Source: Selaginella moellendorffii
Taxonomy: Eukaryota > Plantae > Lycopodiophyta
Reading direction: 5' to 3'
Length of the DNA: 64,000 bases
Assembly (NCBI RefSeq): GCF_000143415.4
Contig: NW_003314316.1
Span: forward strand, 323,090-387,089
Shown piece after piece: positions 1-64,000 of this stretch (positions are counted from its first letter, which is position 1; every line of letters begins with the position of its first letter). The notes under the pieces are model-generated. The model was not told the origin of the DNA. It saw only the letters and a program-made list of their open reading frames with translations, and did no database searches. A program made the position numbers and the translations under genes.

Positions 1-689
1 ACACATCCATATCACCTATATCTATGACAAGTATCCTCTTTGCTATAAACGCATTCACATACTCTTGAATGGTTTTGGTTTGCTTCAACTTACTTAGCTT
101 ATCCCTTAGGTGCAGAGTAGCATTCAAAGGAATGTAGGTTGTGAAGATCCTCACCTTCATCATTTCCCAAGTGGCCACCAGTCCTTCGTTAACCTCTATT
201 GTTCTCCACCAAAACTTAGCATTATTTGCCAAGTATGGTTTACATATGGGACCTTCTCCGAGCTCGGTAACCGCTCTATATCATAAAATTAGTCTTCCAC
301 CACTTTATAGTCATTCACTCCCTTGAAGATTGGTGGGGGCTTTGATTTATACTTGGGAACTGTTTGAAAGACTGATTCCATTTCGGTTTGTTCGACCTTG
401 TTTGGTTCCACCTTAGTCCCCGCTGAAGGGTCTACACTTTCTGCATTGCCAACATCTATAGTTTTTTGCTTTTTCTTCTGCTTCTTGTCACGCTTTAGCT
501 TGCTTACGAGAGTCTCAAACAGAGTATTGGTCTATACCAATTATCCTTTTAGAACATTTAATCGAGCTTTGGATAACCAAACCTCACCACTAAACTTCTG
601 TTTGGAAGTTTCCTCACTAGAGTCCTCCTCATGCATCATCCCTAGCCTCTTGTTCGATTGGAGGCTCCAACTCTAGAGGTCTAAACCAC

Positions 690-1021
690 GATCTGTATTA
701 GTATTCGGACTCGGTCTCGGACTTGATTTCAGACTCGATCTTAGACTCAACCTCAAACTCGATCTCGGACCCGACCTCGAACTCTATCTCAGACTTGATC
801 TTGGACTCGGTCTCGGACCCGATCTCGGATTTTGGTCTTAGTCTTGAACTTGGTCTCGGAGTTAGCCTTGAACTCGATCTTGACTCGGTTTCAAATTCGG
901 TTTTAGAGTCGGTCTTGGACTTGATTTTGGACTCAGTCTCATCTGATGAACTCTTTCTCATTTTGGTCGTGCTTTCGAGGATCCTTTAGCCTTTGACACC
1001 TCAGGGAGTTAGTTCCTTACA
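690..1021 (-). mobile_element. 5' part of an LTR of the chromovirus family at 59.5-64 kb, with degenerate GAGTCC/GAGATC hexamer array
   Basis: Minus strand starts TGTAAGGAACTAACT at 1021 and continues ...CTAAAGGATCCTCGAAAGCACGACCAAAATGAGAAAGAGTTCATC, then the hexamer array, then CTAATAC. This is colinear with the LTR starting at 63586 (TGTAAGGAACCAACT...CTAAAGGAACCCCGAAAGCATGACCAAAATGATAAAGAGTTCATC). Confidence 0.85.
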
Positions 1022-4000
1022 CATATGCGTTACATTATAGCCCATACTTGGGCTATAAGATAGATGTGAGATGCTCTATTTGCATGACTTTGCTCTTAGG
1101 CTCATGAATGAAACAAATTAGCAACTCAATATTACACTTTAATTTAGCAGAATTACTATTAACATATTGGCAGTGTTGTTCCATGTTATCATAGATAAAA
1201 GTAAACCTTATCTGGGTTTGCAATAAATGGCAAATAGCCTAGTTTGTAGCTATTTAACATAGCACTAGTGGATCTTTCTTAGGCATGATTATGAATAAAT
1301 CAATCAAGATTATAGGGATTAGTCTATTAGTTCAAGTAATCATTGCCATGCTCTTTCATGAACTTTTCTTAGATTGAACTTAAAGCAATGTGAATGCAAG
1401 CTTGAGATTTAGTTAAGTTGAGTCCAAAACAAGAGTCATTAAGGACGAAAGATCAAACACGAAAGTCATTTTCTGTTTTTCAATAGATGATTAGTATGAT
1501 TAATTGCTTGTGTTCACATTATGCGGTTGCAATCCCTACTTCGATGCATATTAGTTATGATCATTTTACAAGTGGTGAGTCATAGGATGGATAGTGGTGA
1601 AGCACTAAACCATTTTACTTAAACTTACTATTAGGAGGCTTGGGTTGTAATGCTCAATTCTTCTCTGGGGAGCCTTGTTATTGCTCCATGGGTAATTTGG
1701 TATTAGATTAATTTTGAGTTTGGTTGAAAATAGAGTAACATGAGTTTATCTATATTATGAATGAAGTTAGTGGTGTTAGGTAAACGGGAATATGAAGCCG
1801 TGGCTGGATCTAGCTTGTAAATCTCTATCTATAGGATGTGTTATTTATATTGCATTCACTTAATACTCATGTAAGCCATTGTATTAGTGAAATGGGCAAT
1901 GTTTGTGGTGTTGTTCAATTGATGATTAAGTCATTATGATTTTTTATATCATATCCATGTGAATATAGGCAATGTGTTTACAAAGTTGCTTAGTCAAATA
2001 ATAATCAACCTCAAAGTAGTTAATAGAGAAGTTGGTCTACTTGCAAGTAGTAGCATTATAGTAACTTTATATTTAAATTTTCATCCATTACACTAAACTT
2101 GTGATGATACCTTGATTCTTTGAGAATTTGCCTATAAAGTTTTGGAAAGGGTTATGACATTCACTTGTTGGTGAATTTATAGGCACTTGGAGTAGATTAT
2201 TGAATAGAAAAAGTGTGTAGCTAAGGCATCAACATTACTAGCATTTGGAAGTGGTATTATTATATTAAATGATGAGGAATTTTCCATAGACCTTGAATTT
2301 CATGTCATTTTTCTTGTTACTGTTTTGGCACTATATTAAATTTTGAAGGTAATTAAAGAAGAGTGTTAGTGCAATATGGATATTTGAATATATAGCTTTT
2401 GTGATGAGTGTTGGGTATTTATTTGCATTTTGTGGATATTAAAGTTGGATGCCGATTATATGATACTTAAGCATATTGTTAGGTCATGAGAATTTACATT
2501 GAGGTGAACTTATATAAAGTTGTAAGTAGAAGGAAGTTGGTTGAGTCTTTCGTAGAATAATTTATTTTTCACAAATTTCTTAAAACTTTTCCAATAGCTA
2601 ATTTGTTGATCATTTTACTCAAGAACCATTTTATTTTCAAAAGCCATTACAAACTAGTGAAGGGGTTGGTAATAAAAGGATATTGACTTTTAAGGCTAAA
2701 ACAATTAAGTTAGATAAAGTTTGAAGTTAGCAAAAAAAAGTGGTTATTGTGCTATTTTAGAAAGATGACCTTTATGTATTTCTTTTGTAACATTATACTT
2801 AGTGGTAAGTTACATATTACATTTTATTAAACTCTATAAGAGTAGTGAGATCTCACTAATCTTAACTTAGTTTTGGTAGCCTTGTCCTTTGGCTGAGGAT
2901 AGTGATGTTGAATTTAGCTATTTGCAATTAAGGTGTTAGTACCCATACTATAACTTTGTTCATTAAAAGGTTGTGTATTTTTTTGAGTCCATCTCATGGT
3001 CTTCACTTTAGTTTTGGTTGGGTGTTAATCATGGATAATTAACCTCATTGGTTATGCTTAGAGCTATTGGTTAAACGTGTTAGTGAGTTTATTGCTGTAT
3101 GATTAGATTCAAATAGCTATTTTATCTATATTTGTTTGTGAACCTTTATGTTGTACTTGAGTGTTACCTTTCGATTTGGATAAATATATGACTTAATGAC
3201 AGGAGTTGACTGTTTAGGTTTTGTGAAGGTAAATTGAAAAGTGATTGTTAATTGTTTTGCAACTAATGATTACTTATAAACTTTGTCAAGGATTAATAAC
3301 ACTTCACTCAATGATAATTTAGTGGTGATACGCTTGCTTTACCAGACAGTATTATAAAGGATCATGTCATTAGACTTATATAGTTTTTCCAAATTAGCAT
3401 TTTAATTTATTTCTATTGATATCATTTAGTTGCGTTTAGTTTATGGTGTTGGATTTCATTAATGTTTAAATATGGTAATTCACTCCTTGATAATATGTCA
3501 TTTGTAACTAAGTATCGCTAAAGACTTGATCTTGGATATTAAGTAAAGTATCTTCGACTTTGGTTAACTTGGTTGCTTGAAAGCTTTAAGTGGTCATTCA
3601 CTCTTACTTTTTTTCTAGCTTTGTTTTAGTATTGAGGTGATGTCTTGTTATTAATATTGTTGATATTAAGATTAAAGTGAAATGTGATGTCTCTTTATGT
3701 CTTCATGCAGATGGTATTAATGATTCAGTTAAATCTTTTGTGTTATTAACATTCGTGCATTTTATTATTTAGCAATTATATTAACATTTAAATGAGTTGA
3801 GTGGAAAATTGAGTTAGTTATGTTTTAGATAAAATTATTTAGTAAAAGTTGAGCTTTGGCTTTTCCTTGAAAAGTGATTTAATTATGAACTATATTAGTG
3901 TAGTGTACATGATTTTCTCCCTTTATCCAATGATGATTTACCATAAGATAACCATGAAATGGAACCTAAACCCTTCATGTGTCATGTGTCATATATGATT

Positions 4001-4597
4001 AAGTACCTTTTCAAGTGGTACCCTATAGTATACACTTCTCCAACTTACATTGATAAGCCACATATATTTGTACAATGTTGGCTTGAAAATTCTAAAATAG
4101 CCTGTGAGGTAGGCAATAGTCTTAGTCTTAAGGATATTTAAGTACATCCAAGTGCCAAATACCACTAGACTACTGAATCCCTTTAATTGCAAAAAATCAT
4201 AGAAGATCTAGAAACATGCAATTAAATTGAATCTAAGAAGCTAAAAAATGATTGAACTTGGAACAAGATTATTATTACTATCCACACTTGAACCACAATC
4301 TAAATCACTAAAATTGGATGGAGGGCCATCCTCCTTTTCCTCCATGTCTTTTAGTAAACTTGAAAAAAAAGGTTTTAGTGACATAAATTTGAAGTAAACC
4401 TCGAAGAGTGTTGCGAATGTGACTTTGGGTATTGAAAGTTATATATTAGTTAGTCCTTTCGGATATTCTTTCCTTACTGCCACGATGGCAGGAGGTCGGT
4501 ATTGCTGAACCCGTTATTAGTTTCCCACTTGAGCTAGTTGAGAAACTGGTCAATAACCGTGTACTTAGATTGGATAAACATAAGGTAGGAACCCTAT

Positions 4598-4779
4598 TGT
4601 AAGCAACCAAAGGGAACGACTCGAGAGATGGTCCATGGGGTTCAAATATAGAGGGAAAGGGCCCATGAATAAGAGTGCACCCTTTTTTCCAAACGGTTAA
4701 GGGTCTTGGGATATTTGGGGTTAAGTGTCTTTGGGTTTGAATAGTACTGGGCTGGGTGACCTCCCGGGAAGTCCAAACT
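4598..4779 (+). mobile_element. 3'-truncated solo Cassandra (TRIM) LTR containing a 5S rRNA-derived segment
   Basis: Near-identical to the LTRs at 62841-63034 and 63240-63433. Starts TGTAAGCAACC, contains AGTACTGGGCTGGGTGACCTCCCGGGAAGTCC and lacks the terminal CAGGAGCTTACA. Confidence 0.9.
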
Positions 4780-5035
4780 TGCTAGTATCAAGAACCCCCG
4801 CAATATTGAGATTGGTCCCTCAATATCGCTAAATGATAGCTTACCATGTTTGTATATTGGTCTCATTTCGGTCCCAAATGCTATTTATGGAAAGTGTCCA
4901 AATTTGCCATATCTACGGAGTGTAAAAATCGTTTTGTTCATCCTGTGTCCAAATTCGCAATCTAGGGACATTTCATATTTAGTAAGTTTCAAGTTTGTCC
5001 CAGAGACTAACTCCTAATACTAAGGGAGGCTTGGA

Positions 5036-5096
5036 GTGAAAGCCCAAAGCGTGTGTTCCTCATGGGGGGGGGGGGGGGGGGCGGGTTGTGGGGGGT
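5036..5096 (+). repeat. LTR-family motif GTGAAAGCCCAAAGCGT followed by a long G-run
   Basis: The same 17-mer plus a downstream G-tract occurs at about 38252 (solo LTR) and about 63948 (chromovirus LTR). Confidence 0.7.
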
Positions 5097-8000
5097 TCCA
5101 AATGTATAGTAAGGATAGTGGGTAGGTCGGGCATAGCCAACCAACTTGAGGCATAGTCTAGCTCCCATTTGCGTGCCTATCCTTGTTTTACGTCCGGCTT
5201 GGGTCTAAGCCCAAGTTCCATTCCATGCTAACTGGTGGAGTACCTATGTCCATGCGTTAGGCCACCGGTATGCAAAATGGAGCCAAATAGAAGAGAACTA
5301 TATTTATATGGTAGAAACTTTAATATCTATAAAGAGCAAATTAGTAGGGATTCGAAGCCACTTCCAACGCTATCAGTAAAAATAATTTAAACCAATCACC
5401 AACAAACTAGATTACTTTCCACATTTAATGCTAAGAAACATGCTAAATGAAAGGGCATTGAGGCAAGGTGTTAAAGCAAGGAGTCTCTTGAACCCTAAGA
5501 CTTCTTAGATCAGTGGTCAAACTTGATGAATAACATGAATATATGTGGCAATGATGCACAATGGGTCCATATTATAGGATATTATCCACCCATTGTGCTA
5601 GTATCAAGAACAATGCATAGGGGCATCCATTGCCATAGGACTGATATTTAATATTTATTCAATAGAAAAATGTCATATAAACACCCCATTGTGTGTGAAA
5701 TCCATCATTGTAATTTATACCATTTTACAAATTGCATACTATAAAAACTTTGATGAGGTTATAGCTAAAATAATAGTGATATAGCACTCAAAGATTGTGA
5801 GCTAAGGAATTGTGAAAGACTCTGCTAACATAACAAGGTCATAACTAGAGAAGTGTGAATGTGACATGACTGTGATGTTGTATTTGTATAAACTATGATG
5901 CTTGAGTGTGCATAACACCTTATACATGAAATGATGTGTGCTATACTGATATTGTGAAAGAAAAGTCATATAGTTCCTATTGAGACAAGATGGAGGGATA
6001 TAATGGTGAAGTTGAGGATTTTGGTGGCACCTATGGCAATTCAAATTTGTCAGGGAAGACAAAAGAGCATATTACCTCTATTATATTGGCTCTAGAGATG
6101 TTTTTGGAACATATTAATTTCTAGAGACTTGGGCCTACTGAAGAAAGAACATATCCTATTAAGCTTGAGTTTCTATTTTACCAACAATGTATTGCCTATA
6201 ACAATTATATAAAAAAAGATTAACACATTTTGCATTGTAGTCTTGGGTAAGATGTAGAGGTTGTTTGTCATGCACTATGTATATGAAAATTTATGGGATA
6301 TTTATTAGATCTCCAATAACTCCACGAAACTCCATCAAACCATACAAACATTATATGTTAACTTTCTATATTATAGATCTCCAACCACATACCCTTAACC
6401 ATGGCTATCTTTCAATTCTGAATTTTCATTTTTTTGATAAAAAAAGTGCTTCCATTTTTCATTTATATTAGCTACTTCTATTTTGTAACTTTATGAAATA
6501 TTTCTTTGAATATTTTTTGTTTCCTTATAAGAAGTTTTTGCATTCAAAGACATCACAACCAAACAATACACTTTTCTCAATTACAACATCATTTTTGGTA
6601 AAGAGCTCTAAGTTGCTTATATATATCAGACATATCATCCTCTTTAACCTTTTTATAAGACTTTATCTAGATCAATTTAATTCTCATTGCAAACAAAAGA
6701 AATCTTGAGTTAATTTACATGAAAATTTTGATATACATACTTTTATGCTTTAGCTTATATGCTACATTATTGATTTTCTTAATAATCTCAAATGACCTAG
6801 CATAATGAGATGAAAGTTTATTTCTTCATTTCCTTAATGAAAGTCTTTAAAAGAGTAGATGGAAAAGCCACCCAAACATACACTTTATCACCTATGTGAT
6901 ACATATAAAATTTTATTCAATTTTTCTGTTAAATTTTTAGTATCAATATCCTCATTTGGGGAATCTACCCAATAAATACCCTCTTGTTAGGCACTACAAG
7001 ATATATATTATTATTGAAAAGCATAGAAATGAAAATGGCAATAAAGTTTCAACAATTTGAAACTCTCTAATTAGTAAATATAAATTAGAGAATCACACAT
7101 GTTCCAAAAGGAATGCCTCCAATGTCAAAGCCTTGAAGGGCACAATGGCCTTGGCAACAATCGCTATCCTTCGAATATCCTTCAAGAACAATTTTTACAT
7201 CCTTGCAAGAGTTTTCTGGCAACAATGCCATTCTCAACTAAAACATTTGTTAGAAAACTTTATGGCTAAAGATTTAAATTTTTAACATACCTATCGCAAG
7301 AGTCATTGAAACCACAAGAGAGAGGAACAAAAGCTGCAAAATATGGATGAGAGTTGAATCTTTGCCATTGTGTTGTGTGAATTGTGTGATGGCTTCCAAT
7401 CCAATAGCCTAGCTTTTATACTCTGGGCTATGTTATAAATTAGTGATGGTGTGGATCATGAGGTTTGACTAAAGCTCATCCTTGCATTTCACAGCTGGTT
7501 TAACACTGTATTAATGGTAGTCAGAACGTGCCAGAAGACATGACTTGAAGCTTGCACAGGTTGGAACTTGGAATCCTCCAGTTCACGTTTCTTTATTAGC
7601 TTAAAATACATAATGCAGTGGCCTACAATCAAGCATGGTGATAGTTTTCTAGTGACCTCGCCTGGAAATCCTGTTAGAAACACACCAGTAAATGGATATT
7701 GTATAGCTGTTTAGAGCTTAAAATAAGTGATAGTGTTGATCACGAGGGCTGACCTTTTTGAATACTCTAAACTATCCTTGTGTTTCACAGCTCTCTGGAA
7801 TCCTAATGTTTAGGGACTCGATGTGGGCTCTAGATGTCTTCACTTGAGCAGGTGGAGTGTCTTAGCTTGAGCAAGGGTGTCTTGATGATGTTGTATATGT
7901 CTAGAGTTTTGTTTGAAGTTGGCGATGGTGTGGTTCGAGGATGGACAGCAGCGCGTGTTGTTATTAACAGGTATTCGCTGAGTCTGACATGTTCTTTGTG

Positions 8001-9538
8001 TTGAAGTAAAAGTGGGAGCAGCATTGTGAAGCCGAGGAGTGGCTCAGCAGCTCGCTGTTGGTTGTAAGCTAGACGAAGTGTTGACCAGGTTTGATCGCTT
8101 GAGCACATAAGTAGCAGATGTGTCCCTCCCATGGCATTTTGCATGCGTCCCAATTGCTGACCTCAGAGCAAAGATGCTGGCCTGTTTTGTATCGTGCCAA
8201 AATTCTGTGATGTTTCTGTCCCTAGATTCTCTCCGATCCGTGTTGACTGTGGAGATGTAGTAGTGAGCTTTTGGTCATGATCTGCACCTCGGAGCCACCA
8301 TTGAAATGCTCGTTGAAGCCATTGTGCTGGGACATAGGCAATGTTTTCGTATTCCAAGACGTGTTGTCCACAAATTCGTGCCACCACCCTGAAGTCCGGT
8401 TGTGTCTGCAAGGTTGATGAGCCATTTCTCTTGCTGGTGGCCTATCAGATTCAGAAGGTACTGCATTGTGTTCCTCCACACACAGGCCTCAATTGGGAGT
8501 ATACCAGATTCCATGATCCCAATGGGTACCTTGTTGCCATCCAAACTCATTATTGAGGAACTAGCTATTTAGTTGCTCCATTTTCTTCCATACAGTTTGC
8601 GGCAAGCTGGGGCCCAAGCCTCACCTCCATTTGGTTCTAAAGATGCCAGCTTGTTTGAGATCACTTTGGAGTGTGTTGTAGGAATTGGTGGCAACTTGAA
8701 TGTGCACCATGTAACCAAGGTACTCGACACAAGCAAGCACTTAGTTTTCATAATGACGATCACCAGCCTTCCTGTTTTTGCAATCAACTCAACCAAGGAT
8801 CATGGTCCATGTTTATGTGAGATTTACGGACAAGCAAGTAGAGCACTCACAGCCAAGAAGCCAGCTGTAACAAGCAATGTCGCACCTTCTCCATCCTAAA
8901 TACACACGCATAAAAAACCACCAAAATTGAAAAAAGAAAAGCTTACCGATTGACATAAAAACTCTCAAACATAACAGCAATAAGCCAGGAAGGCTCCAGT
9001 TACAACATTACGACTTGTCCCCTATCAAAGCGTCCCTTGCACTCAAACTTTTGATAAATCTGTCCAGCCTAGATCACACGGCATCCTGATTAAGAAAACC
9101 GGAAAAAAATCCATCCAAACTCAAATGGAAACTCAACATTTGGAGCGAGCAGCCAAGTTCGAACCAGTTTGTCGACCACGTTTCTTCACGAACAAGAGGC
9201 CCTGGTACCATACCATTGACTCCTCGAGAAGCGCGCGCTGGTCTTGGCTCGGTCTAGATCCCCTGCTCGTGTCCATCACTGCCTTGAGCAAGCTCATCTG
9301 AGGTCTCTCTTGCCAAGATACTCCAAAATTCTACTCAATTCAATCCCACTCAAGAACGAACCTGATGAGAATGGAAAGCAGCCGAGACTCTCGAGCAGGA
9401 GCCATCGCCGGGGGCGCCTCGAGATAGAGAAGAAATATCCAAAGATGTGCGGAAACTCTCCCATATTATTGATGAATCAAAGAATCGCTCAAACAAACCG
9501 AATCGCTGGAGCCTCTAGAACCCATGGAACCTATCGAA

Positions 9539-10155
9539 TCAGTAGTGTGGGTGGCAGACCTGGCTAAAAGCAAAGGGCGCGACCTTGTAGAAGACCTCGT
9601 TCTTGAAGGTCTTGAGGTAGGCAACACCAGCGCCCTCCTTGCCCTTGCCCACATTGGTGATGACATCGCAAGTGTAGTCACTCGACTTGACGAGCTTGGC
9701 CGTACACGTCTTCGTCTTGACCACGTACGGCAGCTTCACCTGGTAGAACCCGTCCTTGTCCGTACTGTCGCTCCCCTTGACCACTGCGCCCTTCTCGTTC
9801 TTGCACTCCACGGCCACCTCGCCACCTTTTATTCATACCACAATGTTACGATCTTCCTAGCATATTCTATTGTAGACGTACCGACAATGTGCTTCGTCCA
9901 TTGGCCGTAGCAGCCCTGGCAGTAGATGTATCCCTGGATGACAGTGGTATCGACTTCGTAGTGCTGGGGGTAGCCGTAGTCGTGGCCGTATTTGGGCTCC
10001 TCGGGTGCCTTGTACGGGACCTTGGGGACCTCGGGCACCTTGGGGACCTTCACCTCGTCCACCACCTTGTGTGGGACGTCGTATGAATCCACGGCGAGGG
10101 CGGACACTGCGAGGGAGAGGGCAAGCAGCAAGATCAAACTCTTGTTGGAACCCAT
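9539..10155 (-). CDS. Pollen Ole e 1 allergen/extensin family secreted protein (2 exons; intron 9826-9881)
   Basis: Signal peptide, Pro/Lys-rich VPKVPE repeats, VIQGYIYCQGC, then GGEVAVECK...TDKDGFYQVKL...C...C...PFAF after a GT-AG intron. Confidence 0.85.
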
Positions 10156-10460
10156 CGCTAACTGGTTTGATCTTGAAGAGAGCTACTTAAGATGATGGAA
10201 AAGCTAGAAAGAACGAGATTGCTTGATGCTTCCAAGCTTTTGAGGTTTCTGGTTTTTATATCCATGCGAGACGTGATATCATGCCATGATTTTTTCTACC
10301 AGATCAAGCAAAACTTGTATCGATACTGGGAAAAGCAAGGTGTTATGGAGATTTTGTGGCCACGTTATGGTCGTGCAATCACATTCTTTGCACGTCCCAC
10401 TTTCTAGCCCGAGGGCTGCTTAATAAGATCAGAACATAGCAAGGCGATCGCGAGCAAGAA

Positions 10461-10999
10461 ATGGCTGCTACAAAGATTCTGGTTCTTCTTGGTGGGGTTT
10501 TACTCTCAAGTTTGATGGCAGCAGTGGAAGCTATTGATCCTTACACAGCTCCGGGCAGTTCGCAAAGAATCAACGCCACCGTTGTTCAAGGCTACGTTTT
10601 CTGCCAGAATTGCTACAAGGACTGGAGCAGACATCTGGGAGGTGTGTTATGTTTGATCAATCGCTTGCTATGGACTTATCTTTTCCAGTCCATCCAGGGG
10701 CTGAGGTTTCTGTAGAATGCACGGCGATTTCCACCGGCAAGCTCGTCGCCCTCGGCAAAGGAGTTTCCCGCGAGAATGGCTACGTGGAAATCCGGTTGGA
10801 TGGGTACGATTACAGCAGCAAGCTCAAGATCCACCGCTGCCTGGCGAAAATCGTCCGCTCACGGGACCCATCCTGCGATTATCGCACGAATGTAAATTCT
10901 GGATACAGCGGCGCCAAGCCCCAATTCTCCGGAGTCGCGGGAAACATCGCCTATTTCACTACAAATGCGTTTTCTTTTACTCCAATGTGCTCCTACTGA
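10461..10999 (+). CDS. Pollen Ole e 1 family secreted protein (2 exons; intron 10642-10697)
   Basis: Signal peptide, VVQGYVFCQNC, GAEVSVEC...NGYVEIRL...C...C...AFSF; same intron position as the paralogs. Confidence 0.85.
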
Positions 11000-11091
11000 T
11001 CAATAGCTTCGCTCAATGTAAAGCAAGCGGCAAGAACCCTAAAAGCTTCATTTGGCGGCAAATTTTATTGAAAATTTTCTCTTTTTGAAAT

Positions 11092-11635
11092 TTAGGGTTC
11101 TTCGTCTTCGTCTGTACAGTAGGGCATGAAAGCAAATGGGCCGGTTTTGTAGAACGCTTCGCCCATGAAAATCTTCTCGAATTCCAGCGCCGCGCCCTTC
11201 TTGCCGCCTCCAAGATCCGTGGCTGTGTCGCACGACCGATCGGGCGACGCGAGGATCATCGCCTTGCACGATTCGGGGGGATCGTAGACGCTCTTGTAGG
11301 TCTGGGGGAATTTGATCTGGAAGAAGCCATCGCGGTTCGATGCGGCCTCGCCGTAGCTCCCATCGCGGCATTCCACTCTCACCAATGCTCCTGGTGGAAA
11401 GGAAATTAGATGGAGCAGATCGAGCAGAGGAATAAATCAAGCAAAGGAATCGACACATACCTGGGGAGGGCTTGTCGAAATTTCCATCACAATCCTGGCA
11501 GGAGACAAATCCTTGCACGACAGTCGTGAGATCAGTGGATGTTTCGTCCTGATCATCGCCATCCTCTGAATACTCCCCAGCAGCACTGGCATCGCCGAGA
11601 ATCAAGAGAAGAAGCAAGGCATAGAGGAGCTGCAT
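11092..11635 (-). CDS. Pollen Ole e 1 family secreted protein (2 exons; intron 11391-11460)
   Basis: MQLLYALLLLLILG signal peptide, VVQGFVSCQDC, GALVRVEC...SNRDGFFQIKF...C...C...GPFAF. Confidence 0.85.
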
Positions 11636-11842
11636 CGTCGAGGATAGAGCGAAGAATCCATTACGGAGCTTAAATCTTCGCGGTGGGAGGATCGTGCCAT
11701 GACGAAGATCGTGAGCACATAAGAACCCTAGGCCTAGTAACAGGGAATAAATATTTTGATTTCTTCTTTGCTTGGTTTGCACTCCATCCGGCATCCTAGG
11801 GTTTTGTGTTGCTGCGAGCTCGGCAATCGATCGTGTGCGGCC

Positions 11843-13900
11843 ATGGAGGGAGGCGGGACGCTTGTGGATTTGTGCCTGGAAGCGGCATCGCGGAGCGCTG
11901 ACAGTGTGAGATCTTGGCGTAGGCAGAGACGAACTCTGGAAATTTTACCGGCTCATCTCGCGGAATCGTTGCTTCACCAGCTACTTGTCAAGAATCTCTT
12001 CTCGCCTCCACTTCTAGAGTAAGCACAAGAATAGAAACGATCGATCTATAGAGAAACTCGTTTTAGCTTACACTCTTTTTTCATAGGCTCTTCCAGTTAA
12101 GTGTCGAGGAACTGGATCTAAATGGAGAACTCAGTGTCGATGCCGAATGGATGGCCTACATCGGTGGATTTCGGCATTTGCGAGTTCTCAAAGTCGAAAG
12201 TTGCAAAGCCTTGAACAATTCAGCGATATGGCACCTCTCAGGCAAGCTCCATTTCTCTTTTGAAAGAAAACTTAGTTTTGCGGTTGGAATGTAGGAATGG
12301 AATCGATCGAAGAGCTACGAGTTGATCGTTGCTCCAAGATCACAAACCAAGGATTGGAACACATATTAACCCTCGGCAAGCTCAAGCACTTGGGACTCTC
12401 AGAAACGGGGATTGGAGAGCAAGGGATTGGAAAGTTGGCTGTTCTGAGGAACCTATCTCATTTGGATCTTGGCGGCTTACCTGTGACAGACTCTCATGTT
12501 TCTTCGCTTCTGGTAAGCATGCATTCTATAACGATAAAAGATTTTTGATCGACTTGCAAAGGTTCCTTCCAGGTACTTCAACTCTTGATCGACCTCCAAC
12601 TCTGGGGTAGCAGCATAACAAACGAAGGAGCAAATATGCTGAGGGGCTTTCCCAGGCTGGAAATACTGAACCTGGCATGGACAAAGGTTTCGGTGGTTCC
12701 CTCCATGCCGAGAGTGTCACAGCTGAATCTCTCTCACTGCGTGGTTCTATCGGTTTCCGAAGAAGGGTCAGCTCTCGATCAACTTCGTCTGTCCGGAGCA
12801 ACTATACAGGATCCACTCAGAGTCCTCCACAGTCACTCACTCCCCGAGCTCTCTGTGCTCGAGTTATCTGCGACCAACCTGGCAGCTTTGACCTTCCTTG
12901 GCAGCTTGAAGCGAGTAGTCAAGCTCGATCTGAGCTCAATGCCAAGCGTTTCGAGTGACACCATGAATCTGCTGGCCAAGTGTGCGAGGAATCTAAAGCA
13001 CCTTGATCTCAGTGACACACGAGTTGGCTCAGAAGGCGTAGCAGTTTTGACTGGTCACGTTCCAGCTCTGGAGCATCTTTCACTCAGGGGCACCTCGATT
13101 ACGGATAGTGTGTTTGGATACTTGGGGCTGATGCCGTTGTTGATTGACATTGACCTCAGTAACACGAGCTTGACAGGTATGCCAGTTTTCGAGTTTACGA
13201 AAGTTTATTATACTTGTGCTTTGTGCATGCAGGCGCTCCTGTAGACTCTTCGTTTTGGTCTGTGCTTCATCTCCAGCAGCTCCACAACCTGAGACGATTG
13301 GACTTGCGTCGCACGCGATTTTCTGATAAGAGCTGCAAGCGACTCGCTTGTTTGGTGCGGTTAACACACCTGCTCTTGTGCGCCGAGTTTTTAACCGATG
13401 CATCGCTTCACGAGCTTTCTGCTCTCCCGAACCTGCGAAGCCTTGCGTTTCAAGGGACAGTGTTGACAGACGCAGGCCTGCGCTCGTTGAAGCCCCCGCC
13501 TCCGCTGGAAGAGCTTGATCTGACGGACTGCTGGCTACTCACGGAAGGCTGTCTTCTTCAGTTCTGTGATTACTATCGCAGCGTAACTGTGAAGCACGAT
13601 CGTATAGCTGGAAACCTTAACTCTCAACGATCATCGGTCAGACGGATGCGAGTCAAGAACCCGCATGTTCCAGTGAAGACGCAGAGTAAAATTGGAAGAG
13701 GTACTTGAATTTGACTCGCAAGGAAAACGTTCACTTACAAAATGTGTGTTCCAGATGAACGGATTCGATATACATTCTCTGAGCTGCACGAGTTAAGGGC
13801 CTTAACGTCAGAAGTGGCCGCCTTGGAAATGAGTACTTTACCTCGAGAACTTTCACGAACTTTACAAGATGAGGATCACATCGAGCCATCGTCGAGCTGA
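11843..13900 (+). CDS. RNI-like leucine-rich repeat protein (Arabidopsis AT4G23840-like), multi-exon
   Basis: N-terminus LVDLCLEAASRSADSVRSWRRQRRTLEILPAHLAESLLH, then VDAEWMAYIGGF, many LxxLxLxx repeats, and last exon DERIRYTFSEL...stop at 13900; short introns between the ORF pieces. Confidence 0.85.
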
Positions 13901-13916
13901 GCCTCACGCTGAGTAT

Positions 13917-16854
13917 TTATGAGAGATGCTGTACACGTCCGTAAAGCTCTAGCGTGTCCGAGTGGGTCGGATCAATGGACAAAGCAGCGCGGCAGTCACG
14001 GAGAGCGTCTGATATTTCTCCGCTGCATTCATGAAAAGCGGCACGGAGGTGGAGAAGCTGTAAGTCGGCCTTGAAAGCTATGGCTTTTGAGAGCTCGGCT
14101 ATGGCTTCTCGATCTCGCTGGCTGTCCATAGCAACTGGAGAAAAACGATGGAACAACCAAGTAAGTTTCAAGTAAAAAAGCTGTCTGTAGTTTCTGATGC
14201 GATGACGTACCTGCTGCTCGGTATCTGTATGGATAGGTCCGGAGCGGATCAATTTGCGTCACCATGCTTAAGTCTGCCATGACCAGATCGCGATCACAGT
14301 ACTCAGCTCGCTTTTCATATGCTGACGCGTTATTCATCGACTTTTCGATCAACTTTGTCATCTCATCAAAAGCGGATTTGCGGTCTCCCTGCAAGAAATA
14401 GACACGAGCCAGGCCTTGATGAGCTCGAGTGTGCCGAATCTTCAGTGCGTTGACGTAGCAGTCCAGAGCTTGCTCCAGCTTTCCACAATCGACATAGACG
14501 CTTCCCAAGTTGTTGAGAGCCTGCGGTCGAGAAGTTATGTCAAGCTTTCGACGGACGTGTTTTGTACCTGGCCTTTGCGAAGCCCGTCGGACGGACACTT
14601 GAGAGCTTCTTCCAGCAGTCCAATAACTTTGGTGGACGCTGTCGGATCCAAACTGGTGTCTGCCAGGGCGTATGCTTTGAGAAAGAAAGCTTCGAAGGAT
14701 CTTTGGAGGGATATAGACTCCTCCGCCTTTCTCAGTGCTTCTTGGCGGTGTCCAGTATCGTAAAGAAGCCATCCTTCGTAGACGAGCTTTTCCTGGTTGT
14801 TATCGGCGTGCTCTCGAGCCAGCCTCAAGCTTCTCAACGCGGCCTTTGGACAACTTAGCCTGTGAACAAGCAAGTATTTACATATTCAACCAGTCAGCTC
14901 GTAGAAACGAAGGTGGTGAAAGTTTCGACAGACCTGAGCAGCAGCAGAGATTGCCGGAAGAAAAGCAGGCCTTTCGAAGACTCAGCTTCCGTTTCCAGCA
15001 TCTGGTGAACGACTGCTAGAGACGATATGTCATCGACAGACGACCAGTGATCATATAACTTCATCCAGCAATCTGCCTTGGTCCACTGCACCACATGCTG
15101 CTTGAGAAGATCCAGGAGCTGCGAAGCACAGACGCGTCCAGAGTACATCCTGTACCCAGGATCGAAAGTCAAGAGCGCCCGCAAGTCCCTCACAGCAGCG
15201 TCGTAATCGAGCAGCGCCAGACTGAAGTAAACTCTGAGCTCCAGGCAGTCCTTGGTGATGCAGAATCGCAAGACCCGACTTATCTCCGTGATAGCCTCGT
15301 GAACTTTCTTCTCGTCCATCAAGACCGCAGCTCGGTACTTGTAAGGATACGTCAGAGTTGGATCAAGCTCGGTGGCCGTGTTGAGATCCGAGAGCTTGTC
15401 ATGGCCGAGACAGTACAGGGACCTCTCTTCGAACATCCAGCCGCTGTTCTTGTAGCAAGCGATGATGTTCGCGGCTTCCGAGTAGGCCGCCATCCTGTGA
15501 CCTCGCATATACTTCACTCTCGCGACACCGGCCAGCGAGTATATGTGGCCTTCGTCAGCGGCAGCCTCGAAGAACTCGTGAGCTTCTTTGTACTGCTTCC
15601 TGGCGAGCATCGAGCAGCCGAGCTGGTGCAACGCGAGAGCTCTCTGCTTGGACGACACCGCACAGTCTTTGGCGAAGTGGAGCAGCTTGACCGTCATGTC
15701 GGACGAGAAGTCGTCGTCCATGGCAGCTTGGCCGAGCAGGCAGTAGAGAGAAAACGACGAGTGGCCGACCGCCGACAGTCTCTTGCGCCCATCCTGCGTG
15801 GAAAACAGCTTGGACACCGGGGCACTGTACAGCGACTTCGGCAGCTCTCGCAGGAAGACTTGCAAGCAGGCTCCGACCAGGGACTGGGCGTTCTCGTCGA
15901 GAGCGCAGTCGAGAAAGGTGATGGCGTCCTGGAGGGTGTGGACGCACGTAGCCAGCCGCTGGTCGCAGGCCTCCTTCAACTTATCGCAGAAGAACTTGTT
16001 GGCGAACGTCATAACTTCGATGACGACGGTGGGGGAGGGCCTGCCGATGGTTCCCGTGCGAGCAAACTTGTCCACGGCTCTCATCCCCATGGCCGAGATC
16101 CCGTTCCTGGAGAACTCGATGTTGGTCCTCCTCGACTCGGTGAAGCAGCCGTTGAGCATGGCGTCGAAAGGCAGGCTGAGAGCGGCCATCTTTTGCCGGT
16201 TGCAGTAAATCCGATCACCCTCTACGTGGAAGACTACGTCCGAGAAGTGCCACCTCTCGTGCTGCTGCTGCTGCTGCTGCTCGTCCTCATCGCAGTAATC
16301 TAGAGCTAGGCAGGGGATATGATCGGCCAACCTGGTGGAAGTAGCGGCAGCTCGGTGACTAGCGCTCTCGCCCGGGTTCTCATCGAGCTCCTCACCCCGC
16401 CTCTCGAACTTGAGCCAGGCAGCGATGACGAGCTTGTGGTGATTGGTGGTGGCGTGCTGGCGAGCGAGACGGAGGCTCCGGCGGAGGAGCTTGAGCTCGC
16501 CGAGGCCACGGAAGACGAACGACTGCTCCAGGTAGAGTCGAGACTTTTCTTGGTTGGATGTAGCAACGCCTAGCTCTTTATGGATTTCAGCCAGCGTCGA
16601 GACGTAGTCCACGGGCTTGAAGTTTGGATTGATGGGTGGATCTGCGAGCTTCGGAAGAAACATGCTGGAGGAAGGAAAAGAATCACAATCAAAAGAGCGA
16701 AGAACAAGGTGAGAATTTGTCTATCCATTGAGAGAGCGGAGAGAGCTTACCTTTGAGAGGAGTCCTTTTGATGGACAGGCTTCGATGCCGCTGTTGGTGC
16801 TGGCTTCTCCGACGATGCGACATGGAGGATGTGGATATCCTTGCAAATTCCCAT
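13917..16854 (-). CDS. ETO1: ETHYLENE OVERPRODUCER 1 / ETO1-like BTB-TPR E3 adaptor
   Basis: PINPNFKPVDYVSTLA, BTB (SDVVFHV...CNRQKMAALSLPFDAMLNGCFTES), TPRs (LDPTLTYPYKYRAA; QALNNLGSVYVDCGKL; AFKADLQLLHLRAAF). A likely first exon 16854-16751 (MGICKDIHIL...) splices in frame to 16664. Confidence 0.93.
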
Positions 16855-17647
16855 TGCTGCGAAAGCACAGCCAAAGAAATGCTGCTCTGCTCGCTCACGC
16901 CATCGCCCTCCAAGTTCTATCGCTCACACCATCGCCCTCCAAGCTCTATCCAGATTGAAGAGAAGAAGAGGTTTGAAACTCATCGCAGGACAAAGGGTCC
17001 GGGAAGAACCACAGAAGAAAAAAGAGGAAGAAGAGACCCAAAAACTAACCAGATAGACAAAATGAGAAAGAGGAAGTACCCAGAATGTGGGTTCTTTGTT
17101 GGAACCATTTTAAATGCTGCGAGCAGATACCCAGTCTGGGCATCTGGCTGCTCAACGACACTCTCGCAAAAGCCACAAAGGGCTTTGAATTCTCGCCATA
17201 GCTAGCTTGCTCGATAGAGAGAAAACAAAAAAACACACGTCAAGCCCGTCATACCCGTCAGACCATTTCGTACACAGTGTGTACGGCCAGATTAATTTTC
17301 CAGCTGGCCAATGTGATTTGATCTCCCATCTATCTTGCTTTGTTTGTTCTTGCGGTATTGTCAGCGAATTTAGACAAGGTAGTGATCTTTGAATGCTTCA
17401 TTCAATGGTCGTGAAGTTCGTTGCTGGAAGTATTTTACGTGTTTAAAGTGGAATGCGACGGAGACATTCTCGTGTGTGTGCTGTACAGAGAGCTTTCGAA
17501 AGAGTTTGAATCTGGCCGCTGGATTAGAATCGCATCCAACGGCGGAGGTTCGTTAGGGCATTGGAACACGTGGCTAGGGATTATCTTTGAATCGACGGCG
17601 GAGATTCAAGCAATCTAGGCGCCCTTGTTTGTGTGGTGGTGTTGGCT

Positions 17648-18876
17648 ATGGCGGCCATTGGACGAGCGTGTGGATTTCCGCCGGTAGGGCTTGCGGCGCC
17701 GATCTCTCGCAGGAAGTCCGCGCACTGGATTGTTACTCGCGGCGGCAATGGCCCGGCGATCAGGCGTGTCATTGTGAGAGCGGCTGGGGTTGATTTGGAT
17801 GCGGCAGCTCCGGCGTCAAGCTCTGGAACCAAGAGCAAGGAAATTGTTCCTGATAACAGCTGGTCGATCACAAAGGTGTTGGCTTTGATCTTTCTTGCCG
17901 ATTGGGAAACATTGTGTTGATTTTAGACATCTTTTGGAACAATTGGACTCTTTCTCGGCTCAGGGCTTCTCTCGTAAGCTTCAAGTTACAAAGAAAGTAT
18001 CGGTTGATATGAAATTCTCTTTTCTTTTTTTGTTCTTTCGCATATGAAGCTATGGTTTTGGCGCATACTTTACCATTCTACCAGGATCAGAATGGTCCTC
18101 TTTGATGCTAACGTATGGATTTCCACTCGCGATCATTGGAATGGCGCTCAAGGTATATTGTCATGCATGAAGCTGGAGCTTTAATCTTTGTTTGGAAATT
18201 TTCAGTATGCTGAGCTCAAGCCCGTGCCTTGCACAACTTACGCGGATGCTCTGGCATTGAGAGAATCACAAGCGACTCCAATTCTCAAGCAGGTAAAAAA
18301 GAAAGTTTTCTTCGTTTCCTTTTTTAGATGGTTTCGTTCGTGATGTTTGAACAGGTTAGAGAAGACGTGATCCGGTATAGATACGGAGATGAGCAGCACC
18401 TGGAAGAGGCGCTCAAGAGAATTTTTCGCTACGGCCAGGTATAAAAACTAGCCAATTCCTCTCAGTCAGGTACAGCAGCATTCTCAACACTTGCGATTAT
18501 AAACTAAAAATCGAGAGGCTCAATTCGCAGGGAGGAGGGATCCAAGCTCGCAATGGCCCAGTTCTCCAATCCATTCGCGAGGAAGTGAGTGATCAAGGCA
18601 AGTACACGCTCGTCCTCGTCTTCAAAGCCAAGGCTCTCCAGCTCGAAGATTTTCTCACTCGTCAAGTAAGCGAACTTTTCTTGGTTGCCACAAATCACAT
18701 TTGTTTTGTTTCTTTCAGGCCAAATTCACATCTTTCTTCGGCCCCGGGGTGACAGCAAACATTGGTAGGAGTTTTCTCGTGTTTTTGAAAGTTTTTAATC
18801 CTTCTTTACTATCGCAGAATCGACCGGCGATAGCGTCTTCGAAGTGAAATTGATTGCTGATGGTGGAACTGTATAA
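17648..18876 (+). CDS. APE1: Thylakoid membrane protein APE1 / slr0575 homolog (DUF2854), multi-exon, with transit peptide
   Basis: Spliced exons give SFGTIGL...YGFGAYFTILPGSEWSSLMLTYGFPLAIIGMALK-YAELKPVPC...ATPILKQ-VREDVIRYRYGDEQHLEEALKRIF...AKFTSFFGPGV. Confidence 0.88.
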
Positions 18877-18982
18877 AGTAATGTAAGTAATACTTTGTGT
18901 AAAGATTGTATTTTTCTTTATAAATTTCACCGATTGTGGAAATTGTACAGAATTAAATTCATATGGAGCTTGCATGGACCGA

Positions 18983-20238
18983 AATGTCAGCGCCTAGAGT
19001 TGCGATTCGGTCAACAGGGGAAAGAAGTCTTCCAACCAAGTGAAGTTTACCTACAAAGAAAAGGAGAATGGAGAGCAAAGAAAAGGAGAGACCCTCACAA
19101 AGTTTCTCCTTCTTTGTTGTTTGATAGTCGCTTCTTGGAATGTGATAATCTACAGAGAGGATGTCGTTCGTGTTCTTCCATCGACAAGTTTCAAGGATCC
19201 ACCACTTCCAGAAGATCATCCCTCCAGCAGATCCCTTGGTAATCCTTCTCCTCCATGTTTGGTTTGCTACCTTCCTGTGGATCAAGCACTGAAAACGTTG
19301 CCCCCACAGGGGATCTTCCCAAAGCTTATCCTCTCGACTCTCACTTATCTCCACCGGGAGTTTGGAGACTCCACACCATTTGGTGGGCGTTGCAGCCTCG
19401 AAGAAGGGCGAGAATCATTTAAGATCAGAGAGTCGATGGAAGTTCCGTATGGATTCGCCAGGCCCAGGAGAAAGGGCTCCGGATTCGAGATCCAGGAGGA
19501 GGCCGACATGGATTACCTCCAAGGATGCAAGGGAATCGTCGTACCCTCTGCGATTTTCGGCGACTATGGCGTGTTGAAGCCGCCCGCCAACTTGAGCAGC
19601 ACCAGCGTCAAGATCGTTTGCTTCGCAATGTTTGTGGACGACGAGACCCTGCAAACTCTCCAGAGAGAAAGAGTTGAAACCGGGGCCTGCAGGATCATCC
19701 GCGTACGAAACACCGCATACGGGCGAGACAACCGATCCAAGGGAAAGATTCCAAAGATGCTGCTGCGCTCGTCCGCGCGCTTCTCCATCTGGATCGATGC
19801 CAAGCTCCAGATAGTAGTGGATCCCATCCAGATTCTCCAGAGATTCCTGTGGAGGAGCGGCGATACCATGGCCATCGATAACCATTACGCGCTCGGATGC
19901 GTTTGACGAGGCGAAGGCGATCATTCGATACAAGAGGTACGACAACAAAACCAAGCTTGATGCGCAGATGGAGTTCTACCGTACTCGTCCCGTACGACCG
20001 CGCCACCAGGATGCCGCTGGTGACTGACGTTCCTGAAAGCTGTGTGATGTACACGCCGATCGCGAATCTGTTTTCGTGCCTCTGGTTCAACGAGCTCGAC
20101 AGGTTTACACCGCGTGATCAGGTGAGCTTTGCGGTGGTGCGTGACAAGATCATCGCGCAAGTTCCATGGCGGATCAATGTCTTTCAGGATGTGAGAGGCA
20201 AACTTTGTGTAATCCCATTTGTTTTTGACACAGAATAA
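18983..20238 (+). pseudogene. DUF616 (MUCI70/TOD1-like putative glycosyltransferase) intronless pseudogene
   Basis: PPCLVCYLPVDQA, IVVPSAIFGDY, VCFAMFVDDET, GKIPKML, SIWIDAKL, DVPESC, NLFSCLWFNELDRFTPRDQVSF. Frameshifts near 19040, 19890 and 19985, small deletions, and no introns seen. Confidence 0.8.
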
Positions 20239-20404
20239 ATATGTTTCTCACATATAAGAAATCTAACTCAAGACTTCAAAGGAATTTTCCAAATCATTCA
20301 TTCATTCACATACTGTTTACACAATCTTGCTAGTGTAAAGCATGAGACGTGGTTTATTACAAAAATAACATTAAATGTTTTAGGTTTTTAGGGTTTACAG
20401 GCAA

Positions 20405-22161
20405 ATGGCGAGCGAGCAAATCCAGCGCTCCCAGCAATCGCAGCAGCCACTCCAGCAGCCGCTGGCGGTCGTGAGCAGCAGCGGTGGGAGCGCGCCTGGC
20501 TCTTCTTCCGAGAAGATCAATTTCAAGGCACTGCACGTCCGGGAGTTCTCGGGCCACAAGAAGAAGGTTTGTGGAGATTTCTTCTAGGAGAAATTTCAAA
20601 GCTTTGTTCCTGCCAGGTACATTCTGTGGCCTGGAATTGCACGGGAAAGAAGCTCGCGTCTGGCTCCATCGATCAGACTGCTCGCATTTGGCATGTAGAA
20701 CCTCACGGGCATGTAAGTTCTTTTTCTTTGGCGCTCGAAATCCTCTTTTATGTTTTCGTTTCTTTGTATCTGACAGAGTAAGAACACAAATTTCTTCGTG
20801 CTCACGGATTTTTCTTTTCCGTTCTTTTCTTTCTCTTTTCTTTTCAGAGTAAGAACAAGGATATCGAACTTAAAGGACACAGTGATAGCGTCGATCAGCT
20901 GTGCTGGGACCCCAGACACGCCGACCTTCTTGCGACAGCGTCCGGGGATAAGACTGTTCGTCTCTGGGATGCTCGCAGTAAGTATAGCGATTGATCTTCT
21001 ATTTTCTCGTCAGCCCACTCACTCAATCATTTTCAGCTGGGAAGTGTTCACAGCAAGTTGAGTTGAGTGGTGAGAACATCAATATCACTTTCAAACCAGA
21101 TGGAACACACATTGCTGTCGGTAACAGGGTAAGCCAGTGACAATGGAATCCTTTTTTTTTTGGCTCTCTTCCAACCAAGATCTACCTGCAGGACGACGAG
21201 CTTACCATTATTGATGTTCGTAAGTTCAAGCCTCTCCAAAAACGGAAATTTGCCTATGAAGTAAGAAGCATAAATATTGTTTTGAGGCTCTAAGTACTTG
21301 TTTCCACTTCAGGTGAACGAAATAGCTTGGAATAGCACTGGTGAGCTCTTCTTCCTGACAACTGGGAATGGTGAGGTATTTTTCACCTTTGCTCGGGAGC
21401 TGCTCAATATTGAGTGTTTCAGGAGGGTTTGGTACTGCAGGGACTGTCGAGGTTCTATCGTATCCATCGCTGCAAACACTCCAGACGCTCATTGGTCATA
21501 CAGCCGGCTGCTACTGCATCGCTATAGATCCTACTGGCAGGCAGGTTTGCTGCTCGAAATTCCTGTGAAAAGTTCCTAAGCTTCTTTTTCCTTATTTCCC
21601 TCTACATTCTCAGATACTTTGCGGTTGGAAGCGCGGACGCTTTGGTGAGCCTGTGGGATGCGTCCGAAATGCTGTGTGTTAGGACCTTCACAAAACTCGA
21701 GTAAGTAGCCCAACTTATACTTCTCTTTCGTAAACTTCACATAAGCGAACGCTTTTTTTCTCCAGATGGCCTGTGAGGACGATAAGCATAAGTCACGACG
21801 GCCAGTACCTTGCTTCCGCGAGCGAAGATCTCTTCATTGGAATTGTAAGCTACTTTTCTCTGCTCCCACTTTTCTCTCGCTTCGAGATGGATCAACCTTA
21901 CGGAAAGCTGTGACTTCCTACCACAGGCGGAGGTGGAAACTGGAAGATCGGTACACCAGATTCCGTGCCGCGCAGCCATGAACAGCGTCGAGTGGAATCC
22001 AAAGTACAATCTCCTGGCATTTGCAGCGGACAAGCAAGTCGACAAGTACCAAACCGACGAAGGTATGCACTGCTCATCGGTCGCTCCTTACGAAAAAAAT
22101 CGTTTTTTTTTCTTCCTTCGTTACAGGTGTTTTTCGAATCTATGGCTTTGAAAGTCCCTGA
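20405..22161 (+). CDS. TEX1: THO complex subunit 3 (TEX1/THOC3), WD40, multi-exon
   Basis: REFSGHKKK-VHSVAWNCTGKKLASGSIDQTARIW, LKGHSDSVDQLCW, GHTAGCYCIAIDPTG, AAMNSVEWNPKYNLLAFA, GVFRIYGFESP*. Confidence 0.93.
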
Positions 22162-22626
22162 CCATTTCGCGAGGATATTCCCTTTGTTGTGAGGAATATT
22201 CTGGTAACTTTGAAGATGTTTCGCGCACATTCTGGTAGCGAATATTCGCGGCTGTGCCCGGACAATATTCCCCCTCTCTCTTCTCTCTTTCCTGGGTCAT
22301 GACCCGTCGATGAGTGGAGTACCGCCATAGCTAGGGTTGCGCGAGGCGCGTGGGGTTTGGGCACGGGAATTTTTCCTCTCAAGCGGCGTCGAGTGATTCT
22401 CTCTTTGGCGCTTTGCTCCCTCTCGCCGGGCGCGCGCATCTGATGATCCAAACGTTCCTCCTCTTGGTCGCGGTCGTCATCTTCTTCAGGCTGCTTACCA
22501 GCGGGTGCGCGCTCACAAAAACCCCTTTGCCATTCTCTGGATCGATATTTTAGGGTTCTTACCTAGGGATGCTAAGGATTCTTTGGGTGTGTTGATAGGC
22601 TCAACGCGGCAATTGCGTCACACCGT

Positions 22627-25600
22627 ATGCTACCCAAAAAGAGAACCGCTGCGACAGGGGAGGAAGGCTCGAGCAAGCAGTCCAAGCGCGTCCGGCCGGG
22701 TGATTCCAGCGCCCTAGCGGCACAGCAGTGCGACCTTGTCATGGGAGGCGATGGCGGCGCGGTGGCGGTTCCATCGGATGTGGAGATTGACGAGGATTTG
22801 CACAGCCGGCAGCTCGCCGTCTATGGCCGCGAAACGATGCGCCGCTTGTTCGGGGCAAACGTTCTCGTCTCGGGGTTGCAAGGGCTTGGCGTCGAGATCG
22901 GTAAGCGATTGATAGAAAAATCACGAAATTTCCATTTGATGATTCGTTGTGGCAGCCAAGAACGTGATCTTGGCGGGGGTGAAATCCGTGACGATTCACG
23001 ACTCCGGGACGGTGGAGCTTTGGGATCTTTCCTCCCAGTTCTACTTCTCTGAGGCGGACGTGGGGAAGAACAGGGCCTTTGCTTGCGTTGACAAGCTCAA
23101 GGAACTAAACAACGCGGTCAATATCTCGGTGCTCACCACCGAGCTCACGGAGGAGATCTTGTCGAACTACCAGGTACTATTCTCTTCGAAATAATTTCTG
23201 GAATAGTATGCCAACTTATATCTCTACCTAGGTGGTCGTGTTCACCGATTCAAGCCTGGAGGAGGCTATCCGATTTAACAACTTCTGCCACAACCACAAC
23301 CCACCGATTGCTTTCATCAAGGCAGACATCAGGGGCATCTTTGGGAGCGTCTTTTGTGACTTTGGGCCGGACTTCACTGTGGTGGATGTGGATGGAGAGG
23401 AACCACACACAGGGATCATCGCGTCGATTAGTAATGACAACCCGGCTGTTGTCTGCTGCGTCGACGACGAGAGGCTGGAGTTTCAGGACGGCGACTTGGT
23501 TCTCTTCAACGAAGTGAAGGGAATGGTGGAGCTAAACGATGGGCGGCCCAGGAAAATAAAGAATGCCCGACCGTATTCTTTCACTCTGGAGGAGGACACG
23601 ACTGGTTACTGTGCTTATGAAGCCGGGGGGATCGTCACGCAGGTGAAACAGCCAAAGGTTTTGAACTTTAAGACTTTGGAGGAAGCAATTCAAAACCCGG
23701 GGGATTTTCTTCTGAGCGACTTCTCCAAGTTCGATAGGCCTCCGCTCTTGCACCTGGCCTTCCGTGCCTTGGATGCGTTCTGTGCTCAAGAAGGACGTTT
23801 TCCCGCTCCAGGATCCGGGGAGGATGCACAGGCGCTCATCGCCATTGCGAAGCGCTTGAACGACAGTGCGGGAGATCAGAAGCTCGACAACATTGACGAG
23901 TCTATTCTTACGAAGTTCGCAAGTGGATCAAAAGCCGTTTTGAATCCCATGGCTGCGATGTTTGGAGGCATCGTTGGGCAGGAAGTGTTGAAAGCTTGCT
24001 CCGGCAAGTTCCATCCTTTGTTTCAGGTGCGCGCTGTCTTTTTCTTGTCCGTGGCGTAGATATTGAGTGCTTTGTTTTGCAGTTCTTTTACTTCGATTCG
24101 CTCGAATCCGTTCCATCTGAGCCTCTCTCGGCCGAGGACGCTGCTCCTACAGGTGGCCGCTACGATGCTCAGATAGCCGTGTTTGGGAGGCAGGTGCAGC
24201 AGAAGCTGGAAAATGCGAAAGTTTTCGTTGTGGGAGCTGGTGCTCTTGGCTGCGAGTTTCTCAAGAATCTGGCTCTCATGGGTGTAGCCTGCGGGAGTGG
24301 AAAGCTTACAGTTACCGACGACGACGTGATTGAAAAGAGCAACCTCAGCCGGCAGTTTCTTTTCCGTGACTGGAACATCGGGCAAGCAAAGTCCACGGTT
24401 GCGTCCACGGCTGCTCTGAGCATCAACTCGTCGCTTAACGCTGAAGCTCTCCAAAACCGTATCAGCCAGGATACAGAGAACATATTTGACGACGTCTTTT
24501 GGGGTGGCTTGGACGTCGTGATAAATGCTCTGGACAACGTCAAGGCGAGACTTTACGTGGACTCGAGGGCTGTCTACTTCCAGAAGCCTCTCCTCGAGTC
24601 TGGAACCTTGGGGCCCAAGTGCAACACGCAGATGGTTATACCGCATCTAACTGAGAACTACGGGGCGTCCAGAGACCCTCCCGAGAAGCAAGCTCCAATG
24701 TGTACGCTCCACTCGTTCCCCCACAACATCGACCACTGCTTGACGTGGGCAAGGTCCGAGTTTGAGGGGCTGCTCGAGAAGACACCTTCCGAAGCCAACG
24801 CGTTTCTCTCGAATCCGCAGGAGTACAAGTCGTCAGCAAGGTCCGCTGGGGATGCTCTGTCCCGAGAGATGCTCGAGCGCATTGTTGAGTGCCTTGTCAC
24901 GGAGAGATGCCACACGTTTGAGGATTGCATCGTCTGGGCGAGGAAAAGGTATTTGGAAATTTGTGTTTCGTTTATCACCACCACCTTACTGTTTTGCGTA
25001 GGTTCGAGGACTACTTCGTGAACAGAGTCAAGCAGCTCACGTACACGTTTCCAGAGGACTCAACCACAAGCTCCGGAGCTCGGTTCTGGTCTGCACCGAA
25101 ACGCTTTCCGCGAGCTCTTCAGTTTTCGTCGACCGATCCTTCTCATCTTTCTTTCGTAGCATCGGCGGCCATCCTCCGGGCTGAAACGTATGGCATCCCC
25201 AGGCCCGTGTGGGTGCTCAACCCGAAGCAACTTGGTGAAGTCGTCGACAAGATCAATCTCCCAGAGTTCAAGCCCAAGCAGGGTGTGAAGATTGTCACCG
25301 ATGAGAAGGCCACCAACTTGACCGCTTCCAGCTTGGACGACGCTGCCGTCATCGATCAGCTGATTAGCACGCTGGACGACGGTACTAAGTCGCTGCCAAC
25401 GGGATTTCGCCTCGTTCCTATCCAATTTGAGAAGGTTCGAATTTTTCTCTTTTGTTGATGAACTCTACTGACGATGGTACACGTTGTAACAGGACGATGA
25501 CACAAACTATCACATGGAGCTGATAGCGGCGCTCGCAAACATGCGAGCGAGAAACTACGAGATCCCCGAGGTGGACAAGCTCAAGGCCAAGTTCATAGCC

Positions 25601-26086
25601 GGGAAGATCATTCCAGCCATCGCGACGACGACGGCACTGGCGACTGGCCTGGTTTGCCTGGAGCTGTACAAGGTGTTCCAGGACAAGGGGGTGGAAGACT
25701 ACAGGAACACGTTCGCCAACTTGGCCCTGCCGCTCTTCTCCATGGCCGAGCCGGTTCCTCCCAAGTCGTTCAAGCACGGCGAGCTGGCCTGGTCGATCTG
25801 GGACCGATGGGTGATCCAAGGGGACCTCACGCTGACGGAGCTCCTGGAGTGGTTCCAGGCCAAGGGATTGACAGCCTACAGCATCTCGTGTGGCCAGAGC
25901 CTGCTCTACAACAGCTTGTTTCCGCGGCACAAGGAGCGGCTGGGCAGGAAAGTGTCGGAGCTCGCAAAGGAGGTGGCGAAGCTGGACATTCCTCCAAACA
26001 GGAAGCACTTTGACGTGATTGTGGCGTGCGAGGACGACGAAGGCGAGGACTGGGACGTGCCACTGGTTTCAATCTGCTTTAGATAG
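22627..26086 (+). CDS. UBA1: Ubiquitin-activating enzyme E1 (possible upstream exon from 22443)
   Basis: [29 protein letters not shown], catalytic [26 protein letters not shown] ending [10 protein letters not shown]; GT-AG introns. Confidence 0.97.
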
Positions 26087-28217
26087 AACTCTCGTCCAAA
26101 CCAAGTTAAGACATTTATACTGTTCGATGGACAACGGAAAAAATTAAAAATTAATATAGAAGGGTTTCTTCCATTATCAAGATGTTAATTAAAAAATGCG
26201 GAGAGCAAATGCATGTGCCACCTTGGGTAAAGTAGGTCGTTCACAATGTCGAGCCGTATTTGTGTGGAAGAAGACGCTGTTGTTGCGCCAAAGGTATCTC
26301 TTGCACTGTTGCTTGCTTAGCGAGCTGAAAGTGGGGCAACGGGCGCTGACTGGGAAGAAATTGCAACAGTCGTTGCTAGTGCAGGTGGCCGTCTCAGCAG
26401 TTGCAGGTTTTGCTGGGTCCACGAATACCAAGAGATTACCAGGATTCTTGGAAATTTCTGCTCTGGGAATGTGCAGTGAGCATCTCACTGCTGGTAAGAT
26501 CTTCTCAAAGTGGCTTTTCTAACCTTTAAGCCTTTGTAAACTCAAGGTTTTTTATTGCAAGTCTTGTGTGTCTCTGATGGGTGATGGCTCCACTTACTTG
26601 TACGACTTGGTGCCAGACTTACGGGTTGAACTGGTGGTGACAGACTTACAATCACTTTTTCGGCCATTTGGATGGATTCCCTCGTGAGGGCAAGGAGAGG
26701 ATGGAGAGGATGAGCACTCTATAGCGGCCTGGGCTTTGGCAGCATGAGGAGGACATGCATACAAACTTCCATGCATGCAAAAAACGTCCATATACAAAAA
26801 ATGTTACAAAAATGTTGTTTGTGATATCATTCTAAATAGTGAAAATAAAAGGTGGATTACTTTTTCCTTTTCTTAAATTATTACTAATAAGAGGTTGTTA
26901 GTAACTTGCTCAAATCCTTGCCATCCAGATCCTAAATGCACAAAGGAGAAAACTTAAATTAAAACTTTGTGGTCCCAAATCAAGAGCAACAAAATGCCCT
27001 TCCAAGGCAAATGCTCATGTAGTCCTATCTTGATACTGCCTTAATTAAGAAATAAGCCAACAAAAAAAAAATACAAAATTTTGCTCGGTCTACCAGCGGC
27101 TTGATCCCGAGGTCCGAGCTCATCAAAAGGAAGTAGTGCATCATTCTTGTCTATCCCTTGTCAAGCCCTTGGGCTCCAGGATCACTCCCAGCACGTATAC
27201 CCTATCTCAGACTGTGAGCAACGAGCGACCAGAGTATTCATGCCCACCAACCATGCTCAGTGCACCTGCTTTGCCCAGGCTGTGCAGCTTGCTTATAGTC
27301 GTCAGAATCCCAAGATTATGGCATCCATATGAAGGAGAGATTCACACAGCAATGATCTCAGACTTGCATACAGAACTTCCTCACTGTTGAAATCTAATAT
27401 ACTGCCGGGAGTTTTGGGAGATTCACTCATTGACTTCCTCCACCTCAGCAAGAGAAGACCCAGCTGAGGAGTTTTTGTGAGTTGGGTGAGAGATTCGTGG
27501 TGTCCCTGGGTGTTTGCTGGGCCGAGTTACTTGGTTTCTGGGCATGAGCCATATGCATGTGTCAAAGAGCTTGTCTCAATTTGGTGGCTGTAATGGGGGA
27601 TAGTAAGGCATAGCTTCAATTCATCAAGGTGAGCGACTTTTGCGAGCTGGATGGCATGGAGCTCGCCTGATGCTTTAAGAGGGGTTGAAGTAGGATTTTC
27701 AATTCTTTGACAAATTCTGAGCTGTGAGAGAGCTAGATTGCCATGTGCAAGCGTATGGCTCTTCTAAATGTGACAAGGAACTGTCCAGTGCTGTGTGACT
27801 CTATGGAGCTCCTCACTGCTCGATATGCAAACAACAACCCAGTTCGATGCACTTTCAGCTGTGTTGAATCATGTGTCATTGCCCTAGGTCAAAAAAATCA
27901 AATCCAGTTGCGGTCCTATGAGGTAGGCATGTAGGTTGGGTCTCCTGCATATGGGAAATTGCCTTTGCATTCCAAAACAACAATGCTTGCTACGAGCCCA
28001 AACTTCTCACCTTTGCTTGAGGAAAGTGTATGACATCTTGCCACATATGTTCAACTGCTGATGGAGAGCAAAACTTAGAGAATTGGAGCTAGCATGCTGG
28101 GACTTGGGAGCTCGAGCAATTGAAGATGGAAGAGAGCCATGTATTGCAATTTATCAACTGTTAGAAACTAAGATTAGCTTTGATATTGCCACCAATTTCT
28201 AGTTATCAAATAATCAG

Positions 28218-30445
28218 TTAGATTCCTCTTTCATTTAATAATCTTCTGAAAGTTTCCATTCTATCACCTGCTTTGTGTGGACCTAGATTTGTGACAGAAA
28301 ATGGGCTCCAAAACTTCTCTATAGTAAGAATGAATAAAATGAATAAAAATGTTAAAATCAACTTACCTGCTGCAGCAGCTGCTCTTGGCCATATTATTTG
28401 GTGAATGTTGCTACCATCCACTTTCTCTCCCCACATACACACTTCACCACCAAGAATTAGTTGTTGTTCTCTACCATCAGTGATGCTATCATATGGCTCC
28501 TTGTTGTAAAACTGCTCCCATGTGACTTCAAAATGGTCCAGGTACCATGAAGCCTGCTCGCTTATTATGCACTTCAGTCCTGACTTGACCACACTAGGAG
28601 CAATTGCAGATCCAAGCCTGTAACAACATAGCTTTACTTTGAAACACCACATATTGATTTTCTTATACCAGTTCTGGATGATTGTGTTCTTTGGCAAGCT
28701 TGATCCAAAATTTTGAAATGCTTCCTGCCTAGAAGTATTGTAGAGAAAAATAAATACATGTTATGCAATGCATGGATTACCAGCTAACAGGAACATAACC
28801 ATGTTTCATAGCTAGCTTCTGTACTTCAAGCACAAAAAACTTGTACGCTTGTGTGGCTGTTAAATTGTGCTTGCCCAACCTATCATAAAAGTATCTAGTT
28901 TCAATCGAATTTGATTTTGAGAATATCAGACCATTCAGAAACAAGCTTTGTGCTTTCCCAACAATCTGTTATTATCAAGAGTTAATAAAATAATAATAAT
29001 TCATCACTTCTTACTTGTATTTACTTCGTCTCCTCCAATATGTAACAGCTCAAATGGAAATGCCTTACGCAAATCTAGCAAGTTTGCATGCACTAAATAT
29101 TTTAGAATTTTAATAAATATCATCTATATTACCAAAAAAGATGCCATCAATCACTTCAAACGTGAACTCCTTACTCACGTCTAGTGGAGTTCTGCAATTT
29201 TGGGAAGGCCACAACTGAGGATATCCAACTCCCCTGTAAATTGCAAAGTAATCTCATAAAGCATAAAAGAGAACTGCATACCAAGAACGGGCATGCCCTG
29301 GAACATCGATCTCAGCCATTATACTTATACCCCTCAGTTCAGCATACCTTAGATAGTTACTAACTTATTTATTATTCTCATCCCTTTTAAAGCTTACTTG
29401 ACTAAGTCTTTTGCATGGTCGAGACTATAGCGTTGTTTATTTGAGTAAGAGCCATTCCAAAGCTTTGGGAAAGAAGGGATCTCCAAAGGGAATGATTCAT
29501 CGTCAGAAATATGCCAATGCAAAACGTTCTGGAACAGAGTAAGTTGATAAATTATTAAGCCAAAGCACTTACTAGCTTGGCATAGGCCATGGAATCAATA
29601 ATAGTCTTTATTGTGTTTAATGGTAAGTAATGTCGTGCAGTATCTAGTTATTTAGCAAAATTAAGATTTAAAAGAAAATAAAAATTCATACCTATCAAAA
29701 GGCCTCTATACAAGAATCTTGGCTCATCAAAAATGTCCCAAGGGCAATTCTCCAAAAAAATAGTTTTTGCTTCAACATTGTATCTGCAGATCTGACTGAA
29801 AGTCTATGCAACAAAAACTTTGAACCAAGCCTGACTAATTTCTTCAATTATTACCTCCAATCCTCGAAGGGCTCCATAGACAGTGTTTGCCTTGTTCGAA
29901 CCAACCAACAAACAAATGCTTTTACAAATAAAAGATCTTACCTGGAGAAATGCGCTTTTTGGATCCAAAGGATCTGGAATTTGGAGGTGGTAAGATTCAT
30001 CAGTCCCGATATGGAGCTGCTAAAAGATCAACATTAGAACCAAACAAGCAGGAGAGTCTCAATTTGCTCTCACGCTTTGGTTGTATGAGAAGAGATCAAT
30101 ACGAAGCTTGTCTAAAACAAACTTTGGTGGATTGATCACCAAATCTTGTACTAACGTTCTTTGACCACTAATCAGTGCAGTGTACCGATCCATCCCTGCG
30201 TGCAAGACAACCAAATCCTGTGGAGCTGAGGTGTATATACTAAATTTTGGAGACAGTGTCATAGAGAGGGAGCCTTTGGAGTAATTTTTTGGTGCTGGTA
30301 AGATGAAATCACTTGAGCTGCCATGATGATCCCAATCACTCAAAACTACACCCCATGGGCTCCCATTCCAAAGTTTAAAGGTGATTGTGAACAAAACCAC
30401 TACAAGATATATTAGTATCCCTCTCAATGGTTTTTTACTCAACAT
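28218..30445 (-). CDS. Beta-hexosaminidase (GH20, HEXO1/HEXO3-like), about 14 exons, apparently intact
   Basis: N-terminal TM anchor; [51 protein letters not shown], catalytic [25 protein letters not shown]. The exons I joined stay in frame. Confidence 0.9.
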
Positions 30446-31162
30446 TGTGCTAGTGTTTCCATTTCTGTCATTCCTTATTTATTATCTTAGAAAAAAAAAA
30501 TCCAGTCACCCAAATTGTATACACCTACTGAATAAGAAAAATTCTTCTGATTGTTCACCAGTTCACCACCAACGCTACTCTCCAAACCCATGCTGATGTC
30601 CAACCTATCTTTATCTTGTCATAATTCACCTAATTTATTCACTAAGAAATTATTCTTTTAATTATTTCACAAACAGTATATTATTAAGAATATTTCTTAA
30701 GGAATCTATGTATATTCTAAGATATTTCTGTAATCAAAGTAATTTACAATTTTAGGGTTTTTGACTTCCAGCCACCCGCACAACTACAACCCCAAGGTTG
30801 AGGGTGCTCACCCTTGGAGTACTCTACCTTTGTCCTCAGCTTGTGCTTAGTGGTTTTCCTATACACAGGTTCTTTCCTTGCTCCCCTTCTCTCATGTGTT
30901 GTGTTTTATCTCTTTCTTCAAAGACTCGCCATTTTACTTTACCGGCTAGCTATCGGCCTTGAAGGTCCTCCACGCGGACACTAACTTGGGGCTGTTAGCA
31001 ATTGGTTTCTGTTCTTATTCTTGAAAGGACATTCTTTCAAAGAATCTCCTAAATACTGCATTTATATTAAATCTCAAGTGAATGTTTATTAGCTATTATA
31101 TGGTGGAAGTCGATATTTAAAGACATATACCATGGTGGAAGTTTTCCAAATGTCCTTTAATT

Positions 31163-32899
31163 CTAATCCTTGCTTATGGAATTGACACAAAGAAAACCCA
31201 CATTGAGTTTGCCATTGGTCATCCTCATGCAATCAATTGTGTAACTCCACCCGGATCCCAGAGCTCCAACGAATAAATCAGCCTCTAGAGCCATCATCAA
31301 ATTGACATAGCTATTGCCAAATGCAGTCCTCTTGCCAAGAGATTTCATATACTTGATCTCCACCTTCATGAAGTAAAATTTCCAATCCTTAACATCCATA
31401 AAAACAATGCAAAAAATGTTTCAAAAAGAAGTTTTCTTCTTACTTGCATCTCTGTGGAAAGCCATACGTTCTCCAAGTCTGGAAATTTTCTTCTCAACGT
31501 GTTTGCAAGGTTTATGTAGTCTTTGAAAGGATGGAGTGTCATCTCCCCACCTTTATCTCCTTGCCTTACATGGATGCTTACTATAGGTCTTGGAATCCAA
31601 GGTCCATACTTGTTCCACACAAATTCCTCTAGGGGAGTTTGGGCTTGCTCTTGCAGGAAGTTAACTGGCAAATCTCTTGGTAGAGAGAGGACAATAGCTC
31701 TAGCAGCTTTTATTCCAAATGCTTGATGTCGGGCTTGGTTTAATAAGTTGCAAAGATACTCACTTGGAAAACGCATTAGATAACGATAAGCCGTCACAAA
31801 AAGAATTTTCAAGTGAAAGGAAAAGAAAAGTTTCTATAACTTATACCTGTGCTCTCCACCACCTCCGTTTATTATAGTAATAAATATCTCCCAAAACTGC
31901 TCCATTTAACTCCTCTGTTAGTCGCATTTTCTTCCATGGTTCACCCCAAATCCTAATCTTTTCCTTGGATTAATGGATCTACCATATAAAATAAAACAAA
32001 CCTTGGTACACCAGACCACAGACCAAGGGTGTTGTTCGATTTTTTTAATATCCCTTGATTCCATGCATTCTCATCAGAATATAATTCCATAGCACGACTG
32101 ATACATTCTTTAGAGGCCTCCAGAGCAAAATAGCAAGACCACCTCATATAATTTTGTCCTGGAAGAAAGTGATACTTCAATTAATTTTTCTAGCATAATA
32201 TTAACAAACCTGTGCATCCCTGATGGTTTGCTCCATGGTAAGGCAATGTAACAAAAACCCTTCCTTCACTCACAGCTAGAGAAAGTATGGATGAAAGGTA
32301 TGCAATTTGAGAACCAGCACCAATAGGAAAATTATCACTGTGCCAGTGTGCCAAGAGAAATGTCACATTGCTACAATCTTTGTTGGTGGAGCCACAAATC
32401 ATGCTGCACAAGCCTTGTCAAGGGAAGATTGTCGTCATTACCACCGCTAATCTGTAGAAAAAATAAATTTCCCTCTTAGAATGTTTCATGTTAAGGTGAT
32501 ACTTTGCCATGGTATAAAATTCGAGATGCTCTCTTGTGATCCTCCCCAATAGCAGTTTCCCACAAGTTCCATGGAGGCAGTTCACCATCTTTTCCACGAC
32601 GATCCATCCTTGTATGCAGCTCATTGCATCTTTTACAATCTTGGATGTGAGGTGGAAAAGGAACTCCTGCTGGAGCTTTGAATCTACTGGTATCTTTGCG
32701 GATCACTTGATCCAAACCTTTGCTCCAAATATCTACTAAAGCTTTCACCTTGCTTGGAACCTTTGTGTCAGGGTGTGACCATCTAATGCTGCTTCTAGTA
32801 AGATTTCTTTGCTTCAGATGATAATCAATTACTAGAAAAGATGTTAAAAATAATAAGTAAGGCTAGACAATGCACCTTGAAATATCTGAAAGCCTCCAT
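31163..32899 (-). pseudogene. Plant alpha-1,6-fucosyltransferase-like (GT23/FUT8-like) copy 1, frameshifted
   Basis: PHIQDC, ELPPW, HQGCTG, WSCYF, YLMRFPSEYLCNLLN, PRPIVSIHVRQGDK, VWLSTEMQ, ADLFVGALGSGWS. Frameshifts in the TM-coding T-run (~32845) and at WLHQ/DCS (~32380); deletions in the last exon. Confidence 0.8.
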
Positions 32900-34137
32900 G
32901 CTTGGGGGATTGTTTTAGTGGACAGCTGGTAATTACCAATGTTTTGGTGAGACCAAACAAAGGCATTTTAAATCTTCAATTTCTGACGCTGTAGCACCTC
33001 GCGTCAGAGTTTATTCTGTCCGTAGTCCCGATGCCTTGAAGAAATTCACTCCACGCACCAAGAATAACTGTGTTTAGGGAAAATCATTAATTGTCTTGAC
33101 CATTGGCATTTGCCACAAATCGGACTTCTGGGAAGAATAAAGCGATCACGACGCATTATGGGGTAAAGTTTGGTTCATGTTTGTTTCAATTCGTTGGTAT
33201 TAGTATAGTTCTCGTAGGTAAGCAGTGGCAGATTTGTGTATGGTCGACCAAATTTCTGAAGCATTTTTCCGTGACGGAAGAACTCATTTGATGAGAGAAA
33301 CATGAAAACACGGATCTTTATTAATACGTGAAAACCAAGGGAAACCCCCGGTTTACACTAGCATGTTTCCAGCCGTACAAAATAGTGTATGCTTGCAGAG
33401 GCTAGACAAACGGAGAGAGCTTTTACGTAATGCATACTCTGGATCAAAACCAGGCAAACTCATGGCTTTGAGTTGATTGCGATGGGCCTTGTACAAAACT
33501 TACAGGTGCCTATTTCGATGTCAGCTCAACTCTGTGTAGGATGGAAAGAGAACACACACCGCTTCTCGCATACAAGATTCCCACAAGGTACAATTCATCC
33601 ACATCAGCAAAGCTCCTGCTTGCGGCATCTCCGAGTCTGATCTAAGTCGAGGAATCGATGAGGTTCATATCAAGCTCTATCATGTGAACCAGTTTTCCCA
33701 ACGTTTCCCTTGCAGAACGCGTCAATTTCTTACGTCAGGCTGGATCGGGCTAGTGCAAAATTTTCTTGTCCTTGCCAGGCAAATCCCGAAAATGACAGCA
33801 TGCTATTCGACGGTGCGTGCATCGAGAGCACAGCCACGATAAAACAAATCTAGGACCACACACCTGTTTGCCTCTCAGCAGTTAGGAGCATAGAAGTTCC
33901 TAGTGGAGCAAAACTGGCAAACTCTGAAGTTTGACGTATTAATTTCTCATTCTGATCTTGGGTTTTCTTTCCTCTAAAATCTCAGTTGTGCAGCTAAACC
34001 GAGCAAAATGTTTTTCCACGCTTCGTGGACTCAAGGTTAATCTCCTGATTAGTATTTGGTGAGCAAGAATAACCTAGAACTTTTAGGTGGTGCTTTCCAA
34101 ATAAAATGTGAACTTAATTCTATATTTTCAGAGCAAA

Positions 34138-35692
34138 ATGTTCAAACGACTTGCGCTTTGGATTCTCTTTGCGGTCCTCTTGATTATCAGCTGGCGGCCA
34201 GTGTTTGATTTGTGGAGCAATGAGTTGGATCGAACCATCAACGCTGATCTCGACAGCAATATTAGAGCCGTGATGAAGTTTGCTGGCCGTCACCTCCAAG
34301 ATTGCAAGCACTGCAGCGCCATGAATTCCATGTTCGATCACGACTCCACCTCGACAAGAGAATTTCCCGCATGGGTACGTTCTAATTGGTAGGAACTTCT
34401 TTCATTTCAGTGTTGTCTTACACAGATCAATGGAGCTGAGGAGGACAATCTCCCATTCACACGGCGCGTCCAGCGTGATATTTGGTTGCACCAACACCCC
34501 CGAAACTGTAGCGATGCGAAATTCCTACTGGCACATTGGTACGAAACAAGTGATTCAGTTGGAGTTGGATCGGACATGGTGTCCATGGCTGGAATGCTGG
34601 GAGCAGCTATTATTGAGAATAGGGCCAAACACAAAGGCTGCACAGGTGAACGAGATTCTTGGACTGGAGAGTATTTAAGATTTTGTGATTATGCTCAGGA
34701 TCAAGTCATGTTGCTGGTCATGTTATTTTGTTCCGGAGGCCTCCGAGGAGTGCATAACACGGGCATTGCAGCTTTCTATGCAGGAGGAGGCCAAGAGAGA
34801 GGGAATTGTTAAGGACTTCAGCGGGGATCAATGGAATCTTGTGCCCAGGTGAGAGAAAGAAAGTAAATGTAGCTTGGTTTTAATAGACAACCATAGTTCT
34901 TGGGGGAAGCCATGGAAAGCAATGCAACCAACTGTGGAGCTGGATGGAAAGCTTGTGAATCACAACGCAAACCATCGAAGGTGGTGGAGAGCTCAGGCAA
35001 GTTTATAGAAGCTAGTCTAAGATTTAAACAGAGATTTATACACAGGCACTCCTCTCTCTCATACGTTTTCCAAGTGAGTACCTTTGCAATCTTATGAACC
35101 TAGCAAGGCACAGGTCATTTGGAGAGGAAGTAGCAATACTTGTTGACAAACCTCTTCCATTGTCGACTGAGATTAATAGTTTGGAGGAGCAGAGCTGCAG
35201 GCCATGGATGCCACGTCCTATGGTTAGCATCCATGTAAGGCAGGAGGACAAGGGAAGAGAAATGGAGATTATTTCCTTTCATGAGTATATGAAGCTTTCC
35301 AACTCTCTTTGCCAGAGATTTCCAGATGTAAAGAGTGTATGGCTTTCGACAGAAATGGAGGTAATATAACTTCCTCTCACATTCTAAGAGACTATTATTA
35401 CTTTTAGGACGTTATGGAAGAATCTGAGCAGTACAAAGACTGGAACTTCTACTACACTAAGGTACAAAGGCAGGCTGGAAATATCAGAATGGCGGAATAT
35501 ATGTCATTAATTGGAATGAGGCAAGCTTTTGATAATAGCTTTGTGAACCTGTTGATCGCTGGAGAGTGTGATCTTTTGGTGGGAGTGTTGGGTTCAACTT
35601 GGAGTTATGTTCTGGATGGTTTGAGGATGACTAATGGCAAAGTTACCTCTGGCTTCCTCACTGTCAACCCCATCAATTCCCTCCTCAAATAA
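34138..35692 (+). pseudogene. GT23/FUT8-like fucosyltransferase copy 2, frameshifted and internally deleted
   Basis: Type II anchor, RRVQRDIWLHQHPRNC, PRPMVSIHVRQEDK, VWLSTEME, ECDLLVGVLGSTWS. Deletion at ENR/AKHKGCT and a frameshift before WSCYFVPE (~34715). Confidence 0.8.
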
Positions 35693-37491
35693 AAGCTTAA
35701 TTAACATTTGCTAGTTCAATAGGACTTACTTCTGACAATGATTAGTAGCTTTGAAATGCATGTCTTTACTCACTTTTAAGTGAATATCTTTAATATATTC
35801 TCATTCATAATAACCTCGTTCATAATTAGTAAGTTTCTCATAGAATTCCCAAGATAAACATCCCCAAAAGATTGTAGCTTTCAACTTCATCTTAAGTGAA
35901 GAGTTTGGGAAACAGCTGGAGTATTTCATGGTTGTCAATAACTTTGATATGATGTTTCTCTAGCATTACAGTCATGATTGTAGTGACGGCCCTCATTAAC
36001 AATGAACCACAGGAATATTTCAATATTATTCCATGGCCTATGGGATTTAAGGCCATAATGCTTTATGGGTTGGGAGGTTAGCCTAGGGTTCACTCTCTTA
36101 TTCATTTCATTGGTATCAGAGCAACACATTCTTTTGGGGATGGTAGATAAGTGAGATATTGATCTTAATGAAGAGTATGGCATTAGTGATGATGGTTATT
36201 ACAATGAGGATGAAACTCTTGATGATGTTGTTATATAGTAAGGACACTAGATTTCTGAAGTTCAAAGTGACATTAAAGAGGTTAAGGATTCTATCAATTT
36301 CATTAAGGATTTTTTGCTTCACATGGACCCTCAAGGGTTGAATTAATCTCATGTTTATGATTTCCATTGGTATGTTAAACATGCTAAAGATTATGGTATT
36401 GTGGAATGGAAGTTATCACCAGATGTTTATATAGTTAAGAAGTTGATTCTTGGTTAGCATTGTGGGAAAGTTGTTAGTCCTACAATCTTTATGAAGATAA
36501 GGTGAAGATTAATTTTTTTGTGATGAAGCTTACGAGTTATACTTCTTTATAGTGGAAGAATTACATCAAAGCTAATCCAAAATTGACTTTTTGGATTGAT
36601 TTGACAAAAGTTTTCCACACTTCATTTGTCAAGAAGTTTGAACAGGTTGATCTCGTGAATCAACTTAAAAATTTAGCAAAGGATTTTGTCTTTGGATGTG
36701 TACACCCATAAGTTTTGTGACCTTAGTCTCACGGGCATTTATAATGAGTTGCTAAAGGTGCAATATTTCATCAAAGGTTTGAGCTTAGTGGATGTGCAAC
36801 AAAAGGTTAAGAAGGATTTTCCAACAATGTTAACTTATGCTATCACTAAGGCTTAGATCTTTTCACTCAAACCATTAGTCAATTCGGTCAATTTTTGTCA
36901 ACAGGATGGTCTATGGGGTAGTCAACGTGATGACCAACCCGCAAATGCTTCACATTCAAGGAAGAAATGGCCATTGTTCTATCATGACTCAAAGCATGAA
37001 GATGGTAATAAAGCTAAGAAACTTCATTTGGACTAGCAAGAGAAGGACAAAGTAGAAGGCAATTATTTTCATTGCCATAGGGCTAAATATTAAGGTAAGG
37101 ATTGTCCTAAAGGGGTTAATGAATGTTAAGATGATTGTGGTGGAATTTATAGTCAATAATAGGCAATGATATGAGTGATATTGTTATTGGAGATTGTATT
37201 GCTTCAAGTTAGGCATTCTCTCACATACATGAGCCACAAGTTTGATGCCATATAGCAAACTTGGATTACTCGAGACAAAGAGTTGTATGCTATGATTGCT
37301 GTTGTGAAGGAATGGCAATATTATTTATATGGATTGGACTTCTATGTGAATTCAGATTATCAGTCTCTTTAGTATTTTAGTCGACATAAGAATTTTGGAA
37401 GCTACCTTACTCGTTGGCAAGAGTTCCTGCAGGAAATGTCTAGTACAAACATAGAGGTGACAATAAAGTTGTTGTTGCATTATCTAGGATG

Positions 37492-38108
37492 TGTGAGACA
37501 CAAAATCCCTAGGCCCCAAAGTGGAGCCGGAAGGGCGCCACATGGTAGTGGCCGAAGCGAGAGCCAAACGAGCGTAACACGTTTGGACCAAAAGCTCCGA
37601 CTTGAAAAGTTAAGAGCGGGAGTGGAACTCCCAATGAAGTGCTCGAGGAATGAGCACGAAGCGAGCAAAAGGCGAGGCTCCAAAAAGGGACCCAAAAGGA
37701 CCAACACATGACACGTGGGAGTGTCCGAGATGGACTCGAGTTGGAGTCCGAAGTGGAGTCCGAGATGGACCCGAGTTGGAGTCCGAAGTGGAGTCCGAGA
37801 TGGACCCGAGTTGGAGTCCGAAGTGGAGTCCGAAGTGGAGTCCGAGGTGGAGTCTGAGATGGAGTCCGAAGTGGAGTCCGAGGTGGACCCGAGATGGACC
37901 CGAGTTGGAGTCCGAAGTGGAGTCCAAGATGGACCCGAGATGGAGTCCGAGATGGAGTCCGAGGTGGACCCAAGATGGACCCGAAATGGAGTCCGAGATG
38001 GAGTCCGAGATGGACCCGAGATGGACCCAAGATGGAGTCCGAGATGGAGTCCGAGATGGACTTCGAGATGGAGACCGAGATGGAGTCCGAAGTCGAGACC
38101 GAGACCGG

Positions 38109-38140
<32 letters not shown>

Positions 38141-39243
38141 TCGGGACCGAGACCGAGACCGAGGCCGAGGCCGAGACCGAGCCCGAGCCCGAGTCCGAGT
38201 CCGAGTCCAAATCCGAGTCCGAGTCCGAGTCCGAGTTCGGAGCCTGAGAGGGTGAAAGCCCAAAGCGTTCGTCTCCCAGACCCTGGGGGGTTTGGTGAGC
38301 TCCAAAAGTATAGTAGGGGGAGGACTGCAGTGGAGCCAGTTTGGCCAGGAAAGGCCAGTTTGGCCCAGGAAGGCCAGACCCAGTGTTGGGTGATGAGCTG
38401 CCCACTGGGAAGTCCAAGACTAGAGTGAACACGGACCGACAAGCGGGGTAGCTTAGTGAAGTGTTCAAGAGCCGGCTCTAGTTCCCCCGGGAGATCAACT
38501 GGCCGATGCTCCCAATCCAAGTGTGGGTGGCACTACCTACTTGGATACCTGGTGTGGCTCAACGGAACCTCGCTCTAAGCCCATGGCTAGAGCACCTAAA
38601 GACGAAAGGCGGGGAGAGTACCCATGAGGCTTGCGTAAGGCCACGGTGTTCCGAAATGGTGTCCCAAAGTCCCAGACTGTGGAAAGGAAGAGGGGTAGCC
38701 CTCCGGTGTGGTGACCAAGGACACAGTCACACAGTGAGGAAGTCCTAGAGGATAGTGGGACTTAGTGGTCGGGCCGGTGGGCCTCGATCCAGTGGCAGTG
38801 TTGGCGAACACAGCCAAGGATAGAAAGGGACTTGGTGGGGACCGGAACAGAGATATTGGGGAAGGCTATTCCCCATATCTGTAGGCATCTTAAGGATGTT
38901 AAGGAGTGGATCTGGGATGACCACTCATGGACGGATGACCCAGTCTTTGAGAGACGGGATTGGAATGTAGGTGGTGTTGGACCACCAGTGTGACCAAGGT
39001 AAATGGGCATGGCCTTAGCGTAACAGGCTGATATGTCGGTGGTACCTTGGGGTGTTGATCATGGGATCGGACACGTGGAGCACTTGGACCAAGTGCTAAG
39101 GTTGAGTGGCATGGATGCCATTCTCGGGGCTAGCAAGCCCCAAGTCCTGAGTTGGGCTTATGGAGGTTGTGAATGAGACTCCTCCAAGTGGTCGGAGGTG
39201 TGGTTAAGTGACTAAAGTAGAATGGAAAAATTAGTCGCTTACA
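37492..39243 (+). mobile_element. 1752-bp solo LTR
   Basis: TGTGAG...GCTTACA ends with 5-bp TSD GGATG (37487-37491 and 39244-39248). Removing it restores the host element frame ALSRM-VNSISFL. Confidence 0.9.
37720..38240 (+). repeat. Degenerate hexamer tandem array (GAGTCC/GAGATG/GAAGTG/GAGACC) inside the solo LTR
   Basis: About 520 bp of 6-bp-periodic units, which explains the stop-free low-complexity ORFs in several frames. Confidence 0.95.
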
Positions 39244-41956
39244 GGATGGTAAATTCTATCTCATTCTTGAAATTATCCAGCGATCTTTTGGATGAGCTTA
39301 AGGAGTTTATTGACTTCGACTCCTTTATCACTGATATTCATGTGAAGGTTTTGTTGAGGGATACCTCTATAAATTTGAAGGGTGACAAGTTTGCGTCATT
39401 CGAGATATGAGATAAAATTCTAGTGAAGAAGGGATATATAGTGGTTCCTCATGTTGACAAATTCATCAAATAATTTTTTGTTGAGTGTCATAATGTGCCA
39501 AATGCTAGGCATCCAAGGGTATTGAGAATGTATATGTTAGTGAAGAAGCATTTTTTTTGGCTTGGGATGAAGTCAGATGTTGAGAAGTATGTACGTGGTT
39601 GTTTGACTTGCCAAGTAGTTAAAGTTGATCATCAAAAGCTTGTTGTCTTCTATCATCCTCTACATATACTCAAGAATAAATGGGATAGCATCTCAATAGA
39701 ATTTATCATTGGTTTGCCCAAGAATTTTTTAGGAAATGATGCTATTTGGGTTGTTGTGAATTGTTTGATGAAGATGACTCACTTCTTCCCAGTGAAGATG
39801 ATGATAAAAGTTTCTAAACTTGTTCAATTATTTGTAGATCGGCTATTCAATCTTTATGGTTTGCCAAGTGACATTTTGATTGGGATCTCAAGTTCATATC
39901 CAAGTTTTGGCAAACGGTCTTTAAAAAGTTAGAGACTAATCTGAGCATGAGTAGTGGTGAGCATCCATAATCAAATGGGCAGATAGGGTGCATGAATTAA
40001 ATGCTAAAGTCTTTTATGGGAAACTTGACTAAATAGGGAGTATGGGAGAAGTACTTAGCTTTGCTTCAATTTGCTCATAATAATGCTCATCAATCTAACA
40101 TGTTTCCTTTTATGGTGATGTATGGCTATGAGCCTAAGTCTCCCATGAGTTTGAGTTTAGCTTTGATTCGGGTACCTCATGTTTGTGATTTCTTGAAGGA
40201 TATGCAAAACAAATTTGAGTTAGCAAAGTTGAACATGAGGCAAACTCAAGATCAAGACAAAAGATTGGCTGATGAGTGTCGTCATCATCAAGAGTACAAA
40301 GTTAGTGACAAAGTTTTCCTTAAGCTATCAAATGCACAATGGTTTTTGAAAAGAGATAGTAGTGCTAAGTTGTTTTCACAGTGTTGTGGGCCTTGAACAA
40401 TTTTATAGCGCATGGGAGATCTTGCATCAACATTTTTTCATTGCCCCAAACTAGAAGTATAAGAAGTTTATCTTTTCCAGGCCATGGATATAGGATATGG
40501 AGTGCACTGCAGCAACATCTTGCTTAGAGGTCCTGTTGGAGCATTAAGGATAAGAAAAAGCTCTATTTCATCATGAAGATCCAGAACTCATGCTTTTGTT
40601 TCAACGAATGAGGTGCAATGATAAGGAGAGCTTTTCTTTCAAAGCCAGTTCAGAGTGTTTGACAACAGCACCTCGCTGTAGATTTCAGTGGAAGTCTGCT
40701 CATACTGTAGAGATCGAAAGCCATTCGTAACGAAAACAAATATTCACCTTTTGAGTTTCGCCATTGACTTTAAAACTCCCGTCCATGGGAACAACTTTGA
40801 AAACATTCCCATTGCCTTTGTAAGCCTCTCCAAACGTCCCTTCTCCTATCTTCACTATTGTTTTCAGATCACTTAGCACAGATAAAACGAGTTAGTCCGG
40901 AAAGAAAATAACCGAAAGTACCCACCAAAACTCTGAAAATCCTTGTGAAAGGCTGACAATACTTTCCTGGTCTGACTCGTGTAGCAGGATGTCTATCATC
41001 GACATTGTGGGAAGCTCTTGTGGGGAAAAATACACAACAACCAAGAAAGACAGGAAAGACTCCCCTAGGGCTTGTATTTCAGCAGTAACTACAAATCACT
41101 CATACTGAGTGCGCTGGGCCTGCAGTAACTCCTCTATGATCACGGCGATGGGATCTTGACGGCCTATAAGAGGTCCCACCATCTTCAAGCAGAGAGAACT
41201 CCAGAACCCGAGAGAGAAAACAAGAACTATAAAATAACTGAATGGCTGTACCTAATTTCAAACTCCCAAAAACTTAAACACCAACCAATGGCTGAAACTT
41301 TCCCAGCTAATAAGTCTTCATCCACAACTCCGATCGACTTGATTTTACCACCAAAGAATTGCCCTTGATCAGATCTTCAACTTTCTAGAAAACAACTTCT
41401 TCAAATTCTCACTTCTGAAATCCGTCATTTTTTCTCTCTCTAGACGAAATATTCATAGGAAGCTTCTTCAGCGAGCTTCTTCATTTTTCACCTTTTTCTA
41501 GCTTAGAAATACGTCAGTACTCACAAAAACAACCTCAAGTATGAAAATACAACCGTATATATGGTTGACACCATACCACCCTGATACTCGCGCCGCCCTC
41601 GGCACGCTGACTGCCATTAACCACTGACTTCTTGACTGGTTCAAACCCAACTCTGCTACACTTTCCTCTGACACCGCTCAACTCGACTCCATTTGACTTC
41701 TCACACGGCGACACTCCGCCTCTTTCAACTCTTCTCCTACACTATTGCTGAGCTCGCCTCCACCGACGTCTACAGCCTCCATAAATAAATCCTCCTGGCG
41801 CTCCACACCTGAACTCATAAAATCTCCCCCTTCAGCTGCTCCTCTCAAGGATGTGCAGCTAACTCTACCTGCGTCTTCTACGCTTGTTCTTAAATGAAAA
41901 CACCAACATACCTCCATTCGATTCTGGAACTTCCCATTCAGCTACAACCACAGCTC

Positions 41957-44900
41957 TCAGCTGGCCTCAGCTCTGGTCATCCTCGACTCTGATTCGGATG
42001 GCTCCGACACATTGGACTCTGGCTCAGCTCCGGCTGTTTCATCATTTGAACGTGTATGGTACTTTTTCAATCGGAAACCATTGATCCGCGTTGGCAGCAG
42101 GTTTCCACTCAAATCTGCCACCTGCACCGAGCCATTGTCGTTGACATTCACCACCACGTAAGGGCCCAGCCACCGTATCTTGAGTTTTCCTGGCCGCTTC
42201 CAAAACTTGCTGTCATACAGCAACACCAAATCCCCTATTGCAAACTTCCGCTCTCGAATATGATCATCATGCCATTTCTTTCTCCGCTTTTGCAATGCCT
42301 CTCTAGCTTGAAATGCCAGCAGCCTCGTCTCATCCAATCGTTCTAGCTCGTTCAACCTCTGCTGTATGGCACCGTCCCAGTCCATAGCATGCTCTACAGC
42401 CGTCCTCAAGGCTGGAACTTCAAGCTCCACCGGCAATAGTGCTTCCTGCCCATAAACAAACTGAAAAGGTGAGAACCGAGTGGTCACCTTAAAAGCAACT
42501 CGATACGCCCAGACTGCATCCAAAAGGCGCTTATCCCAATCCGTCCGAGAAGCTGAGCAGGTCTTAGTAACAATCCGGCAAAGAGTTCCATTTGTACGCT
42601 CCACTTGACCATTGCAACACGGGTAGTAAGGAGTAGACTTCGAGTGATAAACTCCATAAGTTTCTGTCAGTGCTGCCACTGCCTCGTTCAAGAAGTGTGT
42701 ACCCCGATCACTCACCAGTTCGAGGGGAACTCCAAACCGTGTAATTATCTGCTCATAAAGAAAATCCGCCACCTTCTTACCAGTATCCTCCCGTAGAGCC
42801 TTCACCTCAGACCATTTTGTAACGTAATCAGTGCAGACCAGTACATACTTATAACCTGTCCGTCGAGCTGGAGGAAACGGTCCACAAAAATCAATCCCCC
42901 ATTTTTCAAACGGCATCACTGGCAATAGTGGATGAAGAGGTTGGTAGTCACGCTTATCAGGCTTCCCTGCTCGCTGACAAGGGTCACAAGTTTTGACGTA
43001 GTACGTAACCTCCTTCCTCAATGTCGGCCATCAATATCCAGCTCTGCAAATAATCTCCACCGTCGCTTCTGTTCCAAAGTGGCCTCCATATGCCGAATCA
43101 TGGCATGCCGCTATCACCTTAGTCGTCTCATGTGGTAGCAAACACCGCCTCAGTACGCTATCTCGTCCAATCCGGTATAATACACCACCAACCATCGTAT
43201 AGAGTCGGCTCTGCAACAGAAGCCGTCGCTTCTGCCGGTTATTCAACCCTGCCGGATACTCGCCATTGCCAAGGAACTTAACCATCTTGGCATACCAGTC
43301 CGGCACTGTTTCAAATTGGAAGATAGGTGCATCTGGCAAATCATCCTCTACGCCTACTTCCTCATCACTGTCCTGTGGTGGCAGCCTCGATAAGTGATCT
43401 GGCATCTGATGGCTGCTTCCAGGTTTCAACACAATGCGGAACTGAAATTCCTGGAGCAGCAACAGCCAACGTGTGATTCTTCCTGTCTTGCATGGCTTCC
43501 CTATTAAATACTTCAGTGCCTGATGATCAAGGAAAAACACGAACTCCTTGCCAAGTAGATAATGCCGATATTGCTGGATCGCATAGATCATGCCAAGTCC
43601 TTCCCTCTCAGTTGCTGAATAGCTCTTCTCAGCCGTTGAAAGTTGACGGCTGCTGTAACATATTGGATGATCTGCTCGTCCATCTGAGCGTTGACACAGC
43701 ACCACACCAATGGCCACTGCTGATGCATCCACGTGAACGTGAAACTCCAGGTTCCAATCTGGCATCTTCAAAATCGGCGCGTTTACCAGTGCTAGTTTCA
43801 AGCGTTGGAAGGCCGCCTCACATACAATTGTCCACTCATATTTAGCCCCCTTCTTCAGCAGGCTAGTCAAGGGTAGAACTTTCTCAGCAAAGTTCCTCAC
43901 GAAACGGCGGTGATATCCCACATGCCCAAGAAATGCCTGCAATTGCTTCACAGTCTCTGGTGACACCAGCTGCATGATCACCTGCGTCTTGGCCGGATCG
44001 ACAGCTAAACCTTCTCTTGACACTATCCGACCCAGCAGCACTCCATGCGTTACCCAGAACTGACACTTGAACGGGTTGAGAGAAATCCCATAGTGCCGAC
44101 AGCGTTCAAAACACTTCTCGAGAAGGCCTTCATGCGCCAACTCACTCCCATAGACACTGAAGTCGTCAAGGAATACTTCCATAAACTCTCGCATGTACGG
44201 CTGGAAAGCTGCTGTGACAACCCGCTGAAAGGTAGCAGGTGCATTACACAGGCCGAAGGGCATAACTTTGTAGGCGTAGCAGCCCCACTCAGTCACAAAC
44301 GTGGTTTTGAGCTGATCCTCTTCTGCTATCTGCACTTGGTTATAGCCGCTGAATCCGTTGAGGAAGGAATAAAGCTCGTGTCCCGCCACAGCATCAAGTA
44401 CCGTGTCAGTAAAGGGCAGAGGGAAGCCATCCTTCTCAGTCACCTCGTTCAGCTTCCGGTAATCCACACAGACTCGCAGCTGACCATTCTTTTTCGGCAC
44501 CACCACAATCGGAGACAGCCACTGGCTCATTTCCACCTCGTAAATAAACCCAGCTCGCAGCAACTTCTCCAGCTCCTCTCGAACAGTCTTGGAGTAATTC
44601 GGGTTCATCCTATACGGCCGCTGCCAAATAGGCACTGCTCCTGGCTTGAGAATGATCCGGTGCTGAGCCAGCTTCACATCCACACCTCGCATGTCTCTAT
44701 AAGACCATGCAAACACGTCGAGGTACCTGTAAAAGAGGCGCCTCAACCTTTCCTTAACTTGGACCGGCAAGTTAGCTCCGACCTTCACCACCTTTTCCTC
44801 CTCGGCTGATCCGAGGTTCATCTCTTCGACAATTGGCTGAGCTGTGTATCGGCTACTACCTCGTCCTCCAGGCTGGATCGCTGGCTCTTCATCAATCTCT

Positions 44901-46243
44901 GGAACGGAACCATCTATAACTTCAGAATAAAAATGGCGGGGAAACTGCTGCAGTCGTTCCTGCTCCACTACTGGCTCCAAGTCCTCGACCTGAACCATTC
45001 GACAGCTCACATCACCACCAAACAACCAATGCTTGAGTCGATCACTTGCTGTTCCATCTTCAAAAGGTGACAGCAGCAGGGCATCGTAGCCGGAGCAGGG
45101 CTCCACAGCTGCTACCTCCACTGAACTCTCATCATTCGACCGACTCTGCTCCGAACACACCTCACTCATACGCTCTCCTGCTTCTGATCCAGTCGTGGTA
45201 TCACTACTGTCATCGATCCCATCCACTATCGGCTCACATGCCACTGGAGTCCAGGCCGGCCTCTTCCTCGTCCGAACTTGGATAGTGCGCGACTTGTTTC
45301 CATCTCCAATCTTAATAGTCCCCTTCGGCCAACTCTGATCTGCCCAGGCCTGTAACAACCACGGTCTTCCCAAAAGAATTGGATAATCCAGCTCATGTCC
45401 AACCATCCTCAGCACCACGTAATCAACATAAAAGATAAAACCGGCAATCTCCGTCTTCACCCCAGTAAGTACACCAACCGGTCTCGAGCGAGAATGATTC
45501 GCCATGCGGACACGAAAATAAACTGGAGACAGCTGCTCCAACCCAAGTTTTGACACCATTTGCTCAGGCATTACGTTGATGGCAGCACCTCCATCAATCA
45601 CGCACCCCTTCAAGTGCTGACCTGAAATCTCTACATCTATAATCGGATTCTCTGCTTCGATCATCGGCCATGCTGCATTCACTACCACCTCTCGATGGGC
45701 CTTGACTGCTGTGGCCACCACTTTCCTCAGACTTGGTGCCAGCTGTAGTAATTGCGCAAATGTGATACTCGGCTTCTGATTCTCTAAGTCCTTGAGCACG
45801 TCGTAGGGCTGAGTTTCCAGATTTAGCACTTGCTTATACCGGCGAGATCTCCGCTGGCCCATCTTCAACGGCTCACCCCCAAAATGTTCCTTGAATACCT
45901 CTGCCAGCCGCTGCAGCGTCGAGATGCCCACCTTCCTCATAACCTCTTGCGGATCCATTCCACCACTCACCTGGTTCGCATCCGTTTCCTTGCCGTCATT
46001 AGGGCACTGAATAGTCCCCGTGATATTCTTGGCGAGATCTCCGCCATCGGCTATTGGCGCATCCTGAATGCCGCCTCCTTCCAGACCTAAGTCGATCCCC
46101 ATTTTTTCCTTGTGGTGCTGCTCCTTCCTGTTTTGGCAAGCTATCATCTCTGGATCCTCCTGAGTATGCGTCCGCTCAATTCTCTGTTCAGCCCTTGTTC
46201 TCGGCTCATCTCGGATGTACAACCCGCGGTCCCTCCGCTGCAA
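41957..46243 (-). pseudogene. pol: Pol (protease, RT, RNase H, integrase), in frame with gag; internal stop at 43031
   Basis: VIDGGAAINVM protease, [24 protein letters not shown] RNase H, KWGIDF...SDRGTHF...NGQVE integrase, WLGPY; RAGY*WPT stop. Confidence 0.93.
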
Positions 46244-47692
46244 CTATGCTCGTGTGTTGACATTCCACACAGGTGTGTCCGCTCTCAACTCTTCAGAATT
46301 CACAAAAATGGCTTTAGTATCCACCACCTCTTTTCCCTTGTCCTGATTTTGACGCTGATTTGGCACTTGCAAGCAGTAGGGGCAATCCTCCTGTCGATGA
46401 AGTCCCTGTGTCTGGCATATCCCACAGATTGGCTGATACTCTTCAGACTTCTGTGCATTCGGACAGTTTGGTGCGATATGTCCAGGTTCCCCACACCGGT
46501 AGCACACTATCGGGCCTCGGCCTCGGCCTCTGCCTCTGCCTCCGAACATTCCCATCCGGCCGCCACCTCGGCCTCCACCGGCAGTCTGCTGCAGCATTGG
46601 CCCCGAGTTCTGCACAGCTCCTGGAGCTCCTACGTTAAAAACCGGGTACGTCTCATACTGCTGGTGCTGAACCTGTTGCTGTGGAAATTGTTGTTGATGG
46701 TGAAATTGTGGTTGAACGTAATAGCTTGCGACTACAGGTTGCTGCTGGAACTTGGGCGTCACACGAGCTGGATGAAAAAAGCACTTCTCAGGCTTGTGGC
46801 CGAACTTCCCACAATACGGACAAGGAGCTTTTGCTGGTATCAGATTCGGACATTCACTAGGATAGTGGCCATATCCTTGACACTTAATGCACCAGATCTC
46901 AGCTCTCTCATGCACCGGCCGAGTTGGAGCTCCCAAACCTTGAACCAGACTCACTTGGAGTTCTGCCATCTTCTTGGTAAGTGTCTCCACCACATCTTCT
47001 TTCACTTTTGTGAGTTGGCTCTCAAATCCGGTCATGTTTCCTACAGGTAACTGGAGAACTGACGGCTGGACCGGAATCAAAGGTGGAGCTGCTACGGCTC
47101 CAAGCACACCAGTCTGGTACTGTGCAATATTCGGTGAGAACAAGTTACCATATGTTGCTGGTGGAGCTGCAGCTGCAATATTCCGCGATGACATCCGGGC
47201 CTGTTCCCATGTTGCTGCGTGCTCCACTGCTGCGTTCAAATCTGCCGGTCTTTGCACCTTCACGTGGAACCCGATTTCAAATGGCAACCCATTCAAGAAC
47301 CAGCGGACTTGGTCGTCAGCGGCAGGCTGTGGATCTTTCCTCGCGAGCAGCCTCTTGTAGCGAAGAACATAATTTTGCAATGTCTCTCCAGGTAACAATT
47401 GAATTGAATTTAGCTCATCACTGATACGCTGCTTGAATCCCATAGGACGGAAAGCATTGAGAAATGCTGTTTTGAGGTCTGCCCAGGCTGCAAAGGCTGC
47501 TGCTGCATTCGCCTGACCATACCATTCTGCTGCTGCTCCCAGCAATGTTGCCGGAAACAGACGGACTCTCACAGCATCTGCCTGCTCCTGATTTGCTGTG
47601 CTGACGTTTTCAAAAGCAGTTACGTGAGCGTCTGGATCGTCAGTCTGTGTAAACGTTGGATACTTCATCCTCGCATTGGCAGGCTGTGCCAT
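46244..47692 (-). CDS. gag: Gag with multiple CCHC zinc knuckles
   Basis: Retrotrans_gag-like DPDAHV...LFPATLLGAAAEWY...W.DLKTAFL; knuckles CIKCQGYGHYPSEC, CPYCGKFGHKPEKC, CYRCGEPGHIAPNC. Confidence 0.9.
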   Translation of the reverse strand: MAQPANARMKYPTFTQTDDPDAHVTAFENVSTANQEQADAVRVRLFPATLLGAAAEWYGQANAAAAFAAWADLKTAFLNAFRPMGFKQRISDELNSIQLLPGETLQNYVLRYKRLLARKDPQPAADDQVRWFLNGLPFEIGFHVKVQRPADLNAAVEHAATWEQARMSSRNIAAAAPPATYGNLFSPNIAQYQTGVLGAVAAPPLIPVQPSVLQLPVGNMTGFESQLTKVKEDVVETLTKKMAELQVSLVQGLGAPTRPVHERAEIWCIKCQGYGHYPSECPNLIPAKAPCPYCGKFGHKPEKCFFHPARVTPKFQQQPVVASYYVQPQFHHQQQFPQQQVQHQQYETYPVFNVGAPGAVQNSGPMLQQTAGGGRGGGRMGMFGGRGRGRGRGPIVCYRCGEPGHIAPNCPNAQKSEEYQPICGICQTQGLHRQEDCPYCLQVPNQRQNQDKGKEVVDTKAIFVNSEELRADTPVWNVNTRA

Positions 47693-48015
47693 TTGAGGAT
47701 TTACTGCTTGAGGTGTGGGCGATGTTGGTTCAAATGGCCCCCACTCCTCCCAATTCAAACTTGAGTCCGAAGTCCTCGGACTAGTTTCAGGGCTGGTTTC
47801 AGGCGAATTCTGCAACAGTCTCCTCGCTGCTCGTTCAGAACGGCCTCGATTCTGCTCTGCCCTTCTAGTAGAAAAATCTAGAAAATTATCCCAGTCCGGG
47901 GATCTACCCGCCAGACCGAGAACCAACTGTGGCAAAGATGCTTACTGCAGATGCCCGCAGATGACCGGCCTTTTCCTCAGGCCCGGTTTACTGCGCAGTT
48001 ACTGCGACTAAGCCC

Positions 48016-48032
48016 TCCCGGCTAACGCACCA
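48016..48032 (-). other. Primer-binding site complementary to a tRNA-Gly-like 3' end
   Basis: Plus strand TCCCGGCTAACGCACCA lies 5 nt inside the 5' LTR edge; the ...TCCCGGC...GCACCA pattern resembles tRNA-Gly 3' ends. Confidence 0.65.
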
Positions 48033-49086
48033 AAAAATGTGGGGAAAAATACACAACAACCAAGAAAGACAGGAAAGACTCCCCTAGGGCTTGTATTTCA
48101 GCAGTAACTACAAATCACTCATACTGAGTGCGCTGGGCCTGCAGTAACTCCTCTATGATCACGGCGATGGGATCTTGACGGCCTATAAGAGGTCCCACCA
48201 TCTTCAAGCAGAGAGAACTCCAGAACCCGAGAGAGAAAACAAGAACTATAAAATAACTGAATGGCCGTACCTAATTTCAAACTCCCAAAAACTTAAACAC
48301 CAACCAATGGCTGAAACTTTCCTAGCTAATAAGTCTTCATCCACAACTCCGATCGACTTGATTTCACCACCAAAGAATTGCCCTTGATCAGATCTTCAAC
48401 TTTCTAGAAAACAACTTCTTCAAATTCTCACTTCTGAAATCCGTCATTTTTTCTCTCTCTAGACGAAATATTCATAGGAAGCTTCTTCAATGAGCTTCTT
48501 CATTTTTCACCTTTTTCTAGCTTAGAAATACGTCAGTACTCACAAAAACAACCTCAAGTATGAAAATACGACCATATATATGGTTGACAGCTCTACAACT
48601 GGTTTCGAAATGCTTAAGCATTCCAGGTCTGATATAAGAGTGTCCATGGGCCTTGGTCTCAACACACCACGGACGGGAGGTGTTCTCAAGGCAGCGCTCA
48701 AAAGATCCTCTGGACTCACAAAAATCTCCTCCGGAACAGCTTCCAAATGTCCATCCCTCGCAGGAAGAAAGCACGTACTGCCTTCGAAAATTGATCTCCG
48801 AGTAAAAGTTTTGGGAGAAGGACTCTCCTCCTGGAGCTCGAACGCATCCACTTCGGCAAAATGTGCTTGCTTCTCTCGAACAAAAGTGGCTGGAGGTTTC
48901 AAAGGAACCACCCTTCTCTGGGATCCATGAAAAAACTCAGGAACTCTCAAAACCTGGAAAAACCCAAAGACTTACTTTCATCTGGGCCGAAAAACGTTGC
49001 AGCGCACAAGGTATCTTATGGTGCGCAAAATCCTTTTGAAAGACCACACTTGTTCGTCTTGAAGAATCCAATCCACGAGTAAAGAT

Positions 49087-49854
49087 CAGTGCTTCAAAAC
49101 ACGCCGTGCACCACGGCGTGTTGGCGTGGTGACACAAACACGGCCCCCAGCCGTGTTAACACGGGCCGTGTTCATTGACTCGGTCAATGCTCCAAAACAC
49201 GGCTCCAAACACGGTTGAAACACGGTTGAAACACGGTCAAATACCGTGTGACCACGCCGTGTTTTAAAACAATAGCTCACGTGGTTCACGTGAGTGTTTT
49301 GCGCTTTGATGTTTTCTTGTCTTGCGATCAATCAAAAATTCCTCTCAGATGGATCGTATAACAAAGGGTTCTGTGCAGTGGTGGGAGGACAATGGCTACT
49401 CAGGTCCAGATTTGCAGAGGTTGACAATTCGAGTGCTTAGTTAGGCAAGTTCTTCCTCATCTGTGGAGCGATTATTCAGCATTTTTGGGCACATCACTTC
49501 AAAGAAGAGAAATTACTTAGTAGTGAGCCGGATTGCAGACTTGGTATTTGTGGCCAATAATACCAAGTTGATAGGGAGCCACACTTCCTATGACAAGTTT
49601 GTGGGATTGAGCCAGACAGGAAGTATTCCTCAAATTACTAATGTTGATATTGAAGCTATGGAAGAAGAGGATGAAGATGAAAATGATGATCCTGCTAATG
49701 AGGAGCTTCTAGATGAGACGGAGTGATAAGTAGAATATTCTAGAGAATATTCGTGTTTTCACCCGTGTTTATCCGTGTTCATTTCCATGTTCCATGTTCG
49801 TGTTCAAAAAATTGAATGCCATGTTCGTGTTCGTGTTCGTGTTTTGAAGCTATG
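49087..49854 (+). mobile_element. Non-autonomous hAT DNA transposon (768 bp) in a Haspin intron
   Basis: Imperfect TIRs CAGTGCTTCAAAACACG / CGTGTTTTGAAGCTATG, 8-bp TSD GTAAAGAT, subterminal AACACG/CGTGTT repeats, and hAT dimerisation remnant WW...LQRL.IRVLS...VERLFSIFGHITSKKRN. Confidence 0.93.
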
Positions 49855-50316
49855 GTAAAGATAAAAGAAGAACACCGGAAAATCTCACCTGGAAGAAAGA
49901 CAGCGATCGATCCAGCTCTTGGTATGCGTTGTCGTCCTCTTCCCCTCATCGGCGGCACCTCCATCCCTGGCCTTGCCCCGCCGCTTAAAAACAGCAGCTG
50001 GCTTCTTCCTCTCCACTCCCACGAAATCCCCATCTGGCCGATGGATCAAGATCACAAGAACACTAGCAGCGGGGAAAAGAACACACCTGGGAACAGTGCC
50101 TCTTCCGCCATGTCCAAGCTCTGAGGGCTCAAGCATTTCGAATTTTGGGCGGGAAAGGGTTTAGGGCATACATGTGGACAGAAAATGGCATAAAAAGTAT
50201 CGGGAAGTGGGCTGTTTTCTAGGTGACAATAAGAGGGTCTTGGGACGATGTTTCTCTAGAACTTTGGTCGTGTTCCCTGGGCTATTCCCCTCTAGAATTT
50301 GGGAAATCGTTCATTC

Positions 50317-51427
50317 ATGGCTCTTCCAAATTTCAATTTGCTATTGCTGATTATCAATGAGAATTTGTTGATCATATTTGCTAGTAAGTCCTCACCTGTG
50401 TTTTCCTTTTGATTAAATCTATGCATTGCAGCTTTTAGTGCTGCGTGCTTGAAAGACTACACCAAAGCAGGAGTTTTAGCTTCTCTGTTCTTGCTTGGAA
50501 ACTGGATCATAGCTTGGTCTGAGGGGAATAACAAAGATCACGTAAGAATTCCCAATCTCTTCATTTGATTTTACATACTCTTGTCCAACAGATCAACATC
50601 TCCAATGATCTAGAATCCGCATCATTTGTGAAAACCACAAGCTCGTCTCGTAAGATAGAATCTCATAACAACAAATCTGGGGAGACAGTCACAACAATGG
50701 TCATAGACTTCTTTGCAAAATATCATACCCCAGGTTAGAAAACATTCTAAGAAACATTCTAAGATCACTAAATCATTGATATTAAAAAACATCACTATTG
50801 TTTGTGCGTGCCTGTGCAGCCATGATCTTAGCTACAGCACTGGTCCCTCTGGTGCTGGACACGAGCAATCGAAAACACTGGCTTTACTTGTCGCTCGTCG
50901 TAAGCCCATGCGCTCTTGTGATCTCTAGCACAGTCACAACCACTGTCGCAAAAGCCCGAGCTGCGCAATTGGGTCTTGTGATCCAGGGCGGTGCTGGCTG
51001 CCTCACGGCTCTTGCAAGGCTCAAGATCCAGAAGGAGAAACTCCGGGAGGTATTGAGCAACAATGGCGAGATCACTGTGACATGCGAGGATGGCGATGGC
51101 AGCAGCGAGCATGCGCGGCCAAGTCTCGAGCCCAACGAAGTTGCCATGCTCACATCGGCAGCTTGGATTGGGAGAGAGTATGTTGCGGCAGTCTCCTCTT
51201 GCAATCTCTTCTTGCTCGTCACAAAGATGCTCGTCACGGGGTTTGTCGTCGCTGGCTACATTCCAGCGCTTGGGGCAGTGGCCCTCATTGCAGATCTTGG
51301 AGCTTGCACGGCGGTGGCTTTGAGAGGATTTGTCACACTCTTGTTGGTCGAGGAGAAGGGAGCTTCTCGACGAGATCTGGAAGAGCGGAAACAAGGTGAA
51401 TGGGATTTGAGGACTCCGTTGCTTTAG
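50317..51427 (+). CDS. Membrane-only derivative of a P1B-2 (HMA2/HMA4-type) heavy-metal ATPase, 4 exons, 308 aa
   Basis: Exons 50317-50383, 50432-50541, 50592-50733 and 50820-51427 join in frame by GT-AG. Motifs INENLLIIFA...KDY..AG...LFLLGNW, IDFFAKYHTP, KHWLYLSLVVSPCALVIS, AAQLGLVIQGG, ALIADLGACTAV. No TGE, DKTGT or GDGxND. Confidence 0.7.
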
Positions 51428-51545
51428 AATTCTCCAAGTGTTTGCCTTCAAATTGAAACCAAAAGTGTGCCATATGGTGATGCTACAGTTAAGAATAGAG
51501 CGTATATGCTGTATACATGTGTTTACAAAATGACAATACTTAGTT

Positions 51546-51565
51546 TGTATGTATGTATGTATGTA

Positions 51566-51608
<43 letters not shown>
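51546..51608. repeat. (GTAT)n-(TA)n compound microsatellite
   Basis: Read directly from the sequence. Confidence 0.95.
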
Positions 51609-51612
<4 letters not shown>

Positions 51613-52082
51613 TCTTATAAACTGAAAATAAGTTTTAGATTTTTCTAGTCATTAATATAAGACAGCCAAAAGATCATGAATTGCAATCTCAGAAGTTCTT
51701 ACCACAATTAATATACATATTCTCATATCATACAATTATATTTATACATTTAATTTTTATTTCACTTAGCAATAATGTATGGTTTACTTTGAATTTTACC
51801 AATTTATAATATAAAATTTAAATAACAAAAGGCAATATATTCACATAGGTTTCAACTTGACTTGGAGACTGAGGTCTCTTAACTATAAAATAGAAGCTTT
51901 TATATTTTACAGAATATATGAAGTTATTCTTAAATAACTAGATAATAAATAAATAATAATAAAGTTTGTCAGCTGAGAAATCTCCTTTCCATGCTTCTAT
52001 AGGGAAAAAAATATTTCAAGCCAAAGAGTGAAGAATGTTGTATATCTGCACAAAACATAGTATATCCACTATGTTTGCTTAC

Positions 52083-52372
52083 CTCAGGAGTAAGCTGAGC
52101 TCGATCCAGCTCGCGTAGGATCGCGGGAACTCTGGCATTGCTCTCCGGATGACCCTCCTGGAAATCAGGTCCATATTCATGAAAACAGGAAATCTGTCGA
52201 ACTAGAACTTATTACTCACTTGATTGTTGCCCCGAGCAGGAGCTGAGCAGTACAAGATACGTGAATCTTCACTCACAGTTGCTGCAAACGCTGGGGCCTT
52301 GTGACAAGAACGTAAACTCGATCCTGCGAGGACTCGGGACGTGCAAGAAACCATGCCCCACTCACTCGACAT
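52083..52372 (-). pseudogene. 5' fragment (2 exons) of plastid histone deacetylase HDA14-like gene
   Basis: Transit-like N-terminus, RILYCSAPARGNNQ spliced to EGHPESNARVPAILRELDRAQLTPE, then a GT donor with no downstream exons found. Confidence 0.7.
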
Positions 52373-52435
52373 GCCCAACCTAAAAAGTTTCAAGATATCT
52401 TTCACTTGGAACTATTGTATGTTAGAGAAAAAGTT

Positions 52436-54293
52436 TTATTTTCGAAGCAGGCCATTGATAGAGTTAACACTGAGGAAGCCAGCCTTAAGTTTGCCGCTGG
52501 TCATCCTCAAGTCGTCAATTATATAGCTCCAAGTCAAACCCAACACTCCCACAAAGAAATCACACTCGGCTGCCATGACCAAGTTTATAAAGGCCGTGTT
52601 GAACGCTTGCTTGTCTCCAAGCAACGCCATATACTCCGCCATCCTGATCGTTCCAACTTGCCTTGGAACATCACTGTAATAAAACTTCCAGCCTTTGTAC
52701 TCCTTGGATTCATCCACGACGTTCTAAACCATGCAAAAGCTTTGTGATTTCAAATCTTTGTCAATGGCTTTCTTACCTGCATTTCTGTGGAAAGCCACAC
52801 ACTTCTTACGTGTGGGAATCTCTTCCGGAGGACATTAGCGAGCTTCATGTATTCGTCAAAAGAGACTACTCTCATCTCGCTGGCTTTGTCACCCTGTCTC
52901 ACATGAATGCTTAACAGAGGCCGCGGCATCCAAGGTCCATAGTCACTCCACACATGTTCTTCCATGGGATTACTGGAATTACGCTTACTCTCATTTCTTG
53001 TATGCGGCCATTCAGTGCCAAGGGTTTTAAGCACCAGTTTTGCAACTTCTTCCCCAAAGGCTCTATGTCGTTCTTTGTTTAAAAGATTGCACAGATACTC
53101 ACTTGGAAATCGTGTGAGATAGCGAAGTGCCTGTATACGTTAATTCTAGATCATTAGCCTACCATTTGATGAATGAGAAACTTGCCTGAGCTCTCCACCA
53201 CCTTCGATGATTTGTGTGGTAATTTGTCATGAGCTTGTCTTTTACCCCCACAGTTGGTCGCATTGCTTTCCAAGGCTCTCCCCAAAAACTAAAAACCAGA
53301 TAATACTAAGTTACTGTATGAAAAAAACTCTTTTTTCTCACCTTGGTATCTCACCATTCCATTGATCGCCACTAAACTCTTTGATAATTCCCTCGTCCCA
53401 GGCCTGTTTTTGCTCAGCAAGCCGCAATGCCCTTTCCATGCACTCCTCAGAAGCCTCGGGAACAAAGTAGCACGACCAGCGAGCGTGGTTGGATCCTAGC
53501 ATTATTTTAACACTTTGAAAACATCAGCCCGAGATAGTCGATAAAAGAGTTTTGAAACCTGTGCATCCTTTGTGCCTGGCACCGTGGTAATCCTTGGTAA
53601 TGAAAACCCGGCCTTGTATTAGCGCAGCTCCAAGCATTCCGGCCATTGACACCATGTCAGATCCAACTCCTACCGAGTCGCGCGTCTCGTCGTGGTGCCA
53701 AAGTGCGAGAAGAAATCTCGCATCGGTACAGTTTTTCGGGTGTTGGTGCAACCAAATATCACGCTGGACGCGTCGCGTTAACGGGATATTATCGTCATCA
53801 CCGCTAATGACCTGTCCAAGAGCAGCAAAAGGCTACTGAGAAAACCAAGAAAACGAGAAAGATTACCCGATCTAAGAAGAACCTACCTATAAGAGAACTT
53901 ACCCATGCTGATGCTTGTCTCTGAATTCATGTCAAGCTCCTCTTTTTGCTGGTAAAATCCCTTCCAGGATGGATCGTTCCTGCGATCAAACTCTGCAGTC
54001 TCCTGGCTGCATCGCTTGCAATCCTGGATGTGCGGTGCATTGATCGTCACCTCGGGAGGCGTTGCACCGCTCACTCTCGACTACAGATCGCTGCTCCACA
54101 GATCGACCAGGAGTTTTACTCTGCTCGACGCAGCCGAGGTCGAGGAATTAATTGATCTTGGTGCGGGTGTTGGTGTTACACTAGCCTCTTGGCGATCCTG
54201 TTTCATCCAGTTCATTCTGAAACTAATCAAACAACCAAGTTCAAGGACAAGATCCAAAACAGGAGCCATTTCAGGGAATCCTTCTCCTTTCAT
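52436..54293 (-). pseudogene. GT23/FUT8-like fucosyltransferase copy 3 (most complete, but with an in-frame stop and a frameshift near the 5' end)
   Basis: APHIQDC, RRVQRDIWLHQHPKNC, ARWSCYFVPEASEEC, RWWRAQ, PRPLLSIHVRQGDKASEM, AECDFFVGVLG. TAG at 54081-54083 and a frame slip before the donor at ~53903. Confidence 0.8.
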
Positions 54294-54631
54294 CCTTTTG
54301 AGAAATTAGACGAGCACCTAATAGAGATCATGATCCTATAGTACAGTTGACTAATGCGACCATGATGGAGATTTTTTTGTGGAAGTAAATTCACGAACGT
54401 GCTGAACACTAGATTTCTCGTTTCAGCAACAAAACAACAGTAAAGAAGAATAGCTGTCTGATTATACCAAGTGCGTGCGCCACATGTAACGTAAAATACT
54501 CATTTTTACAGTCTGTACCAAAATCGAATCTAGCAAAGAGAAGGGCCGTCCGATCTCCTCCATCCAAGGGTACAGACTAGAAAGCTTAAGATGAGTTTGA
54601 ATGTCAGTCGAGCTTACCTTACTCCAAAACT

Positions 54632-56915
54632 ATGTTTGGGAGCAATGGACTGAGGAAGATTTTTGGGATTGGGGTTACAGCTCTTGTGCTTTTATTCATA
54701 ATAATCGCTAACATTTTGTGGAGTAAGAGTAGTGTTGATTCTTTCTGGCATGTTGGCCCTTCAAAGTCTTTGGTGAAATGGGATGATCACAACAGCACAG
54801 GAGTTTTCATATGGCCAGTCCCCCAAAAACGTCTCCAAGGGATCGATTTCCATGAGACTGTGCACAAAGTTTGCCATAACTCCTCCCAGAACTTTAAAAG
54901 TCTTGCAAGCAGGGATTGATCGCTACACGGTATTGATTCTCAAGCAGAGAAAGCTAAGGATTCCAGCGAAAAAGAATCCACCAGATTTTGTTTTGGACGA
55001 ACTTCGTATCGAGCTCAAGTCATTCAACCAAAGCGTGAGAGAGACAAAAATTTTAACTTATTTTTCTAGGGAGCTCTATCTTGGTGTAGATGAATCGTAT
55101 CGCCTCCAAGTCCCCGACCCTTCAAATTCAAGGGTAGTATTAGCAAAATCTTTGAAGTTGAGCGCTGGTTCACCTCCTTTCTAGCGGCAAGAACTGTCTA
55201 TGGGGCCCTACGAGGACTCGAGGTAGGCTTGAAAACAAAAGTTTTGGATTTGCTAAACTATTTGCATTTTTTATAGACTTTTAGCCAGATTTGCACTTAC
55301 AATGCTGTCGAAAGAGCTGTGCTTTTGCAAGGCTGCCCATGGAACATTTTTGACGAGCCTAGATTTTCATATCGAGGCCTTTTGATTGGTGAGAACTTTT
55401 TTTCTTTAGAACAGACAACGGCCTCTAATTAATTTTCACTCGCTTACCAGATACTGCTCGACACTACTTGCCATTAAAGACGATAGAGAATGTGATCGAC
55501 TCCATGGCCTACGCGAAGCTTGTGAGTTCCAATTTCTCTATCCCTTATATATGAGCCGAGCCCCTTTCTAACTTCTTTGCCTCCAGGATGTCTTGCACTG
55601 GCATGTTGTCGACGAGGAGTCCTTCCCTTTGGAGATTCCATCGTTTCGAAAGGCTCCTACTCTATCTCTCAGCGCTACAACCTCGATGATGCAAAAGCTA
55701 TAGTCAAGTAAGCTATACTTTGAAAGAGAGTGCAAATGTCCATGCTTTTATTCTTATACAGGTATGCTCGATTGCGAGGTATACATGTCATGCCAGAGAT
55801 TGATGTCCCAGGCCACGCTCGCTCATGGTAAACTTCTTCTGCCTCCATTGTAAATTAATAGATTTACTTGCGTGTAGGGGAGTTGGATATCCTGAGCTAT
55901 GGCCCTCTGAAAACTGCAAAACACCTCTGGACATCAGTAAGAATTTCACTTTTGAGGTGATAGATGGCATATTTTCCGGTATGAACATGTTTTATATTGA
56001 ATCAAAATCCTTGTGTCAACTCTATGCTGCCTAGATCTCTCAAAGGTGTTTCCATTCGAGCTCCTTCATATAGGAGGAGATGAAGTTAACACTAGTAAGC
56101 AGCAAATTTTCTTGGTGATTGTCAGCTTATTTTCTGCTAAACAGGATGCTGGGAAATCACAGAACCTGTAAATGACTGGTACGTTAGATTCGGTTTTACG
56201 AAACATCCAACTGTCTGAAGCAGGCTGAGAAAGCACAATTTAACACCTTCACAGGGCTATGAGTTTTTTGTGCTTCAAGTGCAAAAACTGGCCTTGAAAC
56301 ATGGATACGTTCCTGTCAACTGGTAAGGAGATTAGCCATGTCGGATTCCATTAAGTTTTGCTCTCTCTAGGCAAGAACCATTTGAAAAATTTGGACCAAG
56401 TTTGTCAAGGAAAACAATTGTTCACAACTGGTAACTTATCAAAAGGGGTTGTCTCTCTAACTCAGATTGTTCAAATGGCTATTCAGGTGGGGCACTCAAA
56501 TTCCTCCCAACACTGTCAGCTCGGGCCTCAAGAGTATAGTTAGCGAGCAATTTTCATGGTCACATTGATATACCATGGGAGGAGTTTTATTCAAAGGAAC
56601 CATATGATAACATTGCCAGCCACAAAGAACAGCAGTTGATTATTGGAGGTGAGGTTTGTATGTGGGGTGAGAAAGTTGATGCAGCCAATATCCAACAAAG
56701 AATATGGCCAAGGGCAGCAGCGGCGGCAGGCAAGCTAGCTTCACTGTATTTGCTTTCTTGGCTAACAATTTTTATTTTGGCCAGAGGGGCTTTGGAGCCC
56801 ATCTAATGTCACAGGTTTGGGTCCCAAAAATGCTGCTCCTAGGCCTGAATTTTTCAGAAGCCTGCTGAATGAAAGAGGAATAGCTGCTTCTCCAGTGAAA
56901 TCAAAAGAAGGCTGA
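54632..56915 (+). pseudogene. Beta-hexosaminidase (GH20) paralog, frameshifted
   Basis: Same exon structure as 28218-30445 ([24 protein letters not shown]). Frameshift at ~54822, deletions at ~55647 (EIPSF/GSYS) and ~56560 (WYLDH lost). Confidence 0.85.
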
Positions 56916-56970
56916 AGACACCCCAGGGAATATCTAGGAGTTTGCTCTAAAATAGAACCGCTGCCCACAG

Positions 56971-59335
56971 TGAGGACAGGGTATGCTCATAGTGGCTTGA
57001 CGTTCTCTTGCTTCTCGTCGTAAGTCGCTCATTCACACGATCGAGGGCGCTTCGCCGAGGACCTCTTCGTTGAGGCATCTTTTTTCCTTTATTCTCTTCT
57101 CCTCACATATAATTGATCTCCTGTTTTTTCCCCCTTAAGTGTCCCCAATGGTCGTGACCCTAATACTGAAGTGGCGGCAAATGGAATATTCCCTCAGTTC
57201 TACCCCCACCTATTGGCCCGGAGCACACAGCTCCACGGCAGCTTCATCTCGCTCATGGTACTTGCGCAGGCGAGCTCCATTAACACGAGTAGGTAACAAG
57301 TTCCCACTAAGATCTTCAAGCTGAACCGAGCCATTGGTAAAAACTTCAACGATGCGATATGGGCCAAGCCAGCGAATACGGAGTTTCCCAGGCTTTTTCC
57401 AGTGCTTGCTATCGTAAAGGAGAACCTGATCACCAGCAGAAAAATTTTTAGCATGCAAATGACGATCGTACCAGACTTTGCGGCGCTTCTGAAGTGCTTC
57501 GCGAGCTTGGAAAGCGAGAAGTCGACGCTCGTCGAGTTGGAGAAGTGTGTCCAGTCGAGCTTGAAGAGTGTTGTCCCAGTCCAAGTTGTGCTCGACAGCC
57601 ATACGGAGAGATGGAATCTCAAGCTCGAGTGGTAGGATGGCTTCTTGTCCATAAACAAGCTGGAACGGTGAAGCTTTGGTGGTGACCTTGTAAGCAACGC
57701 AGTATGCCCAGAGAGCATCCAACAAGCGTTGATCCCAATCTGTGCGAGAAGCACTGGCAAGCTTCGTGATAATGTCGCACAGTATCTTATTGGTGCGCTC
57801 CACCTGTCCGTTAGCACGAGGGTGATAGGGAGTGGACTTACGATGAGCGATGCCATACTTCTCCACCAAGGTCGCGATCACTTGATTGATAAAGTGAGTA
57901 CCTCTATCGCTCACCAGCTCCAAAGGGCAGCCAAATCTCGTGATGATGTTCTTGTAAAGAAAAGTCGCAACCTTGGCAGCTGTGTCTTCCGTGAGAGCTT
58001 CTGCCTCGGCCCACTTCATGACATAGTCCGTGCACACGAGAATGTAGCGGCAACGGGAAGGATGGCTGGCTGGCTTGATCGGTCCCACAAAATCGATGCC
58101 CCACTTCTCAAAAGGAAGCACCGGAAGTAGAGGATTAAGCGGCATCAGATCACGACGAGTTGGGCGACCAGCACGCTGGCAGGGATCGCAGGTCCAAACG
58201 TAGGCAGCAACATCCTTGTGAAGCGTTGGCCACCAGTAGCCTGCTTGGAGAACCAACCGAATTGTTCCTTGTGAGGAGAAGTGGCCGCCATAAGGTGAGT
58301 CATGGCATGATGCTATGACTGTCTCCACCTCATGAGGAAGGATACAACGGCGTAGAACATCGTCACGGCCAAGGATGTAGAGCTGGCCATGCAGGAGAGA
58401 GTATGGACGAGCCTGGATAATAAGTCGCTTGCGTGCGGTGACCGTAAAGTCAGCAGGGAACTCGCCGGTAGCCAGATAATCTGCAATCCCTTGATACCAT
58501 TCGGGAACAGCGTCGACCGCAAAGAGATCCGTGGTGTCGCAAGAAAACAGAGTTGCATCAGCTGGGTCATCCTCAAGGTCCTGGGAGGAGGGAGGGCCTG
58601 GCAATCGTGAAAGGTGATCGGCCATGGCATGAGCGCGGCCGGGTTTCAGGATCACCTCAAAGTCAAATTCCTGGAGGATGATGAGCCAGCGAGATATGCG
58701 ACCTGTGCTGCAAGGCTTGTTGACGAGGTACTTGAGGGCTTGGTGATCCACGAAAAATTTGAAGTGTGTGCCCAACAGGTAGTGGCGATACTTCTGCAAA
58801 GATCATGCCTAAGCCTTCCCGTTCAGTGGCAGAGTAGTTGCGCTCGGCAGAGGAGAGTTGGCGGCTTGCGTAGAAAATAGGGTGATCGATGCCCTCTCGC
58901 AGCTGGCAAAGAACAGCGCCGACAGCAAAGGCAGAAGCATCCACGTGGACGTGGAAAATAACTGTCCAGTCAGGAACGGCTAAAATCGGAGCAGTGATCA
59001 GAGCTCCCCAGAGAAGCTCAAATGCGTCCTGACACGCTGGTGTCCACTCATAAGGCACGCCGGCCTTCAAGAGTTTCGTCAGAGGCAAAGCTTTAGTTGC
59101 GAAATCGTAGATAAAGCAGCGATGGTAGCCGACATGGCCCAAGAAAGCTTGAAGATCTTTTTTAACGCGCGGTGGTTCCAGGTTCTTCACGATAGCCACC
59201 TTAGCTGGATCCACAGCTAATCCTTCCCAGGAGACCACTCGACCGAGAAGAATGCCACGGGGAATGCCAAACGAACACTTGGAGGGATTTAGAGAAATGC
59301 CATAGAAACAGCAACGTTCAAAACATTTTTCGAGT
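56971..59335 (-). mobile_element. 5'-truncated Ty3/gypsy element (RT C-terminus, RNase H, integrase, PPT, putative short 3' LTR ~56971-57196), related to the 41-48.6 kb family
   Basis: HVHVDAS, YSATEREGLGMI, KWGIDFVGP, SDRGTHF, NGQVERTN, WLGPY; frameshift ~58798; PPT GGTGGGGGTAGAAC followed by TGAGG...CCTCA ends (left LTR edge uncertain). Confidence 0.88.
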
Positions 59336-61661
59336 TTTATGCAATGAGATAATTAGATCTCTAAAATATTGTCAATTTATTGATCTTTGAGTTTAGGCCA
59401 GTATAGGTAAATTGGCTTTGGCACTTCATATGCATGGTGAAATCTTTAGTTATGGGGGTGGCTACTATAGACTAGTCACATCAACTGAATCCTAGTAGCT
59501 GAAACCAAGTAGGACCAAGTAGGAGCTGGTACCATAGGCGGGAACCTTGGCGAGGGAACTTAACAAAAGCCAAGGCAGTGTTGGATGGGTATACGAGGTA
59601 AACTGGCAAATTGGAAAGGAAAAATTTGTGGCTTACAATTTGGTATTGGAGCCTTTTCCTCAATTCTAGCGAAGGATAGAGGCGGATTGCTGGGAGATGG
59701 CAAAGGCAGGGTGGAAGCGAACCAAGGTGGAGATAGAACCTCCTCCAGAGATGGAGCCTCCGGTTGGTGGACAAAGGGTATGTTAGGTTGAGCAAGTTGC
59801 CATATGGGGCGCCGATGCTATTTGTGAAAAAGAAAGATGGATCTATGTGCATGTGCATAGACTACCGGTTGCTCAACAAATATACAAAGAAGAACAAGTA
59901 CCTTTTGCCAAGGATTGAGGACCTGTTTGATAGGTTGGGAAAGGCAAAATACTTCTTGAGGATTGACCTAAGGTCAGAATACTACCAGATCAGGGTAGCA
60001 GAGGAAGATGTCGAGAAGACAATCTGTCGAACGAGGTATGGGAGCTTCGAGTTTCTGGTGATGCCCTTCGGGCTATGCAATGTGCCGGCAACATTTTCAG
60101 CATTGATGAACCATATCTTTGTACCCTATTTGGATCACTTTGTGGTTGTCTATATTGACGACATCCTGATCTATAGCAAAACGCTAGAGGAGCATGCTAA
60201 ACACTTGACGAAAGTGTTTGAGAAACTAAGGGAACACCAACTGTATGCTAAAGAGAGCAAATGTGACTTTGCTCAACAAGAGGTAAAGTTTCTCGGGCAT
60301 GTGGTGGGCAAGGACGGGCTCAAGGTGGACCCTGAGAAGGTCCAAGCGATCCAGGATTGGGAGCGACCATCGAATGTACATGAGTTAAGGGCATTCTTAG
60401 GGTTATGCAACTACTATCAAAAGTTTATCAAACACTATTCGAGAGTAGCCCTGCCCTTAACGGACCAAACGGGAAAAAGGAAGATGGTATGAACAGCGGA
60501 ATGCGAGGTGGCATTCGTCCACCTCAAGGGGAAGTTGAGGAAGGCTCCCGTGTTAGCGTTACTAGACTTTGGTAAGGACTTTGAGGTAGAAACAGATGCT
60601 TCAAACTTTGCGTTGGGCATAGTTTTGAAGCAAGACAACCATCCAGTAGCGTTCTTCTCGAAAAAGTTGGACAAGGCTCAACAGAAGTGGCCTGCCCATG
60701 AGAAGGAATTGTTTGCGGTGGTCAAGGCACTCAAGGAGTGGTGACATTACCTTGGGAGACACTTCAAGGTTTATACGGACAATGTGGCAATGAAACACTT
60801 CTTGTCACAGCCCGACCTGAGGGGAAAACAAGGTTGGTGGGCCAATGCTTTGGCCGAGTTTGATTGTGAGATTCTATACAAGCCTGGGAATGGCAACATC
60901 GTGGCAGATGTGATAAGTCGAAAAGCGAGCTTGAAGTTGGCGATATCTAGCGCGACAGCAACCTTTTGGGATGATGTGCGGACCGCATACGAGAACGATG
61001 GTCTAGCACAAGAAATGTTGCTGAGGAATCTAAAGGCACAGGAAGCTCACCAGAGAGGTGAGCTGCCAACAGAAGAGAAAACGGGCTATGCGGAACGCAA
61101 TGGACTCATATATTACAAGCAAACGAGGTGTATGTTCTAGAAAGGGAACTAAGAAAGGTAGCCTTGGAAGAGTGTCATGACGGACCTCTTGTGGGACACG
61201 GCGGAGTGCCAAGACAATGGGCTTACTCAAGAGGAAATACCACTAGCCAGATATGGCTAAGGATGTCCAAGACTATGTAAAGATATGTCCCACATGTCAG
61301 TAGGTCAAAGCCGTGACTAAGGCTAGTGGGGGCTTGTTACAAAGCATCCCAATTCCAGATCGTCCGTGGAAATGTCTTACAATGGACTTCATCACGGGAC
61401 TTCCCCCAAGCGGGGGGTTCGATGCGATATTCGTGGTGGTGGATAGATTTTCGAAGATGGCACATTTCATACCCACCACAACGGAAGTGGATGCGGAAGG
61501 TGTGGCGAAGCTGTTCTTTGAATAAGTGGTTCGAGTGCGGGGAAGGCCGGAAGAGATTATCTCAGATCGAGATAAAATCTTCACCAGTAGGTTCTGGAGG
61601 ACATTCCTAGAACAGTATCACACCAAGTTGAAATTCAGCACAGCCTATCACCCGTAGACAA

Positions 61662-61708
61662 GTAATGGGTATTAAGTCAAGGTTGATGGCACTAACACTT
61701 CTTGACAG
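61662..61708 (+). other. 47-nt spliceosomal-type intron in the integrase core
   Basis: GTAATG...CTAAC...CTTCTTGACAG; removal restores HPxT(D/N)GQTERVN. Confidence 0.75.
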
Positions 61709-62126
61709 ACGGACAAACGGAAAGGGTGAATAGGCAGCTGGAGGATTATTTGCGATGCTGTGTCTCGGGAGACCATACCAATTGGGTAAGTCATTTGGGA
61801 CTTGCGGAAATGTGTTATAACAACTCACCACATTCGAGCATCGGGGTGAGTCCATGGGAAGTCATCAATGGGCGAGCTATCAAAGGTCCTGCGGAACTCG
61901 GTGTGGCCGAGTATCATGGAGAGTTACCCGCAGTGGAGGCATTCACGGCGGAAAGACTCAACATTTGGAATCTAGTGAGGGATTCCTTGGAACGGGCTCA
62001 ACAAAGGCAAACTAAGTACGCGAACCAGAAGCGCCGGGATGTAGAGTTCCAAGCTGGGGAGAAGGTGTGGCTGAACACCAAGAACCTCAGGCTACCAAGT
62101 GGGATCAGCCGGAAGTTGACCCAAAG

Positions 62127-62174
62127 GTAAAAATGCATGTATTCTTGTAAATTGATCTTGAGTTCCTTAAACAG
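62127..62174 (+). other. 48-nt spliceosomal-type intron before the GPY motif
   Basis: AG|GTAAAA...TTCCTTAAACAG|G; removal restores RKLTQRFTGPYEI. Confidence 0.8.
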
Positions 62175-62840
62175 GTTCACGGGGCCATACGAGATTGAGG
62201 CTCGAATCGGTAAAGTGGCTTACCATTTTCGACTTCCTCGAGAGATGGGGAAGATGAATCCTGTGTTCCACGTGAACTTACTCAAGACGTATTTTGAGGA
62301 TTCGCTTCGCAAGGACCAAGTAAGACTTTTACCTTAGGTTATCCAAGGGGAAGAGGAATACGAAGTCGAAGCCATCCTTAATGCGCGCAAGAGCAAGCGA
62401 CAAGAATGCGAGGAGAGAGAGTTCCATGTGAAGTGGAAAGGATTTCCACACTGCGAAGCAACATAGGAACCGGAGGCGAACTTAGCGAATGCGCGAGATC
62501 TAGTGGAGGAATTTCTGCAAGACAGAACTCTATGTACTTATGCAAAGTTCAATTAAAAGTATCAATTTGAGAAGTTGAGCATTGGCATATGTTGGGACCC
62601 GAAGGCGCGCCGAAGGTAAGCTAATTAGCATGGGTTAGCTAAGTCGACCAGACGTAGGGGAACTACGCCCGACTCCTTGCAGGGATGTCAAATCCGTAGA
62701 CATATTCTACGAAGGTTGGGTTCGAGTCCCAACCCCCTAGTAAAGCAAGGCTGGGTTCAAGTCCCGACCCTATACTAGGGCATGGTGAGGAGAGGAGTAT
62801 AGGGACACCTATATTCCGTTGTCATGGGCTCGTGGCCAGG

Positions 62841-63433
62841 TGTAAGCAACCAAAGGGAACGACTCGAGAGACGATCCATGGGGTTCAAATATAGAGGGAA
62901 AGGGCCCATGAATAAGAGTGCACCCCCTTTTTCAATCGGTTAAGGGTTTTGGGATACTTGGGGTTAAGCGTCCTTGGGTTTGAATAGTACTGGGTTGGGT
63001 GACCTCCTGGGAAGTCCAAACTCAGGAGCTTACATTTGGTATCAGAGTGGTCTCGGGTCCGACTCTGTTGGTTGGCTAGGGGAATCACACCACATGTTGA
63101 TTGACATCTGGCTGGTCCAGTTTGCTCCCACTGGGCTCGACCCGAGGGGTAGGGTGTCAAGAGAGCGGGGCTCTCGGGAGAGTTGCGGCTCTCAGCTTCC
63201 GTTCACGAGGGCGTGAACTTGCAGGGAAGCGTGGTGGATTGTAAGCAACCAAAGGGAACGACTCGAGAGACGATCCATGGGGTTCAAATATAAAGGGAAA
63301 GGGCCCATGAATAAGAGTGCACCCCTTTTTTCAATCGGTTAAGGGTCTTGGGATACTTGGGGTTAAGCGTCCTTGGGTTTGAATAGTACTGGGCTGGGTG
63401 ACCTCCCGGGAAGTCCAAACTCAGGAGCTTACA
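62841..63433 (+). mobile_element. Complete Cassandra TRIM retrotransposon (593 bp)
   Basis: 194-bp LTRs 62841-63034 and 63240-63433 (TGTAAGC...GCTTACA, about 5 differences), PBS TGGTATCAGAG (tRNA-iMet type) at 63037, purine-rich PPT before LTR2, TSD CCAGG/CCGGG, and a 5S-derived core in each LTR. Confidence 0.95.
62963..63017 (+). promoter_or_regulatory. 5S rRNA-derived Pol III internal control region (A-box/IE/C-box) in Cassandra LTR1; second copy 63362-63416
   Basis: GTTAAGCGTCCTTGGG...TAGTACTGGGTTGGGTGACCTCCTGGGAAGTCC matches the plant 5S segment GTTAAGCGTGCTTGGG...TAGTACTAGGATGGGTGACCTCCTGGGAAGTCC. Confidence 0.9.
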
Positions 63434-63506
63434 CCGGGGAGGCTAACTTAGGCACACCGCTAAGTGGGGGGATGCCCCCGGAGACATGGTCAACAAGTCG
63501 TAGGAT

Positions 63507-63560
63507 GAAAAAGAGACGTTCGATGTGGGCATCGAAAAAGAGACGTTCGATGTGGGCATC
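63507..63560 (+). repeat. Perfect 27-bp tandem duplication upstream of the PPT
   Basis: GAAAAAGAGACGTTCGATGTGGGCATC twice. Confidence 0.95.
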
Positions 63561-63669
63561 GAACTTCTTTTATGGGAGGTGGAGTTGTAAGGAACCAACT
63601 TGCCGAGGTGTCGTAGGCTAAAGGAACCCCGAAAGCATGACCAAAATGATAAAGAGTTCATCGGATGGG

Positions 63670-63925
63670 ACCAAGTCTGAGATCGAGTCCAAGACCGACT
63701 CTGAGACCGAGTTCGAGATAGAGTCCAGAATCAAGTCCGAGGCCGACTCGGAGACCAAGTTCAAGACCGAGTTCGAGACCGAGTTCGAGACGGAGTCCGA
63801 GATCCGAAATCGGGTCCGAGACCGAGTCCGAGGTCGAGCCCGAGGTCGGGTCCGAGATCGAGTCCAAGACCGGATCCGAGATCAAGTCCGAGATCGAGTC
63901 CGAGATCGAGCCAGAAACTAAGTCC
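63670..63925 (+). repeat. Degenerate hexamer array (GAGTCC/GAGACC/GAGATC) in the chromovirus LTR
   Basis: 6-bp periodicity; homologous to 700-945 (minus) and similar to 37720-38240. Confidence 0.9.
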
Positions 63926-64000
63926 AAGTACTAATACGGGTCAAGGGGTGAAAGCCCAAAGCGTGCGTCTCCTAGGGGGCTGGGGGGGGGGGGGGGGGTG

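Follow-up and report, generated by a model that had tools for sequence, protein, structure and literature searches.

The window analysed here, a stretch of 64,000 nt of Selaginella moellendorffii DNA (contig NW_003314316.1), carries between 59 and 64 kb a degenerate copy of a Ty3/gypsy chromovirus family that is abundant in Selaginella, the order of its domains (RT, RNase H and an integrase with a C-terminal chromodomain) being that of a Ty3/gypsy chromovirus. The host E1 gene elsewhere in the window (22443–26083) is 97–100% identical to S. moellendorffii protein P0075 in six of seven segments, while the remaining segment, which takes in intron sequence, is 87% identical. Eight of 23 sequencing runs were compared with the element, two of DNA (X1, and X4 from organism B) and six of RNA type (X15, X16, X18, X19, X20 and X21); the RNA status of X15–X20 is a guess, and the contigs carry no strand. 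The features of the copy are as follows.

59366..59637, plus strand: 3′ part of the 5′ LTR, truncated upstream and ending in CTTACA (loose contig ends, depth, terminal inverted repeat)
59598..59663, plus strand: leader intron of 66 nt over the LTR end and the primer-binding site (PBS), with no ATG inside (skipped in X16 and X19)
59641..59653, plus strand: PBS of 13 nt for tRNA-Met, 3 nt past the LTR end (PBS pattern; published SM1-Galahad PBS)
59697..59764, plus strand: putative gag start, at the first ATG past the leader intron; a deletion of about 1.9 kb comes next (position)
59782..60960, plus strand: RT and RNase H, with in-frame stops (Pfam RVT_1, E = 5e-35; RT_RNaseH, E = 3.5e-30)
61187..61661, plus strand: integrase before intron 1, comprising the zinc-binding region and the core with both Asp (tblastn of homologues; Pfam rve, E = 2.9e-13)
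61662..61708, plus strand: integrase intron 1, 47 nt, in the HPxTDGQTE motif (skipped in X16 record 3)
61709..62126, plus strand: middle exon, with the catalytic Glu, the remainder of the integrase and the first part of an SH3-like domain
62127..62174, plus strand: integrase intron 2, 48 nt in this copy (skipped in X16 record 3; GT..AG)
62175..62556, plus strand: last exon, with the rest of the SH3-like domain and a group I chromodomain (Chromo, E = 3.3e-13; SH3_Tf2-1, E = 3.2e-12)
62841..63433, plus strand: nested unrelated insertion, a Cassandra-like TRIM whose two 194-nt LTRs contain 5S rRNA-like sequence
63574..63584, plus strand: polypurine tract, 10 of 11 purines, directly before the LTR start (sequence)
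63586..64000, plus strand: start of the 3′ LTR, running off the window (TGTAAG; a 12-nt tandem array; 17 G at 63982–63998)

The end of the 5′ LTR at 59637 is marked by 47 DNA contigs that exit behind it into many different flanks (agreement 0.38) and by a depth of 1.55 million in the bin 59524–59635, against 0.5–1.2 million over pol, and its CTTACA is the inverted repeat of the TGTAAG at 63586. The PBS pattern recurs at 63037 and 36111, and a related LTR start, 78% identical and beginning at the same base, lies at window position 1021 on the minus strand. An alternative 3′ LTR start at 62591 was dropped, as there is no rise in depth at that point, no loose end is listed, and the polypurine tract, the TGTAAG and the related LTR start all indicate 63586. 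The deletion after 59764 removes the rest of gag and the protease; family contigs continue with other sequence behind 59764 and before 59763, and the missing length is 1,907 nt if ORF1 is 3,885 bp. The gag label is suggested by position and by a related gag fragment at window 1–660, and Pfam gave no match in the three frames of 59354–59781. A degenerate protease at 59598–59668, once considered, was discarded on the same Pfam result and because the site holds the LTR end and PBS. The 5S-like stretches of the TRIM reach 36.8 and 37.1 bits with RF00001, slightly below the gathering score of 38, and a 5-nt repeat, imperfect by one mismatch, borders the insertion. The copy is dead, and the stops attributed to it in a sequence-only reading that preceded this analysis are there: in frame in RT/RNase H, in the integrase (whose 5′ part also has two single-base gaps, near 61126 and 61208) and twice in the last exon.

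The family is likely SM1-Galahad, the Galadriel-related chromovirus of S. moellendorffii described by Novikov et al. 2012 (PMC3350952), an assignment made on anatomy. That description gives hundreds of copies about 95% alike, many with large deletions and none found intact in 2012, with an LTR of more than 1 kb, a poly-G tract of 11–25 nt, a 13-bp tRNA-Met PBS and an element of about 7.5 kb; in the consensus of many copies ORF1 stops after the integrase core and two short ORFs follow, one of 316 bp and then one of 309 bp that carries a group I chromodomain, whereas the sister SM2-Galahad has a single uninterrupted ORF of 4,731 bp (PMC3350952). Our element shares the TG..CA LTR ends, the poly-G tract, the 13-bp tRNA-Met PBS and the polypurine tract, although both of its LTRs are incomplete. 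Its middle exon contains an ATG frame of 318 nt, matching the published 316-bp ORF2, and its last exon one of 309 nt (62245–62553) that corresponds to ORF3. The published 309-bp ORF is given as 113 aa, whereas 309 nt make 103 codons (PMC3350952). The parts of the element sum to 7,481 bp against about 7,500 published, a figure that is partly circular in using the published ORF1 and LTR lengths. In X1, 37,070 family contigs are 80–100% identical to the window copy (7,012 at 99% or more, 12,259 at 95–99%, 13,236 at 90–95% and 4,563 under 90%), in keeping with hundreds of copies about 95% alike, though contig depth in this run is no copy number. A quick tree of 52 RTs, with no named Galadriel reference among its rows, placed the element at a polytomy. 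Searching proteins with the middle exon gave no close full-length relative, annotated spliced gene model or SM2-Galahad protein: the best match was 47% over the whole query among 73 longer proteins and 48% at most among the best 150 representatives, and proteins of near length gave one 88-aa match. A metagenome scan returned 11 loci, none with DNA similarity to the element. The words “intron” and “splic” do not occur in the full text of the SM1-Galahad paper (PMC3350952).

The sequence-only reading had placed two inserts with GT..AG ends in the integrase, at 61662–61708 and 62127–62174, and both are present as described. Without splicing, translation would reach an in-frame stop a few codons into insert 1 and at once in insert 2. 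That exact removal restores the integrase motifs was borne out when every cut of 0–90 nt around each motif was scored against homologue profiles (63 usable rows at site 1 and 60 at site 2, from 73 proteins): at site 1 (4,550 cuts) each of the ten top-scoring cuts takes out 47 nt, and at site 2 (3,276 cuts) each of the top ten takes out 48 nt. Cutting at the GT-AG borders raises the score from 16.8 to 96.5 at site 1 and from 0.9 to 36.6 at site 2; these cuts rank 9 and 5, the higher ranks being the same-length cut shifted by a few bases. Removal of insert 1 gives the D(35)E spacing, which places intron 1 immediately before the catalytic Glu; insert 2 divides the Pfam SH3_Tf2-1 domain, exon 3 beginning at profile position 24 of 64. 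As had also been stated, other gypsy integrases in the window lack such inserts, at least in the two examined, a plus-strand chromovirus remnant near 39900–40400 (read by eye) and a minus-strand gypsy integrase in the stop-free frame 57210–58802.

Some particulars of that reading held only in part. Insert 2 is indeed AT-rich (29% GC against 48% in the coding DNA of the element; 0.04% of coding windows are as AT-rich), but insert 1, at 40% GC, is mildly so, being matched by 17.8% of 47-nt windows. A canonical branch point, CTAAC, is present in insert 1, but its A lies just 13 nt before the acceptor, and TTGAT at 22 nt is an alternative candidate. The lengths are near those of host introns, though each insert falls a little below the range of the six host E1 introns of the window (53, 55, 56, 58, 58 and 94 nt). 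Insert 1 is flanked by a 5-nt direct repeat. As to an origin from a MITE or filler, no MITE-like structure was found: the leader and the three introns fold no better than shuffles (z-scores of 0.04 for insert 1, 0.73 for insert 2 and −0.54 for the leader intron), the opening 21 nt of insert 1 are unique in the window, and neither insert has a second match there.

Rather than being unique to one copy, both inserts are family-wide in X1, where the insert bins have depths of 855,792 and 694,043 against 794,273–1,067,162 in the four adjoining bins and are thus covered about as deeply as their flanks. Both are also covered in organism B (X4), and the covering of insert 2 is evident at position 62171, where G makes up 272,795 of a depth of 275,718. 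No joint skipping an insert occurs among the 15 best supported of the 80 joints in X1. Insert 2 varies in length within the family, with a form 4 nt longer and one 1 nt shorter; the 4-nt insertion, at 62149, is found in 12,249 of 111,480 in X1 and 132 of 140 in X4. Insert 2, 48 nt long, holds three of the six indel rows listed for the pol region, all of lengths not divisible by 3, though rows may not be independent; we do not rely on the binomial value for this clustering (about 1e-4), since the rows may describe one event. X20 shows a 1-nt deletion within insert 1. In X1 one DNA contig, with a depth of 146, is missing the leader intron with borders exact to one base, and rare intronless DNA copies may exist, given that the joints listed are the best 15 of 80.

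Among the RNA-type runs, X16 is transcriptome-like, its 25.8 million letters yielding 3 family contigs while the 209.7 million of X1 yield 37,070, and one of the three holds both junctions that the sequence-only reading had proposed to look for, 61661^61709 and 62126^62175. This contig (record 3; 2,500 nt, 59911–62503, 93.2% identical to the window copy) skips exactly 47 and 48 nt; its first joint is listed as 61656^61704, and the 5-nt repeat lets it slide to 61661^61709. The integrase splices are seen in this one contig, from one of the six RNA-type runs, and the leader splice in two of the six, X16 and X19, from two studies: X16 record 1 has a joint 59585–59664 with 12 letters between, equivalent to 59597^59664, and an X19 contig has 59597^59664, skipping 66 nt. 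A second X19 contig joins the same leader donor to sequence absent from the window copy, with an acceptor not found in the window. Leader and integrase splices sit on separate contigs, and the pattern per run looks all-or-none, X16 being spliced at all three sites and X15 retained only. Retained forms are common (X15 records 9, 14 and 15; X20 record 19; X18 record 8), with intron 1 retained in X15 record 14 and X20 record 19 and contigs of X18, X19 and X20 running into insert 2; these may be DNA carry-over. The raw RNA of X21 gave 6 reads in 9.2 million and no joint, too few to count either way. GT..AG ends and exact removal in likely RNA contigs, with YTNAY motifs as candidate branch points, correspond to U2-type introns, and we infer that the host spliceosome removes the three inserts.

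Two further introns had been suggested upstream. The candidate at 59407–59470 found no support; its place is within the 5′ LTR, none of the listed joints skips it, and other copies, by their loose-end letters, do not have AG at the would-be acceptor. The one at 59598–59668 proved to be a real intron, but its 3′ border is at 59663, and it straddles the LTR end and the PBS instead of lying in gag-pol. The 5′ LTR loses its final 40 nt to this intron, which also takes in the tRNA-Met PBS and has its acceptor 10 nt past the PBS. The major donor of foamy viruses also lies upstream of the PBS. The leader splice signals are better in the family than in the window copy, which has lost the acceptor AG: in X1, the G at 59602 of the family donor GTAAG accounts for 855,038 of a depth of 909,019, and the G at 59663 of the acceptor CAG for 890,601 of 909,097 (98%). 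The branch point would be the CTTAC at 59632, its A 28 nt before the intron end.

Intron loss is a classic signature of retrotransposition. For a family with three short GT-AG inserts that are absent at their exact borders from likely RNA contigs, we consider it likely that splicing divides the RNA into a protein-making form without the primer site and an unspliced form that alone would be reverse transcribed. This fits the proposal of the sequence-only reading, that unspliced RNA is the genome and spliced RNA yields integrase and chromodomain, and the third intron, which removes the PBS, gives it an added basis. The fully spliced RNA would encode Gag-Pol with a complete integrase and chromodomain and, lacking the PBS, would not bind the primer tRNA. 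The unspliced RNA would keep the PBS, encode merely a catalytically incomplete integrase and serve as the packaged genome. With unspliced RNA as genome, every new insertion would inherit the introns, which would persist because only unspliced RNA would replicate; this would require RNAs with the leader intron but without the integrase introns to be rare or unpackaged. The leader intron may have come first and made the internal introns affordable, since the mRNA pool would already have been spliced and already barred from replication.

By a narrower preference we extend this to an LTR retrotransposon with a self-enforcing RNA split. The leader intron would delete the LTR end and PBS from the mRNA, so that spliced RNA is never copied, and host-type introns would have been gained in the integrase behind that gate, so that unspliced RNA never makes active integrase. 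Translation and replication would then be exclusive fates set by the spliceosome, an element copied through RNA could acquire introns and retain them as host genes do, and the LTR end recognised by the integrase may double as a branch point. Proteins for SM1-Galahad could also come in trans, as no intact copy was found in 2012 and the sister SM2-Galahad has one ORF (PMC3350952).

The alternative that survives best, though we think it improbable, accepts that the introns are real and needed for the integrase and has them kept by other means than the PBS-removing intron, either through a separate start site with an uncapped unspliced pool, as in BARE, or through Gag capturing nascent RNA before it is spliced. 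In barley BARE, the RNA that is translated and the RNA that is packaged form distinct pools (PMC3735527). In our data, X15 record 9 keeps the leader intron and has 541 letters upstream of 59494, and X16 record 1 starts roughly 110 nt ahead of the donor, a difference compatible with two start sites, though contig ends do not mark RNA ends. LTR splice donors can also serve chimeric transcripts, and one X19 contig joins the donor to sequence absent from the window copy. However, the leader acceptor just past the PBS is near-invariant and the spliced form appears in two studies, and removal of the PBS blocks tRNA priming regardless of how the genome is chosen, given the role of the PBS (PMC12786077).

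A second alternative, which we regard as distinctly unlikely, makes SM1-Galahad a non-autonomous passenger moved by the single-ORF SM2-Galahad, with the inserts as tolerated junk spliced by chance and without a role in the life cycle. The published lack of an intact copy, the large deletions in many copies and the related 4,731-bp single-ORF family would all suit a passenger (PMC3350952), as would the stops and the missing gag and protease remainder of the window copy; the few reads in the X21 raw RNA point the same way and say little. Yet each insert is removed exactly, with conserved motifs and the D(35)E spacing restored; the protein character of the middle and last exons is still evident, whereas indels cluster in the inserts; and it is improbable that two junk inserts would both be perfect introns by chance.

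We give still less credence to the X16 contig coming from an intronless genomic copy or subfamily, whether ancestral or made from spliced RNA, with the inserts as DNA insertions in an expanded subfamily. The guessed RNA status, the list of joints being the best 15 of 80, the DNA contig that almost exactly lacks the leader intron and the 5-nt direct repeat at intron 1, as expected of a small DNA insertion, leave some room for it. X16, however, also lacks the leader intron, a joint seen in two studies, and because this loss destroys the LTR end and PBS, the X16 form cannot be the DNA of a mobile subfamily. All three inserts are GT-AG in the family, the 15 best supported joints of the DNA run skip none of them, and a processed DNA copy, too, would have to descend from RNA that had been spliced. 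Introns are often acquired by host genes that derive from retroelements, and the insert sizes are close to those of host gene introns. Domestication of pol into a single-copy host gene with acquired introns is nevertheless scarcely credible, in view of the 37,070 DNA contigs, LTR ends with varied flanks, a PBS and polypurine tract, and a published family of hundreds of copies (PMC3350952).

The proposed RNA split has partial parallels in other elements. Where three separate ORFs were reported for SM1-Galahad, we read the ORF breaks as introns and add a third over the LTR end and PBS. Ogre of pea and Medicago is likewise a Ty3/gypsy element with an intron kept in its DNA and spliced from a subset of transcripts to give the whole polyprotein, as described in PMC6317226 and PMC12786077; unlike Ogre, our element has three introns of 47–66 nt, two in integrase coding sequence and one over the PBS. 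The region of the Ogre-type intron (GAG-PROT/RT) is deleted in the window copy, and the published SM1-Galahad ORF1 is continuous there (PMC3350952). In EVADE, other Ty1/copia elements and BARE1, introns are also removed by the host spliceosome, with spliced RNA translated and unspliced RNA as genome (PMC5580714, PMC3735527). In EVADE and copia elements, though, splicing yields a Gag-only RNA and the unspliced RNA encodes full Pol (PMC5580714), the reverse of the arrangement here, in which full integrase would come from spliced RNA alone; for Arabidopsis Ty3/gypsy elements the same source reports that no splicing pattern is conserved. Penelope-like elements, including Chlamys-3_cRei, keep introns through retrotransposition and have a 5′-UTR intron across the boundary of terminal repeat and body (PMC8557442), both as here. 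Foamy viruses make Pol from a spliced RNA distinct from the genome RNA, but by one large splice that skips gag and with no small introns within pol (PMC7828637). A 2025 review describes plant LTR elements as generally without introns, with Ogre and EVADE as exceptions (PMC12786077). We found no such case in the available text of PMC2864245, PMC2911113, PMC13148404, PMC3315495 and PMC2923131, and among literature titles and abstracts, outside repeat databases and subscription journals, no report of introns that interrupt an LTR element of Selaginella, the integrase of any LTR element, or a PBS.

If an abundant chromovirus has two integrase introns of 47–48 nt and a third that deletes the PBS, this would give a plain physical account of an old problem, the apportioning of a single transcript to translation and packaging. 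The uninterrupted SM2-Galahad is a ready reference for dating when a selfish element gained its introns, and the case carries a warning for annotation, as families called broken or non-autonomous for a split pol may be intact spliced elements. The model can be tested directly in a model lycophyte.

The integrase of the chromovirus copy at about 59366-64000 is interrupted twice, at 61662-61708 (insert 1; 47 nt, 40% GC) and 62127-62174 (insert 2; 48 nt, 29% GC), both with GT..AG ends as the sequence-only reading had claimed, and each introduces an in-frame stop when read unspliced. That reading's further description of them as AT-rich and of host-like intron size holds in part: insert 1 has only a mild AT bias, and the two are slightly shorter than the six introns (53, 55, 56, 58, 58 and 94 nt) of the E1 ubiquitin-activating gene at 22443-26083, which is 97-100% identical to Selaginella moellendorffii protein P0075 in 6 of 7 aligned segments, so that the DNA comes from this plant or one very near to it. 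Precise removal does restore the integrase motifs. Scored with profiles from 63 (site 1) and 60 (site 2) of 73 homologues, all ten best cuts excise 47 nt at site 1 (of 4,550 possible) and 48 nt at site 2 (of 3,276), the GT-AG cut scoring 96.5 versus 16.8 uncut and 36.6 versus 0.9 uncut, respectively. The catalytic Glu lies directly after insert 1, whose excision gives the D(35)E spacing, and insert 2 splits an SH3-like domain upstream of the chromodomain. A 5-nt direct repeat (61657-61661 and 61704-61708; one mismatch in the copy) flanks intron 1, and intron 2 has AG/GT at both ends; this pattern would fit an origin of the introns by small insertions that left duplications, a weak sign because splice consensus accounts for part of it. 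As had been said of other gypsy integrases here, a degenerate chromovirus-like remnant at 37200-40450 has no insert at either motif; it also carries an interruption of about 1.7 kb with the 12-nt array type of the Galahad LTR.

At 59637, DNA contigs exit into many different flanks and depth is greater just upstream; this position is therefore the end of the 5' LTR, beyond which the copy holds the following.

59641-59653, plus strand: 13-nt tRNA-Met primer-binding site (PBS), 3 nt past the 5' LTR end
59697, plus strand: first ATG
59763/4: deletion of about 1.9 kb, taking the rest of gag and protease; loose contig ends in DNA and RNA-type runs
Downstream of the deletion, in this order: RT, RNase H, integrase, SH3, chromodomain, with stops and two single-base gaps
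62841-63433: Cassandra-like TRIM with 5S rRNA-like LTRs, in the element's 3' UTR
Directly ahead of the 3' LTR: PPT
63586 to past the window end: 3' LTR, with 12-nt array and 17-G run

The copy itself is dead; its stops were already noted in the earlier reading. A second gypsy pol fragment (57210-59352, minus strand) adjoins its truncated 5' LTR and may have caused the truncation. The TRIM, of which a further single LTR lies at 4598-4791, has the ends TGTAAG..CTTACA, the same 6 bp that bound the LTR of the host element, and each of the two uses a tRNA-Met PBS; a Galahad-type integrase may therefore move it. Elsewhere in the window are a young full-length gypsy element with no chromodomain (41019-48337, minus strand; 300-nt LTRs 99% identical; gag, protease, RT, RNase H and integrase matches in three long frames) and an inverted pair of beta-hexosaminidase (GH20) genes (28200-35700, minus; 52400-56900, plus), whose exons are 71-84% alike; traces near 31400-32300 point to a third, partial copy.

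The copy likely belongs to the published family SM1-Galahad, judged by anatomy rather than direct sequence comparison. Novikov et al. (2012, PMC3350952) describe hundreds of copies, about 95% alike and about 7.5 kb long, with LTRs of >1 kb containing poly-G tracts and a 13-bp tRNA-Met PBS; a 3,885-bp ORF stops after the integrase core, without the chromodomain, which is encoded by the second of two short ORFs that follow (316 bp, then 309 bp). The sister family, SM2-Galahad, has one 4,731-bp ORF. The copy's corresponding frames are 318 and 309 nt, and its parts plus the published ORF1 and LTR lengths make 7,481 bp. The published SM1-Galahad consensus, built from many copies, is broken where the inserts sit, and a word search of the paper gave 0 occurrences of "intron" and "splic".

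Both inserts are family-wide, as that broken consensus and DNA depth indicate. In DNA run X1 (37,070 contigs aligned to the element), insert-holding bins have depths of 855,792 and 694,043 versus 794,273-1,067,162 in adjoining bins, and neither insert is skipped among the 15 listed of 80 joints (points where a contig skips or leaves window sequence); DNA run X4, labelled another organism, covers both. Insert 2 holds 3 of the 6 pol indel rows among those listed, none a multiple of three, in rows that may not be independent. Rare copies without introns may nevertheless exist in family DNA.

Both are also likely spliced. The junctions expected from the sequence, 61661^61709 and 62126^62175 (the latter GT..AG; ^ joins the last and first kept bases), occur in one 2,500-nt contig (59911-62503) lacking 47 and 48 nt; the first is listed as 61656^61704, within the 5-nt repeat, and slides to 61661^61709. 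This contig is from run X16, presumed to be RNA, whose 25.8 million letters gave 3 contigs, unlike a DNA run; the contig's 93.2% identity to the copy means that it comes from another locus. Integrase splicing was seen in one of six RNA-type runs examined, their RNA status being guessed; contigs that retain the inserts are X15 records 14 and 15, X18 record 8 and X20 record 19. From raw run X21, 6 reads matched, with no joint among them. Contigs of X18, X19 and X20 (three runs, two studies) enter insert 2 up to the homologue of 62151 and all continue into one common foreign sequence, at depth 64 in X19; the probable source is a single expressed locus whose intron 2 is truncated or carries an insertion.

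A third intron, in the leader, spans the 5' LTR end and PBS. The sequence-only reading had proposed 59598-59668; the intron is real, its joint 59597^59664 (66 nt skipped) appearing in X16 record 1 and one X19 contig from two studies, but it ends at 59663. Its other candidate, 59407-59470, finds no support: it lies in the LTR, no listed joint skips it, and other copies have no AG at its end. The leader intron holds the LTR's last 40 nt, the PBS and a pyrimidine run, with no ATG; its sole YTNAY motif, the LTR-terminal CTTAC 28 nt ahead of the acceptor, is its candidate branch point. Donor and acceptor are both decayed in the copy; in family DNA the GTAAG donor is present in 94% of depth and the CAG acceptor in 98%. 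A second X19 contig joins the leader donor to sequence not found within the 64-kb window, X15 record 9 keeps the intron, and one X1 DNA contig (depth 146; homologous to 59574-59664) lacks it to within one base; the bases may have been deleted there, or the contig may be a processed copy that arose from spliced RNA. At 1-1021 on the minus strand, a gag fragment (Pfam Retrotrans_gag) is joined to a related LTR start that shares 78% identity with 63586-63903; the LTR end and PBS are deleted, so the leader intron is not visible there.

A tRNA that sits on the PBS primes reverse transcription (PMC12786077). Leader-spliced RNA would be replication-dead because it loses the PBS and LTR end; also relieved of the integrase introns, it would encode a Gag-Pol with full integrase and chromodomain, of about 1,557 residues if calculated with the published ORF1, versus 1,577 for SM2-Galahad. 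RNA with all introns would be primable, but its integrase would stop ahead of the catalytic Glu. As only intron-keeping RNA would be primable, the introns would pass to each new insertion. What is observed is the geometry and the spliced contigs; we infer that the spliceosome is required, that the three splices are coupled, and which RNA is translated and which packaged. X16 is all-spliced and X15 all-retained, which fits coupling but does not prove it, because these are separate contigs and X15 may hold DNA. On balance, we consider it probable that spliced RNA serves for protein while unspliced RNA replicates, the introns thereby being kept. The main alternative, which we regard as unlikely, is that the introns are real but genome RNA would be sorted by another route, for which BARE offers an example (PMC3735527). 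It is less likely again that the element is a non-autonomous passenger, and quite doubtful that the X16 contig had an intronless genomic source. A domesticated gene is very improbable.

Among known systems, Ogre can make its full polyprotein only after a single longer intron, located between GAG-PROT and RT, has been spliced out (PMC6317226). In EVADE and BARE1 splicing yields Gag-only RNA, a logic opposite to that of the Selaginella element; the same source reports that Ty3/gypsy elements of Arabidopsis show no conserved splicing (PMC5580714). Introns are also kept by Penelope-like elements, in one case across a terminal-repeat boundary (PMC8557442), and foamy viruses use spliced RNA as their Pol source (PMC7828637). 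No title or abstract among those searched, which came from outside repeat databases and subscription journals, dealt with small introns placed within the integrase of an LTR element or across a PBS. Thus, while the family and LTR elements with introns are already known, the arrangement of introns in this Selaginella element appears to be new, and it is surprising and open to direct test.
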